DNA from: a virus | Taxonomy: Duplodnaviria > Caudoviricetes | Direction: 5' to 3' (one strand) | DNA length: 64,000 nucleotides | Virus record (IMG/VR): IMGVR_UViG_3300014208_000024 | Location: 256,001-320,000 of that record | Made by a program: the position numbers and the translations under genes | The notes under the pieces: model-generated | The model's database searches: none | What the model saw: only the letters and a program-made list of their open reading frames with translations | What the model was told of the DNA's origin: nothing | Shown: piece by piece, positions 1 to 64,000 of the stretch | Layout of the letters: the number at the start of each line of letters is the position of its first letter | Numbering within the stretch: the stretch's first letter is position 1

Positions 1-1
1 A

Positions 2-742
2 ACCTTCTCTGAAATGCTGTCTTCCATCAAATTCAATGCATAAATTTAAATTTAATAAATAAAAATCAAAAGGTAACATTTTTCCGCTCACAGGATTTCT
101 GCATTCATTAAACATTTTTTGCGGAATGAAATCAATTTTGTTTTCAATTAATATTTCACGAATTACAGATTCCCCCTTAGACGTTTTACACTTCGGGCAT
201 CCACATCCTCTTAAATGAGTGTCTGGCATTTGTAAAAAATCCCCATGTTTTTTACATGTAATTATAACATTTTCTTTCATATTATTATATACAACTTTTG
301 AATAATCATATATGTTTTTATGTATAACTTCAAATCTTTTTAAAACACCCTCTGTTGTTTGATGTCTTCCATGACATTTTCCACACTCCTTCCCTTCAAC
401 GTGATTTTTTGGAGTTTGTTCAAAAACGCCATGGATTTTACATATGATTTTTATTTTTTCAAACATACCTTTATATTCTACAAAAGAATAGTCATATTTT
501 TCTCCATGAGTCTTTTTAAATTTATTAATTATTTCTTCAGTAGTATATTTTTTAACTCCAGCACATTCCTTGCACCCCTTTTTTGTATAAATATGATTAT
601 CTGGAGTTTGACTAAAATCTCCATGTTTATGACATGTTATTATTAATTTAGTTTTTGCATTAACATAATTTGATTTATCATAAGAATATTTGTTTTTGTG
701 AATTTCTTCAGCTTTTTCTATGAATTCTTTTAAATTGTGCAT
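2..742 (-). CDS. Putative homing endonuclease, truncated at the window edge: three DUF723-like repeats plus a PD-(D/E)XK nuclease domain
   Basis: Manual translation (absent from ORF track): MHNLKEFIEKAEEIHKNKYSYDKS..IITCHKHGDFSQTPDNH..GCKEC repeated three times, then KMLPFDFY..LCIEFDGRQHF. ATG at 742, TATTTATA at 755-762 on the minus strand. Confidence 0.8.
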   Translation of the reverse strand, partial: MHNLKEFIEKAEEIHKNKYSYDKSNYVNAKTKLIITCHKHGDFSQTPDNHIYTKKGCKECAGVKKYTTEEIINKFKKTHGEKYDYSFVEYKGMFEKIKIICKIHGVFEQTPKNHVEGKECGKCHGRHQTTEGVLKRFEVIHKNIYDYSKVVYNNMKENVIITCKKHGDFLQMPDTHLRGCGCPKCKTSKGESVIREILIENKIDFIPQKMFNECRNPVSGKMLPFDFYLLNLNLCIEFDGRQHFREG

Positions 743-854
743 AATATATTTTCATATAAATATATAAAAATTTAAAATACGACGAAGAACAAATTGATGA
801 TGATATGATTTTTATTTTTTTTTTATATTTATAGGAAACATAAAAATTATTGTC

Positions 855-1244
855 ATGAAAATAAAAAAATCAATCGTTGAACAGATAATTAGAGAAGAAG
901 CTGTAAAAGTTAAAAAACTTATGGTTTTACAAGAAGAGAAAAAAGCAATTCTCAAACAACTCAACGAGTTATACGAAGGTGATGAAATGGATGAAAATAA
1001 ATTTACTGATTTTTTCACAAAAACAAGTGAAGAGTATGCAATGAATTTAATAAAAAAACACCCTTCAAAAGGAAAAACTTATGCATCTTTTGAAGGTGAT
1101 CCAGAAAAACAAGCAAAATATGTAAATGCTGTAAGAAAATGGCCTACTGCAAATCTTGCATGGAGCGAAGAAAAACAAGATTTTGTAAGAACATCAACAC
1201 CAACAGATGCGTCTGGAATATTAGGTCCTATGGGAAAAGAATAG
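855..1244 (+). CDS. Hypothetical protein with N-terminal IIREE tag
   Basis: 129 aa ORF, TATTTATA at 826-833, KKSIVEQIIREEA motif. Confidence 0.75.
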   Translation: MKIKKSIVEQIIREEAVKVKKLMVLQEEKKAILKQLNELYEGDEMDENKFTDFFTKTSEEYAMNLIKKHPSKGKTYASFEGDPEKQAKYVNAVRKWPTANLAWSEEKQDFVRTSTPTDASGILGPMGKE

Positions 1245-1261
1245 TAATCTTATATATATAT

Positions 1262-1288
1262 AAAAACCCCCAAATTTTGGGGGTTTTT
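1262..1288. terminator. Bidirectional intrinsic terminator
   Basis: AAAAACCCCCAAATTTTGGGGGTTTTT between convergent genes. Confidence 0.85.
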
Positions 1289-1292
1289 TGTT

Positions 1293-1679
1293 TTATCTGT
1301 TGTCAATCATTTCAATTTCATCATAAAACATTAGAATCGAATGATTAAGAGCTTGAATCTTTCTTAGTGTTTTATATAACATTACCGTCAAAAAAACAAT
1401 TGGAATTAAACATATGAAGAAAAATAACCCATGAAGACATACAAATGAATAAACAGTAAGAAAAACTAAAAGAGAAAACTCAACATTTCTTCTTATTTTT
1501 GTTTCTTTAATTTCTTTAATATCTTCCTCCATTTGCCTTCTTGTTTCACTAATTTCTTCATAAGACAAATTCTTGATTATGTTTTTTTCAATTTCAATAA
1601 ATTCAGAAAACTCGTTGTGATATTCTTCAAGTTCTTTTTCGTATTTTTCAATACTGCTGTTTTTTTTAATAAATTTCAT
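1293..1679 (-). CDS. Hypothetical membrane protein (coiled coil plus two TM segments)
   Basis: Two hydrophobic stretches, FSLLVFLTVYSFVCL and LFFFICLIPIVFLTVML. Confidence 0.7.
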   Translation of the reverse strand: MKFIKKNSSIEKYEKELEEYHNEFSEFIEIEKNIIKNLSYEEISETRRQMEEDIKEIKETKIRRNVEFSLLVFLTVYSFVCLHGLFFFICLIPIVFLTVMLYKTLRKIQALNHSILMFYDEIEMIDNR

Positions 1680-1716
1680 ACTCTTTTTTTTACGTTAAAC
1701 TTCGTTTCTACTGTAT

Positions 1717-1741
1717 TATACGATTTTTTTTTATAAATGTT
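1717..1741 (-). promoter_or_regulatory. AAC-N16-CGTATA promoter (representative; other copies 28626, 30862, 39138, 45443, 47818, 48851, 50522)
   Basis: 16-nt spacing between AAC and CGTATA in 7 of 8 copies (15 nt at 30862), all shortly upstream of start codons. Confidence 0.65.
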
Positions 1742-1813
1742 ACAAAATAATGTGTTTTTTATTTTGAAATCCCGTTTTTTTTATATATAGAAAAATATTA
1801 TAAAAAAAATACA

Positions 1814-1821
1814 TATTTATA
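1814..1821 (+). promoter_or_regulatory. Putative late promoter TATTTATA (representative of about 20 copies)
   Basis: Motif recurs roughly 10-30 nt upstream of start codons on the coding strand. Confidence 0.6.
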
Positions 1822-1835
1822 AAAAATAAAGTTAT

Positions 1836-2735
1836 ATGATAAAATTTGGAGATATAGGTCCAGAAGTAGCAGAAGTTCAAAAGTTATTATCTTTATTGGG
1901 GTATGACCTAATAGTCGATGCAAATTTTGGAAACAAGACACTAAGATCTATAAAGGCATTTCAAAAAAAATATGGAATTACTCAAGATGGAGTTGTTGGA
2001 GACAAAACATTAACCGCACTAAAAGCTGCACAAAAAAGAACAGCAAAAGAAGATAATAGTCCACTACCTTCAGTAGATTATGAAGGGTTTGATATTGTAA
2101 CAGATTGTCAAATACCAGATCAACAATATGTTAAACAAGTAACATCAAAAAGTCAAATATTTTTACACTTTACAGCTGGTGGAGGCAGTGCAAAAAACAC
2201 TATAAATTATTGGACAAGCGATGCAACTCAAGTTGCAACTGCTTATGTTGTAGATGGAGATTCTGGAAAAGTATATCAAGCTTTTCATCCAGATTATTGG
2301 GGTTGGCACCTTGGAGTAAAAGGAACAAATGGAAAACTAGATAAAGCTTCAATAGGAATAGAAATATGTTCCTATGGGCCTTTGGTTAAAAAGGGAAGCG
2401 ATTTCTTTGCGTGGCCAAACAATTATTCAACAAAAGTAAATGAAAGTAATGTTTATACACTAGAGAATGATTTTAGAGGATACATATATTACTATAAATA
2501 TACTGACAAGCAAATAGAAAACATAGAAAAACTTCTTGAATTTCTTATAAAAAAATACAAAATAAAAGTACAAGGAAATTTTGATTTAAACTGGTTAGAA
2601 TATAACCAAGAATTAATTAATAAATGCTTGCCTGGTATATGGTCTCATTCTAATGTTAGAAAAGATAAATTTGATACTTATCCAGATAAAAGATTATTTG
2701 AAGTTCTTAATAGAATATATAAAAAATTTAATTAA
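1836..2735 (+). CDS. Endolysin: N-terminal peptidoglycan-binding domain plus Amidase_2 N-acetylmuramoyl-L-alanine amidase
   Basis: GDIGPEVAEVQKLL..VDANFGNKT..FQKKYG..DGVVGDKT (PG_binding_1); IFLHFTAG, IGIEI, GIWSHSNVRKDKFD (Zn amidase). Confidence 0.9.
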   Translation: MIKFGDIGPEVAEVQKLLSLLGYDLIVDANFGNKTLRSIKAFQKKYGITQDGVVGDKTLTALKAAQKRTAKEDNSPLPSVDYEGFDIVTDCQIPDQQYVKQVTSKSQIFLHFTAGGGSAKNTINYWTSDATQVATAYVVDGDSGKVYQAFHPDYWGWHLGVKGTNGKLDKASIGIEICSYGPLVKKGSDFFAWPNNYSTKVNESNVYTLENDFRGYIYYYKYTDKQIENIEKLLEFLIKKYKIKVQGNFDLNWLEYNQELINKCLPGIWSHSNVRKDKFDTYPDKRLFEVLNRIYKKFN

Positions 2736-2736
2736 C

Positions 2737-3030
2737 ATGACAAAAGAAGACGAAGTTAAAGTTAGGGAAATTATAAAATCGCATATTGAAAAAGAATTTA
2801 AGAAAGAAAGAGAAGAAACTGAAAAGAACATTCTTAAAGCAATTAAAAATAGCGAAAAATCTCAGAAGAGCGAATTTTTGTCTTCTTTAAAAAAAGAAAT
2901 AGATTCTTTAGATAAAAAAATATTTACAAAAGAACAAATAAAAGATTTAATGATTAAAGCTTTTGTTAGACAAAATAGGTTTAATTGGGAAAAATCAAAG
3001 TTTTTAACATCTTATTTTAATGAATTATAA
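2737..3030 (+). CDS. Hypothetical protein
   Basis: Start moved to the ATG at 2737, directly after the endolysin stop. Confidence 0.7.
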   Translation: MTKEDEVKVREIIKSHIEKEFKKEREETEKNILKAIKNSEKSQKSEFLSSLKKEIDSLDKKIFTKEQIKDLMIKAFVRQNRFNWEKSKFLTSYFNEL

Positions 3031-3032
3031 TT

Positions 3033-3701
3033 ATGGACGAAGTTACAAGAAAAAAAGTATTAGAAATAATAAAAAAATCATTAGACGAAGTTGTCTATGA
3101 TGAAATGAGAAGAGTGCCTGAAACAATTAAAAAAAGGCAAGAGGAAATTAAAAAAACAAAATCTCAAAGAGCTCAAGATGCTCATGATGCTTTATTTGGA
3201 AAAGATGAAGAAATGAATTACAAGTTAAAACTTCATGAAGGACAGGAAAATCCAAAAATAACCACCAACGAACTTGAACAATTCGACAAAGAATTTAAAA
3301 GTCGTTTTCCAGGTATATCTTTTGAAAAACAACCTGGAAATGCACAAATTGTAGGTTTTCCAATAAAAAACGGACAAAAAGATGCTATAACTTCTGGAAA
3401 AATAACAACAGGAGAAAGTGAAATTGGTTTCACCATGTCGTTAATAAACGGATTTAAAATTAACAGCATTATTGAAGGTGGTAAAATTAAGCCATTTGAA
3501 ATTAAAAAAGAAACAAAAGATGTTTTTGGAAAAATATTAAATTTATACGAAGAAATATTTAAAAAAAGATTTAACGATATTATAAATCCAACCGAACAAT
3601 CAGGCGAAGAAGAACTAGAAATGGGAGAAAACCCACCATCAGCTCCTCCTACAGCTACACCACAACCCACTGCATCAGTCAATCCAACACCTAGCGTGTA
3701 A
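3033..3701 (+). CDS. Hypothetical protein with Pro/Thr-rich C-terminus
   Basis: 222 aa ORF in operon. Confidence 0.75.
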   Translation: MDEVTRKKVLEIIKKSLDEVVYDEMRRVPETIKKRQEEIKKTKSQRAQDAHDALFGKDEEMNYKLKLHEGQENPKITTNELEQFDKEFKSRFPGISFEKQPGNAQIVGFPIKNGQKDAITSGKITTGESEIGFTMSLINGFKINSIIEGGKIKPFEIKKETKDVFGKILNLYEEIFKKRFNDIINPTEQSGEEELEMGENPPSAPPTATPQPTASVNPTPSV

Positions 3702-3755
3702 CATTAATTAAATAACTATTTAATTTTTCCTTTTTAAGGATTATATTTTATTTGT

Positions 3756-4046
3756 ATGCATACAATTCAACAAATAATAGAAAATCAAAAAAAATTTAAA
3801 GAGGAAATATTTTATTTTTTTTCCAAAGAACATGCTGAAGCAAAGAAAATTCTTAGTGAAATTGAATCGGATGATGAATACATTGTTAAAGAAAAAAACA
3901 AACTTAAAAATAGATTTAAAAAAATTAAACAAAGAAACTATATTGAGCGTTTATTTTTTTTAAATTCTTGTAGAAACACTATTTTTTATGTATGGTGGGA
4001 TGAAGAAGAAAAAGAAGCTAAAATTTTTAAATATGACAAAAGATAG
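3756..4046 (+). CDS. Hypothetical protein
   Basis: 96 aa ORF. Confidence 0.65.
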   Translation: MHTIQQIIENQKKFKEEIFYFFSKEHAEAKKILSEIESDDEYIVKEKNKLKNRFKKIKQRNYIERLFFLNSCRNTIFYVWWDEEEKEAKIFKYDKR

Positions 4047-4362
4047 AAAAAACACCCAAATTTATTTAATAGATATTAAATATAAACATTCGATAAATTA
4101 TTTTGAAGAATGGTATGGAGAAAGCGTAAGTTATTCTTTTATTGAACAAGAAAGTTATATAGATTTAAAGAAAATGATTTCTGAAATGATTAATGAAAAA
4201 ATAAAATTTAGAAAATTTGAAAGAAATAATATGATTTTAACACTTAAAGTTGAAATGTTGGATGAAGAATTGGAAAAATTGAGATATTTAATAAAAGAGA
4301 AGAAACTTAAATTTCTTCATGATTATGAAATTAGTGATATTAGAAATTATAAAAAAGAATAA
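4033..4362 (+). CDS. Hypothetical protein
   Basis: Likely start MTKDRKN at 4033, overlapping the upstream stop. Confidence 0.65.
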   Translation: MTKDRKNTQIYLIDIKYKHSINYFEEWYGESVSYSFIEQESYIDLKKMISEMINEKIKFRKFERNNMILTLKVEMLDEELEKLRYLIKEKKLKFLHDYEISDIRNYKKE

Positions 4363-4365
4363 ATC

Positions 4366-5382
4366 ATGGCACAAGAACTAACTTTAGCTCAATTAGAAAG
4401 AATCAAGCAACAAAGAATCCAAAAGTTTAAAGCTATTGGATTACCTGAAACCGCAGGACAAATAGCGGATATTCCAATTGAAAACATACCAGAACAAAGA
4501 GTTTACGAAGCTCCACAACAAACAATTCCACAACCACAACATGCACAACAAATAGAAATGAGCATGGAAATGCCAAACAAAGCAAACATTGAAGAAGCCA
4601 TACAGCAACAATTGGCGGAAGAAAGAGCACAAAGGAATGCTTCTATGTATACTGCACCAAGAGATAAATTTAGTGCACTAGAAGCAATTAGAAGAGGTGC
4701 AAAAAAACAAGAATTTAAACAATTTATTAAAGCAGAATATAGTGGAGTAAATGGAAATCAAATTCCAGAAACAAAAGTTGGAAAAAGAAAATCTAGACCA
4801 GGACAACAACAAGAAAAATCTTCAAATGCAATAGAGCCGCAATCTTTTTCAGCTAAAGGAAATGCGGGTGAGTTGGGAATGTTAGAGAGTTTATTTACAG
4901 ATAAATCTCCTGGAATTAATGTTCGATCATCTGGAAATGGAGTTCCTCAAGGAAATTTAATTGAAACAGACGAAAACTATTCAAATGTAGGGGCCCATTT
5001 CGATCCAGTTGCTCATTTAAAAGCAAAAGCTGCAGAAAAGGGAGTTAATATTGATTTTAACAAGAATAAAAAGTTAATAACAGAAAATAATACTCCACAA
5101 GTTTTTCAAACTGGCAATTCTGAACAAATGTCTCAAATGATGCTTATGATGGAGGCTATGATGAAAACCCAACAAAAAAACAATTATGATCTTCCATCGT
5201 TAAAAGAAATGATAACAGAAATTGCTAAAAAAACAGCAGAAGATACCATAAGAAAGGTTCTAAAAGAATACTTGGAAAACCAAAAAAAGAAAAACGTTTT
5301 TGAAGTAGTAAATAAAGAAAAAAATGTTGTAAAAATCGGAGACAAATACTTTCAATTAAAACAAGTAGTTGTTAAATCTTAA
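4366..5382 (+). CDS. Hypothetical Gln-rich protein
   Basis: 338 aa ORF. Confidence 0.8.
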   Translation: MAQELTLAQLERIKQQRIQKFKAIGLPETAGQIADIPIENIPEQRVYEAPQQTIPQPQHAQQIEMSMEMPNKANIEEAIQQQLAEERAQRNASMYTAPRDKFSALEAIRRGAKKQEFKQFIKAEYSGVNGNQIPETKVGKRKSRPGQQQEKSSNAIEPQSFSAKGNAGELGMLESLFTDKSPGINVRSSGNGVPQGNLIETDENYSNVGAHFDPVAHLKAKAAEKGVNIDFNKNKKLITENNTPQVFQTGNSEQMSQMMLMMEAMMKTQQKNNYDLPSLKEMITEIAKKTAEDTIRKVLKEYLENQKKKNVFEVVNKEKNVVKIGDKYFQLKQVVVKS

Positions 5383-5888
5383 TATAAATCATCGATAGTA
5401 AAATTATTTGTAAAAATAACTTTTAATGTAGGGGAAGGTCTTGACTCTCCAGAACACCATTCTTTTGAAAATTGTTCTGGAGTTTTTTTTAATTCAACTA
5501 TACTCCTTTGACTTAGAGCTCCATAAATTTGATTTGATCTAGTTAATCTTATTATGTTATTTTGATCATGTATAGAATTTACAAAAATTACTAATTTTTT
5601 CTTTATTGCACTATCTATATGTTGTGTTAAGTGGCATGCTTTACATAATGTAATACCTTTTGAAAGTTCTGGATTAGCTTTATTTACTTCGAATAAGTGA
5701 AAAAATAAACAATCGTTTTTTCTTGATTGTGGAGGTTCATGTTCGCATGCAGCACATTTTCCTCTGTCTAAAATAAACGCCTCGTTTTTAAGCCACGCAA
5801 ATAATTCTTGCCCATAAATTTTAATAAACTGTTTTTCTGGAAAAGTATTGCAAATAAGCAATTTATATGGTCTTGGTATATTTTTCAT
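5379..5888 (-). CDS. HNH-fold Zn-binding protein (degenerate)
   Basis: DRGKCAAC..FHLF..NKANPELSKGITLCKACHLTQH. Confidence 0.55.
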   Translation of the reverse strand: MKNIPRPYKLLICNTFPEKQFIKIYGQELFAWLKNEAFILDRGKCAACEHEPPQSRKNDCLFFHLFEVNKANPELSKGITLCKACHLTQHIDSAIKKKLVIFVNSIHDQNNIIRLTRSNQIYGALSQRSIVELKKTPEQFSKEWCSGESRPSPTLKVIFTNNFTIDDLY

Positions 5889-6019
5889 GTAACAAATATA
5901 GAAATTTTTTCTCTAATTTCAAAATCATATTAAATATTTTTATTATTTTTTTTAAAAATTTTTTTTATGTTCTTTGATTTTTATGTTTTATTGTCTATTT
6001 ATATAAAAAATTAATTTAT

Positions 6020-6760
6020 ATGGATAACACTATTAAATTCAAAAACAAAGAAGAATTTGCGCAATATGTGCAAACTGAAGCTCGCAAAATTCTTAAAGAA
6101 GAAGAAAAAATTCAAAGTCTTGGAAATCCCACAGATTTAAAAATGAATAAAAATGATGGTTCCAAAAATTCTACTGGAGCAAAAGTGGAAATAAAAAAAG
6201 GTGGTTCTTTTAAGGAAAAAACTGCAGCACCCACCAATATTCCAAAAGAATTTAAATCAACCAAAGATCCAATTGAGGTTAAAATGGAAGAAAGAAGCGA
6301 AGGTCATGATGGTGACATAGCAACCGCAGCTAAAATAGAGGGAACAAAAAGCGAAAAATCTGAAACGGAAACAAATCCTTTTATTAAAGGTCAAGCAAAA
6401 CCCAAAGTAGATAGTAAAACTAGTCAACCTAATGTTACAAAAGAAGCTGATCCAACCAAAGAGGGCGGGGTTCCTGGAAAAAAAGAAAACGATGTTCCAA
6501 TGAACAAAGAAGATAAAGAAGATAAATCTGAAAAACCAATGACTCAAGTTTTAGGAAAAGGAGAAGTTGGAAAAGATGGATTTTCTAAAGGTCAAACAAA
6601 CAAAGAGGTTAACAAAGAAGCAAAAAATGAAAAAGACGAATACGAACAAAAATTAAGAGATTCTATAAAAACCATTCAATTGCCAGAAAATTTTAAAAAT
6701 AAAAAAGCAATGTTGGAGTTTATTAAAAAAGAAGCTCTTAGAATATCAAAAATTATCTAA
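6020..6760 (+). CDS. Hypothetical low-complexity Lys/Glu-rich protein, probably late
   Basis: TATTTATA at 5996; EARKILKEEE and FIKKEALRISKII motifs at the two ends. Confidence 0.75.
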   Translation: MDNTIKFKNKEEFAQYVQTEARKILKEEEKIQSLGNPTDLKMNKNDGSKNSTGAKVEIKKGGSFKEKTAAPTNIPKEFKSTKDPIEVKMEERSEGHDGDIATAAKIEGTKSEKSETETNPFIKGQAKPKVDSKTSQPNVTKEADPTKEGGVPGKKENDVPMNKEDKEDKSEKPMTQVLGKGEVGKDGFSKGQTNKEVNKEAKNEKDEYEQKLRDSIKTIQLPENFKNKKAMLEFIKKEALRISKII

Positions 6761-6776
6761 CAATATTTTATATTTT

Positions 6777-6810
6777 AAAAGAGTCGAGATTAATCTTGAC
6801 TCTTTTTTTT
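6777..6810 (+). terminator. Intrinsic terminator
   Basis: AAAAGAGTCGAGA-tta-atCTTGACTCTTTTTTT hairpin with T tract. Confidence 0.75.
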
Positions 6811-6818
6811 ATTTTTAC

Positions 6819-6826
6819 TATATTTG
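6819..6826 (+). promoter_or_regulatory. Bacteroidota-type -7 promoter TAnnTTTG (also 10773, 19877, 25941, 28322, 37994, 43760, 53793)
   Basis: TATATTTG or TATCTTTG upstream of start codons; matches the established Bacteroidetes primary sigma -7 consensus. Confidence 0.65.
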
Positions 6827-6839
6827 AAAAAAAATACAT

Positions 6840-8870
6840 ATGCAAGTTTTAAATATAGAAGAAATTAAAAAAGAATATTCATTTTTGTTTGATGATGAAA
6901 ATAATGGAAAAGAAGTTTATTTTTGTAATTGTGGTTTTGTAACAGAAACCGAAAAAAAATTTGATAGAGACGTAGAAAAACACGAACAAATAAACTATTT
7001 ATTTCCACAAGATACTGGTGATAAAATAAAAATAATAGAAGAAGATGAGTTTGCAGATTTATTTAAAAGTATAAAATTAGCACAAGAAGATTTTTTTATA
7101 ATATGTGATGGATGTGGAAAAAATTTTTCTACATTAGAAAACCAAAAAAAACTTATTGTCAATAATTCTTTTTTTATCTCTGGATATAATATAATGGAAA
7201 GTGAAGATGAATTGTTTTTATATTATGGAAAAATAAAATCAAACATAAAAGAAAAAGAATTCGAATATTTTCTTGATTTTGAACAAAAATATAAATACAT
7301 AAAATACAACAAAACTCTTAATAAGATGTATTTTAAAGATATCGATGTTGATGAGATAGAATTTGATTTAGACAAGATTACAAAAGTAACAGATAATATA
7401 TTCACCGAAGAAGTTCAAAATATTTATAATTTATATTATATTCAATTATATATCAGTAAGCTGGCAAAAAACGTGTCAGATGTAAACAACACAAACGTAG
7501 TAGAGGAACTGTTGGGTGAAGTAAAAAATAGAATTAATCATGCTGGATTAGATTCAATTAAAAAAGTTATATCTATATTCCTGGGCATCATTAAATATTC
7601 AAATTTATCAACTATAGCACTTACAAAAGGATGTAAGTTTTTATATGAGTTAATGAAAGAGTGTGACATACCAAGTGTGGAAAAATTAAAAGAAAGCGGA
7701 TTGACTTCTCCAATACCAATATTTAACTATCTTGTTAGTAATTACATTAAAAAAATAAACGAAGAGGTAAATGAAGACAACAAAGAAATTCATGAATTTT
7801 TATTTAAATCTAGTAAAATAGTTAAAATGGAAATCGATGAAGAATCTGATTTACAAAGAAAACCTTCTGAAAGATTACAGGAAGTGAAAAGTTTTGAAGT
7901 GGTTGAGGGTGAAGAAAAGGAAATGAAAATAAAATACAAAGAAAATGAAAACTATAAATCAAAAGTTATACACAACTCTGGGGCAAACAAATTCCAAGTA
8001 ATGGAAATATCAAATGATGCAAATGCTTCTAAGTTTATATACAAAAACATTAAAAATTTTTCAGATTACAAACAACTGTTGAAATATTTTAAATTCTATG
8101 ATAAACATCAAATTATAAATTTATTACAAAAATATGACCTTGAACTTCTCACAAGAGTTATTGATTTGATTTATTTCAGAGACTCAATGGACATCAAAGA
8201 GTTTGAAAGAATTATAACAATAATAAAAGACTTCACTGTTCAAGAAACATTAAAATATAAACCAACTCTCAATATGAGCAATTTCGTCACAGACTATTCA
8301 AACGTAAATAAATTTGAATTCATATTTTATGATGACAGTGTAATGATGATGGAAGTTCTTGAATTTGATCCAAGAAGAGAGTTTAATAAAATAAAAACAT
8401 ATAAAGAACTAAGAGATTATCACGATAATCTTGTTAAATATTTCAATGTTGTGTCCGACAAAGAAAAAAATGCTAAATTTAAAAGTTTTGTAAATAGGTT
8501 TACATTTTTAGAAAACAAAGAAGATTACGAAGGGCCTATTGAATTTAAATTAATATCTACCCCAGCAATGTTAATAACAGAAGGAGTTCAAATGAAGCAT
8601 AGCGCCTCTTCTTATTCGAAAAAAGTTATTACAGAATCTTACCTTATTGGACAAGTATTCGATAGAACCACAAATCTTTCCGCAGATGAATTAACAAGAT
8701 TCACTATAGGATTTACTTTTGACAGTGTAAATGGTTTGGAATTTCATCAAGTAAAAGGTATGGCAAACAAACCAGGAACAGATAGGTTTAAAAAATTATT
8801 AATGGAATTCCTTACTGCAAAAGATATCTCTTATAGACCAATAAAAGATTTAAAATTGAATAATGAATAA
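6840..8870 (+). CDS. Large protein with N-terminal Cys motifs and C-terminal PcfJ-like domain
   Basis: ELRDYHDNL..LISTPAMLITEGVQMKHSASSY..FHQVKGMANK resembles the PcfJ L.xEG..M.HCV..Y signature; CNCG and CDGC at N-terminus. Confidence 0.65.
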   Translation: MQVLNIEEIKKEYSFLFDDENNGKEVYFCNCGFVTETEKKFDRDVEKHEQINYLFPQDTGDKIKIIEEDEFADLFKSIKLAQEDFFIICDGCGKNFSTLENQKKLIVNNSFFISGYNIMESEDELFLYYGKIKSNIKEKEFEYFLDFEQKYKYIKYNKTLNKMYFKDIDVDEIEFDLDKITKVTDNIFTEEVQNIYNLYYIQLYISKLAKNVSDVNNTNVVEELLGEVKNRINHAGLDSIKKVISIFLGIIKYSNLSTIALTKGCKFLYELMKECDIPSVEKLKESGLTSPIPIFNYLVSNYIKKINEEVNEDNKEIHEFLFKSSKIVKMEIDEESDLQRKPSERLQEVKSFEVVEGEEKEMKIKYKENENYKSKVIHNSGANKFQVMEISNDANASKFIYKNIKNFSDYKQLLKYFKFYDKHQIINLLQKYDLELLTRVIDLIYFRDSMDIKEFERIITIIKDFTVQETLKYKPTLNMSNFVTDYSNVNKFEFIFYDDSVMMMEVLEFDPRREFNKIKTYKELRDYHDNLVKYFNVVSDKEKNAKFKSFVNRFTFLENKEDYEGPIEFKLISTPAMLITEGVQMKHSASSYSKKVITESYLIGQVFDRTTNLSADELTRFTIGFTFDSVNGLEFHQVKGMANKPGTDRFKKLLMEFLTAKDISYRPIKDLKLNNE

Positions 8871-9171
8871 TTTAGAAGATCTACTTTGTAAACACATTAA
8901 AAAAGAATCAAGAGAAAAAATAGGTCGAATTATAGATGAAATAAAATCTCTTGGATATGAATTTGTTCACAAAACAGAAGATGGATTTCCGATGTTAATG
9001 GGAGGACTAGAATTTTATGCAAGAAAAGGAACTTTGCTTATGGTTTATGATATAAGAGGATGTTTAACTTTACAATGTAACAAAAAAGATTTCATCAATT
9101 GGGAAGGTGATTTTGTTTGTAAACATTATCCAGCAACTTATTTAACACTGGCATATAGACAAATAACATAA
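8863..9171 (+). CDS. Hypothetical protein
   Basis: 102 aa, overlaps upstream stop. Confidence 0.65.
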   Translation: MNNLEDLLCKHIKKESREKIGRIIDEIKSLGYEFVHKTEDGFPMLMGGLEFYARKGTLLMVYDIRGCLTLQCNKKDFINWEGDFVCKHYPATYLTLAYRQIT

Positions 9172-9218
9172 ACACAATAAAAAAAGAATTTTATGCTATT
9201 TATTATAAAACATTTATA

Positions 9219-9701
9219 ATGAAAAATAGCATTAAAAATTTTTTATTAGAATCAGAAAGTGATAAGGATGATAATTTTACTTATATCAAAGGAGATACTA
9301 TTGCAAAAGTTAACGATGTAGACTTTGACAAAAAAGAAGATTATATAAAAATAGACTTTTCTACTACTTATAAAAAGAAATACTCATTTGTAGCAAAACT
9401 AACCGATTTTAAAAAATGGTTAAATAACAGATTAAAAGAAAAAAACGAATCCCCAAATTTATTTCACGACTACCTAGTAAATTTTTTTAATTCTTCGAAA
9501 GAGGCTGATGTAAAACAAATAGACGAAATTATAGACGATACAAATGAAATTATGCCAGATGAAGATATGCCGTCAAATGCTACAAACAGAATGATTGGAA
9601 CAGGTCATACGATGGACTTAGAAAAAATCTTCAAAAGATCTATGCCAAAATCAGTTAGAAATTACTCTGGTAACTTGGGATTAGGAACAGTAGTTTGGTA
9701 A
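9219..9701 (+). CDS. Hypothetical protein, probably late
   Basis: TATTTATT at 9197; IKNFLLE N-terminus. Confidence 0.75.
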   Translation: MKNSIKNFLLESESDKDDNFTYIKGDTIAKVNDVDFDKKEDYIKIDFSTTYKKKYSFVAKLTDFKKWLNNRLKEKNESPNLFHDYLVNFFNSSKEADVKQIDEIIDDTNEIMPDEDMPSNATNRMIGTGHTMDLEKIFKRSMPKSVRNYSGNLGLGTVVW

Positions 9702-9711
9702 AAATATAAAA

Positions 9712-10185
9712 ATGAATACAATGAAAGAACAAGACAAAAGAATGTTAGAGATTGCCAAATCATTAGAGGAATCTCATGAAGTTTATAAAGACAACACTAA
9801 AAATGTTGATGAAAACAAAATTTTAGAAGAAAACGAAAGGCTTAAAAAGCTTATTTCTAAAGACACAAATTCAGATTTTAGAGAAATCCGTGAAAATTAT
9901 TATATAGCTGGTAAATTTGGAACTGGCGGAAGGGGCAAAACTGTGAATTCTATTTTAGATGACTATAAAGACAATCCAGCCGTAAAAACACCAAAAGTGT
10001 CTCCATCTAATCTTAAACCAGATGAAGTTCTTGAAGTGTGTATTAAAAGAGTTTTAAAATCTGGAACTCCAGTAAACAATATTACATTTTATGATGAGGT
10101 AAATTGGAATATGATGAACTTAGGTTTCCCAGCTGTAAATGAAATAGACATTAAACAATCCATCCTTTCAATGATAGGAGAATAA
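9712..10185 (+). CDS. Hypothetical protein
   Basis: 157 aa ORF in operon. Confidence 0.75.
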   Translation: MNTMKEQDKRMLEIAKSLEESHEVYKDNTKNVDENKILEENERLKKLISKDTNSDFREIRENYYIAGKFGTGGRGKTVNSILDDYKDNPAVKTPKVSPSNLKPDEVLEVCIKRVLKSGTPVNNITFYDEVNWNMMNLGFPAVNEIDIKQSILSMIGE

Positions 10186-10748
10186 TGAAGTCTTTTCTTA
10201 GAAAAATAATAAAGGAGCAAATTAATTTGCTGTTTGAATCATTTGAGATGAACAATAACAAAAGAAGTTATGTTCCAACCAACGAAGTTTCAAAAACAGC
10301 TCAAACAGCATTAGGGGCTATCAATATAGCTAAACAAAAAGGCATTCAATTATCAAGTATAGATGAAACAGGGAACCAGGGAAGTGGAAAATTAAAAGCA
10401 AGACAGCTTTCTCAAAAACAAAAACAAAGTTTTGTTGAGATGAAAAGGTTGAAATCTTTTTTTGAATCTAACGCTTCTAAAGTAGAAGAGGAAAGAAAAA
10501 AAATTGGAATAATTCAACAAAGAAGAGGTACTGTTGACGAAATGGTTAAATCTAATATGTTATTGGTGTGGAACTTACACGGGGGAGATGCGTGTAAAAA
10601 ATGGGTAACATCAAAATTGTCAGACGCACACGAACAGGGAAATAAGAAAAAAGATAGACTCCGCCAATCTGGTGGAGCTTACAAAAATAATGGAATGGGA
10701 GTTTTTCGTACTCAATATGATCCATCACAACAAAGAATTCATAGATAA
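10185..10748 (+). CDS. Hypothetical, possibly head-associated protein
   Basis: LRKIIKEQINLLFE tag; WNLHGGDACKKWV resembles a LWGGDAG..W motif recalled from phage head proteins. Confidence 0.7.
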   Translation: MKSFLRKIIKEQINLLFESFEMNNNKRSYVPTNEVSKTAQTALGAINIAKQKGIQLSSIDETGNQGSGKLKARQLSQKQKQSFVEMKRLKSFFESNASKVEEERKKIGIIQQRRGTVDEMVKSNMLLVWNLHGGDACKKWVTSKLSDAHEQGNKKKDRLRQSGGAYKNNGMGVFRTQYDPSQQRIHR

Positions 10749-10806
10749 TTTTGTTTTCTTATTTTTTTTTCTTATCTTTGTTTTTTAAACTTTAAAAATT
10801 ATAATT

Positions 10807-11379
10807 ATGAGTGAAAAAAACTATTCTGCTTTACAAAATGTTGTAACTCCAGAAATTGCAATCGAAATTAGAGAAAAAGATACTGTTTTTGCTGGAGGCG
10901 CTAAATTTATGGATGCTGATGATGAGCTTTTACAAATTACAAACTGGATAAGATTAAATGCAAATCATAATTCAGAAATTAAGCCTGAAAGAATTAAATA
11001 TCTATATACCACAACTATTAAAAAGGATGGTGGAAGATATGCTCTTGGAACACTGTCTTTAAGATCTGAGGTGGAAAAAATGGTTAATGATGATTTTGAT
11101 TATATCCTTTCTGTGCATTATAAATCATGGAAAGAATTAGATATAGAAAACAAAGTAATTCAGCTTGATAAAATCCTCTGTGGAGTTGATATTGACATTG
11201 ATAATAAAACTAAGAAAATGTCAGTAGATAGCAAAGAATATATAAGCAACTTAAGACATTATGGGCCAGAAAAAGTTCTTAATAGTTCAGAAATAGTTGA
11301 TATGTCTATAGACAGAATTATTGGACAAGAAAAAGAAGAAAGAAAAGTAAATAAAGAAAGAGGAAAAAGAAAAGAATAA
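10807..11379 (+). CDS. Phage metallopeptidase-like protein lacking HExxH
   Basis: IKYLY..G....R.......DFDYILSV....W.ELD..K..QLDKILCGV aligns with the family LDHELCH motif, with the His and Glu replaced. Confidence 0.5.
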   Translation: MSEKNYSALQNVVTPEIAIEIREKDTVFAGGAKFMDADDELLQITNWIRLNANHNSEIKPERIKYLYTTTIKKDGGRYALGTLSLRSEVEKMVNDDFDYILSVHYKSWKELDIENKVIQLDKILCGVDIDIDNKTKKMSVDSKEYISNLRHYGPEKVLNSSEIVDMSIDRIIGQEKEERKVNKERGKRKE

Positions 11380-11625
11380 ATGGAAGATACTAGAAAAAAA
11401 ATGTTATTAGCGGCTTTGTCTCAATGTGTAGCAGAAAAAGACAAAGCTGCTGCTAACATCTCCTTCATTCTGGAGCATGGTTGTATAGATATTTCAAATA
11501 ATATTGTAAATCTGAAAAAAGAATTTGATAATATTTCTCAAGCAGAATTGACAATTGAAGCAATTCAAATGTATTACGCAAAACATTTTCCATTACCAAA
11601 AGAAAAAGAGGAGGAAAACAAATGA
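11380..11625 (+). CDS. Hypothetical helical protein
   Basis: 81 aa ORF. Confidence 0.7.
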   Translation: MEDTRKKMLLAALSQCVAEKDKAAANISFILEHGCIDISNNIVNLKKEFDNISQAELTIEAIQMYYAKHFPLPKEKEEENK

Positions 11626-11855
11626 TAATAATTCTTAAAATTATACTATCACTTTTTTTAATTTTAGGGGGTTTTATAATAAAAACTCTTTATAAAGACT
11701 TTAAGTTAACTGAAAAAACAGAAGGATACGAAGATCTTATTATTGCAGATAAAATTAAAATGAAATCTATCCTATATTTTTCCATTATTGCAATATTTTC
11801 CTTTTGTTTACTCCTTTTATATTTCGTAATTGTTCCAATGAGTTTGGCATGGTAA
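11622..11855 (+). CDS. Small two-TM membrane protein
   Basis: Two hydrophobic segments. Confidence 0.7.
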   Translation: MIIILKIILSLFLILGGFIIKTLYKDFKLTEKTEGYEDLIIADKIKMKSILYFSIIAIFSFCLLLLYFVIVPMSLAW

Positions 11856-12151
11856 GTTTTAAGAAAATATGGAAACACTCACGATTAAGATTTTATATTT
11901 TAAATTCAATATGGAATTATAAATTTTGGCTGTTTTCAAAAAAGATGTACAAAACTGTGTCTTACCAAGTTGAAGATGGTAATTACGATATGAATTTTGA
12001 TTATACATTAAAAAGAAAAAAAAAGACTATATACAAAAAAAGATTCATTGGATATTTCTTTAATAACAATTTATATTTGGATAACCCAGGTTTTAAAATT
12101 GATGATCGAGAAACATGGGAAGCATGGAAAAAAAAGAAATTAGTTAAATAA
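11849..12151 (+). CDS. Hypothetical protein
   Basis: Likely start ATG 11849, overlapping the upstream stop. Confidence 0.6.
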   Translation: MVSFKKIWKHSRLRFYILNSIWNYKFWLFSKKMYKTVSYQVEDGNYDMNFDYTLKRKKKTIYKKRFIGYFFNNNLYLDNPGFKIDDRETWEAWKKKKLVK

Positions 12152-12233
12152 AGCTGTGGTGACACAGCTTTATTATTTTAAAATAAATGTGAAAAGGTTT
12201 TTTTTTAATATTTATAAAAAAATCTATTTGCAA

Positions 12234-14030
12234 ATGGAAAAGAAAGAATTATACCCAAAAGGAATTGTAAAACAAACAGATGAATTTGCTCTACGCCAAA
12301 AAATTAAAAAACTGGTGGGAGATAATGTTGAAGAAACAATTAAAGAAGCTACAATTGATGCTTTTAAAGAATTGGGATTTGAAGAAAAAGATGGCTACAT
12401 GTATGTTTTAGCAGCTGGAGGAAAAGATGGCGGAGAAAAAGAGGTTGGAAAAGGAACTGCAAACGGAAAATTAATTGTAACTGTCTCTGTTCCAAAAATG
12501 CTAAATATGGGTGCTGTAAAACCAGTGTCATATATGCAAAAAGTTTCCACTTTCGGTGGAAAAAAATTAGTTTCTGAAATTTATTTAGAAATTCAAGACG
12601 AAACTGTTCATGTGGAATATAAAAACACAGAAGCCGCAGCATTTCATCAATCTTCAGAAAAAGATTCATATTCTGCAAATAAACTAAATAAAAGAGGAAT
12701 TATATCTGGAACAGAAAATGAAAAAACATTCAAGAAAGAATTTAAAGAATTTTTTAAACCTATTGCCGAAGCAGAGGCAAGATATTTAATAGGAACAAAA
12801 ATAGCAAACGACGATAAAGTAGAAAAAAACATGAACGATTCAATTGTAAAAGAAAACAAATATAGTATGAAATTAACAAACATTTTGTCAAGCTCTTATG
12901 AAGATGCTGGCAACCAAATTGAAAAAACCTTAAAGGAATATTTTTTCTTCCCCCCAGAAGACGATAAAGAAAAAGATGCCGACAAAGAAAAAAAGGGTGA
13001 AAAGGGAGAAGAAGAAAGTGGGTCTAAAACTCCAGAAACTTCAACTGGTAAACCAACTGATAAAAAGTTAGTTATTGGAAGTGAAGAAAAAATAGAAGAA
13101 AACGAAAAATCTTTAGAAGAAATCACTGCAACGTTAGCGGCCCCAGCTGGTCCAACCCAAGCTAGTGGAACGAGTGAAACTCCAAACAAAGACTCTGCTG
13201 GTGTTGGATTTGCAAAAAAATTCGGATGGGGAGAGCATAAAGATGATGCAAGCAAAAAACTTGGTTATGAAAAAGTTCAAATGGACGAAGCTGTAAAAAA
13301 TACAACTTATGGAATTATGAGAACTGCTAGGCCACACTTACAAAGACAAGAAGATGGAAGTTATAAATTAATAACAGAATCTCAAACTCCTAAAACCCCA
13401 TATTCAGATGTTGTTCCAATGGGTAAAGATGGATGGCCACCAAAAGGTATGGAAAGTAATTTTGCATTAGGAAAACATGGAGTTAGAGTTAATAGTCCAG
13501 AAGAACTAAAAGAAACTGGACATGGAGAACTAAGTAAATTAGAAAAAGAAACCGAAGAAAAAAAGAAAAAAGAAGAGGAAAACAAAAAAGTTGAAGAAAA
13601 CTATAAAAAGAAACTTGACTTAACAAAAAGAAAATTTACTACACTATCTGAAAACGAAGAAAGTGGAATAAACAAAAGGTATATTATCACAGAAAAACTT
13701 TCAAAAGAAGATCAATCAAAAAGATGGAAAGAGTTGTATGAAAACGATTGTTTTTGTAAAATAAAAGACCAAACAAACACGATTTCAAGAGAAGATTATG
13801 ACAAGAAAGCAAATAAAGAATTTGAAGCAAATAATCCTCCAATGGAGTCAAATTTGTGTAACACTCAATTTTCTGGAGAAGAACCTGGATTTGTAGATGT
13901 TCCAAAAGCAAAAGGAAGTATGATAGTTTTTAGAATTTCTGAATCAGACATTAAACAAAATAAAATATATTTAATTGATCATTTTACAAAAAAACTGGTT
14001 TCTAATCCATTATATAAATCAGGAGAATAA
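12234..14030 (+). CDS. Large hypothetical, probably virion-associated protein
   Basis: TATTTATA at 12209; many I/L-x-E motifs (IKE, LKE, ITE, LSE). Confidence 0.75.
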   Translation: MEKKELYPKGIVKQTDEFALRQKIKKLVGDNVEETIKEATIDAFKELGFEEKDGYMYVLAAGGKDGGEKEVGKGTANGKLIVTVSVPKMLNMGAVKPVSYMQKVSTFGGKKLVSEIYLEIQDETVHVEYKNTEAAAFHQSSEKDSYSANKLNKRGIISGTENEKTFKKEFKEFFKPIAEAEARYLIGTKIANDDKVEKNMNDSIVKENKYSMKLTNILSSSYEDAGNQIEKTLKEYFFFPPEDDKEKDADKEKKGEKGEEESGSKTPETSTGKPTDKKLVIGSEEKIEENEKSLEEITATLAAPAGPTQASGTSETPNKDSAGVGFAKKFGWGEHKDDASKKLGYEKVQMDEAVKNTTYGIMRTARPHLQRQEDGSYKLITESQTPKTPYSDVVPMGKDGWPPKGMESNFALGKHGVRVNSPEELKETGHGELSKLEKETEEKKKKEEENKKVEENYKKKLDLTKRKFTTLSENEESGINKRYIITEKLSKEDQSKRWKELYENDCFCKIKDQTNTISREDYDKKANKEFEANNPPMESNLCNTQFSGEEPGFVDVPKAKGSMIVFRISESDIKQNKIYLIDHFTKKLVSNPLYKSGE

Positions 14031-14055
14031 TTAAAAAAACATAAAAAAAATAAAG

Positions 14056-14084
14056 AATCCATCAATTTTGATGGATTTTTTTTT
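14056..14084 (+). terminator. Intrinsic terminator
   Basis: AATCCATCA-attt-TGATGGATT plus T tract. Confidence 0.75.
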
Positions 14085-14127
14085 GATTTTAATATTTATA
14101 GTTATTATATTTAAAAAAAAACATATT

Positions 14128-14655
14128 ATGAATCCAACAAAAGATATTAAAGTAACATTTTTAGAAGAATCAAAACGTGGTGAATTAGAAAAAATCAGAG
14201 TATTTTTCAAAGACATCTTTAACAATGACATTCAAATAGATTTACGTCCAGGTGAAATAGTTTACTCACAAACGAATCATCTTTCTAATTCTTTGAAAAT
14301 ATACTCTAGAAAAGGATTAATAATGGTTGACACAGAAGATAAACCAAGTTTTTTAAAATATTATGTTGGATATAAACAAGAAGAAATCGACAACAAAAGT
14401 TTCCTTTCCAACTTAAAAGATTCTTTAAAAACTCCAAGAGAAATTGAATCGTCTATTACAAACATTGAAATACATGAATCAAAAATTATTGAATGTGAAG
14501 ATGTTAAAACCGTTGTTGATAAAGCAATAGAAAATGTTTCAAAATATTCTCTACAGGAAGTTTCTGATATAAAAAAGAAAAGTAAAAACAAAAAAGGACC
14601 AGGAAGACCAAAAAAAAGAGGTCCAAAAAAAGGAACCAAAAGAAAAAAACAATAA
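14128..14655 (+). CDS. Hypothetical protein with C-terminal AT-hook-like basic tail
   Basis: KKGPGRPKKRGPKKG. Confidence 0.7.
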   Translation: MNPTKDIKVTFLEESKRGELEKIRVFFKDIFNNDIQIDLRPGEIVYSQTNHLSNSLKIYSRKGLIMVDTEDKPSFLKYYVGYKQEEIDNKSFLSNLKDSLKTPREIESSITNIEIHESKIIECEDVKTVVDKAIENVSKYSLQEVSDIKKKSKNKKGPGRPKKRGPKKGTKRKKQ

Positions 14656-14661
14656 CACAAT

Positions 14662-14922
14662 ATGGTTATAAAAAGTTTTAAAATAAAAAGGAGAGACTTT
14701 GAAAAAAAACCCATTACTATATTTCAGCATAAATTAAGGGTTTTAATGAAGTGTTATACAATTAAAGATCTTATTCTTGATGAAATAAATTTTACCATAA
14801 CATTCAAAAAGAATCATAAAATAAATGGGTTAAAAATGCAAGACCCAAAACAATACACTGGAAAGTATGAAGTTTTAAATTCAGAAGTTCCAGGTGAAAT
14901 TATTCTTAAATTAATGATATAA
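14662..14922 (+). CDS. Hypothetical protein
   Basis: 86 aa ORF. Confidence 0.6.
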   Translation: MVIKSFKIKRRDFEKKPITIFQHKLRVLMKCYTIKDLILDEINFTITFKKNHKINGLKMQDPKQYTGKYEVLNSEVPGEIILKLMI

Positions 14923-15698
14923 TGAACTCTTTAGGATTAACCAAAAGAGAGCTACACATAAAATCCATTTTTCTTCCAGAAAATAAAAGTGTCAAAAAAG
15001 AATATTTGTCAGAAGAAAAAGTTAATGAGATTATAAAATCCATATCTAACATTGGAGAAAGATATGGATTTGTAGGTGATAAAATAAATCAAGATTTCGA
15101 AAAATCATCTAAAAGAAAACATAAATATGACGTATGGATTGCAAAAGAAATCAAAAAGAATGTTGAGTTATTAAACAATTTTAATAATATCAGATTCATT
15201 TTAGATTGGGCAATTCAAACAAAGGCTGACATATTTACATATTCATTTGAAGAAGCTTTTCTTGAACAAGAAGTATGGCATAAAGAAATGTTTGAAAAAT
15301 ACAACATTGAAGATATTAAAATTCCAGAATTGGACAAAAACAGAATTCTCTTTAGGAGTTCAGATAAAAATCATTTTATATATTTATTAGACTCTGATGA
15401 TTTAAAATATGAAGGTGAAAAAATGGGCATGTGTGTAGGACAACAAATATACAAAAACAAAATAAAAAACGAAAGGTCTATAATAATCTCACTAAGAGAT
15501 GGAAAAAATCAACCACATGTAACTACAGAAATAGATGTTAAAAGCGGAAATATTATTCAACAAAGCGGTAAGGGGAATAGTGAGCCAACAAAAGAATATA
15601 AAAAAATAATGTTGGAATTTGTGTTGTTTGCTACAAATTACGCAAATTTAATCAATAATGAAACAATACGTCTTCTTAATTTAGGTCAAACTCTTTAA
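14922..15698 (+). CDS. PcfJ-like domain protein
   Basis: LKYEGEKMGMCVG..IISLRDGKNQPHVTTEI..IIQQSGKGNSEP. Confidence 0.75.
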   Translation: MNSLGLTKRELHIKSIFLPENKSVKKEYLSEEKVNEIIKSISNIGERYGFVGDKINQDFEKSSKRKHKYDVWIAKEIKKNVELLNNFNNIRFILDWAIQTKADIFTYSFEEAFLEQEVWHKEMFEKYNIEDIKIPELDKNRILFRSSDKNHFIYLLDSDDLKYEGEKMGMCVGQQIYKNKIKNERSIIISLRDGKNQPHVTTEIDVKSGNIIQQSGKGNSEPTKEYKKIMLEFVLFATNYANLINNETIRLLNLGQTL

Positions 15699-15736
15699 AA
15701 TAATATTTTCCTGCCATATTTATAAACAAAAATTAT

Positions 15737-16528
15737 ATGTTAAAAAAAATATTAGATAACTTACAGACTATAATCATAGTGGGTGGAGTAATTTTTTTAC
15801 TTCTTTTTTTGCAACAATGCAATCAAACAAGAAAAATAAAAAACGAATTAAAACGTCAAGAACAAATAGCTAATCAAAACTATGCTGCATTAAATGATTC
15901 GATAAAAATTTATAAAAACAAAGCTGGAAAAACATCTTATAGTAAACCAATAGCAGATATGTCGGTTGAAGAAGTTGAAAAATATTTTCCAGAACTTTAT
16001 GAAAGATTAAAAAATGAATTAGGTGTCGTTAAAATAATATGGAGAACGAGAATTGAATATAGAGACACTGGCTCTGTAAAAAATGCAATTATTAAACTTG
16101 ATAGTAATAAATACGCCTTGAATTATGATTATTATTCACAGGACAGCTCATTGAACATTAATACTACAAATACTTTTTTTGCAAATGTTAAACTTACAAA
16201 TGAAAATATTAATCAATATTCTGTTTCTGTACAGCCAGGAATTTCTACTATAAACAATATAAGTTTAAAACTTGGATTTACTACTGGAATTAAAAAAGAA
16301 GATAATTTGTATAAAATATTTATCTGTCCAGACAATAAAAACGTAACTGTGGGTCAAATAGAGGGCGCAGACGTATCTAATATGATTAATCCACAAATAC
16401 CCCCATCCAAGAATAAAAAATGGTCTGTAGGACCTTATATTGGGTTTGGAATGAGTTTCGGTAAAGGAATCTATCAAATTGGCCCAGGAGTTGGCGTAAG
16501 TATACAATATTCCTTGATTAAATTCTAG
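15737..16528 (+). CDS. Membrane-anchored protein with C-terminal beta-hairpin (possible lysis/spanin-like)
   Basis: N-terminal TM IIIVGGVIFLLLFLQQC, coiled coil, C-terminal WSVGPYIGFG..GVGVSIQYSLIKF. Confidence 0.55.
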   Translation: MLKKILDNLQTIIIVGGVIFLLLFLQQCNQTRKIKNELKRQEQIANQNYAALNDSIKIYKNKAGKTSYSKPIADMSVEEVEKYFPELYERLKNELGVVKIIWRTRIEYRDTGSVKNAIIKLDSNKYALNYDYYSQDSSLNINTTNTFFANVKLTNENINQYSVSVQPGISTINNISLKLGFTTGIKKEDNLYKIFICPDNKNVTVGQIEGADVSNMINPQIPPSKNKKWSVGPYIGFGMSFGKGIYQIGPGVGVSIQYSLIKF

Positions 16529-16562
16529 GAATTTCAAAATATTTATAAAAAACAATAATGTT

Positions 16563-17123
16563 ATGGACACAAATGAAAAAAGCAAAGGCTACGCCGAGAA
16601 ATTAGTTAAATTGTTGGCTAAAAAAATGGATTTAGATGTTTCTAAATATGATATGAAACAACTTGTTCAAGGAATGTTGGTTGAATTGGAACATGGTTCA
16701 AATAATGAAAAAACAAATATCACTAATGACGATCCAGAACAGACTCTTAAGATAGTATTAGCACATTTAGATGAAATTCCAGATTATTATACAAGGCTAA
16801 AAAAAATGGAAGATGAGGCAAGTTCTGTAAAAACAGACAAACAAAACGAAGACTCTGATGAATTAGAAGAAAAAGAAGAAAAAGAAATAACAGTGGAAAA
16901 CTCCTCAAAAAGATTTAAAGAACTTTGTGGAATAGTTGAAAATTCAGAAAAAAAACAACTAAAAAATCCACTGTATCAAGAAAAAAACAAAAAGGTTCTT
17001 TTGAAAGAAGAAATAGATCCAAAAAAATTTGACATTGTTAAATTTAGTAACGATGGGCTTGGAGATAAAGAGTCGGAAGATGAAAAAGATTTATATAAAA
17101 TGATAAAAAAAGTAAAAAAGTAA
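16563..17123 (+). CDS. DUF5661-like protein
   Basis: QGMLVELEHG..TLKIVLAHLDEIPDYYTRLKKME. Confidence 0.8.
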   Translation: MDTNEKSKGYAEKLVKLLAKKMDLDVSKYDMKQLVQGMLVELEHGSNNEKTNITNDDPEQTLKIVLAHLDEIPDYYTRLKKMEDEASSVKTDKQNEDSDELEEKEEKEITVENSSKRFKELCGIVENSEKKQLKNPLYQEKNKKVLLKEEIDPKKFDIVKFSNDGLGDKESEDEKDLYKMIKKVKK

Positions 17124-17127
17124 AAAA

Positions 17128-17151
17128 TGGGAGTTAAACACTCCCGTTTTT
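17128..17151. terminator. Terminator between convergent genes
   Basis: GGGAGT-taaac-ACTCCC plus T tract. Confidence 0.65.
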
Positions 17152-17410
17152 ATTTTTTTCCAAAAAGTTTGTCAATGATTCCTGTTTTTTTTGGTTGTCC
17201 AGGTAAAATTTTTTCTTTAACTTTTGCACCACTTAATTTACTAAATGTCGTAGATATTATATCAGAAACAATATCATGAGACAAAACTTTTAACATAATA
17301 GCTTTTTCTTCGTTTGTAGCGTCCTGATTGTTCCAAATGGCAATTTTATTATGAACTCTAATTATTAATTTGTCCATATCTATTTCTACTTCCTTTTTAT
17401 TTTCTTCCAT
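17150..17410 (-). CDS. Hypothetical protein
   Basis: 86 aa ORF. Confidence 0.65.
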   Translation of the reverse strand: MEENKKEVEIDMDKLIIRVHNKIAIWNNQDATNEEKAIMLKVLSHDIVSDIISTTFSKLSGAKVKEKILPGQPKKTGIIDKLFGKK

Positions 17411-17460
17411 ATTGATTTTTTTATTTAAATAGTATATATTTTTGTATTATTACAAATATA

Positions 17461-18366
17461 ATGAATAAAATAGAAAAAACAAATATTATTTTACAATCTA
17501 TTATGGCAAAAATCATATCTTTTGATTGGGAGCAATTAAAAGAAAACGAGATTCACCATCTTCTTAAATTTGTAGATTACGAAAAAATACCAGAAAGAGT
17601 TTTAACAGATATATCTCAAACATTCAATGAAGAAATATATTCAAAAATCATATGGGAAAATATGGATAGAATGAAAATAGTGAGATTGGTAGCAAGAAAT
17701 GAAAAAATATCAAAATACGTTGATCTTTCTAAATATAATTACACGATAAAAGAAATTAAACAAACGCTTAAAATTAGACCAAATTTAATTGATAAATTTA
17801 AAATTGACTTCGAAAATTTAAATCTTGACGATGCTTTTTCTTTTTTAACAATTGGAATCGAAGATTTATTAGAAAAAATAGATGTTACAAAATATTTTTT
17901 TTCTCCCAAAGAAACGTATGAAATAATAGAATCTAATGGCTTTTCAGAAAAAACAATTACTACTTTAAATACAAAAGATTTGATGGATTACCATATATGT
18001 GATATAATTATTAACACTGGGGATTTATATTTTTACATATTGGATTTAAAAAAACTCACAGCGAGGAAATGGTTGAAAATATTAATAGAAAGACCAAATC
18101 TTTTATATTATTGTGATCTGGAAAAATTTAAAAAAAGTGATATATATAACAGCGTTGAACTTGTCTGTTTATTTCCAAATGAAGATTTAGATTATCTAAT
18201 TAAAGAACGAGATTTTAGAAGCGAACTATCAGCGCTTGGATGGGAAAAATTAATAATAAACAAACCAAGTGAATATGTAGATTTGTGCTGTTATTGGAAA
18301 TTTAACGAAACCAATTGGAAAAATATAATAAGATATCATCCAAATTTAGCAATTTATAAACTTTAA
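17461..18366 (+). CDS. Hypothetical helical-repeat protein
   Basis: Recurring W..I(L/I)..(R/H)PNL units. Confidence 0.7.
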   Translation: MNKIEKTNIILQSIMAKIISFDWEQLKENEIHHLLKFVDYEKIPERVLTDISQTFNEEIYSKIIWENMDRMKIVRLVARNEKISKYVDLSKYNYTIKEIKQTLKIRPNLIDKFKIDFENLNLDDAFSFLTIGIEDLLEKIDVTKYFFSPKETYEIIESNGFSEKTITTLNTKDLMDYHICDIIINTGDLYFYILDLKKLTARKWLKILIERPNLLYYCDLEKFKKSDIYNSVELVCLFPNEDLDYLIKERDFRSELSALGWEKLIINKPSEYVDLCCYWKFNETNWKNIIRYHPNLAIYKL

Positions 18367-18368
18367 GT

Positions 18369-18632
18369 TTATAATTGTTTTCCAAGAGTTTTTTTAACGC
18401 TATTTAATGACGATATAAGCTCATCTATTTTTTTAATAGTGCCCTCTTTATCGGGATTTTCTTTTGTAGATTCAAATTCATTCTTTAAATCAACGAGTTT
18501 AACATATGCGTCCCTTTTAATTTCTTCAAACCCCTTTTTTTGTTTTAAGGTGTCAATGTCTTTTAACGAATCAGAGTTTAAAAGCATTTCTCTAATCTGT
18601 TTTCTTAGTTTTTTTATTTCGTCCAATTCCAT
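18369..18632 (-). CDS. Hypothetical protein, probably late
   Basis: TATTTATA at 18651-18658 (minus strand); IKKLRKQIREML. Confidence 0.7.
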   Translation of the reverse strand: MELDEIKKLRKQIREMLLNSDSLKDIDTLKQKKGFEEIKRDAYVKLVDLKNEFESTKENPDKEGTIKKIDELISSLNSVKKTLGKQL

Positions 18633-18745
18633 ATAAATTGTTTTCTTTTATATAAATATCATTAAAAACTATTTTTTTTAAAAATTGTTTTTTTTATATT
18701 TTACAAAAGACTAAAAAATAAATAATATTTATTAGAATAAAACAA

Positions 18746-19852
18746 ATGGTAATGAACTATATAAACTTAGATTTTTGTATAATTGAAAACCCTTTAGATA
18801 AAAACAAGAAACCTATTATTTTTGTAACAAGAAAGGGAAGGCAATATTTAGATGAAACAGTAATTAATGAAGATGATTACGAAAAAGCTATTTTTGCAAT
18901 TCAAAACATAGGTTATGTAGAATCTGATATATTAACTTTTGAATCATCTCAAGATCCAGAGTTTCCAAATATTCAAGTTGGTGATATTAAAAAAATATTA
19001 GAAGAAAAAGGAATGAAATATAGCCAAGAGCTGGAAGAAACAATGAAAAGTGAATTTGAGTTGTTTAATTTAAATGGAGCTAAACAACTTATAGAAAATT
19101 TGGCAAATGAAGTGGATTATAAAAAAAGAGAACATTCTTTGTCTCCTGAGTTTTTTTTTACTTTACAAAAAAACAGTATTTATAAAATTCCAGAAATTGG
19201 AGAAAAACTTACTTTATATTTTTACTTGTTTATAGAATGTAAATTCTCTGGAGAAAAGTGTTTTTTAAACTTAAATGGAGATTTTGTTTCTAGGACAAAT
19301 CATGCATTAAGAAATTTTCTTATGCCATTCGAATGTGATTTTATAAGAATTAACAACATTTACAACCCAAACAAAATAATTCTAAAAAGCTGTTTAACAA
19401 ACCAAGATATTTTAAAAAAAATACCAATGGATTATAGTGGATCTTTTAATTTAAAAATAAAAGAAAAAAATATATTGTTTGATAAATTATTTGTTTACTA
19501 TATAATGGAAGTAAAAAACAATTTTCCATTAGAAAACAGAATAACAATAGAAATAGACAGTGTTGTTAATTTTGACCAAATGATTAAAATGTCAAAAAAT
19601 ATAAAAAAAGACTTCAAAGCAATGCTAAATTCAAAAGTTTCAATTACAAATCTGGAAGAAACACTTGAAAAAGTAAAAAACATTTTGACACCAAAAATGC
19701 TTTCGTTTGCACAAGATGATGAATTTGAAAAGGCTGCAAAAATTAAAAAAGATATTGTATACATAGATAGTAGATTAGAAAAAATAAAAGAAAATTTTAA
19801 AACTGAAAACATATCTTATTATCAATATATTAAAAACTTTCATATAAATTAA
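18746..19852 (+). CDS. Hypothetical protein with C-terminal UvrB/UvrC coiled-coil motif
   Basis: MLSFAQDDEFEKAAKIKKDI. Confidence 0.65.
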   Translation: MVMNYINLDFCIIENPLDKNKKPIIFVTRKGRQYLDETVINEDDYEKAIFAIQNIGYVESDILTFESSQDPEFPNIQVGDIKKILEEKGMKYSQELEETMKSEFELFNLNGAKQLIENLANEVDYKKREHSLSPEFFFTLQKNSIYKIPEIGEKLTLYFYLFIECKFSGEKCFLNLNGDFVSRTNHALRNFLMPFECDFIRINNIYNPNKIILKSCLTNQDILKKIPMDYSGSFNLKIKEKNILFDKLFVYYIMEVKNNFPLENRITIEIDSVVNFDQMIKMSKNIKKDFKAMLNSKVSITNLEETLEKVKNILTPKMLSFAQDDEFEKAAKIKKDIVYIDSRLEKIKENFKTENISYYQYIKNFHIN

Positions 19853-19903
19853 TTTGAATATCTAATATTTTTTTATTATATTTGCTTTTTAAAACTTAAA
19901 ACA

Positions 19904-20347
19904 ATGAACATAAGAATTGTAAACAAATCAAAAAACGCATTACCAAATTATGAAACTTCTCTCTCTGCAGGTATGGATTTGAAAGCAAATTTCGAAAATC
20001 AAGGAGAGTTCGCAACAATCAAACCATTTCAAAGACAATTGATTAAAACGGGTTTATTCATTGAGATTCCAGAAGGTTATGAGGCTCAAATACGTCCAAG
20101 ATCTGGTTTGGCATTAAAAAGTGGAATAACAGTTCTTAATTCACCAGGGACTATTGATGCTGATTTTAGAGGTGAGATAGGAGTTATTTTAATTAATCTT
20201 TCAGATAAAGATTTTGAAATTAAACAAGGAGATAGAATAGCACAAATGGTAATTTGTAAACACGAAAAAGCAGAACTTGAAAATGTTTTGTTAATCAGTG
20301 AAACAAAGCGTGGAGCAGGTGGATTTGGGCATACTGGTAATAAATAA
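19904..20347 (+). CDS. dut: Trimeric dUTPase
   Basis: [43 protein letters not shown]. Confidence 0.97.
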
Positions 20348-20351
20348 AAAT

Positions 20352-21551
20352 ATGAAACAATACGTTGATTTAATTACAACTATCCTTAAAGAAGGAAGAA
20401 TAAAAACTGATCGCACTGGAACTGGAACTATTTCTACATTTGGACATCAGTCTGTATTTTACATGAAAGACGGATTTCCTCTTTTGACAATGAAAAAAAC
20501 ATATCCCAGAGGAGTTTTTGAAGAGCTTCTATGGTTTCTTAAAGGAGATACAAACATTCGATATCTGAATCAAAAAAAGGTTCACATTTGGGATGAGTGG
20601 GCCTATGCCAAATATAAAAAATACGCAGAATCACTAAGTGAACCAAATTTCGAAATTCACATTGATGATCCAAAAAATAATTGTACAAGGATAATGACAC
20701 TAGAAGAATTTGTAAATGTTATCGTTGATAATGAAGATTTTGCTAAACGTTGGGGAGGGCTGGGTCCTGTTTACGGAAAACAATGGGTTGATTGGGGCGG
20801 ACACCCAGTAAAACGTGAGGAAATATGGAGCGAAGATGATCAGAAGTGGATTAGTTATGAAGTAAGAAAAAAAGGAATAAACCAAATTGAAAATATCATT
20901 GATCGTCTCAAAAGCGTTCCAGACTGCAGAAGACTTATTGTTAGCGCTTGGAATGTTGAAGATCTTGGTGAAATGGCACTTACTCCTTGTCATACAATGT
21001 TTCAGTTTATTACTGAACCTCTAAATTTTAAAGAAAGAGTGGAACTTTTAGAAGAACAAATGGGGGAAGATAAAAGATTTTTAGAGGGTTTGGATACAAA
21101 TGGAGTTAATGGGTGTTTTGCAAAATACAAAACTCCATCATTTAGACTTTCTTTACAGCTCTTTCAAAGAAGTGCAGATACTTTTCTTGGTGTTCCTTTT
21201 AATATTGCTTCTTATGCTCTCTTATTACATATGGTCTCACAAGTAGTAAATATGATTCCTTATAAATTTGTTCATTCTTTTGGAGATGCTCATCTTTATT
21301 TAAATCACAAAGAACAAATTAATGAATTCATACACAGAACACATGAAGCAAAAATAGAAAAAGTTGATTATTGGAAAGAAATCACAAATGGGATACAGCC
21401 TGGGAAAATAACAGGAACTTATTTTGGCCCAAAACTTCCAACTATAAAACTAAACTCAAAAATAAAAGATATTTTTGAATTTACAATAGACGACATCGAA
21501 CTAATAGATTACAATCCGCTTTCAGCAATAAAAGCTCCAATAGCAGTGTAA
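20352..21551 (+). CDS. thyA: Thymidylate synthase with insertions
   Basis: DRTGTGT, ELLWFLKGDTN, IWDEWA, LGPVYGKQW, MALTPCH, QRSADTFLGVPFNIASY, GDAHLYLNH. Confidence 0.97.
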   Translation: MKQYVDLITTILKEGRIKTDRTGTGTISTFGHQSVFYMKDGFPLLTMKKTYPRGVFEELLWFLKGDTNIRYLNQKKVHIWDEWAYAKYKKYAESLSEPNFEIHIDDPKNNCTRIMTLEEFVNVIVDNEDFAKRWGGLGPVYGKQWVDWGGHPVKREEIWSEDDQKWISYEVRKKGINQIENIIDRLKSVPDCRRLIVSAWNVEDLGEMALTPCHTMFQFITEPLNFKERVELLEEQMGEDKRFLEGLDTNGVNGCFAKYKTPSFRLSLQLFQRSADTFLGVPFNIASYALLLHMVSQVVNMIPYKFVHSFGDAHLYLNHKEQINEFIHRTHEAKIEKVDYWKEITNGIQPGKITGTYFGPKLPTIKLNSKIKDIFEFTIDDIELIDYNPLSAIKAPIAV

Positions 21552-21552
21552 T

Positions 21553-21939
21553 ATGAGTAAAAAAAGATACTTCAACACAAAAGAAGCTGCAGAAAGACAT
21601 TTAGAGTTTCGTAGAAAAGCAGCTTACAAAAGAATTGAGAAAAAAGGATGGAAAGTAGTAGGAGATAATTCATTCGTACATCAAAATGAATTATGTTACT
21701 GTGAAAATTTACCTCATACTCATCACAATAAAGGAAAGTGGTTTGTTTTTCTTGGAATTATAACTGATGAGTTAATAAATGATCTAAATAACTTCCGTCC
21801 AATAGATGCAATAACAGAATTAGAAATGTTAATGAAAGAGTTCGATGAAAACAAAGAAATGCTAAGAGAAATTACAAAAAGTACTATATACAATTTTGAT
21901 AAAGTAAATCTTCCAAAAGTATCAAGATATTTTTCATAA
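21553..21939 (+). CDS. Hypothetical protein
   Basis: 128 aa ORF. Confidence 0.7.
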   Translation: MSKKRYFNTKEAAERHLEFRRKAAYKRIEKKGWKVVGDNSFVHQNELCYCENLPHTHHNKGKWFVFLGIITDELINDLNNFRPIDAITELEMLMKEFDENKEMLREITKSTIYNFDKVNLPKVSRYFS

Positions 21940-21940
21940 T

Positions 21941-21969
21941 AAAAAAGCCAGAAAAATTCTGGCTTTTTT
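21941..21969. terminator. Bidirectional terminator
   Basis: AAAAAAGCCAGAA-aaa-TTCTGGCTTTTTT. Confidence 0.85.
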
Positions 21970-22357
21970 ATTGATTTAAACCTGGCGGCTTATTGTCAAC
22001 AGAATTTCTGATTGATGTTTCTGTATTTCTATTGTTGCCAGTTCTGTCTAAAATAACTTTTATATCACCCTTTATATCTCCTATTTCCTTAATAAATTCT
22101 TCATCCTTCTTTTGGAACGTTCCTAGTTTTTCATCAAGCTTTGTTTCAACAGTTTTTATAAAATCACTTTTATCTTTTTCTATTTGTTCTTTATATGTTT
22201 TTACATCATCTTTAACATCAATATAGGCAATTGTAAATGCGGTAGAAAATAAAAATATAACACCTCCAATTAACCAAAGTGCAATTTTTACAGATAAAGT
22301 AATTTTTGTGTTTTCTCCTATTACCTTTTCTCCAACTTGTACCTCCTTATCAGCCAT
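21968..22357 (-). CDS. Single-TM coiled-coil protein (holin-like topology, unproven)
   Basis: IALWLIGGVIFLFSTAFTIAY followed by coiled coil; TATTTATA at 22374. Confidence 0.6.
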   Translation of the reverse strand: MADKEVQVGEKVIGENTKITLSVKIALWLIGGVIFLFSTAFTIAYIDVKDDVKTYKEQIEKDKSDFIKTVETKLDEKLGTFQKKDEEFIKEIGDIKGDIKVILDRTGNNRNTETSIRNSVDNKPPGLNQ

Positions 22358-22412
22358 TCCAAATATGTTTTTTTATAAATATTAAAAACTTTTTTTATAA
22401 ATATGGAAAAAA

Positions 22413-22903
22413 TTAATAAACAATAGAAGATTGCCAAGTAATATTTACTATATCATCTGTAGAATTTGAATAAAAAACAGCACCTAAGTTTACGCCATCA
22501 AAGTAGTCAGTTTTTTGATTAATTAAAAAATAATCTAAATAAAGAACTGTTTTTTTTACACCAGAAGAATTTGTAATACATACGTTAATTCCAGTTAGAT
22601 ATGTTCCTGAAAGATATCCATTATAGTTGTAGCTATTGCTAAAGAAAAAAATATAATAAGCATATACTCCATTTGTCGAAAGTGTTGCTCTCATTATTTT
22701 TGTATAATGAGATGCACATCCATAACAAACATTTCCAGTCAACCCCACTCATAAACAAAACCAGTTCTATCTACTAAGGTTTGATAATAATTTATACAAT
22801 TGTTTTCTACAATTTTTTTATAACTTTTCTGTTTAAAATTTTGTGCAATACTTACAAATCCAAGTAAAACCAAAAGTATTAATATTAAAAATTTTTTTAT
22901 CAT
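22413..22903 (-). pseudogene. Secreted/membrane protein split by an apparent 1-nt frameshift
   Basis: Signal-peptide ORF MIKKFLILILL..FVYEWG* joins the ORF (G)LTGNVCYG.. if one base is added in the GGGG run near 22743-22746. Confidence 0.55.
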
Positions 22904-22907
22904 TTTT

Positions 22908-24656
22908 TTACAAATCATATATTTCATCAAACCCAAAATTCATAGCAAAATCTTTAATTAATATCCCTGCTTTTGCATTTGCCTCATCTTCTATCCATCC
23001 TCCAATGGTTTGTACTATTTCTCCATCTCCAAAACTTTTAATTTCTCTTTGTCTGTTATGCGTTAATTCGTGAGCTATACTTCTTAATATATCAACAATT
23101 GCTCTTCCAGTACATCTTATATGGTTTGAGTTTTCATCGGGAACATAAGAGGCTGTAGTGGCTATATATTCATCTCTCCCTTTGTGAAGATATATTTCAA
23201 CTGGCTCCTCTAACTCTAATCTATTACATACAAAATTAATAAAGTTCCTTATAATTTCAACTTTTTCTGGAGTCATTCCTTCAATTCCTTTTTCTACTCC
23301 CAGTGTGTTTTCTTTTTTTCCAATGCTAAAGTTATATTTTTCTTTTGGGGGATATGAATAAGAAAAATTATCGCTTAAGAATTTAATCGACTTTTTCAAC
23401 TTCTTTGAATATTTTTCTCCCGTTCCTGGTTTTAAATATGCTATAGTCATATGAGGGTGATAATCTGGATGATCGTTTTTATATTCAAAATTATCTCTCA
23501 AACTTTTGTTTAAATCATGTAAATCATCAGAATCAATATCAAACTTTAAAACATCGAAATCTTTGTTTTTAAACAAAGAAATTTCACTTAATTCAATTTC
23601 AATTTTTTTCTTTCCACTTAATGTTTTTCTTACAATTTTTTCAACATCACTGGGTTTAGTTTTTTCATGTATAAAACCAAATAGTGCAGTTGTATGAGGT
23701 TTGTCTTCTATTCCATAACCTGGAACATCATAAATGTCTTCTTTTTTTATTAAGTCGGTTATTTGTTTCCAATTCTTTATTGGGAAATCTAACATTAAAC
23801 ACCCATATTCTTTTTTAAATCCCCCTTTACCTTCTTTGAGTATAGATTTTTTTGGTTTATGTGATTCAAATAAATCTTTTTCCATTAAAGACAAAGAGGT
23901 GTCAAAAGATTTTGTTTTTATATCTGAAAGTTTATCTAAATAACCAGACTTTCTGATTATTTTAAAAACAAGATTTTCTATTGAATATTCTCCACCTTTT
24001 TCAAGGCCAGAATTTCTTAGTTTTTTTATTTTATCTTTTATTTTATCAGCCTTTTCAATAATCTTTTCATCGTTTTCTAAGTTTTGAAGACTGTCTATAT
24101 CATTCATAATAGTAGCAGCTTTTTCTTTTATAGAAACTCCATCTACTTCTTTTGTATATTTCTCTGGCTTTTGAATCCATGAGTCTTTAAGAACACTATA
24201 AACGCCCTTATTTGAAAACAAATTTTCTTCATCTTTAGCAAACAATTCAACTTCAAATCCTTTTATTTTTATATCATGTTCATCATTCCATAAAGATTTC
24301 TTTGCAGCTATATATTCTTGTAGAAACTCTTCTGGTTCCTCTAAAGAAGGTAAGTCTAAAATTAAATGAATGTCTATATCACTCATTAATGTCCAATTAT
24401 AATTAGCTAAACTTCCAGTGAAAATTACATCTTTTAAACGAACTCCTAATTTTAAATATTCCTTAAATGCTTTTGCTATTTTTAACATAGCAACCCTTAC
24501 TTCTTTTTTTAATTTATAATTTTCCCAAATTTGACTATTTAACTCATCTTTAGGCTCACTCACTTGAACATCTATATCGTTTGGAGAAATATCTTCGTTA
24601 AAAAAATTAAAACTTCTTTTTATAATATAAGGATTCCCTTTATTTGTTTCCATCAA
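22908..24656 (-). CDS. Fusion: Pol-beta-like nucleotidyltransferase + 2H phosphoesterase (Acb1/LigT-like) + HExxH metallopeptidase-like domain
   Basis: TGSLANYNWTLMSDIDIH..EVE; PHTTALFG and YHPHMTIAY (two HxT motifs); SIAHELTHNRQ. Confidence 0.8.
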   Translation of the reverse strand: MMETNKGNPYIIKRSFNFFNEDISPNDIDVQVSEPKDELNSQIWENYKLKKEVRVAMLKIAKAFKEYLKLGVRLKDVIFTGSLANYNWTLMSDIDIHLILDLPSLEEPEEFLQEYIAAKKSLWNDEHDIKIKGFEVELFAKDEENLFSNKGVYSVLKDSWIQKPEKYTKEVDGVSIKEKAATIMNDIDSLQNLENDEKIIEKADKIKDKIKKLRNSGLEKGGEYSIENLVFKIIRKSGYLDKLSDIKTKSFDTSLSLMEKDLFESHKPKKSILKEGKGGFKKEYGCLMLDFPIKNWKQITDLIKKEDIYDVPGYGIEDKPHTTALFGFIHEKTKPSDVEKIVRKTLSGKKKIEIELSEISLFKNKDFDVLKFDIDSDDLHDLNKSLRDNFEYKNDHPDYHPHMTIAYLKPGTGEKYSKKLKKSIKFLSDNFSYSYPPKEKYNFSIGKKENTLGVEKGIEGMTPEKVEIIRNFINFVCNRLELEEPVEIYLHKGRDEYIATTASYVPDENSNHIRCTGRAIVDILRSIAHELTHNRQREIKSFGDGEIVQTIGGWIEDEANAKAGILIKDFAMNFGFDEIYDL

Positions 24657-24722
24657 ATAACTATTTTTTTATAAATAGTTTTATTTTATGATTTTTTAAT
24701 TATTTATTGGAAATTTAACAAT

Positions 24723-25308
24723 ATGAATGAAAATTTAAAGGATTTATTAAGTTTTGGAAATAGTAAGGTTGGAAATGATACTGCTATTTTTAATATGAAC
24801 GCAGCATTTGATTGTCCATCAGAAAAAATCGGACTTTGTAAACATGCAAAAAACTGTTATGCGAAAAAAGCGGAAAGAATTTATCCACAATCTTTGCCAT
24901 ACAGAAGGAGACAAGAGAATTATTGGGATTTAACAGATGTGAAAACTTTTGTTGAAGAGTTTAAAGAAGCAATAAAAAAACAAAAAGAAAAACCCAATAA
25001 AATATTTACGTATTAGTGAAAGTGGAGATTTTAAATCTCAATCTGATGTAGATAAGTTAAGTTTAATTTCAGAACAACTTAAAGGATTCGTTGTAGTTTA
25101 TGTATATACAGCAAGAAAAGATTTAGATTTTAATAAAATATCAGACAACTTAGTTGTAAATGGATCTGGTTTTATGGTTTCTAACAACTTTTATATTATA
25201 GATAAAGTTGGTGATGAAATAGATAAATTTGTTTGCCCTGGTGCATGTATTAGTTGTAATCTTTGTAAGAGAGCAAAAGGAAGAAATATAGCAGTGTTAA
25301 AACATTAA
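24723..25308 (+). pseudogene. GP88-like protein interrupted by a 1-nt frameshift
   Basis: ORF 24723-25016 (GNSKVG..DCPS..CKHAKNCYAKKAE) continues in the +1 frame as PIKYLRISESGDF..YVYTARKD..CPGACISCNLC..LKH* to 25308. Confidence 0.75.
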
Positions 25309-25388
25309 TAAAAGTTTTGGCGAAATATAAAACTCTATATCCAGCCAAAAGGTGGATAAAAATTTAAGTTTTGGCTGAATATAGAAAC

Positions 25389-25415
25389 AAAAAAGCCCCA
25401 GAATTTGGGGCTTTT
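25389..25415. terminator. Bidirectional terminator
   Basis: AAAAGCCCCA-gaatt-TGGGGCTTTT. Confidence 0.85.
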
Positions 25416-25426
25416 CTTATTGTAAT

Positions 25427-25864
25427 CTATCTTGACTCATCCTTTGGAATCTCATAATTGTATAAGTTTTTCCACCTATTAGATTGATCTTCATCTACTA
25501 TTTTTTTATCTTCAGCTATAATATCAAATAGTTCTGGGCTAATTAATGGATTTCTTAAATCAATTTTTTTGTTAATTTTTTTCATTTCCTCAGCTAAAAT
25601 TTTAATTTTATCAGGAGATAAAATTCCTTCTTTTATTACTGCATCTTCATCAATAGAAACAGATTTTGGAATTTTAGGTTCTTTAGGCTCTTTTGGTTCT
25701 TTTGGTAATTTGTTTACGTTTTTTTTCGTAAAGCTAGGCTTTGTTAATTTTGGTGGCTCAGGTTGTTTAAGGATTTTTTTTTCTTCCTCTTGTACCTCTA
25801 CACCTTCAAAAATATATTTTTGAGCTTTCTTTATTACAAATTCTCTAAATTCTTGTTGGTCCAT
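25427..25864 (-). CDS. Hypothetical late protein with PKE repeats
   Basis: TATTTATA at 25887; PKEPKEPKEPK. Confidence 0.7.
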   Translation of the reverse strand: MDQQEFREFVIKKAQKYIFEGVEVQEEEKKILKQPEPPKLTKPSFTKKNVNKLPKEPKEPKEPKIPKSVSIDEDAVIKEGILSPDKIKILAEEMKKINKKIDLRNPLISPELFDIIAEDKKIVDEDQSNRWKNLYNYEIPKDESR

Positions 25865-25964
25865 AACCTATTTTATTTGGTTTTCATATAAATATAATAA
25901 AAAAATCAAATATCTATTTTTGTTTTTAAAAAATATTGTATATATTTGTAAAAAAACTAAAAAA

Positions 25965-26480
25965 ATGAATAAACGTGAACAAATTTTAGAATTTATTGAG
26001 GATATTGAATTGCTTGATGAATTCGCAGATGATGCAATAATTGGATATGTAGAAAGAGCATGTGGATCTAATTATGTTTTATACGAAAAAGAAAAACTAT
26101 TTAGTTTATTTAAAAACGAACCTCTTTGTTTAAAAGAAGGTCAACTTATATTTACAAAAGCTAATTTAACAGAAATTGAAGGTATTGAAAAAGGTAATTT
26201 ATTAATTGCAGATGGTTTTAATGATGCAATAATTGGATATGCAAATACCTCAGACTTTAATTGTTTTGTTATTTATGATACCGAAAAATGTATTAATCTT
26301 CTTGCTGAAGATTATAAAAAAGAAATGAAAGAACAAGAGCCAGAAAAAACAGAAGAGGAAATAAATTCAGAAACATACGAAATGGCTGTAGAATATTTTT
26401 ATTTTAACACAGCAGGAGCCTACATGGGAGAAAAAACACCAGGGTTTGCAACTATGATTTTATCAGAGGATTCTGATTAA
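25965..26480 (+). CDS. Hypothetical protein with internally duplicated D(G)FxDAIIG module
   Basis: LLDEFADDAIIGY and LIADGFNDAIIGY. Confidence 0.7.
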   Translation: MNKREQILEFIEDIELLDEFADDAIIGYVERACGSNYVLYEKEKLFSLFKNEPLCLKEGQLIFTKANLTEIEGIEKGNLLIADGFNDAIIGYANTSDFNCFVIYDTEKCINLLAEDYKKEMKEQEPEKTEEEINSETYEMAVEYFYFNTAGAYMGEKTPGFATMILSEDSD

Positions 26481-26856
26481 CTCTTTTGTTTTCTTCAAAT
26501 ATAAGAGAAATAATCTGTTTTAAAAATCCTTGTTTTTTTACTAACTTTTTATATTCTACCGCAAGTGAATTTGCTATCGTCAAAGCATTTGGACTATATA
26601 TGGTTTTTTGCTCAGACTCTTTTCCATTAACTACACTAACAAAATAAGCAGCATCCACTCCCATAGGCCACCTAATCCAGAAATGAATTCCTATTGGAAG
26701 TGTAAAGTGAAAATATGTTACCCCTTCCTTTTTGTCACGTTCAATTGTAAAATCTTTTAATGACATTCCAGCTTTTTTAAAAACGCTTTTGTAAACAGCT
26801 TTAATTCTTTCGTCTGGAATGTTTTCGTTTAACAAATTTTCTTCTTCTTTTTTCAT
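26452..26856 (-). CDS. Hypothetical protein
   Basis: 134 aa ORF. Confidence 0.65.
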   Translation of the reverse strand: MKKEEENLLNENIPDERIKAVYKSVFKKAGMSLKDFTIERDKKEGVTYFHFTLPIGIHFWIRWPMGVDAAYFVSVVNGKESEQKTIYSPNALTIANSLAVEYKKLVKKQGFLKQIISLIFEENKRVNQNPLIKS

Positions 26857-26859
26857 AAT

Positions 26860-28254
26860 TTAAGATTTGCTAATAAATATTATTTTCTTTATTTCTTCTG
26901 AATTTCCAGAATCTAAAATTCTTTTAACCATATCTGGATTTTTGTAAAATTCCTTTTCTAATCTTGCAATAGCCATCCCCAATTCTCTTTCTTGGTATCC
27001 AAGTGATTTAAGCAACTCGGAAGGTTGTATAAATTCATTTGCAAGTCTTAAAAAATTGCTTATTTTAATTCTGTCTATGTGACTTATGTTTGCAAAACTA
27101 TATATCATATCTTCTGTCATTGAATAAATTTTTTCGTTTATTTTAGGTTTTGCACTTTTTGCCTTTTGAAGATATAGTTTTTTTATAGAAGAAACAGTGT
27201 TTTCGTTTAAACTTAACAAAGAAACAAGAAAAATAATACAACTTATTTCATCAGTACTATATTTTCTAAAATTTAATTCTTTTTCTATGTTTTTTACATT
27301 ATTGTCTTTTAATAAGTTAGAAACTAAGATTATTGGATTTTTCTCTTCAATAAAATAATTAGCACTAAAAGTTAAATTACCAAATATATATTTAAAAAAA
27401 TCAAAATCTTTTAACAATTCAAGAAAGTGTTTTACGCTTTTTGAACTTTTAATTCCTTTATAAAACTCATCCCTTATTCTTTCCAAAGAAACCATTTTTC
27501 CAGTAGGGTCGGTCAAAGAAGTTCCCCCTTCCCTAATAGCTTCAGCAACATTGTCGGGAATTTTAGATCCCATTTTTGCAGCAAATCTTATAGCTCTAAT
27601 TTTTCTCAATGGATCTTCATCAAATCTATCGGTTGGATTTCCGACGGTGTTAATAACATTGTTTTTAACATCATTTACTCCACCAACAAAATCTAATACA
27701 TCTCCTTCAAAACCATTTTCTGCAATTCCAGTTATTTCATAAAACAATGCGTTGATCGTTAAATCTCTTCTTTTTGAATCTTCCTCTGGATTATCTACGT
27801 ACTCAACACTATCTGGTTTTCTTCCTCCTCCAACATCTTTTCTAAATGTTGCCAATTCATATCTGTTTCCAGATTTTGTTACTATAAATTGAATTGCAAA
27901 TGATTCTCCAATGTGCAAAATATTGGAAACGAAAGGTGCCTTTTCGAATAATGTTCTTATTTGATCTGGAAAAGCATTGGTGGCCAAATCAAAATCTTTT
28001 GGCACATCAATAGTTGTATCCATTGGGTTCTTTTGTAATTTTATTTCGTTTTTTACAGCGTCTCTTACGGCACCACCAACAATATACATTTTAAAATTAT
28101 TCGCAAGTAATATTTCTCTTATTTTTAAAATATCTTCTTTGTCACTTGACGCCACTGGCATATTAAGAGGAAACCTTTTTTCTCCATTATCTTCCTTTAA
28201 AAAATTCTCAAGTAATATCTTTCTTATTTTTTTTCTGGCAATTTTTTCTTCCAT
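26860..28254 (-). CDS. cca: CCA-adding enzyme / tRNA nucleotidyltransferase (class II)
   Basis: YIVGGAVRD..KDFDLAT, EDSKRRDLTINA, RFDEDPLRKIRAIRFAAK. Confidence 0.9.
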   Translation of the reverse strand: MEEKIARKKIRKILLENFLKEDNGEKRFPLNMPVASSDKEDILKIREILLANNFKMYIVGGAVRDAVKNEIKLQKNPMDTTIDVPKDFDLATNAFPDQIRTLFEKAPFVSNILHIGESFAIQFIVTKSGNRYELATFRKDVGGGRKPDSVEYVDNPEEDSKRRDLTINALFYEITGIAENGFEGDVLDFVGGVNDVKNNVINTVGNPTDRFDEDPLRKIRAIRFAAKMGSKIPDNVAEAIREGGTSLTDPTGKMVSLERIRDEFYKGIKSSKSVKHFLELLKDFDFFKYIFGNLTFSANYFIEEKNPIILVSNLLKDNNVKNIEKELNFRKYSTDEISCIIFLVSLLSLNENTVSSIKKLYLQKAKSAKPKINEKIYSMTEDMIYSFANISHIDRIKISNFLRLANEFIQPSELLKSLGYQERELGMAIARLEKEFYKNPDMVKRILDSGNSEEIKKIIFISKS

Positions 28255-28351
28255 AAACAACATTTTTTATAAATATGAAAACTTTTTAGTAATTTTTACG
28301 TTATTATTCAAATAAAGTTATTATATTTGTATAAATAATTTTAAAAATTAA

Positions 28352-28639
28352 ATGGAAACAATACAAAAGGAAACAATACAAAAGGTAAATCTTCAACCCG
28401 TTGCATCAGTTAGAAAATGGGACACAAAAAGAATTAAAGCCTATATGGTAAGAATTCAAAAACATATTTCTTTTTTAGAATCTGGGAAACCATATGATAA
28501 TGAAGATCATTATGGTGAAAATCGTCAACCTTTATCTCAGGAAAAAATAGAAAATCAAGAAGGAATTGTCCTGCAAAAATTCAAAAATTATAAAGAAGAA
28601 TTAAAAAAAATTCTTGAAGGGAGAGAACATATTGAATAA
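28352..28639 (+). CDS. Hypothetical protein
   Basis: 95 aa ORF with upstream TATATTTG. Confidence 0.7.
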   Translation: METIQKETIQKVNLQPVASVRKWDTKRIKAYMVRIQKHISFLESGKPYDNEDHYGENRQPLSQEKIENQEGIVLQKFKNYKEELKKILEGREHIE

Positions 28640-28676
28640 TTTTTCGTATAAGATAGTAAAATATAAAAATTTTATC

Positions 28677-29876
28677 ATGAAAACAAAATCACCAGAACCG
28701 ATTAACAAAGATTCAATTCTTTGGGCAGATTTATATAAATTTACCATGACTTGGGCAATTATTAAAAACTTCCCATCTGCAAAAGTTAGATATGAATTTA
28801 TAGACAGAAACAATACAGTGTACCCAGATGGTTTTGCAGTGGAATTGCGTAAAATAGTTAATGAATATCGCAATAAAAGATTATCCATACAAAGAAAAAA
28901 AGAATTTTCAGAAAAATGCACATTTTTGCCAGCTGTATTTTTCGACTTTTTAGAAGGATATAGATATGACCCCAGCGAAGTCGGAATAATTCAAACAGGA
29001 GGTAAACTATCTATTCAAATTGCAGGATATTGGTATCGAACATGTCTTTGGGAAACAACGTTAATGGAAGACATTTGTGAATTGTATTATAATATGACGG
29101 GACAAAGTGATGATAATGTAGATATTAAAAATTCTCTTGAAAAAACTGAAGCAAAAGCTAACTTATTTTATATGAATAACGCACAAATCGTGGATTTTGG
29201 AACAAGAAGAGCAAAATCAAAAAACGTTCATATGCAAATAGTTGATGTGTTGTCAAATTCCCTTTTGTATACAAACTTTATCGGGTCAAGCAATGTAGAA
29301 CTTGCATTATACAACAATATAAAACCTATTGGAACTTATGCTCATGAATGGGTTTCTGGTATAGCTTCGATGTTCGGATATGCTCATGCCAATAGAATTG
29401 CTATGGAATATTGGGTTCAAACATATAATGGAAATTTAGGCATTGCACTGACTGATACATTTACAACAGATTCTTTTTTAGAAGATTTTGATTCTAAGTA
29501 TGCTAATCTTTTTACTGGAGTTAGGCATGATAGTTATGACCCTTTTGTTTTTACTGATAAAATGATTGATCATTACAAAAAACTTGGAATAGCACCAGAA
29601 ACAAAAACAATTGTATATTCAGATGGATTGAACCCCGAAATGGTAATAAAAATTCAGAATTATAGAAAAGGTGAAATTAAAAAATCATATGGAATTGGAA
29701 CTAATTTAACAAATGATATTAAAGATGTTAAACCAATGAATATAGTTATTAAACTTTTGGAAATAAATGGCATGCCAGTCATTAAATTATCAGATTCTTT
29801 GACAAAACACATTGGAGATGAAGAAACAATTAAATTTGTTAAATGGCAAATTGAACAACGTTTAAAAAATAAATAA
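28677..29876 (+). CDS. pncB: Nicotinate phosphoribosyltransferase
   Basis: DLYKFTM, DFGTRR, GTYAHEW, ALTDTF, GVRHDS, IVYSDGL, YGIGTNLTND, IKLSD. Confidence 0.93.
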   Translation: MKTKSPEPINKDSILWADLYKFTMTWAIIKNFPSAKVRYEFIDRNNTVYPDGFAVELRKIVNEYRNKRLSIQRKKEFSEKCTFLPAVFFDFLEGYRYDPSEVGIIQTGGKLSIQIAGYWYRTCLWETTLMEDICELYYNMTGQSDDNVDIKNSLEKTEAKANLFYMNNAQIVDFGTRRAKSKNVHMQIVDVLSNSLLYTNFIGSSNVELALYNNIKPIGTYAHEWVSGIASMFGYAHANRIAMEYWVQTYNGNLGIALTDTFTTDSFLEDFDSKYANLFTGVRHDSYDPFVFTDKMIDHYKKLGIAPETKTIVYSDGLNPEMVIKIQNYRKGEIKKSYGIGTNLTNDIKDVKPMNIVIKLLEINGMPVIKLSDSLTKHIGDEETIKFVKWQIEQRLKNK

Positions 29877-30653
29877 TTTTTTTAATCTACCTTTTTTCCA
29901 TCCCAATTTTACATATAAATCTAATTCGTTTTTTATAACACGTTTACTTTCCTGCTTTTCTGTGTTATAAATCCATATTTTCCCAATTTGAGAGTTACTC
30001 ATTCTTTCTTTGGTTTCATTAGAATAAATATTATCTTTACCCTTATTCCACGGCAACTTTCCTTTATTACATTCAGAACATTTTCTTTTAGACTCATCTG
30101 AATGGTGTTTTCCAAACATTGGGTTGTTTTTTCCATAATTTGATCTAATATTTTTTCTTGCTTTGTCTGATATTGGAACACCTTTTCTATATTCACTTAA
30201 TTTATTTTTTACTTCATCTGAATGATGTTTTCCAAATCTTGGAGATTTTTCACCAGACATTTTTTCTCTAAGCTTTTGTTTAGTTTCTTCTGTATGAGTT
30301 CTTCCATACATTGGATTTCTTTTTCCTGTCATCATTTCTTTTCTCTTTTGTGTAACTTCTTTTGTCATTTTCTTTCCACAATTTGTATATACAACAGAAT
30401 TTCTTATGTTGTATCCAACTTCTTTGTTTATAGATTTTAGTTTTTTAATCCAATAAACTTCTAATTCTTTAATTTCATCTATCGTTAACGCAAAAGATTC
30501 TTCAATGATTTCTTTTTTGAAGTTTTCTTTGCCATACTTTTTAATAGCATATTTAATTGCTGTACCAGAACCTAAATAATTAGGATTATTTTTTGTATCT
30601 AGTCCTATATATATTTTCCCATTGATTAAATTCGTTGTTTTATAAATTATCAT
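29862..30653 (-). mobile_element. Free-standing GIY-YIG homing endonuclease with NUMOD3 repeats
   Basis: MIIYKTTNLINGKIYIG..YLGSG; repeated NPMYGRTHTEETKQKL and NPMFGKHHSDESK. Confidence 0.92.
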
Positions 30654-30805
30654 AAGATTTTATTTTTATATTCATTTTCTATCCACTCTTTAATTTTATT
30701 TTCAATAAACTTAGATTTATTCAAAGACATTTTAGAACTAATTTTTTCAAATTTTTCATATAATTCCTTGTTTATTGTAAAAGTTTTCTTTATTTTTGTA
30801 TTCAT
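30650..30805 (-). CDS. Ribbon-helix-helix (CopG/Arc-like) protein, 51 aa, missed by ORF track
   Basis: MNTKIKKTFTINKELYEKFEKISSKMSLNKSKFIENKIKEWIENEYKNKIL*; ATGA overlap with the HEG start; paralog at 49561. Confidence 0.75.
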   Translation of the reverse strand: MNTKIKKTFTINKELYEKFEKISSKMSLNKSKFIENKIKEWIENEYKNKIL

Positions 30806-30903
30806 TGTTTTGTATTTATTAATATTTATTTATAAATATAAAAAAATTTTATTTTAAAGAAAACATTTATAAAAAAAATCGTATAAATTAATAAATCACT
30901 AAC

Positions 30904-31494
30904 ATGCCAAGAATTGTTAAAATAAAAAAAGAAAAAAGAGTTTACGACGGATATACAAAAGTTGATGAAGCTCTAATTGAAGATACATTAGAAAGTGGTA
31001 AAGTATCTACATACTCAAGACAAAAAGTAGTAAGGCCAGATGCTGTTGCTGGTTTAATTTATAACACTGATACAGAATGCGTGGTTCTTGTAAAGCAGCA
31101 TAGGTATCCAACTCATTTTGGAAACAGAAATGGATTCATATATGAAGCTATGGCTGGAAAAATTGATTCTGGAGAAAACCCAAAACAAGCTTTTATTAGA
31201 GAAAGTTTTGAAGAGGTTGGATATAGGCTTAAAGAAAAAAACGTAGAATATTGTTTTAACTGCTTTACTACTCCAGGATATTCCACAGAAAGAATTCATT
31301 ATTTTTTAGCAACAGCTACAAATAAAGATAAAATAAAAAATGCTGGAGGAGGAATGGAAGACGAACATGAAAATATAGAAATTTGTGAATTTCATTATCT
31401 TCAATTTAGAAGTATGATGGACACAATGGAAGATGCTAAAACAAAATTACTTGCATATGAAGCACATCACAGAAAATTGTTTGACAGGAAATAA
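30904..31494 (+). CDS. Nudix hydrolase (ADP-ribose / NDP-sugar pyrophosphatase-like)
   Basis: AGKIDSGENPKQAFIRESFEEVGY Nudix box; TPGYSTERIH; EHENIE. Confidence 0.88.
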   Translation: MPRIVKIKKEKRVYDGYTKVDEALIEDTLESGKVSTYSRQKVVRPDAVAGLIYNTDTECVVLVKQHRYPTHFGNRNGFIYEAMAGKIDSGENPKQAFIRESFEEVGYRLKEKNVEYCFNCFTTPGYSTERIHYFLATATNKDKIKNAGGGMEDEHENIEICEFHYLQFRSMMDTMEDAKTKLLAYEAHHRKLFDRK

Positions 31495-31503
31495 AAATTA
31501 TTT

Positions 31504-31734
31504 ATGGGAAATTTATTAAAAAACAACGAAAGAGATAATATTGTGCAAAATTCGGTTATTGAATCTGTAACAGGATATTCTTGTCCTAATTGTGGGGCAA
31601 TATGTTGTGACAAAACATTTATATCTAAAACAGAAATAGAATTTAACGAATTTCCAAATCCACATTACAATTGGGATGAAATTCATAAATGCCAAAAATG
31701 TGAAACTCTTTATCTTTTACATAATGGTACATAA
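31504..31734 (+). CDS. Small Zn-ribbon protein whose stop lies in the attC R'' box
   Basis: CPNC..CQKC; stop TAA within TACATAAC. Confidence 0.7.
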   Translation: MGNLLKNNERDNIVQNSVIESVTGYSCPNCGAICCDKTFISKTEIEFNEFPNPHYNWDEIHKCQKCETLYLLHNGT

Positions 31735-31829
31735 CGGCTGGCGGTATGGTTTAGTAAAGGCTGACCACTACCGACCAATCGAAGAAATAAACTTTAAACA
31801 GCCTTTATTAACTATACCGCTTGTTAGCG
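31729..31829 (+). mobile_element. Integron attC-like recombination site
   Basis: ACATAAC..GCGGTATGGTTTAGTAAAGGCTG pairs with CAGCCTTTATTAACTATACCGC..GTTAGCG, with one extrahelical base and an unpaired spacer next to TAAC/GTTA. Confidence 0.65.
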
Positions 31830-31868
31830 TTTCGTTTTTGAGCGTGGGCGGTGCAAAACTTAAATAAA

Positions 31869-32258
31869 ATGTCACATAAAATAGATAAATATTTTCCATT
31901 TTTAGGGATTGACTTCTTAGGTAAAAAACACAAACTTAAAGAAAAAGATGGAAATATGGGTTTGTGTCCAAATGGTAAATGGAAACATTTTGTCTCCATT
32001 AAAGATAATGTTCTTTGGGAAGCAAAGAAAGTCCATTATGTTGGAAATAATGGTGTTGGTAGTATTTGTGGAAGGAATAATCGTTCATGTTTTTTAAAAA
32101 TTACAATAGATAAAAACAAAGTTGATTGTGAATTTTGTTTAGAAAAAATGAAAGACTATATGTATTATTGTGAAATTCATGGGTTTATTGATGCTAAAGA
32201 TGTAACTAATGACGAGAAATGTGACTACTGTAATTGTGCGTTGGCAAATGAACGCTAA
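31869..32258 (+). CDS. Cys/His-rich hypothetical protein, putative gene-cassette ORF
   Basis: Preceded by GTTAGCGTT; ends in the complementary AACGCTAAC containing the stop codon. Confidence 0.65.
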   Translation: MSHKIDKYFPFLGIDFLGKKHKLKEKDGNMGLCPNGKWKHFVSIKDNVLWEAKKVHYVGNNGVGSICGRNNRSCFLKITIDKNKVDCEFCLEKMKDYMYYCEIHGFIDAKDVTNDEKCDYCNCALANER

Positions 32259-32365
32259 CTATTATATATCATGAGTAAATTCTAATCTATTAATTTTTAA
32301 GTTATTATAACTACAATAATTAAAAAAATATAAAGATTTATAAACAAAACATTATATTTACAACA

Positions 32366-32542
32366 ATGAAAACAAACAAAAAATAATTTAAAGAGTTGGG
32401 AAAATTCATTGAAAAGAGAAATGGTACGAAATTTACACTTAAAAAACTTATTAAACAAAGTGAATTTACTTGCACTATTCAAAAAATATACGAAAACTTG
32501 AAAGCTCCATTTTTAATTATAAATGATTTAAAACAAAACTAA
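32366..32542 (+). pseudogene. Small ORF with in-frame TAA at codon 7
   Basis: MKTNKK*FKELGKFIEKRNG..DLKQN*, ends 1 nt before the nadE ATG. Confidence 0.35.
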
Positions 32543-32543
32543 A

Positions 32544-33365
32544 ATGAAAAAGTTAGATTATTCAAAAGTAGAAAAGCATATTGTTGAATGGTTAAAGGAA
32601 TATGCTAAAAATGCAAAAGTAGAAGGATTTGTTATTGGAATATCTGGCGGAGTTGATTCGGCAGTAACATCTACTTTGGCTGCAAAAACAGGATTGAAAC
32701 TATACACAATCCAAATGCCAATTAAGCAGAAATCAGAAGAAGTAAACAGAGCAACTTCTCATGTTTATTGGTTAGTTGAAAACTTCCCAAATGTATTTCC
32801 TTTAACTTGTGATTTAACCAATACTTTTAATTCCTTTTTATCTGAAATTGAAAAATCTGAAAACAAAGAAGGACAAAACATGGCCGAAGCAAATACAAGA
32901 TCACGCCTGAGAATGGTAACCTTATATTACCACGCTTCAATAAAAAAATGCTTGGTTCTTGGAACTGGAAATAAAGTAGAGGATTTTGGTGTTGGATTTT
33001 ATACAAAATACGGAGATGGTGGAGTAGATTTATCTCCCATTGCAGATCTTATGAAATCAGAAGTTCGTGAACTTGGGCGTCACATGTGCATATTGAAAGA
33101 GCTTTCTGAAGCCATTGCGACTGATGGTTTGTGGGATGATTCCATGACTGATGAAAAACAACTCGGTGCATCTTATGATGATTTAGAATGGGCCATGGAA
33201 TGGATTGCTAATAATCCATTAGGATTTAACTTCTCTACAGATCAATTCGATGCATTACCAAAAAGGCAAGCAAATGCTGTAAGTATATATAAAAAAAGGT
33301 TTTTCGCAAATCAACACAAAATGGAACCAATTCCAGTATGTAATCTAAGTGAATTAAAAAAATAA
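32544..33365 (+). CDS. nadE: NH3-dependent NAD+ synthetase
   Basis: IGISGGVDSAV, NTRSRLRMVTLY, GTGNKVE, FYTKYGDGGVDLSPIADL; no glutaminase domain. Confidence 0.95.
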   Translation: MKKLDYSKVEKHIVEWLKEYAKNAKVEGFVIGISGGVDSAVTSTLAAKTGLKLYTIQMPIKQKSEEVNRATSHVYWLVENFPNVFPLTCDLTNTFNSFLSEIEKSENKEGQNMAEANTRSRLRMVTLYYHASIKKCLVLGTGNKVEDFGVGFYTKYGDGGVDLSPIADLMKSEVRELGRHMCILKELSEAIATDGLWDDSMTDEKQLGASYDDLEWAMEWIANNPLGFNFSTDQFDALPKRQANAVSIYKKRFFANQHKMEPIPVCNLSELKK

Positions 33366-34055
33366 TTAATTTTTATATTTAAACTTAAATCCCTTGTGAT
33401 GTTTTTGCCTGCCCTTCATAACTCTTATAACAGCACTATCGTCTAAACCCAATTGCTTACACATATATTTAATTCCTAACCATTCATCTATGTAATTTTC
33501 ACATAAATCCATTCTTATGACGCACTTAATAGTTGGCTGATTCTTTCTGTTAATCTCAATAAATTCTTTAGATCGTTTTTTTCCATAAGAATAATTGTCT
33601 TTTCCAAAACGTGGACATTTTACTCTTAATATATCTTTTGTTTTTTCAGAATGGTTTTTTCCATAAAAAGGATTTTTTTCTCCAGTAACTCTATCTGTAT
33701 GAAACTTCCTATATTTTTTATTTTTCCAAAGCTCCCTCACCCATTTAGAAGTATACCCTTCTCCACCATCACTATAATTAACTAAATTAAAGCCCCATGA
33801 AATAAATTGTGAAATCCAAAATTTTTCCCAAAATTTCCACTCAAAAAAATCAACCTCTTCTATTAATTCTATCTTTGGACACTGTTTGTTTTTTAATAAA
33901 GAATTTATCCAATTTTTTTTATGTTTATTTGTACATCTTTTAATATCCCAAACGTGATAATACAATCTCTTTTCTAATGACATTTCTGTTTTTCCAACAT
34001 ATCTAATAAAATCAGTATTCGGGTCTATTAATGTGTATATTTTTACTTTTTTCAT
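33366..34055 (-). mobile_element. Free-standing GIY-YIG homing endonuclease with NUMOD3/NUMOD1-like C-terminus
   Basis: KIYTLIDP..IRYVGKT..KRL..H; LVNYSDGGEG; NPFYGKNHSEKTK; GFKFKY. Confidence 0.88.
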
Positions 34056-34115
34056 AATTATATTTTTTTTATATAAATATGTATAAAAAACTGGCGGAGC
34101 GAAACGTGCAGACTT

Positions 34116-34604
34116 TTATTTCTCCTTTTCCCAAGTTATATATGTTCCTTTATTATCTCCTTCTTCAAAAGGGATTTCTTCAATTATTTTCCAATTTTCT
34201 TTGTCAAAATCAAAGAAGGTATCACCTTCAAAATCTTTATCAATGACAGTTTGGTATATCCTGTTCACTAAATTTTTTCTTAAAAACTGTTTATAAATAC
34301 TGGCCCCGCCAATTACAAAAATTTTACATTCAGGAAAAACAAGTTTTGCAAATTCAAGAGAAGATTCTATATTTGAAAATGGATGAATACCTGGCGTTTT
34401 TAAAACTCCTTTAGATATTACAAAATTATATCTATTTAGCAAAACCTTTCCTATAGATTCGTGAGTTTTTCTTCCCATTATAATAATGGAATTAGCAGTT
34501 ATCTTTTTAAATCTCCTTAAATCACCTGGCAAATTCCATGGCATGTGACCATCTTTGCCTATAACTCCATTTTTAGAATTAGCTACAATTAACCCAACAA
34601 ACAT
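34116..34604 (-). CDS. folA: Dihydrofolate reductase
   Basis: NGVIGKDGHMPWNLPGDL, IMGRKTHESIG, FVIGGASIY, FEGDTFF. Confidence 0.95.
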   Translation of the reverse strand: MFVGLIVANSKNGVIGKDGHMPWNLPGDLRRFKKITANSIIIMGRKTHESIGKVLLNRYNFVISKGVLKTPGIHPFSNIESSLEFAKLVFPECKIFVIGGASIYKQFLRKNLVNRIYQTVIDKDFEGDTFFDFDKENWKIIEEIPFEEGDNKGTYITWEKEK

Positions 34605-35140
34605 TTTTCCTTAAGGTTTTTAACAATTTCTTCATTAACGTTCTCTATGTCTTCTTTTGATGTGTCAAATACTATTCTCGTTGGAGCATAATAATCAATT
34701 ACAGGCTTAGTTCTTTTTTCGTAAGCATTCATAACCTCATTAAAAGACTGATCTGTTTTTTCAACCAATCTCTTTAAAGAAACAACAGATTCAGTGTCCA
34801 AAAAAATTGATATAGGTTTTTTTATTTTTCTTGCAAACAAAAAAGAATCCAAAGCTTTTGCCTGACCTACAGTTTTTGGAAATCCATTAAAAACAATTCC
34901 ATCTTCTTTTAGGTTAATAATAATTTCTTTAATTAACATAGTTAAATATTCATCTGGTTCTTTGGTTCCAGAATTTAAATATTTCTCTAAAATTAAACCA
35001 ATTTTAGTTTTGTTTTTAATTTCTTCATTAACAATATCGTTTACATAACAATATTTATAATTTAAATTTTTTGCCAACAATTTTGAGTGTGCATTTTTGC
35101 CCGAACAAAGAGTTCCTGTTACTACAATAATTTTTTTCAT
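34589..35140 (-). CDS. Adenylate kinase-like NMP kinase
   Basis: GTLCSGKNAHS P-loop, GIVFNGFPKTVGQA, YEKRTKPVIDYY. Confidence 0.8.
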   Translation of the reverse strand: MKKIIVVTGTLCSGKNAHSKLLAKNLNYKYCYVNDIVNEEIKNKTKIGLILEKYLNSGTKEPDEYLTMLIKEIIINLKEDGIVFNGFPKTVGQAKALDSFLFARKIKKPISIFLDTESVVSLKRLVEKTDQSFNEVMNAYEKRTKPVIDYYAPTRIVFDTSKEDIENVNEEIVKNLKEKCLLG

Positions 35141-35215
35141 AATTTATTTTTTTTGAAATATAAAAAAAAATGTTTATATTATAAACCTATTTAGTTATTT
35201 TTAATAAAAAGACAA

Positions 35216-36277
35216 ATGAACACTGAAAATGTAAAATTAGATTTTCATGATTTGAGAATTAAACCTGAGAAAACTAGTAGTATAACATCCAGAAGTCAAA
35301 TAGACCCATACTACCATGTGAATAAAAAAGAGTTTTTGCCAATTTTTACAGCCCCTATGGACACTGTAATTAATAATGAAAATGCAAAATTGTTTGAAAA
35401 AAACAAAATTCACACAATTATTCCTAGAGGAGAAAATCCTCCTAGGTGGGGAAGTCAATTTCGATTTAAATCAGTTGGATTAGATGAATTCATTTATCAA
35501 TATATAAATACTGACGAAAATGAAAATCATTTTCAATCTGCATTTACAATATATATTCTTATTGACATTGCAAATGGACATATGGAAAAACTTATTGAGG
35601 CCACTTCAAATGCAAAAAAAATATATGGAGAAAAAATGGTTTTAATGGTTGGAAATGTTGCAAACCCAGAGACATATAAAATATTTGCAGAAGCTGGAAT
35701 AGATATGGTTAGAGTTGGAATAGGAAACGGAAACGCATGTTTAACAACTAAGCAGACTACAATTGGATATCCAATGGCATCATTAATTAAAGAGTGTTGC
35801 GAAATAAAAAAACAAAACGGATATTCAACAAAAATTATAGCAGATGGTGGAATGAAAGATTTTTCAGATGTAATTCTTGCACTTGCACTTGGTGCAGACT
35901 ATGTAATGATCGGATCTCTTTTTAACAAATCTCTTGAATCTTGTGGGGACACCTATTTGTTTGACAAAATAAAAATAAACCAATATTCTAATTTTGCAAA
36001 ATGGCTTTTCAAAAAGAAGTTTAAACTTACAAAAAAATTCAGAGGAATGTCAACCAAAGACGTGCAAAAAAAATGGAATAAAGAAAAAATTAAAACATCT
36101 GAGGGAATTTCAAAAAAACAAAAAGTTGAATATACAATAAGTCAATGGGTAGAAAATTTTGAAGACTATTTAAGATCAACAATGAGTTATTCAAATGCAA
36201 AAAATCTGAATGAATTTATTGGAGAAGTTGAAACTATACAAATTAGCGATAAAGCATACGAAAGATTTAACAAATAA
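35216..36277 (+). CDS. GMP reductase / IMPDH-family oxidoreductase
   Basis: PIFTAPMDTV, DIANGH, VGNVA, RVGIGNGNACLT, IIADGG, FRGMST, SEG. Confidence 0.88.
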   Translation: MNTENVKLDFHDLRIKPEKTSSITSRSQIDPYYHVNKKEFLPIFTAPMDTVINNENAKLFEKNKIHTIIPRGENPPRWGSQFRFKSVGLDEFIYQYINTDENENHFQSAFTIYILIDIANGHMEKLIEATSNAKKIYGEKMVLMVGNVANPETYKIFAEAGIDMVRVGIGNGNACLTTKQTTIGYPMASLIKECCEIKKQNGYSTKIIADGGMKDFSDVILALALGADYVMIGSLFNKSLESCGDTYLFDKIKINQYSNFAKWLFKKKFKLTKKFRGMSTKDVQKKWNKEKIKTSEGISKKQKVEYTISQWVENFEDYLRSTMSYSNAKNLNEFIGEVETIQISDKAYERFNK

Positions 36278-36281
36278 TAAT

Positions 36282-36722
36282 ATGAAAAAAAACAATCCAA
36301 ATGTATTCCTCGGAGGAACATGCAATGATTCCACCTGGAGAGAAAGATTAATTAAAGACCTTAAAGTACCTTACTTTAATCCAGTTGTTAAGGATTGGAA
36401 CGAGGAAGCTCAAAAAAAAGAAATAGAAGAAAGAAAAACAGCAAAGTTTGTTCTTTATGTAATAACACCCCTTATGACTGGAGTTTATTCAATAGCAGAA
36501 GTAATAGATGATTCAAACAAAAGACCAGAAACTACACTGTTTTGTGTTTTAGAAAAAGATAATGATAAAGAATTTGAAAAATTTCAAATAAAATCTCTTA
36601 ATCAAGTTAAGGAAATGGTCAAAAAAAACGGATCAATGGTTTTTGAAAATTTATCAGAAATAGCAAAATTCTTAAACAACCAGGAAGATAAAGATAAAAT
36701 GAAAAAACTTGCTGGTGTATAA
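36282..36722 (+). CDS. Nucleoside 2-deoxyribosyltransferase-like protein
   Basis: VFLGGTCNDSTWR..YFNPVVKDW..GVYSIAE. Confidence 0.8.
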   Translation: MKKNNPNVFLGGTCNDSTWRERLIKDLKVPYFNPVVKDWNEEAQKKEIEERKTAKFVLYVITPLMTGVYSIAEVIDDSNKRPETTLFCVLEKDNDKEFEKFQIKSLNQVKEMVKKNGSMVFENLSEIAKFLNNQEDKDKMKKLAGV

Positions 36723-36761
36723 GTAATATTTTTTATAGATATTTATTGAAAAATAAATGTC

Positions 36762-37397
36762 GTGGAAAATAAACTTAGAAAATTAATCCGAGAAAAAATA
36801 GAATTAGATATTGAAGTTGGAGATGAGCTTCTTGGAGGAAGATTTAAAAACAAAAAAGTTGTTGTTAAAGATATAGGAAAAGACGACAAAAATCAACCAA
36901 CCATCAACGGAAAATCTCTTCTTAAGTTTAGAATAAAAAAACTAATAAAAGAAGAAATAAATAAAATTTTCGAAGTATTAGGTTTTCAATCCGCTGCAGC
37001 ACAACAATTGGCAACAAATATGGCTTTATTTAAGTTACCCAGAAAAGGAATGGATGACTCAATAAATTATTATGACCAAGTTATGTGGGATTTGCATAAA
37101 AAAGATTCTGAAGAAGAAAAAGAAGAAGATTTAGAAAATAATTTTAAATATCCATCTGCAAACAATCAAGATGCACCAGTTTCTACAAACATATTCGAAG
37201 ATGTGACAAATCCAATCGCAGCTCAAAAAAATCTTGATTATGACAGAACAGTGTCTCCAAAAACTGCAAATTTTAGCAAAGAAGCACAAGAAGAATTCGA
37301 TTTGCATAATGACAATATAAATAGAGAATTGAATGGAATTCCTCCTGGAAATAGTAGGAGTGGAGCAGTATCAAATAATAAATCAAAAAATTTTTAG
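36762..37397 (+). CDS. Hypothetical late protein with two IREE-like tags
   Basis: LRKLIREKI and KKLIKEEINKIFE; TATTTATT at 36740. Confidence 0.75.
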   Translation: MENKLRKLIREKIELDIEVGDELLGGRFKNKKVVVKDIGKDDKNQPTINGKSLLKFRIKKLIKEEINKIFEVLGFQSAAAQQLATNMALFKLPRKGMDDSINYYDQVMWDLHKKDSEEEKEEDLENNFKYPSANNQDAPVSTNIFEDVTNPIAAQKNLDYDRTVSPKTANFSKEAQEEFDLHNDNINRELNGIPPGNSRSGAVSNNKSKNF

Positions 37398-37451
37398 CAA
37401 ACTATAAGAATTTAAAAAAAAGAAACTATTTATAAAAAAAATATTAAGATT

Positions 37452-37916
37452 ATGAAAGTAACAAATACAGGTGCAAAAGGAAAATGGGTTCACGTTAAAA
37501 TAAACGGATATTCGTATAAAAAATGGGTCGCAGCATATGGCTCTGTAACTTTACCAGAAGTTACAAGCAGAAGCCAGCTTAACCTAAATGCACACGAAGA
37601 ATCAATGATTCACGCAGAAGATCATGGACAAATTTTTCCAAAACCAATACCCCCAGAGTTTTATTATACAATTAATGCAACAAGACTTGGAACAACAGGT
37701 GGAACAACTTCTTTAAGCGCATCATCTGTTTCAGTGGCAAAAGGAATGAGCTTATCATTCTCAGTTTATCCAGAATCCAACTATTATCTTTCAGCTTATA
37801 CAGTTAATGGTATTGCTCAAGGAAGATCTACTCCATCTGCAACAACAGTTTATACACTGTCAAACATTGTGCAAGACGAAAATATTTCTGTTGCATTTGC
37901 AACATTTGGCTCTTAA
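37452..37916 (+). CDS. Protein with C-terminal InlB B-repeat-like beta domain
   Basis: VAKGMSLSFSVYPESNYYLSAYTVNG..YTLSNIVQDENISVAF. Confidence 0.6.
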   Translation: MKVTNTGAKGKWVHVKINGYSYKKWVAAYGSVTLPEVTSRSQLNLNAHEESMIHAEDHGQIFPKPIPPEFYYTINATRLGTTGGTTSLSASSVSVAKGMSLSFSVYPESNYYLSAYTVNGIAQGRSTPSATTVYTLSNIVQDENISVAFATFGS

Positions 37917-37941
37917 TATCAACTATATATCCTTGTTTATC

Positions 37942-37973
37942 AAAAATCCTTCAGAATATCTGGGGGATTTTTT
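37942..37973 (+). terminator. Intrinsic terminator
   Basis: AAAAATCCTTCAGA-ata-TCTGGGGGATTTTT. Confidence 0.7.
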
Positions 37974-38014
37974 GTTTTTTCACAATTTATTACTATATTT
38001 GTGAAAAATTCATT

Positions 38015-38527
38015 ATGACAATAAAAGAAATTAAAAAGAAAATTGATGAAAGTTCTGTAAACTTATTTAAAAAATCAGACTTATATCAACTATTTGGAAT
38101 AAAAGAAAAAACAAAAGTTTCAATTCCATCTAATATTGACGAACCGTTTAATAATATAAAACCAAAAATTAACCCCGAACTAATCGTAAGTTATAATGGC
38201 CACTCAATAGTTATTAATTCTCGCTTACTTGATTCAAAAAACGCCTGGGGAAACATTGAAAACATTAAAACACTTCATCTTGAGAAACTTAAGGTTTTTG
38301 AAAAAATGGAAAAAACCAACAACAAAAAAGAATTGAAAAAATACGCTGAAAAAATTGAACAAATTGAATTTTCTCTTCAAACAGAGTGGGGATTTCCTTT
38401 AAACAAAAACTTTCATACGTGGTATAATGTTCCAAAATGTACTTGCCCCAAAATGGATAATGAAGACAATAGAGGTACAGATTATAGAATTATTTCAGAA
38501 GACTGTCCAGTACACGGAAAAGAATAA
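38015..38527 (+). CDS. Hypothetical protein with C-terminal CxC..CxxH motif
   Basis: PKCTCPKMDN..DCPVHG. Confidence 0.75.
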   Translation: MTIKEIKKKIDESSVNLFKKSDLYQLFGIKEKTKVSIPSNIDEPFNNIKPKINPELIVSYNGHSIVINSRLLDSKNAWGNIENIKTLHLEKLKVFEKMEKTNNKKELKKYAEKIEQIEFSLQTEWGFPLNKNFHTWYNVPKCTCPKMDNEDNRGTDYRIISEDCPVHGKE

Positions 38528-38585
38528 AAATTCAACAAACTGTTGATTTTTAATTAGAAATTTTTTATTTTTATAATAAAAAACA

Positions 38586-39128
38586 ATGGGAAATCTTAAA
38601 GAAATAAATAGAATTCTTATATTTAATAGAAAAGTCAGCAAAAAAAATGTCGGCAAACTTATTAAAAAAATATTGAAAATCAATGAGTTTGATGATTTGT
38701 TGGAAGAAAAAACAAAACAAAAAAGAGTCCCAATAAAACTTTATATTGATACAAATGGGGGAAATCTTTACAGCGGATTTTCTCTTTTGTGTATAATGAA
38801 ATCTTCAAAAACCCCAATTCACACATATGTAATGGGATCAGCAATGTCTTGTGGGTTTTTAATATCTATTTGTGGTCATAAAAGATTTTGTCATAAACTA
38901 TCCACATTTATGTGGCATAACATCTCAACTGAAGTAGCAGGAACAGTTTCTAGCATAGACGAAGATTTAACTGAAGTAAAAAGAGTTGGAGTTGAAGCTA
39001 CAAAAATAATCATTGAAAAAACTAAGATAACAAACAAAAGATTAGAATCTTTGTTTAAAGAAAAAAACAATTTGTTTTTTAACTCAACTGAAGCGCTCAA
39101 ACTTGGCATAGTTGACGAAATAATATAA
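38586..39128 (+). CDS. ClpP-like serine protease subunit
   Basis: IDTNGGNLYSG, GSAMSCG, TFMWH; the position of the triad Asp appears to be Asn. Confidence 0.8.
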   Translation: MGNLKEINRILIFNRKVSKKNVGKLIKKILKINEFDDLLEEKTKQKRVPIKLYIDTNGGNLYSGFSLLCIMKSSKTPIHTYVMGSAMSCGFLISICGHKRFCHKLSTFMWHNISTEVAGTVSSIDEDLTEVKRVGVEATKIIIEKTKITNKRLESLFKEKNNLFFNSTEALKLGIVDEII

Positions 39129-39187
39129 GTAATTTGTAACTTTTTTTTCATAAAATCGTATAGATTAGTAAACAAAAACTAATTTTT

Positions 39188-39232
39188 ATGGATTTTAACA
39201 ACTTGGGAGACTGATACAAATGGTGGTTTTAA
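39188..39232 (+). pseudogene. Relic of a thg1 5' end upstream of the inserted HEG
   Basis: MDFNNLGD*YKWWF aligns to METKNLSEWCKWLE of the Thg1 ORF; sits under the AAC-N16-CGTATA promoter at 39138. Confidence 0.45.
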
Positions 39233-39259
39233 AAATTTACAATTTTCCCCCATATTTAT

Positions 39260-40039
39260 ATGAAAATTATAATTATGGAAAATTATTACGTCTATGTTTA
39301 TTTGAATCAGTTAAAACCAGGTAGCTGGTTTTTTAGAGAACATAAATTTATTTATCAACCTTTTTATGTTGGTAAAGGAAAAAATAAAATAGAAAAATCT
39401 CATTTATATCCTTCAAATCTTAAAAATAAATCTCATAAAAATAATATTATTAAGGAAATAATAAAAAAAATCGGAGAAGAACCTATTCACATAAGACTTT
39501 ATGAAAACATTTCCAACGAAGATGCGGTAAAAATAGAAGCTGAATTTATTAAGTGTTTTGGAAGATTAGATGATAAAACTGGAATATTAACAAACTTGAC
39601 AGATGGAGGAGAGGGAATAAATAATTTTTATGACAAAAACATTTCAAAGCCATGGGCAAGAAAAAAAATATATCAATATACATTAGATGGTGTTTTTGTA
39701 AAAGAATGGGAAAGTATATCAAGCGTTGATATTGGATGGAAACAACCATCAAATATATCTACTGCAATAAAAAAAGGTGGAACATGGGGAAATTCTATTT
39801 GGTCTTATGTAAAAGAGGTGAGTGTAAAGCCTAGAATAAAAAATCAAATGAAAGTTACTTATAAAAACATTGAGCAGATTGACAAAAAAACTGGAAAAGT
39901 ACTAAATGTTTTTGAAAATGCTTTGGATGCTGAAAGAGTATTAAAACTAAGACGTGGAGCAAGAAATAAAATTTATGATTGTTTTAAAGGTGTGTTAAAA
40001 ACAGCATACGGTTATAAATGGAAATTAAAAAAACAATAA
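39260..40039 (+). mobile_element. GIY-YIG-type (LEM-3-like) homing endonuclease with NUMOD1 repeats
   Basis: YYVYVYL..PFYVGKG..ILTNLTDGGEG; IYQYTLDGVFVKEW; AYGYKWK. Confidence 0.85.
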
Positions 40040-40040
40040 A

Positions 40041-40862
40041 ATGGAAACAAAAAATCTATCAGAATGGTGTAAGTGGCTTGAGAAAAACTTTTCTCCAGAA
40101 ATAATGATTCCCACACTGCCAGTTATTATCAGGCTAGACGGCAATAACTTTCACAACTGGACCAAGGGATTAAATCGTCCATTTGATGAGGGTTTAACAA
40201 ATTTAATGATCGACACAACCAAGTTTTTAGTAAAAGAAACTGGCGCTGTTATTGGATACACACAATCAGATGAAATAACTCTTGTTTTATATTCTTCTGA
40301 TAGAAAAACTCCAATCTATAATGATGGAAAAAAACAAAAAATATTGTCAAAACTTACAGTTAAGTGTGTAAATTATTTTAACACAAGCAGACAAAACTTT
40401 CTCCCAAATCACAATAAAATTGCAGTATTTGATTGCAGAATATATCAAACTCCAACACTGCACGATGCGGCAGTACAGTTATTGTGGAGAGAAAATGATG
40501 CAACAAAAAATAGTATATCATCCCTAGCTCAAAGTTTGTTTTCTCACGATTCTCTACAAAATCTTGACGGAAATCAAATGCAAGATAAAATGATGTTGGA
40601 AAAAAACGTTAATTGGAATGATTTGCAAACAAAATTCAAAAGAGGAACCTATGTTAAAAGAACAAGAACCTCTAAACCGTTTACTGTTCAAGAATTAGAA
40701 TCTCTTCCTAAAAATCACAACGCACGTAAAAATCCAAACCTGGTCATTGAAAGAAATGTTATTTCAGTAATTGAATTACCAATTTTTAACAAAATTACAA
40801 ACAAGGCTGGAGTTGTATTCTTTGATGAAAATCCAATATTAGGTGAAGAAGTTAATTCGTAA
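40041..40862 (+). CDS. tRNA(His) guanylyltransferase Thg1-like protein
   Basis: IIRLDGNNFH..RPFD, GYTQSDEI, FDCRI..P, NWNDL..FKRG. Confidence 0.9.
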   Translation: METKNLSEWCKWLEKNFSPEIMIPTLPVIIRLDGNNFHNWTKGLNRPFDEGLTNLMIDTTKFLVKETGAVIGYTQSDEITLVLYSSDRKTPIYNDGKKQKILSKLTVKCVNYFNTSRQNFLPNHNKIAVFDCRIYQTPTLHDAAVQLLWRENDATKNSISSLAQSLFSHDSLQNLDGNQMQDKMMLEKNVNWNDLQTKFKRGTYVKRTRTSKPFTVQELESLPKNHNARKNPNLVIERNVISVIELPIFNKITNKAGVVFFDENPILGEEVNS

Positions 40863-40867
40863 ATCAC

Positions 40868-41965
40868 ATGAAAACTATTTTAGTGGCTATTTCTGGAGGA
40901 ATTTCTGCATACAAAGCTGCAGATGTAATTAGTGGACTTAAACACAATGGATTTGAAGTTCATGTAATTACAACAAAAAACGCATTGGACTTTGTAACCC
41001 CCACTGTTCTCGGAGTAGTATCTGGAGGACACTATGTTACAGATGATAATGTAAATAAAATTGCTCATATTGAAGAAGCTCAAAATTGTGATGCATTCAT
41101 TTGTGTTCCAGCAACAGCAAATATTATTGCGAAATTCGCAATGGGAATTGCTGATGATTTTGTTTCGTCTACTTTTATTGCAATTCCTAATAAAATTCCA
41201 AAAATTATTTGTCCAGCAATGAACACAATAATGTATGAAAACCCCGCTTGTTCTCAAAACCTTAATGTTCTTGAATCTAGAGGATGCTATATTATTGAAC
41301 CTGTTTATGGAGAATTGGCTTGCGGTGTTGTCGGAATAGGAAAACTTCCAAAACCAAGAGATATCGTTAATAAAACAATAGATTTTCTCGATACAAGAAA
41401 GCCATGGCATTGGCCAATTTCTCAAATACCCCAAGGAGTTACTGAAGATTCAAATTCTTTTCTCAGAATAAATATCGAAAGAGAAGTTGAAATACCTGTA
41501 AAATATCATTTCGGAGCTTTTGGTGCAATGAGAAGGTTTGATAGACACAGAGGAGTTGATTTATATGCTCCAGTTGGTACTAAAGTTTCTGCTGTACAAA
41601 AGGGAATTGTAAAAGATATTCGCCCCTGGACAGGAATAAATGCAAATTGTGACTGGTGGAACGATACAGATGCAATTTCTATTGAGGGAGAAGATGGATT
41701 AGTTGTCTATGGAGAAATTAAAGTAAATCCAAAACTTAAAATTGGAAACGAAGTAATGGCTGGAGATTTAATTGGGGAAGTCTTACAAGTTCTTAAAAAA
41801 GACAAAGGTAGACCAACAAGTATGCTTCATTTAGAATTAAGAAAACCTGGATTTTATAAAAACATTGACAAAACATGGAACCAAGATTTGCCAGATGGAT
41901 TACTTGATCCCACTCCATTTTTAATAAGATCAATGAAAAATTATCATCATTTTATAAAAATATAA
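40868..41965 (+). CDS. CoaC-like PPC decarboxylase (HFCD flavoprotein) fused to an M23 peptidase-like domain
   Basis: AISGGISAYKA, AHIE, PATANIIAK, PAMNTIMY, ELACG; then HRGVDLYAPVGTKV, YGEI, MLHLELR. Confidence 0.85.
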   Translation: MKTILVAISGGISAYKAADVISGLKHNGFEVHVITTKNALDFVTPTVLGVVSGGHYVTDDNVNKIAHIEEAQNCDAFICVPATANIIAKFAMGIADDFVSSTFIAIPNKIPKIICPAMNTIMYENPACSQNLNVLESRGCYIIEPVYGELACGVVGIGKLPKPRDIVNKTIDFLDTRKPWHWPISQIPQGVTEDSNSFLRINIEREVEIPVKYHFGAFGAMRRFDRHRGVDLYAPVGTKVSAVQKGIVKDIRPWTGINANCDWWNDTDAISIEGEDGLVVYGEIKVNPKLKIGNEVMAGDLIGEVLQVLKKDKGRPTSMLHLELRKPGFYKNIDKTWNQDLPDGLLDPTPFLIRSMKNYHHFIKI

Positions 41966-41968
41966 TTT

Positions 41969-42250
41969 ATGGAACTAATCTATGACGGTTCAAAAATAAC
42001 AGAAGAACATAAGAAAAAAAGAGGTTTATTTTTTTTGGAAGAACTTTTTGTTGGAAATTTTAACTCAATCAGAGCCCCACTTTCTTTGCGAAAAAAAATG
42101 GATTCTGATGTATTTGAAAACATTGAATTAGATATGAAATGTTTTTTTGGAGTAAAAGATGAGTCAAAAATTGTGTTTAAAAATTATACACACTTTAGAA
42201 AAATTTTAAAAAGATCTGGAATTAGTTTAAAACAATATTTTAAAGAATAA
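41969..42250 (+). CDS. Hypothetical protein
   Basis: 93 aa ORF. Confidence 0.6.
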   Translation: MELIYDGSKITEEHKKKRGLFFLEELFVGNFNSIRAPLSLRKKMDSDVFENIELDMKCFFGVKDESKIVFKNYTHFRKILKRSGISLKQYFKE

Positions 42251-42255
42251 AAATT

Positions 42256-42921
42256 ATGAAAGTTTTAATCACAGCAGGTGGAACCCGTGAGCACATTGAT
42301 GAAGTTAGAGTTTTAACAAACATTAGTACTGGTAAACTTGGTGCTCAAATTGCAGACACATTTTCTTATAACAAAGACCTGGATAAGATATATTACATAT
42401 GCAGTAAAGGGTCACAAATTCCAGAGCGTCCAATTTATGATGTTCCAATAGAAATTATATATGCAGATAGTGTTCAGCAAGTTTACGAAACAATGGAAAA
42501 GCTTGTTCCAAAATGTGATGTCGTAATTCACTCCATGGCAATAAGTGACTTTGGATTTAAAACATCAAATATTAAACTAAAAAGTAATGATCCACAGGCT
42601 TTCATAGATTCCCTTAGAGAGCGTATAGTAGTTAATCCGAAGATTATATCGTTCATAAAGAAATGGAACCCTAAAACGAAGCTTGTTGGCTTTAAATTCG
42701 AAGTTGATAAAACACATGATGAATTGATTGAAATTGCGTTTGAATCTTTGTTAAGAAACGAATGTGATTTTGTTGTTGCAAACGACAAAAAAGAAATGAA
42801 AGATAAGAAAGATCACATAGCTTATATTATTGACAAAAACAAAAATGTCATTGAATGCTCTGGAAAACTTGATATATCACTAAAATTAGTAACCAAAGTA
42901 TTAAAAAAAATAAATCTATAA
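42256..42921 (+). CDS. Phosphopantothenate-cysteine ligase (CoaB-like)
   Basis: VLITAGGTREHIDEVRVLTNISTGKLG, MAISDF, VGFKFE, DFVVAND. Confidence 0.88.
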   Translation: MKVLITAGGTREHIDEVRVLTNISTGKLGAQIADTFSYNKDLDKIYYICSKGSQIPERPIYDVPIEIIYADSVQQVYETMEKLVPKCDVVIHSMAISDFGFKTSNIKLKSNDPQAFIDSLRERIVVNPKIISFIKKWNPKTKLVGFKFEVDKTHDELIEIAFESLLRNECDFVVANDKKEMKDKKDHIAYIIDKNKNVIECSGKLDISLKLVTKVLKKINL

Positions 42922-42923
42922 AA

Positions 42924-43155
42924 ATGAAAACAATAGTAAACAAAAAAGTCTGCAAAGAAATATTTGTAGATCAACTTGAAGGTAAAGAAATTGTTGCATA
43001 TAAATGTAAATCCATTGGGGGAATCAAATTCAAAACCAAGATATATGGAAAAAACTTGGTTTGAGTGTGTTCGTCTGGCATCTGAAAGCAGGGAACTTAA
43101 GATTTTTGACAGCATGGAGGAAATGATAAGCGCAATGTTTAATAAAATTTTTTAA
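42924..43155 (+). pseudogene. Small gene split by a frameshift or deletion
   Basis: MKTIVNKKVCKE..AYKCKS in one frame; GESNSKPRY..RELKIFDSMEEMISAMFNKIF* in the +1 frame, with TAATG coupling to the next gene. Confidence 0.4.
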
Positions 43156-43736
43156 TGCAATTTCTAAAAGGAAAATACAAAGAGGTTTTACAAAAGGAAA
43201 AACATTCTCCATTTGGTTTTAATTCAGATATAGAAGATTATATCATAAGAAACGAGTTTAGAACTAAAGTAAGTTGGCATATCCCTTCTCAATCTCTTAT
43301 AAATGAGATGAAAAGGTTTTCTCCTATTGTTTCCGTTGGAGCTGGTCACGCTTATACTGAATTTTTTGCACAAAAGAAAGGGGTAGATATAATAGCAACA
43401 GATATACGTCCAGACGAAAAAAACTTGTGGTGCAAAGGAAAAAAAACATACATACCAGTTGAAAAAATTACAGATAGGAAAGCTGTGCTTAAATATAAAG
43501 ACAGAAATGTTTTTATGGCATGGCCCCCATATTGTCACCCCATGGCAACACAAGTTGCAAAAGCTATGAGACCAGGAAGGGTTTTAATATATGTTGGAGA
43601 AAGTCATGGTGGGTGTACGGCTGGAGATGATTTTTTTAGTTATGCAAGTAATAATTTAGAAAAATTAGAAACTGAAGTAAAGATCGAAAATTGGTTCGGC
43701 ATATATGATAAAGTTTTTTTATACGTTAAAAAATAA
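43155..43736 (+). CDS. Class I SAM-dependent methyltransferase-like protein
   Basis: IVSVGAGHAY, IIATD, FMAWPPY, LIYVGE. Confidence 0.65.
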   Translation: MQFLKGKYKEVLQKEKHSPFGFNSDIEDYIIRNEFRTKVSWHIPSQSLINEMKRFSPIVSVGAGHAYTEFFAQKKGVDIIATDIRPDEKNLWCKGKKTYIPVEKITDRKAVLKYKDRNVFMAWPPYCHPMATQVAKAMRPGRVLIYVGESHGGCTAGDDFFSYASNNLEKLETEVKIENWFGIYDKVFLYVKK

Positions 43737-43787
43737 TTGTTTTTGTAATAATTTTTTTCTATATTTGCATATTAATAAATTTTTTAT

Positions 43788-44657
43788 ATGTTTAAAGTTT
43801 TAGGAAAAAAAATTCACGATTTTTTATTTGGAACAAAAGATAAAGAAAAAATTGAAACTCCTACCCCGATTTTTTCTGCCAGTACAAACTTGTATAATAT
43901 ATTCCAAACAAAAGAAACTCAACAAACAGAAGAATTAGAATTTCCACAAGATGATCCAGAGTTTATTAAAAAGTGTAGAGCCGACGACGAAAATTGGGGA
44001 ATTATTAATCAAGTAAATACAGAAAAATTTGAAAGAAAATTGAATTTTAACGATCCTCTTTTGATAAAAGTTGTAAATATCGAAGAAAATCAAGATTCAA
44101 AAATATTCATTTCTCCAAAACAACTTTGTCAACATTTTAATTTAAAACCAAAACAGTTTTATGCTTGGGAAAAATCAGAAAACAAATTATATAACAAAAA
44201 ATATAAATTGGAGATCATAAGTTTTCCAATAGATAAAGAAAAATATTCTATTGAAAAAATAAATTACACAAAAATTTCTGACGAAGAGGGAAAATTAGAT
44301 ATCCATATAATTCCAAAAAAAGGAGTTCAATTTATTCAAACAGATTTTAAAGTTACACCAAGCGGAACATTCTTTGATTCTGGAACTCGTCTTGCAATAA
44401 GAATAAAAAACTTACGGAAAAGAAAATTTATAAGTGTTGCTGAGAAATGTCCAGAACTTATTAAAGAGTGGGATGAACTAAATAACGGAGTTTCAATAGA
44501 TAAAGTTCCTCATGCCTTAAAAGAAAAAGCATTTTGGATTTGTCAACACTGTGGTGCACGATACGAAAGACGTATTGATGATAGAACAAGAAATCCAAAA
44601 CCAGGTTGTACAAAATGTATAAGAAGAAAAAATAATAATAAAAATTATGAAATTTAA
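43788..44657 (+). CDS. Protein with C-terminal DUF4379-type Zn ribbon
   Basis: PELIKEWDELNN..AFWICQHCGARYERRIDDRT..GCTKC. Confidence 0.7.
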   Translation: MFKVLGKKIHDFLFGTKDKEKIETPTPIFSASTNLYNIFQTKETQQTEELEFPQDDPEFIKKCRADDENWGIINQVNTEKFERKLNFNDPLLIKVVNIEENQDSKIFISPKQLCQHFNLKPKQFYAWEKSENKLYNKKYKLEIISFPIDKEKYSIEKINYTKISDEEGKLDIHIIPKKGVQFIQTDFKVTPSGTFFDSGTRLAIRIKNLRKRKFISVAEKCPELIKEWDELNNGVSIDKVPHALKEKAFWICQHCGARYERRIDDRTRNPKPGCTKCIRRKNNNKNYEI

Positions 44658-45444
44658 AGACGAACTCAGGCAAATTAAAAATATCAAAAAAGCTTATGTC
44701 CAATTATGGAAAGGCGATTTTGCAAACGAAGCAACTTATATTGCTTTTATGGGATGTGAATTTCTTAAGATTCCGACACAAAGATTTCACATAGAGGACA
44801 TGGGTACATTAGAAATTGACAAAGATACTGTGGTTTTTGGAGGAGTTACAGCTGTAAGAACTGGATTGTCAATGATTGGAGCAGAACTTCCAAAACCTCT
44901 TGATATTCCAGAAGAACTTTATCCATATACAAAAAGAAATATAAGATTGGGAACTATAAAATCTTTTATGGAAGAAAAAAATTTCCCACTTTTTGTTAAG
45001 CCAAGACTACCAAAATTGTTTACTGGAGCAGTTGTTTGTAGTGCTGAAGAATTAGAATTGTTCAAATATCTTCATACAGATGATTTGGACATGGAAATTA
45101 TGGCCTCTGATGTTGTTAAATTCGTTTCTGAATATAGAACATTTGTTTTGGAAGGACACCCTTATGATTGTAGAAAATATAGCGGAAATCACAGAATAAC
45201 ACCAGATTTCAATTTTATTGAAGAAACTATAAAAGCATATAAAACTGCGCCAGTGGCTTATGGTATTGACTTTGGAGTAACAGACAAAGGGGAAACTATG
45301 TTAATAGAAGCTAATGATGGTTACTCCCTGGGAACTTATGGCTTTGATTGCTATAATTATGTTAGAATGTGCATACTTCGCTGGAATCAAATTCTAAATA
45401 ATGAACAGTTTTTTAAAGAAGGTGATAAAATAGAAATTATGTAA
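44647..45444 (+). CDS. ATP-grasp domain protein (R2K/DUF4343-like)
   Basis: FVKP..KLFTG, SEYRTFV, AYGIDFG, LIEANDGYSLG. Confidence 0.8.
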   Translation: MKFKDELRQIKNIKKAYVQLWKGDFANEATYIAFMGCEFLKIPTQRFHIEDMGTLEIDKDTVVFGGVTAVRTGLSMIGAELPKPLDIPEELYPYTKRNIRLGTIKSFMEEKNFPLFVKPRLPKLFTGAVVCSAEELELFKYLHTDDLDMEIMASDVVKFVSEYRTFVLEGHPYDCRKYSGNHRITPDFNFIEETIKAYKTAPVAYGIDFGVTDKGETMLIEANDGYSLGTYGFDCYNYVRMCILRWNQILNNEQFFKEGDKIEIM

Positions 45445-45492
45445 CCTTTTTTGTTTTTTTTCGTATAGTGTTAAAATTCAAAAAATATAATT

Positions 45493-45813
45493 ATGGCAAT
45501 TTCGTACATAGATGTAAAAGATGAATATGAGAAAAAAATGAATTCTCCTCTTTCACAACACGAACTTTCAGCTGTTGCTGAAATAGAAAAAATTATAGAC
45601 AATAAAATTCTTAAAAATTTTGATGATGGCGAATTAATGTTTTCCATAAGAGATGTAAATTTTAACACATTTCATCAAAGAAGATCAAAGCTCATGTTTT
45701 CTGAGCTCGAAAGAAGATATAAATCTGTTGGATGGAAAACAAGAATTTATAGTACCGATGATGATGGACCAAATCGCCCCAGCTTCACCTATTGGGTTTT
45801 ATTCGGAAAATAA
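45493..45813 (+). CDS. Hypothetical protein
   Basis: 106 aa, AAC-N16-CGTATA upstream. Confidence 0.7.
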   Translation: MAISYIDVKDEYEKKMNSPLSQHELSAVAEIEKIIDNKILKNFDDGELMFSIRDVNFNTFHQRRSKLMFSELERRYKSVGWKTRIYSTDDDGPNRPSFTYWVLFGK

Positions 45814-45839
45814 TTATATAAATTTAAATTTTTAATTAT

Positions 45840-46313
45840 ATGAAAAAGATTATTCTTTTTTTAATTTCAACGTTTATTTTCAACTTTTGTTTTCCTCAAA
45901 ATTATATTGGAAAATGTTCCACTGAAATAATTGTGCAAGAAACGTGGTTGTTGAGCAAAGACTCTACTGAATCATGGGAAAAAAAGAATTTAAAAATAGA
46001 TGTTACAAGACTAAGGAAAGAGGGAAAAATGACAATTCACGATCCTGACAATTTTAAAGTAATTACATGCTATTTTCAAAAAGATACGTGCAATTCATTT
46101 ATGATTGTTTATTATAATCTTAATAGACCATATGTGGAGAAAATGTTAAAGAAAAAATATAACTATAACGGACAGGATTCTTGGATATGTTGTTCAGAAA
46201 ATAAACACATAGAATTATGTTTTATGGAAAATCCAGGAGAAATATTCGTTGTAGAAGTTTGTCATTATTTATCGTCAAATCAAATAATAAAAGAAGGAAA
46301 ATCAAAATTATAA
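45840..46313 (+). CDS. Hypothetical exported protein
   Basis: Signal peptide MKKIILFLISTFIFNFCFPQ. Confidence 0.65.
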   Translation: MKKIILFLISTFIFNFCFPQNYIGKCSTEIIVQETWLLSKDSTESWEKKNLKIDVTRLRKEGKMTIHDPDNFKVITCYFQKDTCNSFMIVYYNLNRPYVEKMLKKKYNYNGQDSWICCSENKHIELCFMENPGEIFVVEVCHYLSSNQIIKEGKSKL

Positions 46314-46317
46314 AATT

Positions 46318-47511
46318 ATGCAATCACAACACATTAAACTAAATGAAATCATTTGGGAAATTACTGGAGAATGTCATAACGGATGTTCATATTGTGGATC
46401 AAAAGAAGTTTGTAAATTAAAAACAAGCCCAGAAACTATTTTAAAAATTGCTGAAGCAATTGCTCAATATCCACCAGAGCAAATTGACATAAGTGGCGGA
46501 GATCCAATTCTTATTGAATATTCAGTCCACAAACAGGTTGTCGATATTTTAAAGGAAAAAAAAGTGATTTGCAAAATTATTGTAAGTCCCAACTCTTTAA
46601 TTATTAATAATGAACCAAATGATAATGCATTCATGGTTATGCAATTTTATGATTGGATTGGAATATCTGTAAACAACAAAAAAGAACTCGAAAAATTTCA
46701 ATCATATCAATTATCTTGCGCTGGAATAAATAAGATAAAAAATTATACAGTTATTACAAACTTTAACATTCAAAACCTTTATGACTTTGATTTAATTGAA
46801 GAATTTGTAAAACAAAATGATAAAATATGGACAATACAATTCACTGTATACAACGATCCATCCAATCCATTGGCATTATATCACCCAGACAACGAAGCTG
46901 CTTTCAACACCTTGAAAGAAAAAGTGGAAAAAAGTACAGCGAAAATCATTCTTTCTGATAACATAAGAAACGACATTGGATGTGGAGCTGGAATTAATTC
47001 AATTGGAATCACTTCTGATGGAACAGTTATTCCTTGTCTATCAATGAGAAGCTGGACAAGCCCACTAAAAGAAAAAGGATTGTTTAATATTCTTTCAACG
47101 CCATTAGAAAAAATTTGGATAAATGGATTTAAAGCACAAAGATTTGGATGTTTTAAATGCTGCAAAGATGCATGCAATAACAAATTTTTGACACAGAAAA
47201 GTGATTTTGAAAAAAAGATGTTTGAGCTAGCTACTCCAACAATAGAGAACAAAGAAATGGATTGGAAAAAATTTCTTGAAGATCTTCAAAAACAAACACC
47301 ACCACAGCCACCATTTAGTCCAATGGAACAAACTGTTATGTACGCAGTACAATTTCCCAGACAACAACAAACTCTAATGTATGCAGTTCCATGCGGAAGA
47401 GGAAACGTATATGCTTATGCGGTTTTTATGGATAGAACTGTTTATGATAACTCTATTCCATTAGATTCTTCGACAAATATATCTTCAACCACCGAACCAG
47501 AAATAAAATGA
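46318..47511 (+). CDS. Radical SAM/SPASM-twitch enzyme with C-terminal xYAV repeat tail
   Basis: WEITGECHNGCSYCGS (CxxxCxxC), ISGGDP, CGAG..GITSDGTVIPC, CFKCCKDAC; tail TVMYAV, TLMYAV, VYAYAV. Confidence 0.88.
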   Translation: MQSQHIKLNEIIWEITGECHNGCSYCGSKEVCKLKTSPETILKIAEAIAQYPPEQIDISGGDPILIEYSVHKQVVDILKEKKVICKIIVSPNSLIINNEPNDNAFMVMQFYDWIGISVNNKKELEKFQSYQLSCAGINKIKNYTVITNFNIQNLYDFDLIEEFVKQNDKIWTIQFTVYNDPSNPLALYHPDNEAAFNTLKEKVEKSTAKIILSDNIRNDIGCGAGINSIGITSDGTVIPCLSMRSWTSPLKEKGLFNILSTPLEKIWINGFKAQRFGCFKCCKDACNNKFLTQKSDFEKKMFELATPTIENKEMDWKKFLEDLQKQTPPQPPFSPMEQTVMYAVQFPRQQQTLMYAVPCGRGNVYAYAVFMDRTVYDNSIPLDSSTNISSTTEPEIK

Positions 47512-47801
47512 AAAAAGAAGACATAGAAAAAATACTTCCACTTTTCAAAAAATATTCTGATAGAGATTTTGATTCCGTTTATATAAAAGGACCAAAAAAA
47601 GCAGAATGGTATTTTCATAAAGGCGAAGATTATTTTCAAATTATAATATTCGAAGAAGATAATTCAGTTTATCAATTAGACACAGAGGCAGATACATTTG
47701 GAATAGAACTTGAAACCATAGAGTCTCTACAAATAAGATTTGAATCATTTACTGGGGAAAAATTAGAAAATATCGATCCATCTTGGGACGAAATAGAATA
47801 A
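47508..47801 (+). CDS. Hypothetical acidic protein
   Basis: 97 aa, ATGA overlap with the rSAM gene. Confidence 0.65.
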   Translation: MKKEDIEKILPLFKKYSDRDFDSVYIKGPKKAEWYFHKGEDYFQIIIFEEDNSVYQLDTEADTFGIELETIESLQIRFESFTGEKLENIDPSWDEIE

Positions 47802-47867
47802 AAAAACTAATTAACCTAACTTTTATTTAATTTTCTCGTATAACCCTATACAGAGAATAAAATAAAT

Positions 47868-48164
47868 ATGTATAGTTTTGAAATTACAAGGTTAATGGTG
47901 TTTACAAAAGAAAAATCAAAAATTAATGATTTTTTCATAAAATATAATCATTTCTTTGAGGAAATTTCTTCTATAAATAATTCGTTTTTAATCATTTCAA
48001 TACTTTCAAAACAAGAACTTGAAAGTTTGCTTGAAAAACATTTAAACAACTTTTGTGTATTTCAACTTGAAAAACAAACAATAAACGAATTGCTTGATAA
48101 AATATCAACAAGCGGGGAAGTTACATTAAGTGATAGAAAACAATTGAGTTATTTAACCAGATAA
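47868..48164 (+). CDS. Hypothetical protein
   Basis: 98 aa, AAC-N16-CGTATA at 47818. Confidence 0.65.
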   Translation: MYSFEITRLMVFTKEKSKINDFFIKYNHFFEEISSINNSFLIISILSKQELESLLEKHLNNFCVFQLEKQTINELLDKISTSGEVTLSDRKQLSYLTR

Positions 48165-48814
48165 GATAAAATTTCATCCTGCAGTTTTTCATCCACCTTT
48201 TCCATAAACCCATAAACATCATAACTTACATCTGGGTTGTTTTTTTTGTATATTCTTTCATTTTTCTCATCTACAATCCACTTGGTTCCATTTATAATTA
48301 CTATGTTTTCTTTTGGCTTTTCTACTGCAGCTACACTGGAACGAATTTTTGTTTGCAACCTAACCAAATCTTTTTCAGTTAAATTAAAATCAGATTTCTT
48401 TTCATTAATAATATAATCCTTAATTCTATCTATGGTTAAGTGTATTTGTGTGTTTTTTGGAACGTAATTCATATCACCAAACACAATAGTTTCTAAGTCA
48501 TTTGCCCTTATAACAACCCAAACAAACCTTCCTTCGGAATGTTCAACCTTTCCATCAATAACATTATGATATACATAAACACTTGGACCCTTTAACAAAA
48601 GAACTCCAACGTTATCTTGTCCTGGAAATCTTACTTTTTTTAAGAATTCAATTCCATTACGTACAACATCTTGTAGTTCTTTTTTTTCTTTGGTAAAATT
48701 AGTAAAATCACTTTGTAGTCTGTCAAAAATCCTTTGTTTAAAATGTCCCTTATCATTAGCCTCTAAAAAGTTGCTTACTATTTCTTTTATTATTTTTTTA
48801 ATTTTATCTTTCAT
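48149..48814 (-). CDS. Hypothetical late protein with N-terminal tag
   Basis: MKDKIKKIIKEIVSNFLE; TATTTATA at 48829. Confidence 0.75.
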   Translation of the reverse strand: MKDKIKKIIKEIVSNFLEANDKGHFKQRIFDRLQSDFTNFTKEKKELQDVVRNGIEFLKKVRFPGQDNVGVLLLKGPSVYVYHNVIDGKVEHSEGRFVWVVIRANDLETIVFGDMNYVPKNTQIHLTIDRIKDYIINEKKSDFNLTEKDLVRLQTKIRSSVAAVEKPKENIVIINGTKWIVDEKNERIYKKNNPDVSYDVYGFMEKVDEKLQDEILSYLVK

Positions 48815-48904
48815 AAAATCACTTTTGTTATAAATATTAAAAAAAATAGTAACTTTTATTAAAATTTTTCGTATATAAAAAAAATTTATTAATAATATTT
48901 GAAA

Positions 48905-49516
48905 ATGAATTTTAGAGAACAATATGTAAATGAAACAAAATGTAAAATAGATTTTTGTAATGAATCTTTAATGAAATATATTGAATGGTTGGAAGGTTAC
49001 AAAAAAGAACCGCAAATTCTTTTATGGATAAAAAAAATGTTCGAACACGCAGAAAATAAACAGTGGTACGAAGTTTATTTTTCTTTTGATATTCATGGTA
49101 CAATTTCCGTCCCAGATTATAGAAAAGGAATTAAAAAAGATCCAAGCGAAATTAGTAAAGTTATTTATTATCCATATGCAAAAGAAACCTTACAACTACT
49201 TACTGAAACTCGTCCAGATATTATAAAAATACTATGGACATCTTCTTATCCAGAAGAATTAAAAGTATACAGAAAAACTTTTGAAAAAGACGGAATAATA
49301 TTCAAATATAACAATGAAAATCCAGAAATAGCAGATGCAAAGGGTAGTTTTGGTTTTTATGAAAGAAAATTTTATTTTAATGTACTTTGGGAAGATAAAT
49401 CTGGATTTGACCCAGAAACAGATTGGAAACCAATTTATGAATATTTCAAAAAAACAGATTATAGACCTAATCCAAAATGGTCAATGAAATATAAAGAAGA
49501 CTATCACAAAAGTTAA
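48905..49516 (+). CDS. HAD-superfamily phosphatase-like protein
   Basis: FSFDIHGTI (variant DxDGT), ILWTSS, VLWEDKSGFD. Confidence 0.65.
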   Translation: MNFREQYVNETKCKIDFCNESLMKYIEWLEGYKKEPQILLWIKKMFEHAENKQWYEVYFSFDIHGTISVPDYRKGIKKDPSEISKVIYYPYAKETLQLLTETRPDIIKILWTSSYPEELKVYRKTFEKDGIIFKYNNENPEIADAKGSFGFYERKFYFNVLWEDKSGFDPETDWKPIYEYFKKTDYRPNPKWSMKYKEDYHKS

Positions 49517-49560
49517 GTGTTTTAAAAAATTTGTAATATTTATTAATATAAATTAATATT

Positions 49561-49707
49561 ATGAATAAAAAAATTAAAAAAACATTTACATTAGACGAAA
49601 AGATATTTAATGAGTTTTCGATAATTGCCAACAAATTGTCTATCAACAAATCTAAATTTGTTGAAAATAAGATTATAGAATTTATAAAAATTAATAAACA
49701 TGAATAA
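49561..49707 (+). CDS. Ribbon-helix-helix protein, 48 aa, missed by ORF track
   Basis: MNKKIKKTFTLDEKIFNEFSIIANKLSINKSKFVENKIIEFIKINKHE*; overlaps the HEG start. Confidence 0.75.
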   Translation: MNKKIKKTFTLDEKIFNEFSIIANKLSINKSKFVENKIIEFIKINKHE

Positions 49708-50515
49708 AGAATTTTATATTTATGTTTATTTAGATCCAAGAATAATTGGAGAATATAAATATGACAAATATATCTTTAATAATGAACCGTTTTATATAGG
49801 AAAAGGAAGTGGTTTAAGATTTAAAGATCATGTTAAAAAATCTAGGTTAGAGAATAATAAACAAAATTTTCTTAAAAATAGAAAAATAAAATCTATTTTA
49901 AAAGATAATTTGAATCCAATCATAAAAATTATATTTAAATCTACCAATGAAAAGATGGTGCTACTTGAAGAAATTAAAATAATTAAATTAATAGGAAGAA
50001 AAATATTAAATACTGGAACATTAACCAATTTAACTGACGGAGGAGATGGGTGTGAAAATAGATTTATTACTGAAGAGTTTAGAAAAAAACAATCAGACAT
50101 TATGAAAAGTTATTACAAAGCCCATCCACCAACTAAAGAAACAAATGATAAAATAAGCAAAACTTTGCTGAGTAGAAAAATAATTCGCAGCGAAGAAACA
50201 AAAAATAAAATTGGGGTCGCAAATAAAAATAGAAAATTTAGTGATGAATATATAAAAGTTTTAAAAAAAATTAGGAAAGGTCCAAAACTAACACATAGAA
50301 AACATTATAAACTAATATCTCCAGATAATATAATTTTTAATTTTTTAGGGAAAATAGAGTTGACTAAGTTTATTCATGAAAACAATCTTTCTGAAAGAAA
50401 ATTGTTTTCCAACACAAATAAAGGTGCAATTAAACTTAGTGACATCAGAAATGTTACAAATGTTGGGAAAATAAATACTAAAAATTGTGTTGGATGGCAA
50501 TTAATTAAAAAATAA
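49700..50515 (+). mobile_element. GIY-YIG-type (LEM-3-like) homing endonuclease with NUMOD3-like repeats
   Basis: FYIYVYLDPR..PFYIGKGSGLRFKDH..TLTNLTDGGDG; RSEETKNKIG. Confidence 0.85.
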
Positions 50516-50561
50516 ATACGCAACTTTTTTATTTTTTTCTCGTATATAATGAAAAAATTAT

Positions 50562-50756
50562 ATGAAAAAAACTTGTTTAACAATCTCTCTTTGTTTATGG
50601 ATGATTTTTACATTCATCTTAGCATGCTCTGTTATTGGCTGGGTAGTTTTGTTACCTCAAATTAACTACACAAGCTATCATAAACATCAATCAGAATTAA
50701 GAAGCACCTGGATGAGAATTGGAATTGAATTAAAAGATAAACTTGTACAATCTTAA
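50562..50756 (+). CDS. Small membrane protein
   Basis: Hydrophobic N-terminal half; AAC-N16-CGTATA at 50522. Confidence 0.55.
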   Translation: MKKTCLTISLCLWMIFTFILACSVIGWVVLLPQINYTSYHKHQSELRSTWMRIGIELKDKLVQS

Positions 50757-50757
50757 T

Positions 50758-51102
50758 ATGGTGAAATTTAAAATTCCAACTGGATTAGATAAAGATTCCG
50801 TTATTGGTAAACCAATTCTAGGTGAAAATTTAGATATACTTGGAACTATTATTGGTTATGATCCAATCAACGGGGATGTTTCTGTGGAAACAATTAAAGC
50901 GGCATGTAAAAAAACTTTATTTAAAGAAAATAAGACAATAGGAGTTTCTAGTCGAGCAGTCGATGAAAACAATCCAGAAAAAATAAAAAGAATTATTGAG
51001 GAAATTGATTCTCTTTCAAAAGAATATAAAATGGAAATACTTGGAAAATATTGTCACTATTGCGGTGGAGATGCCCCTTGCCAATGTTGGAATGATGATT
51101 AA
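50758..51102 (+). CDS. Hypothetical protein with C-terminal Cys cluster
   Basis: YCHYCG..CQCWNDD. Confidence 0.6.
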   Translation: MVKFKIPTGLDKDSVIGKPILGENLDILGTIIGYDPINGDVSVETIKAACKKTLFKENKTIGVSSRAVDENNPEKIKRIIEEIDSLSKEYKMEILGKYCHYCGGDAPCQCWNDD

Positions 51103-51118
51103 AATTAAATCAAAAAAT

Positions 51119-51409
51119 ATGAACGCACAGAAAAAAATTGATCAGCTTAAGAATGAAATAAAACAGCTGGAAGAAACTCAAAGAAGTTGTCGTCACGATT
51201 TCGCAGATCCCATATATGATCCAGAAGAAGTATCTGTACAAGATGATCATGCTGGATACGAAGTGCATGGAGTTGACAGATGGCCCGTTTTGTCCTTTCA
51301 TAAAGAATACAAAAACAGATGGAGCAGAGAGTGTAAAAATTGCGGCCACAAAGAATATACATATAAAAATACTCCTGTTATAAAAGAATACAAACCTGAT
51401 TTTTCTTAA
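51119..51409 (+). CDS. Hypothetical Zn-ribbon protein
   Basis: CRH..WSRECKNCG. Confidence 0.6.
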   Translation: MNAQKKIDQLKNEIKQLEETQRSCRHDFADPIYDPEEVSVQDDHAGYEVHGVDRWPVLSFHKEYKNRWSRECKNCGHKEYTYKNTPVIKEYKPDFS

Positions 51410-51415
51410 ACAAAT

Positions 51416-51973
51416 ATGGAAATTCTTATTGTAGATATAGAAACCACTGGATATCTTGTAAAAACTGATGCTATCATAGAAATCGGTTTAGTACTCGTAA
51501 ATACAGACACCAATGAAATAAAACCTCTGTTTAACCAAGTTGTTAAAGACGATTTATTTAACATAAACAAACATAAAAACGCCTGGATATTTCAAAATTC
51601 AGATTTGACTCCAGAGGAAGTCCAAAACGCAAAACTTCTCAAAGAACATTATGAAGAAATACAAAGCCTATTCGATAAATATCCAGTGACAGCATTTAAC
51701 AAATCATTTGATGTTAGATTTTTAGAAACAAAAGCATTTAAACTAAATCATATTAAATGTCTTATGATGGCCTGTGTGGACTATGTTTACCTTAAAGATA
51801 AAAGAGGAAATAAAAAAAGACCATCCGTACAAGAAGCTTATGATCACTTTTTTCCAGATGAAAAATACATAGAAAAACATAGAGGGGCTGACGATGCCCT
51901 TCATGAGGCAAAAATTCTTCTTAAAATGTGCGAAATTAAATCTCAAAGAAAAAATAACAAAGATGAAAAATAA
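51416..51973 (+). CDS. DEDDh 3'-5' exonuclease (DNA pol III epsilon-like)
   Basis: VDIETTG, IIEIG, AFNKSFDVRFL, HRGADDA. Confidence 0.88.
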   Translation: MEILIVDIETTGYLVKTDAIIEIGLVLVNTDTNEIKPLFNQVVKDDLFNINKHKNAWIFQNSDLTPEEVQNAKLLKEHYEEIQSLFDKYPVTAFNKSFDVRFLETKAFKLNHIKCLMMACVDYVYLKDKRGNKKRPSVQEAYDHFFPDEKYIEKHRGADDALHEAKILLKMCEIKSQRKNNKDEK

Positions 51974-52322
51974 TTATAAAGCCAAACTTTTCTACGAAAG
52001 AAAACAAAAAGAACATAAAGAAAAATTTGGAGTCTACTTTGATACAAATGCAAAACACGGGCAAATTATACAAGAATATCATAATAAAGAATTGAAAATT
52101 TTAACACTCTATGGATTCTTGTATAATAGTTGTATATTCGAAAGTGCCCCAAAAACCATCAGCATCCATTATACAGAAGAAGGCGCCGAAAAAGCTCTTA
52201 AAAAACATAAAAATAAACTCAGAAAAAAATGGAGAGAAATGTTTTCTCCAGAAGAAAGAAAAGAATATCCGTTTGGAAAACATGAATATTGGGGAATTCA
52301 TGAAATAAACATAAAGCCCTAA
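51963..52322 (+). CDS. Hypothetical protein
   Basis: Likely start MKNNYKAK, overlapping the upstream stop. Confidence 0.65.
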   Translation: MKNNYKAKLFYERKQKEHKEKFGVYFDTNAKHGQIIQEYHNKELKILTLYGFLYNSCIFESAPKTISIHYTEEGAEKALKKHKNKLRKKWREMFSPEERKEYPFGKHEYWGIHEINIKP

Positions 52323-52331
52323 ATGAGCCAG

Positions 52332-52352
52332 AAACCCCGAAAGGGGTTTTTT
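52332..52352 (+). terminator. Intrinsic terminator
   Basis: AAACCCC-gaaa-GGGGTTTTTT. Confidence 0.85.
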
Positions 52353-52383
52353 AATATATTTATATGAAAGTTTTTAACCCAAA

Positions 52384-53085
52384 ATGAATAGTAGAATAAT
52401 ATACGTACTAATAGGCCCACCAGCTATAGGAAAATCTACCTGGATTAATGCACACACAGATCCAGATAATACCATGGTGATTAACAGAGATGATATAGTG
52501 GAAAATGTTGCAAACTCTTATGGGTGGACATATGACGATTTATATGTATATCCACCAAATGACGCAGAAATTGGAAATGTGGATGAAAAATATGGAGAAG
52601 TTATTCCTGCCCCAGAAAATATGTACTGGAGAAAAACAGTGTTCAATAAAGTTACTGATGGTAACAATAGAGTTTCTGAAATCTTAAATCAAAATTTGGA
52701 AAATGCAAAAACAACAAATAAAAACATTATTGTTGATTTAACAAATATGAGAGTTAAAGATAGATTGGCTTCCCTTGAAAAAATTTCTAACCCCAAAGAT
52801 ATTAAAATAGCAGTGGTATTTAATTTTAAAGGAAAAGAAAATATAATAAAAACAGTTTCTAGAAAAAGAGCTGAAACTGCAGCTCGAATGGGGAAATCTA
52901 AAACAATCCCCGATTCAGCAATAGATAGAATGATCGATAAATATGAACCCCCAACTCCACAAGAAGGATTTGATAAAATTATTTACTCTAATACCATTCC
53001 TCAACTTAAAAAATTCGCTGGACTGAAAGAAGTAAGAAGAATTATTAGAAAAACTATAAACGAATTGTTTGACCGTAATTATTGA
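52384..53085 (+). CDS. P-loop kinase (AAA_33 / polynucleotide kinase-like) with C-terminal tag
   Basis: LIGPPAIGKSTW, VINRDDI, IIVDLTN; C-terminal VRRIIRKTINELF. Confidence 0.75.
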   Translation: MNSRIIYVLIGPPAIGKSTWINAHTDPDNTMVINRDDIVENVANSYGWTYDDLYVYPPNDAEIGNVDEKYGEVIPAPENMYWRKTVFNKVTDGNNRVSEILNQNLENAKTTNKNIIVDLTNMRVKDRLASLEKISNPKDIKIAVVFNFKGKENIIKTVSRKRAETAARMGKSKTIPDSAIDRMIDKYEPPTPQEGFDKIIYSNTIPQLKKFAGLKEVRRIIRKTINELFDRNY

Positions 53086-53735
53086 GCCCTACCAACAGCC
53101 CTGTCTATTACTCTATGTCCAGAATAATCTGAATGTTTGGACCCAACTCCAGCAGGAACATGACTCAATCCCATACTTTTCTTTAATAACGGAGACATTA
53201 TATGTGCCTTCCACTTATCTGCCAAATCGCTTTTTTCCTCATCGCTTATTTCTCCACCACTAAAATCTTTTAATGAAATTAGTTTATTGTCTTTTCCAAC
53301 CCTAATTACCCAAGATCCATCTATGTGAAATTCACCCCTGGATTCCTCGTTTAATTCATCCACAATGTCTTTTAAAGTAAATCTGTCCTCTGGCATCTTC
53401 CAAAAGGAAATTATTTTATCGTCAACCCATAAACGACCATTATATTTTGTGTCTTCCATTAATTCTTGTTCATAAGCACTCCAATCACCATCTTCAAAGT
53501 TTTCTAAATTTTTCTCTGTAACTTCTTTATCAATAATGTCATTTATAATATCCCAATGACTTTCTTCTTTATAAAGATAACCTTCATTATCTCTTAAGTG
53601 TAACTTATCTTCATAATAAAGAAAAGGTATAGCTCCACTACTCGTCATATCATACTCTCTACCGTCTGGAGCCATAAAATAATCAATCTCAAATAATTTG
53701 CTAATCTCTTCTCTTATAAGCTTTCTTAAATTCAT
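53079..53735 (-). CDS. Hypothetical late protein with N-terminal tag
   Basis: MNLRKLIREEISKLFE; TATTTATA at 53751. Confidence 0.75.
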   Translation of the reverse strand: MNLRKLIREEISKLFEIDYFMAPDGREYDMTSSGAIPFLYYEDKLHLRDNEGYLYKEESHWDIINDIIDKEVTEKNLENFEDGDWSAYEQELMEDTKYNGRLWVDDKIISFWKMPEDRFTLKDIVDELNEESRGEFHIDGSWVIRVGKDNKLISLKDFSGGEISDEEKSDLADKWKAHIMSPLLKKSMGLSHVPAGVGSKHSDYSGHRVIDRAVGRAQ

Positions 53736-53820
53736 ATTGGGTAATTTTAATATAAATATTTGAAAAAATTTGTTTAATAAATTACTTTTACATATCTTTG
53801 CATTATAAAAACATTTATAT

Positions 53821-54006
53821 ATGCAAAAAATAATATCCGTAAAACCATCCAATCAAAAAGATATTGATGCAATGCAAAATTTGCTCGATGATGGTTACAA
53901 AGTTGTATTCGCAACGCCAAACAAAGTAGCAATCACAGGAAGAGGTTCATCAATTAGTTCTGATGAAATTGAAGGTCATATTGTCTATATCCTTGAAAAA
54001 AATTAA
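53821..54006 (+). CDS. Hypothetical protein
   Basis: 61 aa, TATCTTTG at 53793. Confidence 0.6.
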   Translation: MQKIISVKPSNQKDIDAMQNLLDDGYKVVFATPNKVAITGRGSSISSDEIEGHIVYILEKN

Positions 54007-54011
54007 TAGCT

Positions 54012-54980
54012 ATGGAATTCATTAAAAACATTAATGGAACTTTTATTCTGAAACCAGAATTTAACCTATTAAAAAATCTTTTAGAAGGTAAAGTAGCTTA
54101 CGAAGTTAAACAAAACATACCAAAAGAAACTTTCTCAGAAATAAACGTGAGAATCACCAACATTGATCTTGGTGGTGTAACTTTTTCAATCGTAAACCCA
54201 CAAGTCCTAGAAAAACTCCCAGAAAAAATTACTTCCACCCTAATCGATAACCTTAAAAAAAATATAGAAAAAACAAAGAAAGTAGCCAATAAAGTTATTG
54301 ATGCCTGGGAGAATAACCCAAAGAAGTTTATTAAAAAAGAACAAAGCTGGGGAAAAATAGTATATGAGTATAAAAAACTCCTAACTGATGATGAATATCA
54401 TACAGGTGCCTTTTTCTTTTTTGACAAAATATCTTACCACTTCGAATTATCTTTTGTAACTGGATGCGGTTCTCATACTTATTACAACAAAGATTATTTC
54501 GTTAAAGCTCTCGAAAAAATAGACCAATGGTTCGAAGATACTTGTAAAATAGTTAAAACTGAAAAAATACAAAAAAGAATATTTAAATATTTATCAAAAA
54601 TTGAAATAAGTTTGTCTTTTCCAGAGGTAATTAAATATATCTCAATCCCCAAAGAAGAAATAAAATTAAAAGAAGAAAAAAAACCCCCATTCCCCATTGT
54701 TTTAAATGGAGATGAATTAAATTCTATTCTTTCAGCATTTGATGGTGGAATTATTGATCAAGAATTTATTGATATCATAAAGGAAGAATATGATATAGAC
54801 ATTTCTTCATTGTTAGATTGGGAACTATCATCAACCACCGAAGGATATCACCATAATGATGGAGATTTTTGTGACTATACCGTCACATTCACCTCCCCAA
54901 ATGGTCATTCTTATGAATTATACAATAGCCACTGCTTAGTTACTGGATACACATTTTCTGGAAAATTAATACCTGAATAA
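54012..54980 (+). CDS. Hypothetical protein
   Basis: 322 aa ORF. Confidence 0.75.
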   Translation: MEFIKNINGTFILKPEFNLLKNLLEGKVAYEVKQNIPKETFSEINVRITNIDLGGVTFSIVNPQVLEKLPEKITSTLIDNLKKNIEKTKKVANKVIDAWENNPKKFIKKEQSWGKIVYEYKKLLTDDEYHTGAFFFFDKISYHFELSFVTGCGSHTYYNKDYFVKALEKIDQWFEDTCKIVKTEKIQKRIFKYLSKIEISLSFPEVIKYISIPKEEIKLKEEKKPPFPIVLNGDELNSILSAFDGGIIDQEFIDIIKEEYDIDISSLLDWELSSTTEGYHHNDGDFCDYTVTFTSPNGHSYELYNSHCLVTGYTFSGKLIPE

Positions 54981-55013
54981 AATATACAAATCTTATAAAA
55001 AACAAAATACTAT

Positions 55014-55430
55014 ATGAACAGAGAAGAAATTAAAAAAGTAGACCTGGATAGATCTGGATTACTATATGGCTTAAGTGGAATAAATTACGATACCATTAAA
55101 AGCTATATGCAACAAATTGATTATGATAGACCAAAATATGCAGAAACAATTCAAGCTATCGCCCCAGCCATTAGAAGAACTTTATGTGAAATATTAGACA
55201 CAAAAGATCAAATGATACCAATAATAAATGACCAAAAATTAAAAATTGATGTGATGGGGTTATTTAGAGTAAATGATTTAATAGACGGATTAGATGGGCT
55301 ATATTCAGTAATCCCATCTATTGCAAATCATTTCAAAGCCACTGATATTGAAGCTGAACTAGTCAGTTTGTTTTGTAGCGACTATGTTAGAACACTTATA
55401 GGAAACAGTAGAAAAATAAATAACAAATAA
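55014..55430 (+). CDS. Hypothetical protein
   Basis: 138 aa ORF. Confidence 0.7.
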   Translation: MNREEIKKVDLDRSGLLYGLSGINYDTIKSYMQQIDYDRPKYAETIQAIAPAIRRTLCEILDTKDQMIPIINDQKLKIDVMGLFRVNDLIDGLDGLYSVIPSIANHFKATDIEAELVSLFCSDYVRTLIGNSRKINNK

Positions 55431-55431
55431 T

Positions 55432-55950
55432 ATGGAAGAAATCGATTTTAAACAGTGCTGTGCAATAGAAATTAGAAAAATTTGGATGTTGGCTGGTCCA
55501 ATGGATGTTGTTAGATATGAAAATAAATGTCCAATATGTGATCACTATATCGGATTAACCCAAACTTCTTTCGAAGAAGCTAACGAATTCTTGGAAAAAT
55601 TTAATCTGGAAAAATTGCCAGCAAAATTTGACCCCAGCAAAATTGCAAAAATAAAACCCAACAAAGAACATGTCACCAAACTTATTGACTTTATATTTCA
55701 CGAAGTAATATCTTCTGGAGGTGACGGTGATGCAATCTTGTATACAAGACTTTTTGACCTAAATGAAATTATTGACATCGTAAAAGAATATAATGAAGTT
55801 AATAATATCGGTTGGGAAATTAATGAAGATAAATCAAGAGGTTCCCGCATATTTAGTTGGGGAAAATATCAAGAATGGGTTTCAATAACCGATAGCAAAA
55901 CTGCGTTTGATCAATCCCCAGAATGGATTCAAATTAAAATTATATATTAA
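55432..55950 (+). CDS. Hypothetical protein with N-terminal Cys motif
   Basis: QCCA..KCPICDH. Confidence 0.7.
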   Translation: MEEIDFKQCCAIEIRKIWMLAGPMDVVRYENKCPICDHYIGLTQTSFEEANEFLEKFNLEKLPAKFDPSKIAKIKPNKEHVTKLIDFIFHEVISSGGDGDAILYTRLFDLNEIIDIVKEYNEVNNIGWEINEDKSRGSRIFSWGKYQEWVSITDSKTAFDQSPEWIQIKIIY

Positions 55951-55951
55951 A

Positions 55952-56197
55952 ATGAAACCCCCACTATTTGACCCATTATTACATAGAGTAAAATGGGAAC
56001 CAGAAATGTCAGACAAAGAAGTTGTCGAATATTACTATAAACACATCCGCCCAAATGATAAGTGGGAAGAAGAAAATGGAAAATTCTATTATTTTGTTGA
56101 AGATTACAATATGTTCTTCGAACATTCTGGATCAGATATTTTTATGTGTATGAGACCAGCAGTTTTTGCTCACATTAAGAAGGTGCAAAATTTATAG
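55952..56197 (+). CDS. Hypothetical protein
   Basis: Likely start MKPPLF. Confidence 0.6.
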   Translation: MKPPLFDPLLHRVKWEPEMSDKEVVEYYYKHIRPNDKWEEENGKFYYFVEDYNMFFEHSGSDIFMCMRPAVFAHIKKVQNL

Positions 56198-56272
56198 AAA
56201 AATCATTTTTTATTTTGATAATTATAATTTTTTTATTTCTTTTGCAGAACCTAGTTTCATTAAATATAAGTC

Positions 56273-58009
56273 ATGGGAAAAAAACCAAAAAAAATTTTCA
56301 CAAAGGAAGAATGTGCAGAAATTGTAAGTAAATGTAAAACAATTTCAGATTTTAGTATTAATTTTTTTCCAGCCTATTATTGTGCAAAAAAAAACAATTG
56401 GCTTGATGAAATTTGTTCTCATATGAAAATCACATTTACAAAAAAATATTGGACAAAAGAATTATGTCAAAAAGAAGCAGATAAATATTCTACAAGAGGA
56501 GAATTTGTTAATAATAGTAGTGGTGCATATTGTGCCGCTATTAGAAACGGTTGGCTTGATGAAATTTGTTCTCACATGATTAGATTGGTGCCAATAAGAG
56601 GATATTGGCAAATTAAAGAAAATTGTATTAAAGCTGCATTAAGTTGTGAAAATATAAAAGAATTCAGACAAAAATATAAAACTGCAAATAACTCTTTTAT
56701 AAAAAATGGATGGGTAAAAGAATTAAATAATATCTTTCAAAAAGACTATAAAAAAGATTTTAGATTTAAAGAAAATTGTATTGAAGCTGCTTTAAATTGT
56801 AAAACAAGAACTGAATTTAGAGATAAATACAGGGGGGCTTATAAATCTGCAAAAAAAAATGGCTGGTTATATGAAATTTATCAATTATTTCCAATTGTGG
56901 GAAATAAATATAAAAGATTAATATATGCTGTTGAATTCCCAGATAATAATGTATATATAGGATTAACATATAATCTTAAAATAAGAATGATTCAACACAC
57001 ATGTTCAAAAAGGTCTCAAGTATATAAACATATACAAAAAACTCAATTAAAACCTTTTTTTAAAGAGTGTACAGAATTTATGGATATAACAGATGCTACA
57101 ATTTATGAAGGAAAAATATTAAATTCATATATAAAAAATGGTTGGAATATTTTAAATAAAGCAAAGACAGGAGGTTTGGGAGGAAATAATAAAAGAGAGT
57201 ATGAAAAAGAAGATTGTCTTAATATTGCATTAATGTTCCTTTCTAAAGAAGAATTTAATGCAAATTATCCGAAAATATATAGAGCAGCTTATAAGTTTGG
57301 GTGGTTAGATGAAATATGTTCTCATATGGAAATAAAAAGTAAAAAAGAAATATTTTTTATTGAATCATTAAAATATAGTTCCAGAAGAGAACTTCGCTTA
57401 AATAACATAAACCTTTATAATAAAATATTAATAAATAAGTGGATGGATGAGTTTTTTTCTAAAAAACAAATTACAAAAGAAGAATGTCAAAAAATCGCAA
57501 ATCAATATGTTTTATTTGATAAATTTAAAGAAGAGAATTTAAAAATTTTTTATTTTTTAAAGAAAAATGGATGGACAAAAGAAGTTACAAAAAAATTAAA
57601 AAAAATAAGAGTAAATTGGAATATAAAAGAAAAATGTCACCAAGAAGCTCTTAAATATAAAACCAGATTTGAATTTGGTAGAAAATCTTCACAAGCATAT
57701 AAAGCTTCATATAAAAATGGTTGGCTTGATGAAATATGTTCTCACATGATAGAAATTAGAAAACCAAAAAAATATTGGAATAAAGAAACTTGTTTAAAAG
57801 CAGCTTTAGAATGTCATAATTCAAAAGATTTTTGCAAAAAATATCCCCGTGCATACAGAATAGCTTGTGAGAATAAATGGATGAAAGAAATAAAAGAAAA
57901 TTGGAAACTATTAAAAAACAATTCTAATATTGTTAATGAATTTATACCAGTGTTTTCACAAACAGAAAACTCAAAACAACTGGTTCTAAATTTTGACCAA
58001 AAAAATTAG
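56273..58009 (+). CDS. GIY-YIG-like nuclease embedded in about nine helical repeats (KExC..A......F...Y..A...GWLDEICSHM)
   Basis: Central LIYAVEFPDNNVYIGLT..R..QH; four repeats before and five after. Confidence 0.8.
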   Translation: MGKKPKKIFTKEECAEIVSKCKTISDFSINFFPAYYCAKKNNWLDEICSHMKITFTKKYWTKELCQKEADKYSTRGEFVNNSSGAYCAAIRNGWLDEICSHMIRLVPIRGYWQIKENCIKAALSCENIKEFRQKYKTANNSFIKNGWVKELNNIFQKDYKKDFRFKENCIEAALNCKTRTEFRDKYRGAYKSAKKNGWLYEIYQLFPIVGNKYKRLIYAVEFPDNNVYIGLTYNLKIRMIQHTCSKRSQVYKHIQKTQLKPFFKECTEFMDITDATIYEGKILNSYIKNGWNILNKAKTGGLGGNNKREYEKEDCLNIALMFLSKEEFNANYPKIYRAAYKFGWLDEICSHMEIKSKKEIFFIESLKYSSRRELRLNNINLYNKILINKWMDEFFSKKQITKEECQKIANQYVLFDKFKEENLKIFYFLKKNGWTKEVTKKLKKIRVNWNIKEKCHQEALKYKTRFEFGRKSSQAYKASYKNGWLDEICSHMIEIRKPKKYWNKETCLKAALECHNSKDFCKKYPRAYRIACENKWMKEIKENWKLLKNNSNIVNEFIPVFSQTENSKQLVLNFDQKN

Positions 58010-60558
58010 AAAAAAATTTTTTGACAGAACTAATTATAAAAACCAATATGTTTTTTTCCGCTGTCCAAAAAGGTGCAAATTTTAACCAAAAATTTTGGGA
58101 AAAAATTTTTTTAAGGTCTTAACTTTAAAAAAACAAAAAGATTTTCAAGCTATGCCTTTAATTAAACAGAATTTAAATGTGCCAAAGTTGTGATAAAAAT
58201 TCAACTGTAAAAAAAAGAACAGTTATAGTTACAGATGAAAATGTGTTTTCAAAAAACTTTCCAGAACTACTAATAGAATGGGATTGGGATAAAAACAACG
58301 CATTAGAAATTTTTCCAGATAAAATAACAAAATCAAATTCAAAAAAAGTTTGGTGGATCTGTAAAGATTGTGGATACGAATGGAATACAATCATATCAAC
58401 TAGAACAAAATATAAATCTGGATGTCCAAAATGTAATATAGGACTTTTTAATAAATATGGAGATAACTATATATCCATTAATTATCCACATCTGCTTAAA
58501 GAATGGGATTATGAAAAAAACAACCCATTAACCCCAGATAAATATAAAGCATTTACAAATCATGTTGTTTGGTGGATTTGTCCAGACTGTGGCCATAGCT
58601 ATCAAGAATATATTTATAAAAGAACAAAATTTAATCTTGGGTGTAAAATATGTAGAAAAAAAGAAAAAATTCTAAGGTCAAGAATTGTAAAATGTGTTAA
58701 TTGTGGAAATGATTTTGATTATAAATTAGATTTTGGATGGAATGATTCAAAAAAAAATCATGACAAATGCAAAAAATGCCATGAAAAATTAATAAAACAA
58801 AGAATTGAAAATGTAAAAACTAAAAAAGAATTATTAAAGAAAACAAGAAATAAAACAAAAGAAATAAAAAAATTAAAAAACTCTAATCCAGAATTATTTA
58901 AAAGTCTTCATCCAACAAAAAATGTTGGAGTAGATTTTGAAAACATTCTTCATAACTCTGAAAAAAAATATTATTGGATTTGTACAAATTGTAAAAGAGA
59001 AATGTTTGAAAGTGTTTCTACAATGGTAAAAAAAGTTGTTTGTAGAAAATGTGTTTCCAAAAGAGCATCTGGAATAGAAAGAAAATTTTATTTCTTTATA
59101 GAAAGCGTTTTGGGGGAAAATAATGTTGAAAACACTTATAATTTTACAACCATAGATAATAAAAAAATAGAGATAGACATATATATTCATCCTCTAAAAT
59201 TGGGAATTGAATATGATGGAGCTTACTTTCATAATAACAAACATGAAGCTGATATAAAAAAAACAAAAATATTGAACTCTCATGGAATTGACGTTATCAG
59301 AATTAGAGAAATCGGATTAAGTAAAATAAGAGAAGAAGATATAATATACAATTATAAGAAAAATAAATTTTCTAAAGCTCTTGTAGAATTGTTTTGGTAT
59401 ATTCAAAGAAAATATAAACTTACAATAGAACAAGGAGATATCTTGAAAAATTTTTTAAAACAAGATTTAAACAACTATGTTCTTCCAAAAGAATATCTTG
59501 TTTACCCACTTAAAAAAAACTCTCTCATGCAAAAAAATCCACATTTATCAAAATTGTGGCACTATGAAAAAAATCATCCATTAAAACCAGAAATGGTTTC
59601 TTTTAATTACTCAAAAAAATTGTGGTTTCATTGTAAAAACTGCGCAGAGCCAGTCAATGCTTTAATATACGATTTGTTAAATGGACTCCATTGGGGATTA
59701 TGTAAAGAATGTTCAAATATAAAAAGAAAAACAAAATCTATTGTTAAAAATATTATTGACTTTAGACCTGAATTAATTAATTGGTTTATTAAAGAAAAAA
59801 ATAGAGATTATAAAACATATGGAAAGTCTTCTGATGAAAAATTATGGTGGAGATGTCCAGAGTGTGGAGAAGAATTTTTAGAAGAAGCAAGAGTAATGGT
59901 AAACAAAAAAATAAAAAATTTATGTCCTAATCGCAAGAATCACAAAGATTGGATAGACACTGAAGAATTCTATAAAAGAACTAAAAAAAAATATAGTGAA
60001 AAAAATAAGACAATAACCAGTAGAAACAAAAAGTTGGATATCAAATATCCACAAGTATTATGTCAATGGGACTGGGATAAAAATATAACTACCCCAGATA
60101 AAGTTCAAAAATATGATGACATTTTAATTTGGTGGAAATGCTCAAAATGTGGACACTCCTGGCAAGAAACACCATTCAACAGAATTTCATATCATGAAAA
60201 TTGCCCTAAATGTAATCCTAAATATAATGAAAAAAGTGTCTATGGATATAAATTTTGTACACTTAAAAAAACATCCCTACTTGCAAAATCCCCTAAAATT
60301 GCAAAAGATTGGGATATTGAAAAAAATCATAATGTAGACGCAAGCCATGTTTCTAATATTTATTCAGATAAAGTATTTTGGAAATGTCACAAGTGTGGTC
60401 ATTCATGGGAAGAATCTGTTTACAACAGAACTAGAAAAGATAGAGTCACAAGTTGTAATTGTCCTGGGTGTGAACATAGAGCAAAACCTGTAGATAATTT
60501 AAAAAAAAATAAAGGTGCCAAATTTTGACCAAAAAATTGGGGAAAAAAATTTTTTTAG
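57988..60558 (+). repeat. Three imperfect A/T-tract direct repeats (57988-58022, 58069-58115, 60511-60558)
   Basis: Core AAATTTT(G/A)ACCAAAAA(A)TT(T)(G/A)G(G)AAAAAATTTTTT; copies 2 and 3 also share AAAGGTGC. Confidence 0.7.
58177..60528 (+). CDS. PD-(D/E)XK nuclease with about seven DUF4379-type Zn-ribbon repeats
   Basis: Repeats P.L..EWD.EKN...P......VWW.C..CG..W......RT...GC..C; central IEIDIYI..LGIEYDGAYFH..DIKKT..IRIRE. Confidence 0.82.
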   Translation: MCQSCDKNSTVKKRTVIVTDENVFSKNFPELLIEWDWDKNNALEIFPDKITKSNSKKVWWICKDCGYEWNTIISTRTKYKSGCPKCNIGLFNKYGDNYISINYPHLLKEWDYEKNNPLTPDKYKAFTNHVVWWICPDCGHSYQEYIYKRTKFNLGCKICRKKEKILRSRIVKCVNCGNDFDYKLDFGWNDSKKNHDKCKKCHEKLIKQRIENVKTKKELLKKTRNKTKEIKKLKNSNPELFKSLHPTKNVGVDFENILHNSEKKYYWICTNCKREMFESVSTMVKKVVCRKCVSKRASGIERKFYFFIESVLGENNVENTYNFTTIDNKKIEIDIYIHPLKLGIEYDGAYFHNNKHEADIKKTKILNSHGIDVIRIREIGLSKIREEDIIYNYKKNKFSKALVELFWYIQRKYKLTIEQGDILKNFLKQDLNNYVLPKEYLVYPLKKNSLMQKNPHLSKLWHYEKNHPLKPEMVSFNYSKKLWFHCKNCAEPVNALIYDLLNGLHWGLCKECSNIKRKTKSIVKNIIDFRPELINWFIKEKNRDYKTYGKSSDEKLWWRCPECGEEFLEEARVMVNKKIKNLCPNRKNHKDWIDTEEFYKRTKKKYSEKNKTITSRNKKLDIKYPQVLCQWDWDKNITTPDKVQKYDDILIWWKCSKCGHSWQETPFNRISYHENCPKCNPKYNEKSVYGYKFCTLKKTSLLAKSPKIAKDWDIEKNHNVDASHVSNIYSDKVFWKCHKCGHSWEESVYNRTRKDRVTSCNCPGCEHRAKPVDNLKKNKGAKF

Positions 60559-60658
60559 ACTCACTTTTAAATAAAATGTCCCTAAAAAAGGTGTTTTTCA
60601 GTGGTTTTAAATCGCTGGTTGGGGTGGCAAAAAAAATGTATGCGGTCTGGGACGGGGT

Positions 60659-60751
60659 ATATTTAAGGGGTCTAAACTACCCTTATTATCGTGCCGAAGG
60701 GGTCTAATTAGTGGGTCTATTTAAGGGGTCTAATCTATATAGGGGGTTTAA
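60659..60751 (+). repeat. G-rich short direct repeats AAGGGGTCTAA x3 plus degenerate copies
   Basis: Copies near 60665, 60697 and 60723; GTGGGTCTAT at 60711; AGGGGGTTTAA at 60741. Confidence 0.7.
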
Positions 60752-60762
60752 ATTAACCCCCT
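60741..60762 (-). terminator. Hairpin terminator of the 60778-60951 gene
   Basis: AGGGGGTT-taaatt-AACCCCCT. Confidence 0.6.
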
Positions 60763-60777
60763 TATTCTTTAGCCACC

Positions 60778-60951
60778 TTACAGGCTTTTGTACTCATTCA
60801 TTAACCTGTCATACTCAGGTTCGTCAATACCTTTTAATTCGTTGAGGAATTTTGCGGTGAACTTTGCTTTTTCAGCTTTTGATTCCTGTCCGCTTTTGAT
60901 CTTTTTAATTCTCTCTTTGATGTAGCGTGAGATTTCGATTGAGCCTGCCAT
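60778..60951 (-). CDS. Small hypothetical early-region protein
   Basis: MAGSIEISRYIKER..; promoter module at 60981-61010 on the minus strand. Confidence 0.7.
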   Translation of the reverse strand: MAGSIEISRYIKERIKKIKSGQESKAEKAKFTAKFLNELKGIDEPEYDRLMNEYKSL

Positions 60952-60980
60952 AACTTTTGGTTTTAATTGGTTTATGGATC

Positions 60981-61043
60981 TATAAAGCAAATAAAAATAA
61001 AAAGTGGGAACGTACCACTTTATTAAATAATTTGCTTTATATA
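60981..61043. promoter_or_regulatory. Back-to-back CCACTTT..TTTGCTTTATA promoters
   Basis: Minus copy 60981-61010, plus copy 61014-61043. Confidence 0.65.
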
Positions 61044-61065
61044 CTCAACCAATAACTTTAACACT

Positions 61066-61506
61066 ATGGATAATTACGAAAAATCAAACAGTATTGAGGC
61101 TTTGCCCAATGTAAAATTTTCAAGTACAAAAACTCTTTTTTCTTATATGAGGGAAAAAGGCGTGGTAACTCAAGACGACTTGCAAAGAGTAGCAGACGCT
61201 ATATGCAATGATTTAAAAGTATCAAAGGTAAATATTATCTTTGGGGGCGTACAAAACAATACAAGGGTAAATGGCAAACTCAAATCAAAAACTCTCGGTA
61301 CTTATAACACAGGGTCAACAAACATAAGAATTTTTCAATTTACTGCTGTAAAAAAACAGGCGGTTGCCACGAAAACAACCTTTGACACCTTGCTTCACGA
61401 ATTAATGCACCATTTCGACTATAAGATATTAAATTTACAACAGTCAATTCATTCGGGGGGCTTTTACAAAAGAATAGGAAATTTAAAAACTGCTTTGTTA
61501 AGTTAA
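61066..61506 (+). CDS. HExxH (SprT-like) metalloprotease-fold protein
   Basis: TLGTY..TLLHELMHHFDY..HSGGFYKR. Confidence 0.7.
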   Translation: MDNYEKSNSIEALPNVKFSSTKTLFSYMREKGVVTQDDLQRVADAICNDLKVSKVNIIFGGVQNNTRVNGKLKSKTLGTYNTGSTNIRIFQFTAVKKQAVATKTTFDTLLHELMHHFDYKILNLQQSIHSGGFYKRIGNLKTALLS

Positions 61507-61510
61507 GGGA

Positions 61511-61531
61511 AAGGGGGCAACCCCTTTTTTT
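61511..61531 (+). terminator. Intrinsic terminator
   Basis: AAGGGG-gcaa-CCCCTT plus T tract. Confidence 0.85.
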
Positions 61532-61545
61532 ATTTTCTTTTTTTT

Positions 61546-61630
61546 AATTTCTGTTTTGTAGTAAACCAATAGACAAAAATACAAAAAGGTCAATTCCCAC
61601 TTTTTCAGAAAATTTGCTTTATATACTCAC
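61546..61630 (+). repeat. Intergenic module: 23-bp box plus promoter core (copies 61546, 62020, 63974; inverted box 62888; core only 62150, 63805)
   Basis: AATTTC(T/G)GT(T/A)TTG(T/C)(A/C)GTAAACCA followed about 25 nt later by TTCCCACTTTT(T/C)CAGAAAATT(T/C)GCTTTATATA. Confidence 0.85.
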
Positions 61631-61650
61631 CAACCAACCAAACCAAAAAT

Positions 61651-61956
61651 ATGAAAACAATCGTAACGCCTTTCGAGCAGGCACAGGAAGCTGTCCGCAA
61701 TGGAAAACTGACAACCCCAACAGTTGTTGCAGAGGGAAAACAAATCGATTATTTCGGTTATCAGATCAGTGTTCACAGGTTTAATCTGAGAATAATGGCA
61801 GGGGATATGAAATTCAGGGGCGTCAAATTAAGAGATTTAAAGAATTATTACGGTCTGACAGGTCGCAGTGCAAGTGAATGCCTTGCACAGTTTGAAAATG
61901 TAGTAGCGGACTATCGCAGGCGGTTCAATCTACTGCAATCAGTAAACAAAAATTAA
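61651..61956 (+). CDS. Hypothetical early-region protein
   Basis: 101 aa, bracketed by promoter module and terminator. Confidence 0.75.
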   Translation: MKTIVTPFEQAQEAVRNGKLTTPTVVAEGKQIDYFGYQISVHRFNLRIMAGDMKFRGVKLRDLKNYYGLTGRSASECLAQFENVVADYRRRFNLLQSVNKN

Positions 61957-61974
61957 AAGGTGTGAAAGCCGAAA

Positions 61975-61999
61975 AAAGGGGGTGTGAAAGCCCTCTTTT
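61975..61999 (+). terminator. Intrinsic terminator
   Basis: AAAGGGGG-tgtgaaag-CCCTCTTT plus T tract. Confidence 0.7.
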
Positions 62000-62248
62000 A
62001 TTTTTTTTTTAATTTTTTAAATTTCGGTATTGTCGTAAACCAACAAGCCAAACATCCAAAAATGGCAATTCCCACTTTTCCAGAAAATTTGCTTTATATA
62101 GTCACGTTCTTTCGGTAGTTAAAAAAAGCGATCACAGGGAAACAAAAAATTCCCACTTTTTCAGAAAATTCGCTTTATATACTCACAAGCTCTTTGACAT
62201 ACTGAAATCAGAAAAAATAAAGTTACCAAACCATAAAAAACAAAAATT

Positions 62249-62806
62249 ATGAAAGCTACTACATTATTACAGTTAATCGAAAGTTTCGATTTTTCAGGTG
62301 TGTCCTTTATTTCGATAAAAGGATATTGTTCAGACGAAAGTGAAAACAGCGAAATCGCTGATGTTGTTGTGAATGTTGGTGCGTCTTATGGAAATATGAA
62401 AGATGCCGATTTGATTACCCTTCAGGGTGCAGATGTTTCAAAACTTGCTTCAGACAATTTTGGTTTTGCAATTCTTGAACAGGCTGTAAAAGAAAAAATT
62501 CAGTCAATTATTGCACCAAACGAAAACCGTTCAAACGGTCAAAAAGATGCCTACATCAACCTTAACCCCAAAGGTACTCTGAAATATTGCAAATCTACGG
62601 GCAGTGTTTTGATACAGGGTACGGTTGTTCGTAAAACTGTGATTAAAGAGGGTATTTTCAAAACAACAAATTCACGCCCTTTAACCCTTGCAAAAAAACA
62701 TATTGACAAGGTTCTTGATCTGAAAGTCGCAAAAATGCGATATTACAAAATTGCAAATATCACACGAAATGTAAAAGTTTCAGGTGATTGTATCGAAATC
62801 GAATAA
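62249..62806 (+). CDS. Hypothetical early-region protein
   Basis: 185 aa ORF. Confidence 0.8.
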   Translation: MKATTLLQLIESFDFSGVSFISIKGYCSDESENSEIADVVVNVGASYGNMKDADLITLQGADVSKLASDNFGFAILEQAVKEKIQSIIAPNENRSNGQKDAYINLNPKGTLKYCKSTGSVLIQGTVVRKTVIKEGIFKTTNSRPLTLAKKHIDKVLDLKVAKMRYYKIANITRNVKVSGDCIEIE

Positions 62807-62824
62807 CGAAAGAAAACGATCAGG

Positions 62825-62856
62825 GAGAGGGGGGCAGGTTGCCCCTCTTTTTTTTT
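62825..62856 (+). terminator. Intrinsic terminator
   Basis: GAGAGGGGGGCAGGTTGCCCCTCTTTTTTTT. Confidence 0.8.
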
Positions 62857-63146
62857 CTTTTTTTTTAAAAACCTTTCCCTGATATGGTGGTTTACGAGCA
62901 AACCGAAATTTAAAAAAAAGTTTTTAAAAACTTTCCCTGACATAAACTTTCCCTTGCGTTTCCCTGTATATAGAAAACGTTCCCTTTAAAACGGTTTTTA
63001 GGCTATTTTACAGGCTTTTTTTTATTACTGAATGATATTTGATATGTTTCCCCGATCAAAACGCTTTAAAATGCTTTAAAATGTTTCCCCAAAAACGTTC
63101 CCTCTTTTTCAATTTATTTGCTTTATATATTTTAAATAATTTAATT

Positions 63147-63800
63147 ATGAAATTAGATTTTTCAGGTCGCATAAATACTGATTATACAAAGGTTTCCCTT
63201 ACTCGCTCTTTTAAATATAAGGGCGGTTTTATTTCACCTAAGAGATTAAAAAACGGCAATGAAAAATTACATCATTGTTTTGTTTTCGATTTACCTGCTG
63301 TATTAAGTTGTCCTAATTGTAAAGGTTGCAAAGATAGTTGCTACGCTTTACAGGCACAAATGCAATATCCCGATGTAAGAGTTTTCAGGCATACAAATTT
63401 ACATCTTGCTGTTTTTAATATAAGCAAGTTAAAAGAGTTAATTTGTTCACAATTGCAGACATCACGAACAAACATTGTTCGCATACATGGTAGCGGTGAT
63501 TTTTTCAGTCAACAGTATGTGGATATGTGGCTCGAAATAATTAAAATGTTTCCTGATAAAAAGTTTTACGCTTATACAAAAGCTGAGAAATTATTTACCT
63601 TTAAAAAATTATCAAACTTTAACCTTATTACATCGTTTATAGGGGGCAAATTGAATTACGGTGACATTGATTATTGCAACAGTTTAAAAGATCGTTATAA
63701 CGCTTTTATTTGCCCTTGCGGAATTGATAAAACTGTTAAATGTGGAATTGATTGTAATTATTGTATAACGAATAAAAAGGTTTGTTTTTTGAAACATTAA
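63147..63800 (+). CDS. GP88-like protein (intact copy)
   Basis: LKNGNEKL..FDLPAVLSCPNCKGCKDSCYA..VRIHGSGDFFSQ..FYAYTK..CP..C..DC..C. Confidence 0.8.
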   Translation: MKLDFSGRINTDYTKVSLTRSFKYKGGFISPKRLKNGNEKLHHCFVFDLPAVLSCPNCKGCKDSCYALQAQMQYPDVRVFRHTNLHLAVFNISKLKELICSQLQTSRTNIVRIHGSGDFFSQQYVDMWLEIIKMFPDKKFYAYTKAEKLFTFKKLSNFNLITSFIGGKLNYGDIDYCNSLKDRYNAFICPCGIDKTVKCGIDCNYCITNKKVCFLKH

Positions 63801-64000
63801 ACCTTTCTCACTTTCCCAGAAAATTTGCTTTATATATCCATGAGAAAATAAATAAACAAACCAAAAAGGAATTTAAAATGCGAAAGTAAGTTTGTCTTTT
63901 CCTCTTAGTAATATTAAAATAGTAACTCGCACTCACAAGGTGCGGGAAAAACGTTTTTTATTTTGTTTTTTTAAATTTCTGTTTTGTCGTAAACCAATTA

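Follow-up and report, generated by a model that had tools for sequence, protein, structure and literature searches.

A phage fusion of nucleotidyltransferase, 2H phosphoesterase and zincin-like domains looks like a modular multi-tool with a possible counter-defence role

A single open reading frame in a phage genome of 372 kb raises the question of why a virus would join a nucleotidyltransferase (NT), a 2H phosphoesterase (2H) and a minimal zincin (MP) in one polypeptide. The gene lies in a window of 64,000 nucleotides (positions 256,001 to 320,000 of the IMG/VR record IMGVR_UViG_3300014208_000024), and its features are collected in Table 1. A preliminary description, made from the letters and their translations, had proposed the three-domain fusion; the single frame was confirmed, and all three domain calls were correct. 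An ATG at 24653, one codon past the TTG, would give 581 instead of 582 aa, and a 581-aa protein that is 100% identical to the fusion is already on record, together with about 55 full-length relatives of 47-79% identity. An assembly artefact or a chance reading frame is excluded, because 64 NT-2H-MP proteins retrieved from the independent JGI, ENA, NCBI and Logan sets have the same fusion. Recoding of TAG is excluded as well, as the stop codon is TAA and the frame stays the same under TAG=Q.

In an alignment of 40 full-length relatives (47-79% identity), the named catalytic motifs of all three domains were invariant in 40/40 sequences, and this included every motif that had been named beforehand. 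As each module has thus retained a complete catalytic set, all three are probably active. AlphaFold2 gave mean pLDDT values of 80.5 (whole protein) and 92.9 (C-terminal domain). With per-domain values of 75-95 and a whole-protein pTM of 0.38, the model depicts three modules that are predicted to fold independently, with flexible linkers between them, and residues 257-280 form the sole internal disordered segment (pLDDT ~30). The N-terminal segment has the consensus PYxIRRxLxEIIxP in the 40-relative alignment, with P9, E21 and P25 nearly invariant.

Table 1. Positions of the fusion gene, its parts and associated elements in the window
Feature	Position	Strand	Detail
NT-2H-MP tri-domain ORF	22908..24656	(-)	582 codons from TTG 24656; TAA stop 22908-22910
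N-terminal ~33 residues, low-confidence/disordered	24558..24656	(-)	pLDDT 32-33 for residues 1-21
NT domain, aa 34-257, predicted Pol-beta-fold core and helical lobe	23886..24557	(-)	phrog_36119, E 2.7e-49
Disordered NT-2H linker, aa 258-280	23817..23885	(-)	pLDDT ~30
2H phosphoesterase domain, aa 281-446	23319..23816	(-)	H321-x-T323 and H402-x-T404
MP domain, aa 447-582, minimal zincin	22911..23318	(-)	helix, three strands, HExxH helix, Glu helix
TATTTATA promoter-like element	24670..24677	(-)	13-16 nt upstream of start codon
CCA-adding/poly(A)-polymerase-family enzyme	26860..28263	(-)	PolyA_pol, 91.8 bits
TATTTATA motif of CCA-adding enzyme gene	28268-28275	(-)	same motif as fusion gene

In the NT domain, G81-S82 is followed after 10 residues by D93-I-D95 and later by E135-V-E137, and G81-S82, D93-x-D95 and E137 are invariant in the 40 full-length and in 28 wider relatives. 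This arrangement, an hG[GS] motif with DxD on the strand that follows and the third carboxylate on one further along, is that of Pol-beta-type enzymes. The Pfam model NTP_transf_2 (cut-off 21) reached 23.8 bits when aa 22-262 were scanned alone and 18.9 bits with the whole protein; it matched 27 of the 28 relatives, and an MTPAP-like palm was matched in 28/28. Whole-model fold searches were dominated by matches to 2H and MP, only helical-bundle rows spanning aa 166-263, so that the assignment of NT to the Pol-beta nucleotidyltransferase fold comes from sequence profiles. NT resembles the RNA-type and MNT-type members of this fold, with weak matches at the profile level to an MNT-type NTase and to GLD-2. 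It has the three motifs in common with MNT-type enzymes and with the phage RNA-repair NTases, namely the CCA-adding enzyme and RlaP, and among template-independent RNA NTases its palm is similar to MTPAP/GLD-2-type and MNT-type domains. In contrast, NT matched neither the PolyA_pol model nor RlaP (PF10127), which gave no match genome-wide at E<=1 or in Pfam scans of the fusion and its relatives. R214, E223, E227, N228, K232 and R235 of the helical lobe are conserved family-wide, and the lobe's GGE[YF]SxENLxFKxLR motif is specific to this NT family.

The 2H domain carries H321-T-T323 and H402-M-T404, the latter within PDYHPHMTIAY, and both HxT motifs are invariant across the relatives; as a pair of H-x-[TS] motifs borne by a duplicated, beta-rich fold, they place the domain in the 2H superfamily. 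Acb1 (T4 gene 57B; Erwinia phage FBB1; PF23474) is an anti-CBASS 2H nuclease with a C-terminal lid that contains a stacking Trp, and it cuts 3'3'-cGAMP and cA3 3' of adenosine (PMC9117128). The label 'Acb1-like', under which the domain had been introduced, appears fair on sequence grounds but not exclusive. In its favour, the second-motif signature common to T4 and FBB1 Acb1, D-[FY]-x-D-Y-x-P-H-x-T-x-[AS]-Y, is present in 2H together with the aromatic base-stacking residue (HMMER to FBB1; hhalign to T4 57B). Pfam Acb1 scored 25.3 bits with the whole protein and 28.5 bits with the isolated domain (cut-off 27) and matched 40/40 relatives at E<=0.01 (best 3.3e-10). In hhalign, the family profile met T4 Acb1 over the second HxT motif (probability 79%, E 1.5e-5), and E. 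coli ThpR gave a probability of 4.5% (E 0.009). Generic 2H or LigT-type scores were nevertheless equal or better: PF13563 always outscored Acb1 among the relatives, as did the generic 2H model on the fusion's own domain, where 2_5_RNA_ligase2 reached 45.8-49.2 bits (cut-off 27). The best sequence match among solved structures was P. horikoshii PH0099 (E 1.6e-5, 96 columns), which belongs with LigT/ThpR to the RNA 2',3'-cyclic phosphodiesterases, and the best structural Z scores were those of drCPDase of D. radiodurans (13.5), LigT (12.8) and YjcG of B. subtilis (12.4). The LigT/ThpR equivalog TIGR02258 (NCBIfam), however, reached only 29.8 bits (cut-off 65.7), and E. coli ThpR was a poor profile match. 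Acb1 also differs in being free-standing and of ~150 aa, whereas 2H sits between two other domains, and the C-terminal Trp lid and adenine-specific Glu of Acb1 could not be aligned onto 2H.

The C-terminal MP domain has the fold of a gluzincin-like zincin, with a helical HExxH (the expected H529-E-L-T-H533), a Glu as third ligand on the next helix (E556), and a three-stranded sheet; H529, E530, H533, Q536, E556, R518 and D522 are invariant family-wide. The same order of helix, three-stranded sheet, HExxH and third-ligand helix within ~135 aa occurs in Wss1/SprT, IrrE/ImmA (M78), DUF4157, the minigluzincins and YbeY, and the Foldseek and VIA matches of MP fall on these families. Its signature R-x3-D-x6-HExxH-x2-Q ... 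GG-x-I-E-[DN]-E-A-N-x2-A-G is its own and differs from those of the known minimal zincins, and no Pfam family matched at threshold. Among the minimal zincins, Wss1/SprT are DNA-protein crosslink proteases; since the structural neighbour YbeY is an RNase, a peptidase activity of MP is not certain. With ~2,150 representatives, on its own or joined to wall hydrolases and kinases (partners elsewhere are SLT, PG-binding, M23, Zeta-toxin/AAA_33 and PAP2), MP is a very widespread mobile phage module. A metagenome profile search gave thousands of matches, whereas tblastn against deposited phage genomes gave none at 1e-3. In T4-like contigs, solo MP occurs within clusters of replication genes, and at 8/80 viral loci MP has a gene of its own no more than 10 kb away from a solo NT gene. 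Maribacter phage gp027, which adjoins a solo NT gene, was considered as a further MP and ruled out.

A census of the retrieved proteins counted 64 NT-2H-MP, 76 NT-MP and 117 MP-only architectures, and NT has at least 589 relatives in IMG/VR. As a solo domain, NT is encoded by the Maribacter phages Molly and Colly and by cyanophage S-CRM01. Other middle or N-terminal inserts comprise DUF3008/DUF5661, a ParB-like piece, CTP_transf_like and an amidoligase-named protein. On an NT-domain tree from a quick IQ-TREE run, parsimony required 12-13 changes in 2H presence, and well-supported branches force at least five gains or losses. We therefore view NT-MP as the constant unit and 2H as an optional middle cassette, as judged from these comparisons. 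The preliminary description, although right about the fusion, had missed both this conserved core and the wide distribution of MP.

The gene appears to have its own promoter. The TATTTATA motif ahead of it occurs 35 times in the window versus 14 expected; genome-wide, 40% of 194 copies sit 8-25 nt upstream of a long open reading frame, compared with a median of 5.7% in same-composition permutations. The motif stands ahead of the genes for terminase and prohead protease as well, and CTATTTAT(A/T) is kept upstream of the homologues at four related loci (L001, L002, L011 and L013), following terminator-like hairpins at L001 and L011. The CTATTTATA element is, by its sequence and placement, a putative conserved promoter class common to fusion, terminase and prohead-protease genes. 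Of the earlier term 'late promoter', the second word agrees with the enrichment, positioning and conservation of the motif, and the lateness is what we infer.

What could such a protein do? We tentatively favour, at somewhat less than an even chance, a modular, polyvalent-type counter-defence enzyme with independent modules. In polyvalent proteins, which are found in phages and conjugative elements, a zincin-like MPTase (HExxH...E) is the hub domain at either terminus, and 2H and Pol-beta NTase domains also occur (Iyer, Burroughs, Anand, de Souza, Aravind 2017, PMC5512222). Like these proteins, the fusion joins several unrelated catalytic domains including a zincin in one polypeptide, its architectures vary rapidly between relatives, and it resembles a modular phage 'multi-tool' of the kind described. 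It differs in being small for the class, with just three domains and 582 aa, and its gene does not adjoin MuF, portal or head genes as is typical of phage polyvalent proteins but lies in an island for nucleotide, RNA and NAD metabolism (dUTPase, ThyA, CCA enzyme, NAPRTase). NT (phrog_36119) is a complete NTase that includes a helical lobe and not the minimal NTox45-like NTase, which was reported from conjugative elements only (PMC5512222), and the MP clade is missed by Pfam MPTase-PolyVal (2/50 sequences matched, E 0.02). The NT-MP junction, which measures only ~3 residues in many relatives, fits an integrated two-domain enzyme better than beads to be cut apart. In this proposal, the gene would be transcribed from its own conserved promoter, and a two-domain scaffold, the N-terminal NT with its helical NTP-binding lobe and the C-terminal gluzincin-like MP, would hold an exchangeable middle cassette, which in the present phage is 2H. 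Through its two HxT motifs, 2H would hydrolyse 2',3'-cyclic phosphates or 3'-5' bonds in a metal-independent manner, with host-made nucleotide signals or cleaved RNA ends as possible substrates. NT would transfer nucleotides to a 3'-OH, most likely of RNA, or to another acceptor, and the zincin module may cut its own exposed linkers or cleave a host protein. The combined outcome would be that nucleotide- and RNA-based defences of the host are blunted.

The main alternative, which we regard as rather unlikely, is that the protein heals and extends the 3' ends of RNA, in particular tRNA. Here, 2H would open the 2',3'-cyclic phosphate ends made by host RNases and NT would put nucleotides back, before the CCA-adding enzyme encoded nearby completes the product or the phage's own RtcB or Rnl2-like ligases seal it, so that the fusion would be a functional analogue of RlaP/cREC-type factors or of an HD-domain-bearing bacterial CCA enzyme. 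Comparative work has assigned 2H enzymes and template-independent NTases of jumbo phages to RNA repair (PMC7824862). The NT palm resembles non-canonical poly(A)/(U) polymerases in all 28 relatives. The co-directional order of CCA-adding enzyme, small ORFs and NT-(2H)-MP is kept in all examined relatives of the same lineage (L001, L002, L011, L012, L013 and L016), although the window and these six loci share only ~46-72% identity. RlaP NTase, cREC and KptA were searched for in the genome and not found, and two relatives whose fusion is without 2H have a cREC gene next to the CCA enzyme. Yet such 2H/cREC complementarity holds at 4/6 loci, suggestive but too few to count, and among 80 more distant viral NT loci a CCA enzyme lies within 10 kb at only one, again of the same lineage, so that the linkage may reflect descent rather than function. 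As 2H was repeatedly gained or lost in close relatives, it is not obligatory for the function of NT-MP. Moreover, the 2H product would retain a 2'- or 3'-phosphate and no phosphomonoesterase was evident, it is not obvious what a zinc-peptidase-like domain would do in RNA repair, and solo NT genes of T4-like cyanophages sit amid replication genes. The heal-then-add scheme of the preliminary description therefore stays plausible as regards synteny and ligases, and it is weakened by the dispensability of 2H and the single lineage of the CCA linkage. NT-MP could also be a very widespread, so far unrecognised two-enzyme machine of phages, in which the zincin and an RNA-type NT would act jointly on one nucleic-acid or nucleotide substrate, a view to which we give a rather low probability. 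The zincin-like domain would then not be self-processing, and the middle slot would take swap-in accessory chemistry, the Acb1-like 2H here and DUF3008/DUF5661, ParB-like or amidoligase-named pieces elsewhere. A score of 0.02 for a predicted NT-MP complex speaks neither for nor against binding.

Two further proposals of the preliminary description fare less well. That the protein is made late and packaged into the virion, by entering the prohead, being cleaved by the S77 protease at L/I-x-E in its N-terminal region and NT-2H linker, and being injected in pieces with the DNA so as to act as soon as infection begins, seems to us improbable. In T4, prohead cleavage at L/I-x-E and capsid-targeting leaders are both established. 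The genome indeed encodes an S77 (T4 gp21-type) prohead protease (102.9 bits) whose gene has the promoter motif of the fusion. The predicted LFE (264-266) and LKE (274-276) are present inside the disordered linker, LFE-S is identical to the ...LFE[SN] with which a recurrent N-terminal leader ends in at least 15 other proteins of the genome, linkers of relatives with at least 53% identity repeatedly contain [LIVM]-x-E-[SNAG], and S-[LI]-x-E (L257, E259) just ahead of the linker is nearly invariant at the NT end and kept in all architectures. However, the fusion itself is without the leader: a PSSM built from 10 proteins of the same genome gave it -4.3, close to the median over all ATG starts, versus 18.8-46.2 for leader-bearing ORFs, and no N-terminal targeting leader ending in L/I-x-E was found by this test. 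The capsid-targeting role of the leader is itself putative, about nine L/I-x-E are expected by chance in 582 aa rich in Lys, Glu, Leu and Ile, and the structural module (113-177 kb) lies ~100 kb from the fusion gene (279-281 kb). We consider it very unlikely that the protein is a writer and eraser of cyclic nucleotides, in which NT would make a cyclic or linear oligonucleotide as decoy or signal and 2H would degrade CBASS-type signals. The Acb1 signature and Pfam matches of 2H point in this direction, as do the top Swiss-Prot AlphaFold matches, P0DTK9 and A0A494TJG7 (624-627 aa), which are both named Acb1 and for which we found no literature paper. This long alignment is poor (rmsd 30.6 A, TM 0.18) and therefore meaningful for the 2H part only. 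A cyclase 'writer' role of NT appears poorly supported by its sequence: no CD-NTase model of PADLOC-DB matched, PDC-S09 at E 0.0011 being the sole hit there, one weak Foldseek row to CdnE (E 7.8e-4) had TM values of only 0.12/0.20, the affinities are to MNT-type and PAP/TUTase-type transferases, and NT-MP is widespread without any 2H.

Whichever reading applies, two phage modules stand outside every curated family, the NT-MP core, whose N-terminal part is phrog_36119 of unknown function, and the ~135-aa zincin. If 2H degrades immune nucleotide signals, Acb1-type counter-defence would extend to huge environmental phages, where it would form part of a larger enzyme. A role in RNA-end repair would instead make the protein a compact substitute for the RlaP/cREC/HAD sets of jumbo phages (PMC7824862). 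If NT-MP is a two-enzyme machine, it would represent a new phage class of RNA-end or nucleotide-signal editing systems.

The fusion gene is one open frame with an alternative ATG one codon downstream of its TTG start (581 codons), and it is unchanged when TAG is decoded as sense. As the database record of a 455-kb contig encodes an identical 581-aa protein, and as about 55 protein clusters with 47-79% identity span its full length across independent JGI, ENA, NCBI, and Logan assemblies, both a chance frame and an assembly chimera are excluded. According to CheckV, the virus record is complete (372,283 bp, 28.7% G+C); the window covers its positions 256001-320000. The preliminary description had noticed a three-domain fusion, and this observation was confirmed by the single ORF, its conserved full-length relatives, and the invariant motifs of a Pol-beta nucleotidyltransferase (NT), a 2H phosphoesterase (2H), and a minimal zincin (HExxH...E; MP). 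With a 40-sequence alignment, AlphaFold2 predicted three blocks with confidence (aa 36-256, 281-446, and 447-582), the linker (aa 257-280) and the N-terminus both being disordered. The low pTM of 0.38 indicates that the three predicted domains would have no fixed packing.

Coordinates of the fusion and associated features (window numbering unless stated otherwise; L numbers are loci of relatives)
Feature	Position	Strand	Remark
Fusion ORF	22908-24656	-	582 codons from TTG 24656, TAA stop
NT domain	aa 34-257		phrog_36119 match, E 2.7e-49
2H domain	aa 281-446		invariant H321-x-T323 and H402-x-T404
MP domain	aa 447-582		minimal zincin topology, pLDDT 92.9 (AlphaFold2)
TATTTATA of the fusion gene	24670-24677	-	13-16 nt upstream of the start codon
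Further TATTTATA copies	28268-28275, 22374-22381, 25887-25894	-	
CCA enzyme	26860-28263	-	CCA-adding/poly(A)-polymerase family
Split downstream gene	22413-22936	-	frameshift near 22742-22748
Divergent ORF	24723-25016	+	
Divergent ORF with Cys-rich ORF	24723-25308	+	
Leader starts, window	10185 (+), 48814 (-), 53735 (-), 28263 (-)		
Leader starts, genome coordinates	42985, 42593, 36836, 93881, 132820, 134199, 352657, 359011, 360048, 366714, 90145		
cREC of relatives	L011:3779-4273, L012:3543-3905, L001:5321-6766		
Stand-alone MP	L006:6001-6405, L007:5745-6149		134 aa
CTP_transf_like-NT-MP	L014:6210-9067 (with the overlapping kinase gene)		688 aa

In a domain-only scan, NT exceeded the NTP_transf_2 cut-off; an MTPAP-like palm model matched 28 of 28 diverse NT relatives, in which G81-S82, D93-x-D95, and E137 are invariant. 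The helical lobe after this core contributes the invariant R214, E223, E227, N228, K232, and R235 within the motif GGE[YF]SxENLxFKxLR. The phrog_36119 family is a function-unknown one. A profile search against solved structures gave weak matches only, namely GLD-2 and an MNT-type NTase (each E 0.012), and NT matched neither RlaP nor a CD-NTase model of PADLOC-DB.

For MP, H529-E-x-x-H533, Q536, E556, R518, and D522 are invariant across 50 diverse sequences. Its structural neighbors are Wss1/SprT, IrrE/ImmA, aminopeptidase catalytic cores, minigluzincins, DUF4157, and YbeY, and a Pfam scan returned no family at threshold. With an MP profile, 2,151 representatives were recovered at E<=1e-3. MP occurs stand-alone (~135 aa) or as an N- or C-terminal module of larger proteins, partnered there by SLT/PG-binding, M23, Zeta-toxin/AAA_33, SOD, or PAP2 domains. 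One stand-alone MP, present on at least 24 contigs, is flanked on a T4-like contig by UvsX/RecA-like and FEN-like 5'-3' exonuclease genes, with gp32, DnaB, and RNR genes close by, a replication-module setting that by analogy recalls the DNA-dependent SprT/Wss1 proteases. In another phage lineage, the CTP_transf_like-NT-MP gene shares 4 nt with the end of a gene for a Zeta-toxin/AAA_33 P-loop kinase, and the 1547-aa protein P0209 is an MP fused to a Zeta/AAA_33 kinase; the link between MP and kinases is therefore recurrent.

A census of the fetched proteins with local HMMs counted 64 NT-2H-MP, 76 NT-MP, and 117 MP-only architectures, the gap between NT and MP often being only ~3 residues. Other inserts found in relatives are DUF3008/DUF5661 or a ParB-like piece, some relatives carry an additional N-terminal CTP_transf_like domain, and BFVD contains phage proteins of 812-884 aa with the same two ends, one of them named amidoligase. 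A quick maximum-likelihood tree built from 139 NT domains intermixed 2H-bearing and 2H-less forms, requiring 12-13 parsimony changes, of which the starred branches force at least 5. Because of this interleaving, we regard NT-MP as the constant scaffold and 2H as a cassette that it may or may not carry. IMG/VR contained at least 589 NT relatives; in the best 80 of these loci, NT genes were mostly solo (250-300 codons), and 8 loci had MP as a gene of its own no more than 10 kb away. Maribacter phages encode NT and 2H separately, over 100 kb from each other.

The window and six same-lineage relatives share one gene order: NAD-salvage genes, sometimes cREC, the CCA enzyme, small ORFs, NT-(2H)-MP, and two small ORFs. 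Beyond these, thymidylate synthase follows on the opposite strand in 6/6, beside a dNMP-kinase-like gene in 4/6 and a dUTPase in 1/6. Outside the lineage, the linkage of NT to the CCA enzyme disappears (1 of the best 80 IMG/VR loci), and the solo NT of T4-like cyanophages is found among replication genes; in one case a 'cytidyltransferase' is located two genes away. In relatives, cREC, predicted to be a cyclic-phosphate phosphoesterase (PMC7824862), is located directly upstream of the CCA enzyme or forms one protein with it. The next gene downstream of the NT-2H-MP fusion is homologous to a signal-peptide protein of 164 aa in relative L002 and is split here (residues 1-55 in one frame, 55-164 in another); gene decay, programmed frameshifting, or an error in sequencing could explain this. 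The divergent ORF aligns with the GP88 family (PF17338) over no more than positions 8-91 of 230, and a separate Cys-rich ORF of 44 codons comes after it; at this place, relatives carry a minus-strand ORF of 151 aa, and the stretch looks like a broken or fragmentary inserted gene.

The window contains 35 copies of TATTTATA, more than the 14.1 +/- 3.8 expected. Genome-wide, 40% of 194 copies sit 8-25 nt upstream of the ATG of an ORF with 80 codons or more, compared with a median of 5.7% for 56 same-composition permutations, and the genes preceded by it include those for terminase, the S77 protease, and the CCA enzyme, as well as ORFs with 1109 to 1492 codons. TATTTATA is genuinely promoter-like, typically precedes start codons by 10-16 nt, and by analogy with T4 would act late. 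CTATTTAT(A/T) is kept upstream of the fusion homologues in four relatives, twice right after a terminator-like hairpin. The fusion gene is thus a transcription unit by itself. Many window genes also carry TATTTATA, and CCA-enzyme homologues of relatives have a TTCGTATAA-type motif instead.

A common amphipathic leader, approximately M-x2-4-[IL][RK]K[IL]I[KR]E-x-[IL]-N-x-[LI]FE[SN], opens at least 15 of the genome's proteins, and a weaker copy is present in the CCA enzyme. The leader may serve in capsid targeting or as a pro-peptide, being cut by the S77 protease, or may be a sorting signal of another kind. The fusion protein lacks this leader, which argues against its routine packaging. The leader ending resembles a gp21-type L/I-x-E site, and LFE-S is present within the fusion linker, so that the prohead protease, or the fusion's own zincin, may cleave there.

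Scanned alone, 2H scored 49.2 bits with a generic 2H model and 28.5 bits with the Acb1 model (cut-off 27), and its family profile matched T4 57B with a probability of 79% and E. coli ThpR with 4.5%. As its second HxT motif strikingly resembles Acb1 in sequence, yet archaeal LigT is the top sequence match among solved structures, we name it a phage-type 2H domain with an Acb1-like signature. Two reviewed Swiss-Prot AlphaFold entries, 'Anti-CBASS protein Acb1' (P0DTK9 and A0A494TJG7), are 624-627 aa long with a C-terminal 2H part; long, presumably multi-domain Acb1 forms are therefore present in bacterial genomes.

The preliminary description had hypothesized that the fusion is a writer/eraser or decoy against cyclic-nucleotide immunity, or a processed virion polyprotein. 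The Acb1-like motif and the candidate processing sites in the linker support this in part; the missing PADLOC-DB CD-NTase match and the missing leader do not. A coupled RNA-end repair role, which had also been proposed, is a serious rival to a counter-defence role. The genome encodes RtcB and an Rnl2-like ligase, besides S77 prohead protease, sheath, and terminase, and a genome-wide search found no RlaP, cREC, or KptA. Among the papers that we searched, none describes the NT-MP core or the NT-2H-MP architecture. The nearest described kind are the polyvalent proteins of phages, from which the fusion differs in size, genomic context, and NTase type (PMC5512222). Acb1 is a known counter-defence protein (PMC9117128), and it is through the 2H cassette that the fusion comes closest to known counter-defence.

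Follow-up and report, generated by a model that had tools for sequence, protein, structure and literature searches.

The question raised by this locus is whether a nicotinate phosphoribosyltransferase (PncB), a Nudix hydrolase and an NAD synthetase (NadE), encoded close together by one phage, form a route to NAD+ and what that route would serve. The window, i.e. the whole stretch of DNA analysed, comprises 64,000 nucleotides (positions 256,001 to 320,000) of IMG/VR record IMGVR_UViG_3300014208_000024. The record is 372 kb long and may be incomplete, since an open frame is truncated at its 5' end; proteins of the set are also listed on a 455,767-bp contig. All three genes are intact and lie where the initial annotation had placed them, but the cluster is broken up by four features unmentioned there, a pair of homing-endonuclease genes and two short Cys-rich ORFs. 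Features are as follows.

28352–28639, plus strand: small ORF (95 aa), function not assigned, just 5' of pncB.
28626–28650, plus strand: promoter-like motif AAC-N16-CGTATA, 27 nt before the pncB ATG.
28677–29876, plus strand: pncB, nicotinate phosphoribosyltransferase (type I, ATP-coupled PncB family; PF17767 and PF04095).
29862–30653, minus strand: free-standing homing-endonuclease-like gene with four NUMOD3 repeats (PF07460, four stretches), between pncB and the Nudix gene.
30862–30885, plus strand: promoter-like motif AAC-N15-CGTATA, 19 nt before the Nudix ATG.
30904–31494, plus strand: Nudix hydrolase of the NudK/NudF nucleoside-diphosphate-sugar clade (PF00293).
31504–31734, plus strand: small Cys-rich ORF (76 aa), in a variable slot that is the nadD position in relatives.
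31851–32258, plus strand: small Cys-rich ORF (135 aa), sharing that variable slot.
32544–33365, plus strand: nadE, single-domain (ammonia-type) NAD synthetase family (PF02540, E 4e-46).
33366–34055, minus strand: another homing-endonuclease-like gene (NUMOD3 and I-HmuI NUMOD-like), directly adjoining the stop codon of nadE.

The two synthetic enzymes are what they had been taken to be. PncB passes two curated NCBIfam cut-offs (NF003704, 412.7 versus 379; TIGR01514, 388 versus 269.55), has Porphyromonas NAPRTase as its best solved relative (2im5, E 2e-82; also 1yir, 1vlp), retains the GT-Y-AHEW histidine motif when aligned to solved relatives and resembles Bacteroidota genes; pncB is the sole NAPRTase-family gene in the record. 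NadE scores 163 with TIGR00552 (cut-off 63.65), carries the SGGxDS loop (PP-loop) and has no glutaminase domain. Its best solved relative is that of Francisella (3fiu; 121 bits, versus 96 for the next match), and its closest cellular homologues are NadE proteins of Flavobacteriaceae (53–60% identity).

The assignment of pncB and the Nudix gene to one promoter class was likewise confirmed. The exact AAC-N16-CGTATA motif occurs seven times in the window (0.11 expected), and a regex scan of the genome allowing N15–17 spacers gave 44 sites, most of them 15–40 nt upstream of same-strand ORF starts. The alternative pncB start, TTG at 28614, lies upstream of the motif, which favours the ATG at 28677 as the true start. 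A 217-aa sigma-70 region-2 protein is encoded in the genome, and the motifs would probably be recognised by a phage sigma factor.

For the 95-aa ORF no Pfam or NCBIfam family was found and an Atlas search returned weak leads only; in L002 and L005, two relatives, homologues occupy the matching position (E 2e-24 by tblastn), but the ORF is missing in the group A relative L009 and is therefore probably not part of the core set. The 76-aa ORF has a sub-threshold Pfam match only (E 0.009, below the gathering cut-off) and no similarity to NadD; it also lies 3' of the Nudix gene on a 1.2-kb metagenome contig. The 135-aa ORF belongs to no Pfam or NCBIfam family, and its poor Atlas model (pLDDT 0.55) gave zinc-ribbon-like leads and no Rossmann fold. 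The first homing endonuclease is absent from that site in five relatives (L002, L005, L007, L009, L011), in which the Nudix or a thioesterase gene is directly 3' of pncB; at the position equivalent to the second, the distant relative L009 has a 229-aa NUMOD3 gene.

The route to NAD+ first proposed is incomplete in this record. NadD/NadM and a nicotinamidase had been noted as missing from the window, and they are missing from the entire record too: in these 372 kb, possibly incomplete, no NadD, NadM or NadR adenylyltransferase, nicotinamidase (pncA), Prs or PnuC was found, with zero matches to PF01467, PF00857, PF13793, PF00156 and PF04973, and nothing from tblastn with the NadD of relatives and the NMNAT of Sinorhizobium phage Phosso. 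NadD, any step from nicotinamide to nicotinic acid, and PRPP must thus be supplied by the host, probably a member of the Bacteroidota judging from gene affinities. The genome also has no NAD-dependent ligase, so that no large phage-encoded NAD consumer is identified, which counts against the supply reading given below.

The incomplete set is maintained. The clade of the window comprises four IMG/VR records, that of the window among them, whose Nudix is at least 67% identical (two are rated 91–100% complete); pncB, the Nudix gene and nadE are retained in each, and PF01467 is found nowhere in any of them. Catalytic residues are invariant. More distant relatives, forming a sister group (L007, L008, L009, L011, G016, G017), have a tight operon of overlapping genes, pncB-4HBT-Nudix-nadD-nadE, where 4HBT is the thioesterase gene and NadD clears TIGR00482 (163.7 versus 112.45); this arrangement ties Nudix and NadE to NAD synthesis.

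With the first and last steps present and the middle step missing, the phage most likely boosts the NAD supply of its host. We lean, by a small margin, towards reading the set as an accessory module by which a giant phage supplies NAD+. Phage PncB would convert nicotinic acid and PRPP, coupled to ATP, to nicotinate mononucleotide (NaMN), an entry step that many likely hosts lack (8 of 12 genomes of the likely host family have no NAPRTase-family gene at all); the host's own essential NadD would convert NaMN to NaAD; and phage NadE would amidate NaAD to NAD+ with ammonia as amide source. The Nudix enzyme would split a nucleoside-diphosphate-sugar (ADP-ribose or a hexose nucleotide) into nucleoside monophosphate and sugar phosphate, feeding nucleotide and pentose pools or removing a harmful product. 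NAD+ would thereby be held or raised during infection, and could incidentally blunt NAD-depleting defences. In E. coli, NAD goes up on pncB overexpression, according to work cited in PMC6128845.

The Nudix hydrolase barely clears TIGR00052 (YffH/AdpP subfamily; 83 versus 79.55) and scores 84 with the NudK and 49 with the ADPRase model, both far under the equivalog cut-offs. E. coli NudK (3o52, E 8e-23) is a better solved match than E. coli ADPRase (1g0s, E 5e-7), and the AlphaFold model (pLDDT 91) superimposes at TM 0.83–0.87 on NudK versus 0.75–0.80 on ADPRases. Across 14 phage homologues neither the glutamates of the Nudix box nor D177-x-K179, which is found where the last helix begins, show any variation; Asp-x-Lys is a published marker of hexose-nucleotide over ADP-ribose preference in NudK-type enzymes (PMC4629899), a rule based on two characterised enzymes only. 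Sequence and predicted fold thus place the enzyme nearer the GDP-mannose hydrolase NudK than ADP-ribose pyrophosphatase, the type initially annotated, and in silico point to the hexose-nucleotide preference that would speak against the NAD+ rebuilding route first proposed; ADP-ribose recycling is accordingly a putative role only. The NudK-like features sit badly with a purely NAD-centred role. A NudK-type Nudix acting outside the NAD pathway, cleaving GDP-mannose or another hexose nucleotide for nucleotide scavenging or shutdown of host surface-polysaccharide synthesis, is a serious if less probable explanation, its place between pncB and nadE then being inherited gene order in a nucleotide and cofactor metabolism island. 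Genes nearby encode a CCA-adding enzyme, DHFR, adenylate kinase, and IMPDH/GMP-reductase-like and deoxyribosyltransferase-like proteins, and a Nudix homologue is chromosomal in 11 of 12 Flavobacteriaceae genomes, with a neighbourhood unrelated to NAD in the one context examined (P0159). Against this, start and stop codons of the Nudix gene overlap with nadD and adjacent genes in the sister-group operon, every relative having pncB and nadE keeps it, and a link between NAD genes and Nudix genes, there of other subfamilies, has arisen independently in Phosso and in Atu_ph07, where one annotated in the record as ADP-ribose pyrophosphatase lies about 3 kb from pncB. That Nudix and NAD genes of phages recur side by side in separate lineages would also suit dedicated counter-defence, as initially proposed, in which Nudix would turn ADP-ribose released by Thoeris, SIR2 or TIR into ribose-5-phosphate for PRPP, and PncB and NadE would rebuild NAD+ from the pyridine product and rescue replication. 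That phages reconstitute NAD is well established (NARP1 and NARP2, bioRxiv 10.1101/2024.02.11.579819; NARP3, PMC13464706), an ADP-ribosylglycohydrolase is encoded two genes from pncB in LR756500, and such a role for pncB/nadD/nadE has already been suggested in print by the authors of phage X1 (PMC13384950). We nevertheless consider it unlikely: NADases yield nicotinamide whereas the PncB family takes nicotinate, an isochorismatase-family gene is found in just 7 of 12 genomes of the candidate host family, and three of six steps (nicotinamide to nicotinate, ribose-5-phosphate to PRPP, NaMN to NaAD) would depend on the host while ATP and NAD of the cell collapse; the NudK-like character of the Nudix also counts against it.

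The missing nadD would be explained, as dispensable, if NadE were an NMN synthetase, PncB and NadE taking nicotinate to NaMN and NMN, which the host would adenylylate. With 3fiu as best solved relative, NaMN could be the NadE substrate, and two consecutive phage steps are more parsimonious than steps one and three without two. We regard this as improbable, more so than the counter-defence reading, on the following grounds. The phage enzyme is much closer to NadE of Flavobacteriaceae; all five genomes holding its nearest cellular homologues also have a bona fide NadD, i.e. the standard NaAD route, and four of the five have no strong NAD synthase besides the phage-like NadE. In sister phages this NadE comes with a NadD-type enzyme. 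NadM and NadR are missing from the phage record, and bacterial NadD enzymes generally prefer NaMN to NMN.

Set beside known systems, the gene set resembles published jumbo-phage clusters, and the novelty first claimed for a Preiss-Handler-type cluster was overstated. Li et al. 2024 (Microbiome, PMC11662467) described, by bioinformatics only, pncB-nadD-nadE in 'NAD-jumbo phages' such as Kuafu_71, which share with the present phage jumbo size, a probable Bacteroidota host, clustered pncB and nadE, and presumed NAD+ supply. The sister group, with pncB, nadD and nadE in one operon, matches these phages; the present phage and its close relatives have no nadD, unlike the Kuafu_71-type clusters, so that their pathway is not self-sufficient. 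The cultured, annotated and unrelated phage Phosso (PV764938) is an independent recurrence, with nadE, pncB and Nudix within 5 kb and a deoxyribosyltransferase-like gene nearby, as here, but it also has genes for an NMNAT (PF01467) and a hydrolase of the isochorismatase family; if the latter is a nicotinamidase, as it could be, the route from nicotinamide would be complete. The Nudix of Phosso belongs to the NadM-Nudix/NrtR type rather than being NudK-like, and its PncB is only 28.5% identical to the present one. NadE of Francisella tularensis, like phage NadE, is short and single-domain, yet 3fiu is an NMN synthetase whose activity as NAD synthetase is marginal, paired with NadM and no NadD (PMC3376133), whereas the nearer Flavobacteriaceae NadE stands alongside NadD. 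E. coli NudK (YffH) and NudF have in common with the phage Nudix the two-domain nucleoside-diphosphate-sugar hydrolase fold, the Nudix box and the catalytic loop motif (S/T)PG-x-x-(S/T)-E (identity 28–33% to NudK, 20–23% to NudF), but neither E. coli gene sits in an NAD operon context. As first noted, the set differs from NARP1 and NARP2; it is not NARP3 either. NARP1 (Adps and Namat) and NARP3 (PnuC and NadR) have the same end product, NAD+, and their benefit under NAD depletion might match, but the record has no Prs-like Adps or Nampt-like Namat, its sole PF04095 protein being PncB-type, and no PnuC or NadR-type adenylyltransferase. NARP2, like NadV and NatV of Vibrio phage KVP40 (Nampt and a bifunctional NMNAT-Nudix), joins Nudix activity to NAD-synthesis enzymes, as here; it runs from nicotinamide via Nampt and NMN with its own adenylyltransferase, whereas the present phage has PncB-type nicotinate entry, an amidation step, no adenylyltransferase and a separate NudK-like Nudix protein. 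The Nudix, an integral conserved member here, is not mentioned by Li et al. 2024; the set is a nadD-less form of a kind already reported in giant phages.

The cluster lies in a phage record of 372,283 bp with 28.7% G+C, of which the window covers bases 256001-320000. The ORFs across the cluster span are intact and real by ORF check, and a comparison of the locus at nucleotide level with 50,697 phage records gave no match. Genes of the region are listed below in window coordinates.

26860-28263, minus strand: CCA-adding enzyme/poly(A) polymerase family gene, divergent, upstream of pncB.
28352-28639: small ORF upstream of pncB, no family above Pfam/NCBIfam cut-offs.
28614-29876, plus strand: pncB ORF, ATG start at 28677, both NAPRTase domains.
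29862-30653, minus strand: homing-endonuclease-like gene, NUMOD3-type.
30904-31494, plus strand: Nudix gene, full Nudix box.
31504-31734 and 31851-32258: two small Cys-rich ORFs between the Nudix gene and nadE.
32544-33365, plus strand: nadE, single-domain NAD synthetase family.
33366-34055, minus strand: homing-endonuclease-like gene, NUMOD3-type, abutting the nadE stop.
35216-36277: IMPDH/GMP-reductase-like gene, best equivalog score 138 (cut-off 397).

All relatives examined have the CCA-adding enzyme gene in divergent orientation upstream of pncB, and it is a fixed landmark of the region. The IMPDH/GMP-reductase-like gene falls far under all equivalog cut-offs and, in relatives, is conserved beside an adenylate kinase gene. 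A 229-aa NUMOD3 gene follows nadE in the distant relative L009 (10215-10904), with the same size and position as in the window, which suggests that the 3' end of nadE is a recurrent homing site.

Domains and family cut-offs agree with the initial annotation on the identities of pncB, Nudix, and nadE. PncB passes the curated NCBIfam cut-offs of NF003704 (412.7 vs. 379) and TIGR01514 (388 vs. 269.55), carries the N-terminal PF17767 (NAPRTase_N) and the catalytic-barrel PF04095, and is scored far lower by Nampt-type and type II NAPRTase models. Among solved structures, Porphyromonas gingivalis 2im5 is closest to it (E 2e-82); the GT-Y-AHEW motif is aligned with the same motif in 2im5 and 1yir, and the GT-x-AHEW histidine, which we take to be the ATP-coupling phosphohistidine, is kept. 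By these family assignments PncB is a nicotinate phosphoribosyltransferase, with a predicted preference for nicotinate. The ATG at 28677, also the start in the initial annotation, is almost certainly the true one, because a promoter-like motif lies between an upstream TTG and this ATG and the relatives start at the equivalent ATG.

This motif, AAC-N16-CGTATA, occurs at 7 sites in the window (0.11 expected); with spacers of 15-17 nt, 44 AAC-N-CGTATA sites are present genome-wide, mostly 15-40 nt before the start of a same-strand ORF. An N16 site lies 27 nt before pncB and an N15 version 19 nt before the Nudix gene, and the earlier placement of these two genes in one promoter class is borne out; nadE is without an AAC-N15-17-CGTATA site. 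A 217-aa protein with sigma-70 region 2 is encoded in the genome. A sigma-70-type promoter scan of the locus gave fewer sites than in shuffles and was hence uninformative.

NadE (273 aa, single domain) scores 163.4 with TIGR00552 (cut-off 63.65), carries SGGVDS as SGGxDS PP-loop, has no fused glutaminase domain, and stays under the full-length equivalog models (NF010587: 181 vs. 255). Its nearest cellular homologues are from Flavobacteriaceae (53-60% identity). NadE homologues 45-50% identical to that of the window also occur in the marine phage records H14-H28 (T4-like phages of Synechococcus, Prochlorococcus, and Pelagibacter); the cyanophages and the pelagiphage carrying them have no PncB match, and in annotated marine records such nadE genes often adjoin sugar methyltransferase or UDP-glucose dehydrogenase genes. 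These marine homologues may act on a substrate other than NaAD.

The initial annotation had outlined a route to NAD+, with the remaining enzymes to be sought in the full genome. That route is incomplete in the 372-kb record, in which searches for an adenylyltransferase, a nicotinamidase, and Prs all came back empty. PF01467 (NadD/NadM/NadR) had no match at E up to 1; isochorismatase/nicotinamidase, the Prs N-domain PF13793, the type I phosphoribosyltransferase PF00156, and PnuC (PF04973) were likewise absent record-wide, and the single NAPRTase-family (PF04095) gene is of PncB type. Nothing better than E 0.3 was obtained by tblastn of the NadD of three relatives and the NMNAT of Phosso (a cultured Sinorhizobium jumbo phage) against the record, and no nadD remnant was detected by tblastn between the Nudix gene and nadE. 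The small ORFs at 28352-28639, 31504-31734, and 31851-32258 were considered as hidden adenylyltransferases and rejected: none reaches a family over Pfam/NCBIfam cut-offs, and an Atlas search with the first and the last gave weak or zinc-ribbon-like leads only. An NAD-dependent ligase, as phage consumer of NAD, was not found in the genome. The Preiss-Handler pathway is thus incomplete in the 372-kb record, which encodes PncB and NadE and no NaMN adenylyltransferase. CheckV puts the completeness of the record at 100%; it may nevertheless be a fragment of a larger phage genome, since its 5' end (bases 1-700) interrupts an open reading frame and the window's own NadE and Nudix proteins are also listed on a contig of 455,767 bp.

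Phage homologues of the Nudix protein split into two groups, which look like sister clades.

Group A (Nudix 44-51% identical to that of the window): relatives' contigs L007, L008, L009, and L011; IMG/VR records G016 and G017.
Group B (Nudix 61-78% identical): the window; L002/G013; L005/G014 (291 kb, 91% complete); G015; the contig of homologous protein P0141.
YciA-like 4HBT acyl-CoA thioesterase gene of group A, between pncB and Nudix: L007 7595-8020; L011 5598-6008.
YAcAr (SLOG-family) gene of group A, after nadE: L007 10528-10863; L011 8127-8462.

In group A the genes are packed tightly into an operon, stop codons overlapping the next starts, in the order pncB, thioesterase, Nudix, nadD, nadE, YAcAr, and its NadD passes the TIGR00482 equivalog (163.7 vs. 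112.45); homologues of the thioesterase and of the YAcAr gene are absent from the genome of the window. The order in group B is pncB, Nudix, a variable slot, and nadE, the slot being filled by a CorA-like gene, a membrane-like ORF of 72 aa, or various small ORFs. None of the four group B IMG/VR records, that of the window included, has PF01467 anywhere along its length. The catalytic residues of Nudix are invariant across groups A and B and NadE is 60-78% identical within group B; the nadD-less set is therefore a stable, selected state and not a decaying remnant. An outgroup sharing this operon was not encountered, and nadD may have been either lost in group B or gained in group A.

The Nudix protein, described in the initial annotation as ADP-ribose-pyrophosphatase-like, is nearer to NudK by sequence, fold, and Asp-x-Lys motif; a preference for GDP-mannose or other substrates had been named there as counting against the proposed route, and the likeness found here is in silico only. 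The protein just passes TIGR00052 (YffH/AdpP subfamily; 83 vs. 79.55) and reaches neither the NudF equivalog NF008003 (49.4 bits, cut-off 248) nor the NudK equivalog NF011585 (84.1 bits, cut-off 234). By sequence it is closest to the E. coli NudK/YffH GDP-mannose hydrolase (E 8e-23), with Bacillus-type ADPRases at about E 1e-14 and E. coli ADPRase 1g0s at E 5e-7. Its AlphaFold model (pLDDT 91) comprises an N-terminal beta domain (strands 4-43) and the Nudix fold, and matches NudK best (3o61/3o69; TM 0.83-0.87, 28-33% identity), with enterobacterial ADPRases a close second (TM 0.75-0.80). An Asp-x-Lys (D177-A-K179) is present at the N-terminus of model helix 178-189 and is invariant in 14 of 14 phage homologues; where it opens the C-terminal helix, this motif discriminates hexose-nucleotide hydrolases from ADPRases (PMC4629899), a rule based on only two characterised enzymes. 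With its N-terminal beta domain, Nudix fold and Nudix box, and with Asp-x-Lys in the final helix, the protein has the features by which NudK-type NDPSases are defined (PMC4629899), and it departs from ADPRases, which have no Asp-x-Lys. In the Dunn rule for ADPRases, as quoted in PMC4629899, a proline stands 15 residues after the last Nudix-box glycine; here P124 is 18 residues past G106, TPGYSTE being aligned with the NudK/NudF SPGG-x-x-E after a small insertion, and as a proline at this position is also found in NudK it does not discriminate ADPRase from NudK. Operon context and independent linkages of Nudix with NAD genes argue for an NAD-related substrate. A substrate of ADP-ribose type and one of hexose-nucleotide type are judged about equally likely. 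A second Nudix gene (genome 96363-96698) was considered as the true ADPRase and set aside as MutT-like. The nearest cellular homologues of the cluster's Nudix are on bacterial chromosomes, and such genes are present in 11 of 12 Flavobacteriaceae genomes.

Similar gene sets recur in other phages. Phosso has, all inside 7 kb, nadE, pncB, Nudix, NMNAT, a deoxyribosyltransferase-like gene, and a hydrolase of the isochorismatase family; in Agrobacterium phage Atu_ph07 a gene annotated as ADP-ribose pyrophosphatase (PF00293) lies about 3 kb from pncB; in LR756501 (735-kb phage; 4947-7885) pncB and nadE are separated by two small genes; in LR756500 a deoxyribosyltransferase-like gene flanks pncB, and an ADP-ribosylglycohydrolase is encoded close by. 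That pncB, nadE, and Nudix occur together is therefore more than an accident of a single lineage. Li et al. 2024 (PMC11662467) credited LR756501 with nadD only; provided that this nadD is genuine, the phage would have a complete Preiss-Handler set overlooked in their survey. A Nuc_deoxyri_tr2 (nucleoside 2-deoxyribosyltransferase-like) gene lies a few kb from pncB/nadE in three unrelated jumbo-phage lineages, and may be part of phage NAD or ADP-ribose metabolism.

Nuc_deoxyri_tr2 genes: window 36210-36722.
LR756500, 4514-4993.
Phosso, 10665-11117.
L005, relative's contig of group B, 11858-12295.

The locus most likely sustains NAD+ by way of the host NadD, a reading held with moderate confidence. 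Phage PncB would supply the nicotinate entry step, missing from many Flavobacteriaceae, the candidate host family within the Bacteroidota, the essential NadD of the host would perform the middle step, and phage NadE would duplicate the last step of the host. This complementation is supported by counts in Flavobacteriaceae: a bona fide NadD in 5 of 5 genomes, no strong NAD synthase besides the phage-like NadE in 4 of the 5, no NAPRTase-family gene in 8 of 12, and an isochorismatase-family gene in 7 of 12. According to work cited in PMC6128845, NAD rises in E. coli when pncB is overexpressed. A Francisella-type route, from nicotinate to NaMN and on to NMN with NadE acting as NMN synthetase, would account neatly for the absence of nadD, and the best solved relative of NadE is indeed Francisella 3fiu (121 bits; next match 96), which works as an NMN synthetase and is only marginally active as an NAD synthetase (PMC3376133). 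The homologues from Flavobacteriaceae, which are much closer, however work with NadD, and the same NadE is paired with NadD in the sister phages; the assignment from the 3fiu match was downgraded, the closest cellular NadE being that of NadD-containing Flavobacteriaceae, and the route is judged very unlikely.

A dedicated counter-defence against NAD-depleting systems, raised in the initial annotation, is considered unlikely; phage pncB/nadM/nadD/nadE may counter NAD depletion according to the 2026 paper on Xanthomonas phage X1 (PMC13384950), and the literature searched yielded no experimental work on a phage route that relies on PncB. Highly improbable is a self-sufficient new NAD+ reconstitution route in which a shifted specificity of one of the enzymes bypasses host NadD and serves counter-defence in Bacteroidota phages. 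PncB might then join nicotinate to an ADP-ribose-derived donor and give NaAD directly; in another variant NadE would make NMN and the NudK-like Nudix would handle an ADP-ribose-derived immune signal. Either variant, if true, would add a fourth type to the ways in which phages counter NAD-depleting immunity.

In the conflict of phages with bacterial immunity NAD+ is now recognised as a central battleground, and three reconstitution routes have been shown experimentally, none of them from nicotinic acid. Should the set protect against NAD depletion, it would bring the Preiss-Handler route and the phages of Bacteroidota into the range of counter-defence; otherwise it belongs with the ordinary auxiliary metabolic modules catalogued before. 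A natural comparison is offered by one lineage with a complete pncB-Nudix-nadD-nadE operon and a sister lineage stably without nadD, from which it can be seen which steps a phage must bring and which are left to the host; the comparison also singles out a conserved NudK-like Nudix in an NAD context. This lineage pair and the substrate of the embedded Nudix are the useful leads.

Jumbo-phage Preiss-Handler clusters have already been published, so the novelty assumed at first is overstated: Li et al. 2024 (PMC11662467) described complete salvage or Preiss-Handler pathways in 174 jumbo phages, among them a pncB-nadD-nadE cluster from a clade associated with Bacteroidota, and remarked on phage-host complementarity; no Nudix is mentioned there. 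Neither NARP paper (bioRxiv 10.1101/2024.02.11.579819; PMC13464706) mentions pncB or nadE, and a named "NARP4" or "NARP5" was not found in the literature. The set is, as first proposed, unlike NARP1 and NARP2, families required for each being missing from the record. It differs from NARP1 (Prs-like Adps and Nampt-like Namat) in the lack of PF13793 and PF00156 and in a sole PF04095 protein of PncB type; from NARP2 (Nampt and NMN adenylyltransferase) in the lack of PF01467 and, again, in the type of its NAPRTase-family protein; from NARP3 (PnuC-like transporter and NadR-like kinase/adenylyltransferase) in the lack of PF04973 and PF01467; and from the complete pathway of the "NAD-jumbo phages" (PncB, NadD, and NadE; PMC11662467) in having PncB and NadE only. 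The locus is thus a form of the known Preiss-Handler module of jumbo phages that lacks nadD and carries a conserved NudK-like Nudix.

Follow-up and report, generated by a model that had tools for sequence, protein, structure and literature searches.

The gene at 46318..47511 on the + strand of the window, the 64,000-nucleotide stretch of DNA analyzed here, encodes a radical SAM (rSAM) enzyme that carries three hydrophobic-Tyr-Ala-Val repeats in its own C-terminal tail. The tail is predicted to be disordered and the design recurs in >200 large-phage relatives, so the protein looks like a maturase fused to its substrate. From its sequence, we consider it probable that the protein is a self-contained maturase–substrate fusion whose tail is modified. 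Tyramine splicing is the leading candidate for the chemistry at the motif, an assignment that we make tentatively from the motif residues and by analogy with known spliceases.

The source IMG/VR virus record spans 372,283 bp and is rated complete by CheckV, and PHROG matches to phage genes are found within the window. Both observations support the phage origin claimed in the original prediction. The metagenomes containing the sequence are from groundwater, with no RNA data set listed among them, and a tblastn search of 50,697 GenBank phage records returned no match to the gene.

Protein Layout

The features of the gene, in window coordinates, are as follows.

46318..47511, + strand: gene for an rSAM/truncated-SPASM enzyme with a fused repeat tail (open ORF, 397 aa plus stop)
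46372..46395, + strand: CX3CX2C (C19, C23, C26), the rSAM [4Fe-4S] cluster motif (invariant in 116/116 aligned homologs)
46492..46506, + strand: SGGDP (residues 59-63), presumed GGE-type SAM motif (conservation in the family alignment)
46981..47175, + strand: truncated SPASM or twitch-like auxiliary-cluster region, C222-X12-G-X4-C240 ... C281, C282, C286 (Pfam SPASM match at 222-283)
47176..47331, + strand: linker, a charged segment with a predicted helix, then Pro/Gln-rich TPPQPPFSP (AF2, family composition)
47263-47295, + strand: predicted helix in the linker, residues 316-326 (AF2 pLDDT ~66-70)
47332..47349, + strand: repeat 1, T-V-M-Y342-A-V, then QFP (translation, DNA motif, shuffle test)
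47371..47388, + strand: repeat 2, T-L-M-Y355-A-V (translation, DNA motif, shuffle test)
47407..47424, + strand: repeat 3, V-Y-A-Y367-A-V, then F (translation, DNA motif, shuffle test)
47425..47508, + strand: charged, Ser/Thr/Asn/Asp-rich C-terminal end, residues 370-397 (family composition, AF2 pLDDT 40-47)

All of the core motifs named in the original prediction (CX3CX2C, SGGDP, and CGAG..GI..DG...PC) are present in the 397-aa ORF, as are the charged helix (predicted at residues 316-326) and the Pro/Gln linker (TPPQPPFSP) that it placed after the last Cys cluster. The helix and the Pro-rich linker are followed by the three motifs TVMYAV, TLMYAV, and VYAYAV. These repeats were correctly called (Y342, Y355, and Y367), whereas the spacing of 11-12 aa given for them was not; the Tyr-to-Tyr distances are 13 aa (Y342-Y355) and 12 aa (Y355-Y367). 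The repeats are also visible in the DNA, as had been claimed. The repeat sequences ATGTACGCAGT, ATGTATGCAGT, and TATGCGGT are present, and a 27-nt direct repeat (47327-47353 / 47366-47392, 81% identity) holds repeats 1 and 2. Three Y[GA]V motifs arose by chance in 0/200,000 shuffles of this tail, and nowhere else in the 372-kb phage genome than in the tail of the rSAM enzyme are strict motifs clustered. The alignment column of Y342 is Tyr in 97% of homologs. In AF2 models of the full protein, core residues to ~290 have pLDDT values >90, compared with 40-47 for residues 370-397. The tail of the full protein, like that of P0194, a short relative with one motif, is modeled at pLDDT 40-61 and is not confidently docked.

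The Enzyme Core

The cluster motif, the SAM motif, and matches to the predicted fold place the protein in the radical SAM superfamily. The core segment WEITGECHNGCSYCGS supplies the CX3CX2C motif with C19, C23, and C26. G60 and G61 of the SGGDP sequence are invariant, and S59, D62, and P63 are conserved at ≥90% in the family alignment; from general knowledge of radical SAM enzymes, we take this sequence to be the GGE-type SAM-binding element. Pfam Radical_SAM (PF04055) scores 27.0 bits, slightly below its cutoff of 29.5. Foldseek returns CteB, PqqE, and SuiB as the best structures (E ~1e-10), with the epimerase EpeE also among the neighbors. A profile search of PDB sequences gives weak N-terminal matches only, to lysine 2,3-aminomutase and MoaA, and matches in AFDB clusters and the ESM Atlas are unnamed or generic rSAM proteins, the nearest Atlas clusters being viral.

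Canonical SPASM domains contain 7 or 8 Cys in the arrangement CX9-15GX4C ... CX2CX5CX3C ... C and hold two auxiliary [4Fe-4S] clusters. In this protein, CGAG..GI..DG...PC spans C222 to C240, and the last Cys cluster is C281/C282/C286. These five (C222, C240, C281, C282, and C286) are the only Cys conserved after the core in the homolog alignment, enough for one cluster, and the domain is therefore assigned as a truncated, twitch-like SPASM. The earlier description of a SPASM-type enzyme stands in that Pfam SPASM (PF13186) matches residues 222-283 at 27.5 bits, above its cutoff of 21.5, but the five conserved Cys point to a truncated domain instead of a full one.

The original prediction also likened the core to PlpX-type spliceases, and the profile scores do not support this likeness. 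The PlpX-type model TIGR04103 scores 25.9 bits against a cutoff of 725, aligns only with residues 8-90 (an N-terminal stretch of 83 residues), and scores no higher than viperin or MoaA models; the highest score of any family member is 49.9 bits. Membership in the PlpX family (TIGR04103 / IPR026482) is rejected on this score and its restriction to the N-terminus. The top-scoring curated model for 113/116 family members is instead TIGR04133 (rSAM_w_lipo), a remote match at 24-64 bits against a cutoff of 425. Some members align to TIGR04133 at full length, SPASM region included, as does homolog P0213, residues 5-280 of which match model positions 22-325. Membership in TIGR04133 is likewise rejected, with a top score of 63.6 bits against 425 and no TIGR04134-type neighbor detected. 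No TIGR04134-type lipoprotein was detected beside the phage gene; an upstream 157-aa signal-peptide protein and the other neighbors have no match to it. Fused Tyr repeats are not known to have been described for the TIGR04133 group.

Conservation of the Tail Motif

The original prediction stood to lose if homologs lacked the repeats. The survey of their tails speaks in its favor: in ~220 homologs, [VTI]-x-[VMLA]-Y-[G/A]-V occurs 1-7 times per tail and hardly ever in the core. The homologs, proteins of ~320-450 aa, come only from metagenomic contigs of ≤0.46 Mb (many of 80-456 kb) that are phage-type or unclassified, and cluster members drawn from NCBI have uninformative names. Among 119 homologs, Y[GA]V occurs 288 times in 12,375 tail residues, as compared to 5.4 ± 2.3 times in shuffled tails and once in 33,584 core residues. 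Over the range down to 37% identity, almost every 50%-identity representative retains the motif, which is also found in an IMG/VR relative at 29% identity. A few family members (P0150, P0171, and P0204) have no recognizable motif.

The motif center is Tyr in 387/389 contexts and never Phe, Trp, or His, despite 700 Phe residues in the tails. Position -1 is aliphatic (V/M/L/A, 1.96 bits of information), and position +2 is mostly Val (387 Val, 23 Ile, and 19 Cys). At position +1, Gly and Ala are near parity (G 205, A 182, S 18; Ala ~46%), so the earlier remark that Ala stands where Gly is usual holds for the phage protein but not for the family. A reaction site accounts for this residue pattern better than packing of hydrophobic side chains does. 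The spacing of successive motifs has a mode of 10-12 aa. Across the family, the median distance between CCKD and the first motif Tyr is 45 aa. In 38 single-motif members, this linker spans 34-77 aa, never <34; in some members, a lone motif lies 5 residues before the C-terminus. Segments before the motifs are K/P/I/E-rich and those after them T/S/K/D/N-rich, and the most frequent residue after the final repeat is Phe. The last residues of five homologs are DDLPF, which recalls the tip through which bacterial SSB binds proteins.

Search for a Separate Substrate

In five neighborhoods compared, gene content is not conserved, and no precursor, RRE, Y-like gene, protease, or transporter was found in them. 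When 5.8 billion proteins were searched with a tail profile, with a limit on candidate length that placed long multidomain proteins outside its scope, no free-standing motif peptide was returned; the one listed match (158 aa) is a fragment of the same family. Around the two motif-less members (of P0150, P0171, and P0204) with a DNA record, no separate Tyr-Gly peptide was found. A literature search found no paper on this gene family and no account of a radical SAM enzyme that carries its substrate in its own chain.

Several observations lead us to the fusion and splicing reading. The motif is tied to the enzyme core across the family, from 29% to 100% identity. Its Tyr is near-invariant and is flanked by an aliphatic residue at -1, a small residue at +1, and Val at +2. 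Tails differ in copy number (1-7), the linker has a minimum length in single-motif members, and a lone near-terminal motif suffices. The genome, the tail-profile search, and the neighborhoods yielded no other substrate candidate. The fold is nearest to CteB, PqqE, and SuiB, which are peptide-modifying maturases, and CX3CX2C and GGDP are intact. The family-wide motif, a Tyr that is never Phe, the 1-7 copies, and the lack of a separate peptide in these searches also uphold the original view of the tail as resembling a core peptide fused in cis. The absence of the motif from P0150, P0171, and P0204 counts against the reading.

Comparison with Known Systems

Spliceases follow an XYG rule, with X being Met or Leu in validated sites (PMC11626197), and the splice sites of PlpA3 and PlpA2 are AVAAMYGVVFP and PIRPLYGLPI, respectively (PMC10533398). 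A YG-rich peptide beside an rSAM-SPASM enzyme was the criterion behind 27 confirmed splicease pairs (review, PMC10849128). The family's tail motif accords with the XYG rule where Gly stands at +1, although all three sites of the phage protein are Tyr-Ala, and it resembles both splice sites, with PlpA3 AAMYGVVFP especially close to phage TVMYAVQFP; these likenesses support the splicing reading. The spliceases PlpX/PlpA, RhaX/RhaA, and RcsX/RcsA further share with the phage protein an rSAM domain with a SPASM-type C-terminal domain and an aliphatic-Tyr-small target that is often multicopy. They also have an activating helix upstream of the core peptide, and the phage protein has its predicted helix 316-326 between core and repeats. 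In other respects they differ. Splicease precursors are separate and bear Nif11, NHLP, or other leaders, whereas the phage tail is fused to the enzyme; the phage family has no Y protein or RRE; and spliceases reside in bacterial gene clusters, in contrast to the phage-type or unclassified metagenomic contigs of the present family. They are described as SPASM enzymes, whereas the phage family conserves only five auxiliary Cys.

Precedents for joining enzyme and substrate support the reading as well. A splicease from the Piel laboratory is active, and leader-independent, with an activating helix engineered onto its C-terminus (PMC11414181). In borosins, the enzyme is fused to its core, which is modified iteratively on the partner subunit of the dimer (PMC8429565), and BURP-domain autocatalytic cyclases, listed in PMC12186524, likewise hold enzyme and core in one polypeptide. 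Like the phage protein, borosins of the OphMA type and BURP cyclases place a C-terminal core after a linker in one chain. Unlike it, they are N-methyltransferases or copper cyclases without radical SAM chemistry, occur in fungi, plants, and some bacteria rather than being phage-encoded, and have no Tyr-Gly/Ala-Val repeats. The ~220 homologs have a borosin-like layout of enzyme plus putative C-terminal core, a likeness by analogy of architecture, with a different enzyme class.

Possible Chemistry at the Motif and Alternative Roles for the Tail

Several features count against splicing. The core lies outside the PlpX family, Ala stands in place of Gly in ~46% of family motifs and at every site of the phage protein, only five auxiliary Cys are conserved, and the near-invariant Val at +2 also suits a Tyr-Val cross-link. 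The same enzyme–substrate fusion could perform another rSAM reaction at the motif, which we regard as possible though doubtful. It might form a three-residue cyclophane or C-C bond from the Tyr ring or Cα to the β-carbon of the +2 Val (-2 Da), as triceptide, WGK, or mycofactocin maturases do; other candidates are epimerization of a flanking aliphatic residue or a Cα-Cβ lyase reaction on peptidyl Tyr. With its aromatic-small-X3 arrangement, Y-[G/A]-V is built like the motifs of three-residue cyclophanes, and its Val, being as conserved as the Tyr, would suit abstraction of a tertiary Cβ hydrogen. The model for WgkB, which forms a Trp-Gly-Lys cross-link, is a weak NCBIfam match for 34/116 members (best 3.4e-11), and both EpeE and SuiB, the latter forming a Lys-Trp cross-link, are structural neighbors. 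Triceptide and WGK/streptide-type maturases are likewise rSAM/SPASM enzymes acting on repeated aromatic-X-X sequences; however, their precursors are separate and usually accompanied by RRE domains, and the phage family has no family-specific HMM similarity to them. Spliceases are described for XYG only and, to our knowledge, free Gly/Ala exchange at +1 is without precedent among them, a point in favor of a different reaction; we also know of no description of Tyr-x-Val as a target of cyclophane-forming or cross-linking rSAM maturases. Against this alternative, no curated cross-link-maturase model scores above generic rSAM models. An aliphatic residue at -1 is explained by splicing, in which it becomes the β-amino acid, but would be superfluous for a Tyr-Val cross-link, and the resemblance to PlpA3 MYGVVFP speaks for splicing.

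The repeats might instead act as a multivalent linear motif or a pseudosubstrate that plugs or gates the active site of the same enzyme or tethers it to a host or phage partner protein, the real substrate being a small molecule, a nucleic acid, or another protein. We judge this unlikely. The predicted disordered, undocked tail is in keeping with it, as are the absence of the motif from a few members and the DDLPF ends, which indicate that interaction motifs can occur at the tail end; in addition, models for the nucleotide-modifying viperin and MoaA score as high as those for peptide maturases. However, the motif was found in no other protein of this phage and, in the tail-profile search, in no unrelated protein, which would be odd for a docking motif read by a host factor. 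The use of Tyr without Phe, the variable copy number, and the minimum linker in single-motif members point to a sequence directed at the active site, and seven copies would be needless for a pseudosubstrate plug.

A structural or assembly function of the tail with no direct bearing on catalysis, such as oligomerization or aggregation through β-strand repeats or targeting into a phage structure, is very unlikely. In its favor, hydrophobic residues alternate in [VTI]-x-[VML]-Y-[GA]-V, a strongly β-prone pattern, and Pro/Gly/Asp/Asn turns separate repeats with a period of 10-12 aa. Against it, structural β-strands normally accept Phe in place of Tyr and Ile in place of Val, which the motif does not; AF2 models contain no folded repeat domain; some members manage with a lone motif 5 residues before their C-terminus; and in our searches the motif occurred with this enzyme core only.

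Proposed Mechanism

Our analysis allows us to outline how a self-modifying fusion might operate. The N-terminal 290 residues would bind SAM and a [4Fe-4S] cluster, the latter through CX3CX2C, with one auxiliary cluster probably held by C222, C240, C281, C282, and C286. The flexible linker (at least ~34 residues) and disordered tail could offer each motif to the active site, whether of the same chain or of a partner subunit, the latter being the borosin arrangement. The linker helix at 316-326, as modeled, could act as an activator in place of a Y protein. A 5′-deoxyadenosyl radical would then start the reaction on the invariant Tyr, most likely a splicease-type excision of a tyramine equivalent (-135 Da) that would convert the Val, Met, Leu, or Ala before the Tyr to an α-keto-β-amino (ketoamide) residue. 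Up to three splicings could occur in the phage protein and up to seven in its relatives. A downstream role may follow, such as protease inhibition during infection or the autoregulation suggested in the original prediction. In a far more speculative extension, which we consider a long shot, the protein would be self-arming, displaying 1-7 ketoamide warheads with Val, Met, Leu, or Ala side chains on a disordered, degradation-prone tail as a multivalent covalent-reversible trap for host housekeeping proteases (ClpP/Lon/HslV type) or defense-associated proteases during infection.

Implications

In the systems that we found described, peptide-modifying rSAM enzymes act on separately encoded precursors, and fusions had to be engineered (PMC11414181). 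The present family would be a natural, compact one-gene system of enzyme and substrate without accessory proteins, available in hundreds of sequence variants with a varied residue at the would-be β-amino acid position. If the tail is modified, the family would provide a toolbox for putting ketoamides or cross-links into proteins, the enzymes responsible would occupy sequence space well beyond the families explored to date, and Tyr-Ala would join the known sites. If the tail is unmodified, its Tyr-specific repeat is still a highly conserved linear motif bound to one enzyme family. Were the self-arming proposal true, the protein would be the first phage-encoded spliceotide and the first natural splicease–substrate fusion, and it would represent a new anti-host strategy. 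For phage biology, a modified tail would pose the question of why large phages of groundwater and other habitats keep a self-modifying protein.

Architecture of the Phage Protein

The ORF at 46318–47511 (+) is open and encodes 397 aa. Its translation contains the core motifs, the linker, and the three xYAV repeats of the original prediction, and the DNA words given there for the repeats are found in the window sequence. By residue number, the features are as follows.

C19, C23, C26: CX3CX2C motif, within WEITGECHNGCSYCGS
59–63: SGGDP
C222 to C240: CGAG...DG...PC
C281, C282, C286: last Cys group
Between the last Cys group and the repeats: charged stretch and Pro/Gln linker
Y342: repeat 1, TVMYAV
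Y355: repeat 2, TLMYAV
Y367: repeat 3, VYAYAV

The central tyrosines are 13 and then 12 residues apart, a little wider than the predicted spacing of 11–12 aa. At the DNA level, repeats 1 and 2 fall within the two copies of a 27-nt direct repeat, which are 81% identical. Shuffling the 111-aa tail 200,000 times never produced three Y[GA]V motifs.

Conservation of the Repeats

Homologs were collected with a word index and with exhaustive phmmer; they form a well-defined family (189 clusters at 50% identity, E <1e-30). All members are metagenomic; many lie on contigs of 80–456 kb and none on contigs >1 Mb. IMG/VR holds 17 loci of the family, and no members were found among GenBank phages. The phage genome containing the window (372,283 bp, 28.7% GC) is rated complete in its IMG/VR virus record, and the window DNA occurs in groundwater metagenomes. 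Phage-type genes in the window encode thymidylate synthase, tRNA nucleotidyltransferase, RNA ligase, homing endonucleases, and an endolysin-like peptidase.

The survey of homolog tails called for by the original prediction shows that the repeats are family-wide. In 119 homologs, Y[GA]V occurs 288 times in 12,375 tail residues, versus 5.4 ± 2.3 in shuffled tails and once in 33,584 core residues. The motif is also found in representatives as distant as 37% identity and in an IMG/VR relative at 29% identity. Among 218 motif-bearing proteins, 41, 77, 61, 29, 7, 2, and 1 carry one to seven copies, respectively, most often spaced 10–12 residues apart. The consensus is a Pro-rich segment followed by [VTI]-x-[VMLA]-Y-[G/A]-V-x-[P/T/S]. 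The central residue is Tyr in 387 of 389 motif contexts and never Phe, Trp, or His; Phe is abundant in the tails (n = 700) yet never occupies the motif center. Val, Met, Ala, or Leu occupies −1, and Val dominates at +2 (387, versus 23 Ile and 19 Cys). At +1, Gly (205) and Ala (182) are nearly balanced, with 18 Ser. Both residues occur side by side in 117 proteins, while 66 have only Gly and 35 only Ala. The Ala in this protein, predicted to stand where Gly is usual, is therefore a neutral family variant.

The first motif Tyr follows the last Cys cluster by a median of 45 residues, and single-motif members (n = 38) keep a minimum of 34. In one homolog, P0073, the sole motif lies five residues before the C-terminus; P0150, P0171, and P0204 are members without a motif. 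Two IMG/VR relatives carry MMLYGF and AMRYGF, with Phe for Val at +2, ahead of a canonical VTVYAV in the same tail, showing some drift at this position. Five homologs (P0008, P0024, P0026, P0028, P0167) end in ...(E/D)DDLPF. Bacterial SSB has an acidic protein-binding tip, DDDIPF, and because of this resemblance SSB-interacting proteins may be recruited as well in some phages.

The Enzyme Core

Pfam detects a SPASM domain above cut-off (27.5 bits) and a borderline Radical_SAM match. AlphaFold2, run with 116 homologs, models residues 1–290 with pLDDT >90 and predicts a helix at residues 316–326, between core and repeats. In the PDB, Foldseek ranks three peptide maturases first, CteB, PqqE, and SuiB (E ~1e-10), with viperin, MoaA, SkfB, anSME, EpeE, and ChlB close behind. 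The radical SAM core occupies the very N-terminus, so an N-terminal RRE domain is absent. Only five Cys C-terminal to the core are conserved across the family; the auxiliary domain therefore appears to be a truncated, twitch-like SPASM, which probably binds one auxiliary cluster.

The predicted likeness of the core to the splicease PlpX is not supported. TIGR04103, the PlpX model, reaches 25.9 bits, where the cut-off is 725, and its alignment is confined to residues 8–90; across 116 members it does not outperform the models for viperin, MoaA, or HxsC. The most consistent curated neighbor is TIGR04133 (≤63.6 bits versus a cut-off of 425), full-length in some members. Judged by these models, the core gives no support for splicease-family membership.

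Candidate Chemistry at the Motif

Tyramine splicing is nevertheless the leading, if tentative, chemical hypothesis, because several features of spliceases find counterparts here. Validated splicease sites include MYG and LYG (PMC11626197), and splice tags include AVAA(M)YGVVFP of PlpA3 and PIRPLYGLPI of PlpA2 (PMC10533398, Table 1); repeat 1, TVMYAVQFP, has M-Y-small-V-x-F-P in common with the PlpA3 tag. Diverse spliceases were first found through YG-rich peptides beside rSAM-SPASM genes, yielding 27 confirmed pairs (PMC10849128). The activating helix of spliceases is provided by a leader or Y protein, and engineering it onto the splicease C-terminus gave an efficient leader-independent enzyme (PMC11414181); in the phage protein, the predicted helix 316–326 lies between core and repeats. 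A crosslink at the motif is a serious rival to splicing: three-residue cyclophane sites and WGK crosslink sites share its aromatic-small-X form, and Val, nearly invariant at +2, would fit abstraction of a C-beta hydrogen.

Alternative Substrates and Gene Surroundings

No alternative substrate emerged from the searches run. Clustered strict motifs occur in the 372-kb genome only in this tail, and a 63-tail profile searched against 5.8 billion proteins matched nothing but a fragment belonging to this family. A 420-aa ORF (G000:C1:81981–83240, −, on the phage's own contig) has four YGV, of which three (TYGVD, NYGVL, TYGVR) recur at intervals of exactly 23 residues; it was rejected as a candidate, lacking the hydrophobic −1/−3 context, and seems to be a repeat protein of another kind, with a 23-residue unit. 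No separate Tyr-Gly peptide lies in the two neighborhoods examined of motif-less members. Around five homologs on large contigs, whose neighborhoods are mutually unrelated, there is no precursor, RRE, peptidase, or exporter. Genes near the enzyme, and a second radical SAM gene elsewhere in the genome, are listed below.

40868–42921: Flavoprotein (HFCD/CoaC-like)-M23 peptidase fusion, 92–93-aa ORF, and DFP/CoaB-like gene, a few kb upstream; syntenic with L001:1999–4056 of the 290-kb nearest relative
43788–44657 (+): DUF4379 treble-clef zinc finger protein, just before the next gene
44647–45444 (+): R2K-clade ATP-grasp protein (PF18299, E 1.7e-39), two genes upstream
45840–46313 (+): 157-aa ORF with signal/lipoprotein-like N-terminus and several Cys, directly upstream (4-nt gap)
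47508–47801 (+): acidic 97-aa ORF, its ATG overlapping the enzyme's stop codon (ATGA)
49700–50515 (+): GIY-YIG (LEM-3-like) homing-endonuclease-type gene (PF22945, E 2e-10), near downstream
G000:C1 ~20671–21465 (−), equal to L006:1021–1815 (−): another small radical SAM protein, unrelated, of 264 aa with a Cys-rich N-terminus and a CTQSCKHCC motif

The 157-aa ORF has no family match and no TIGR04134-type partner match; it is 55% identical to the same-position gene L001:5528–5986 and is absent from more distant loci. The 97-aa ORF is probably translationally coupled to the enzyme, given the ATGA overlap; it has no family match and is not kept downstream of homologs. For R2K ATP-grasp enzymes, peptide or amide ligase activity is predicted. 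Several mobile endonuclease genes lie in the region.

Proposed Mechanism and Significance

The tail would be a flexible core peptide fused to its enzyme. Each beta-prone motif would enter the substrate cleft of a radical SAM domain, either that of its own chain or, as borosin precursors exemplify (PMC8429565), that of the partner subunit, and radical chemistry would then begin at the invariant Tyr. Structure predictions speak neither for nor against docking of the tail. The analysis establishes the architecture, the motif statistics, the specificity for Tyr, the minimum linker in single-motif members, and, within the searches run, the absence of another substrate. We consider it fairly likely that the tail is modified; that the modification is tyramine excision is possible but less likely than not, and any biological role is an inference. 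Enzyme-core fusions are already known from borosins (PMC8429565) and BURP cyclases (PMC12186524). The literature searched describes no radical SAM enzyme naturally fused to candidate-substrate repeats, no phage-borne system of this kind, and no Tyr-Ala site. Spliceases and other radical SAM peptide maturases are known with separate precursors, whereas this phage family carries candidate substrate repeats fused to the enzyme.
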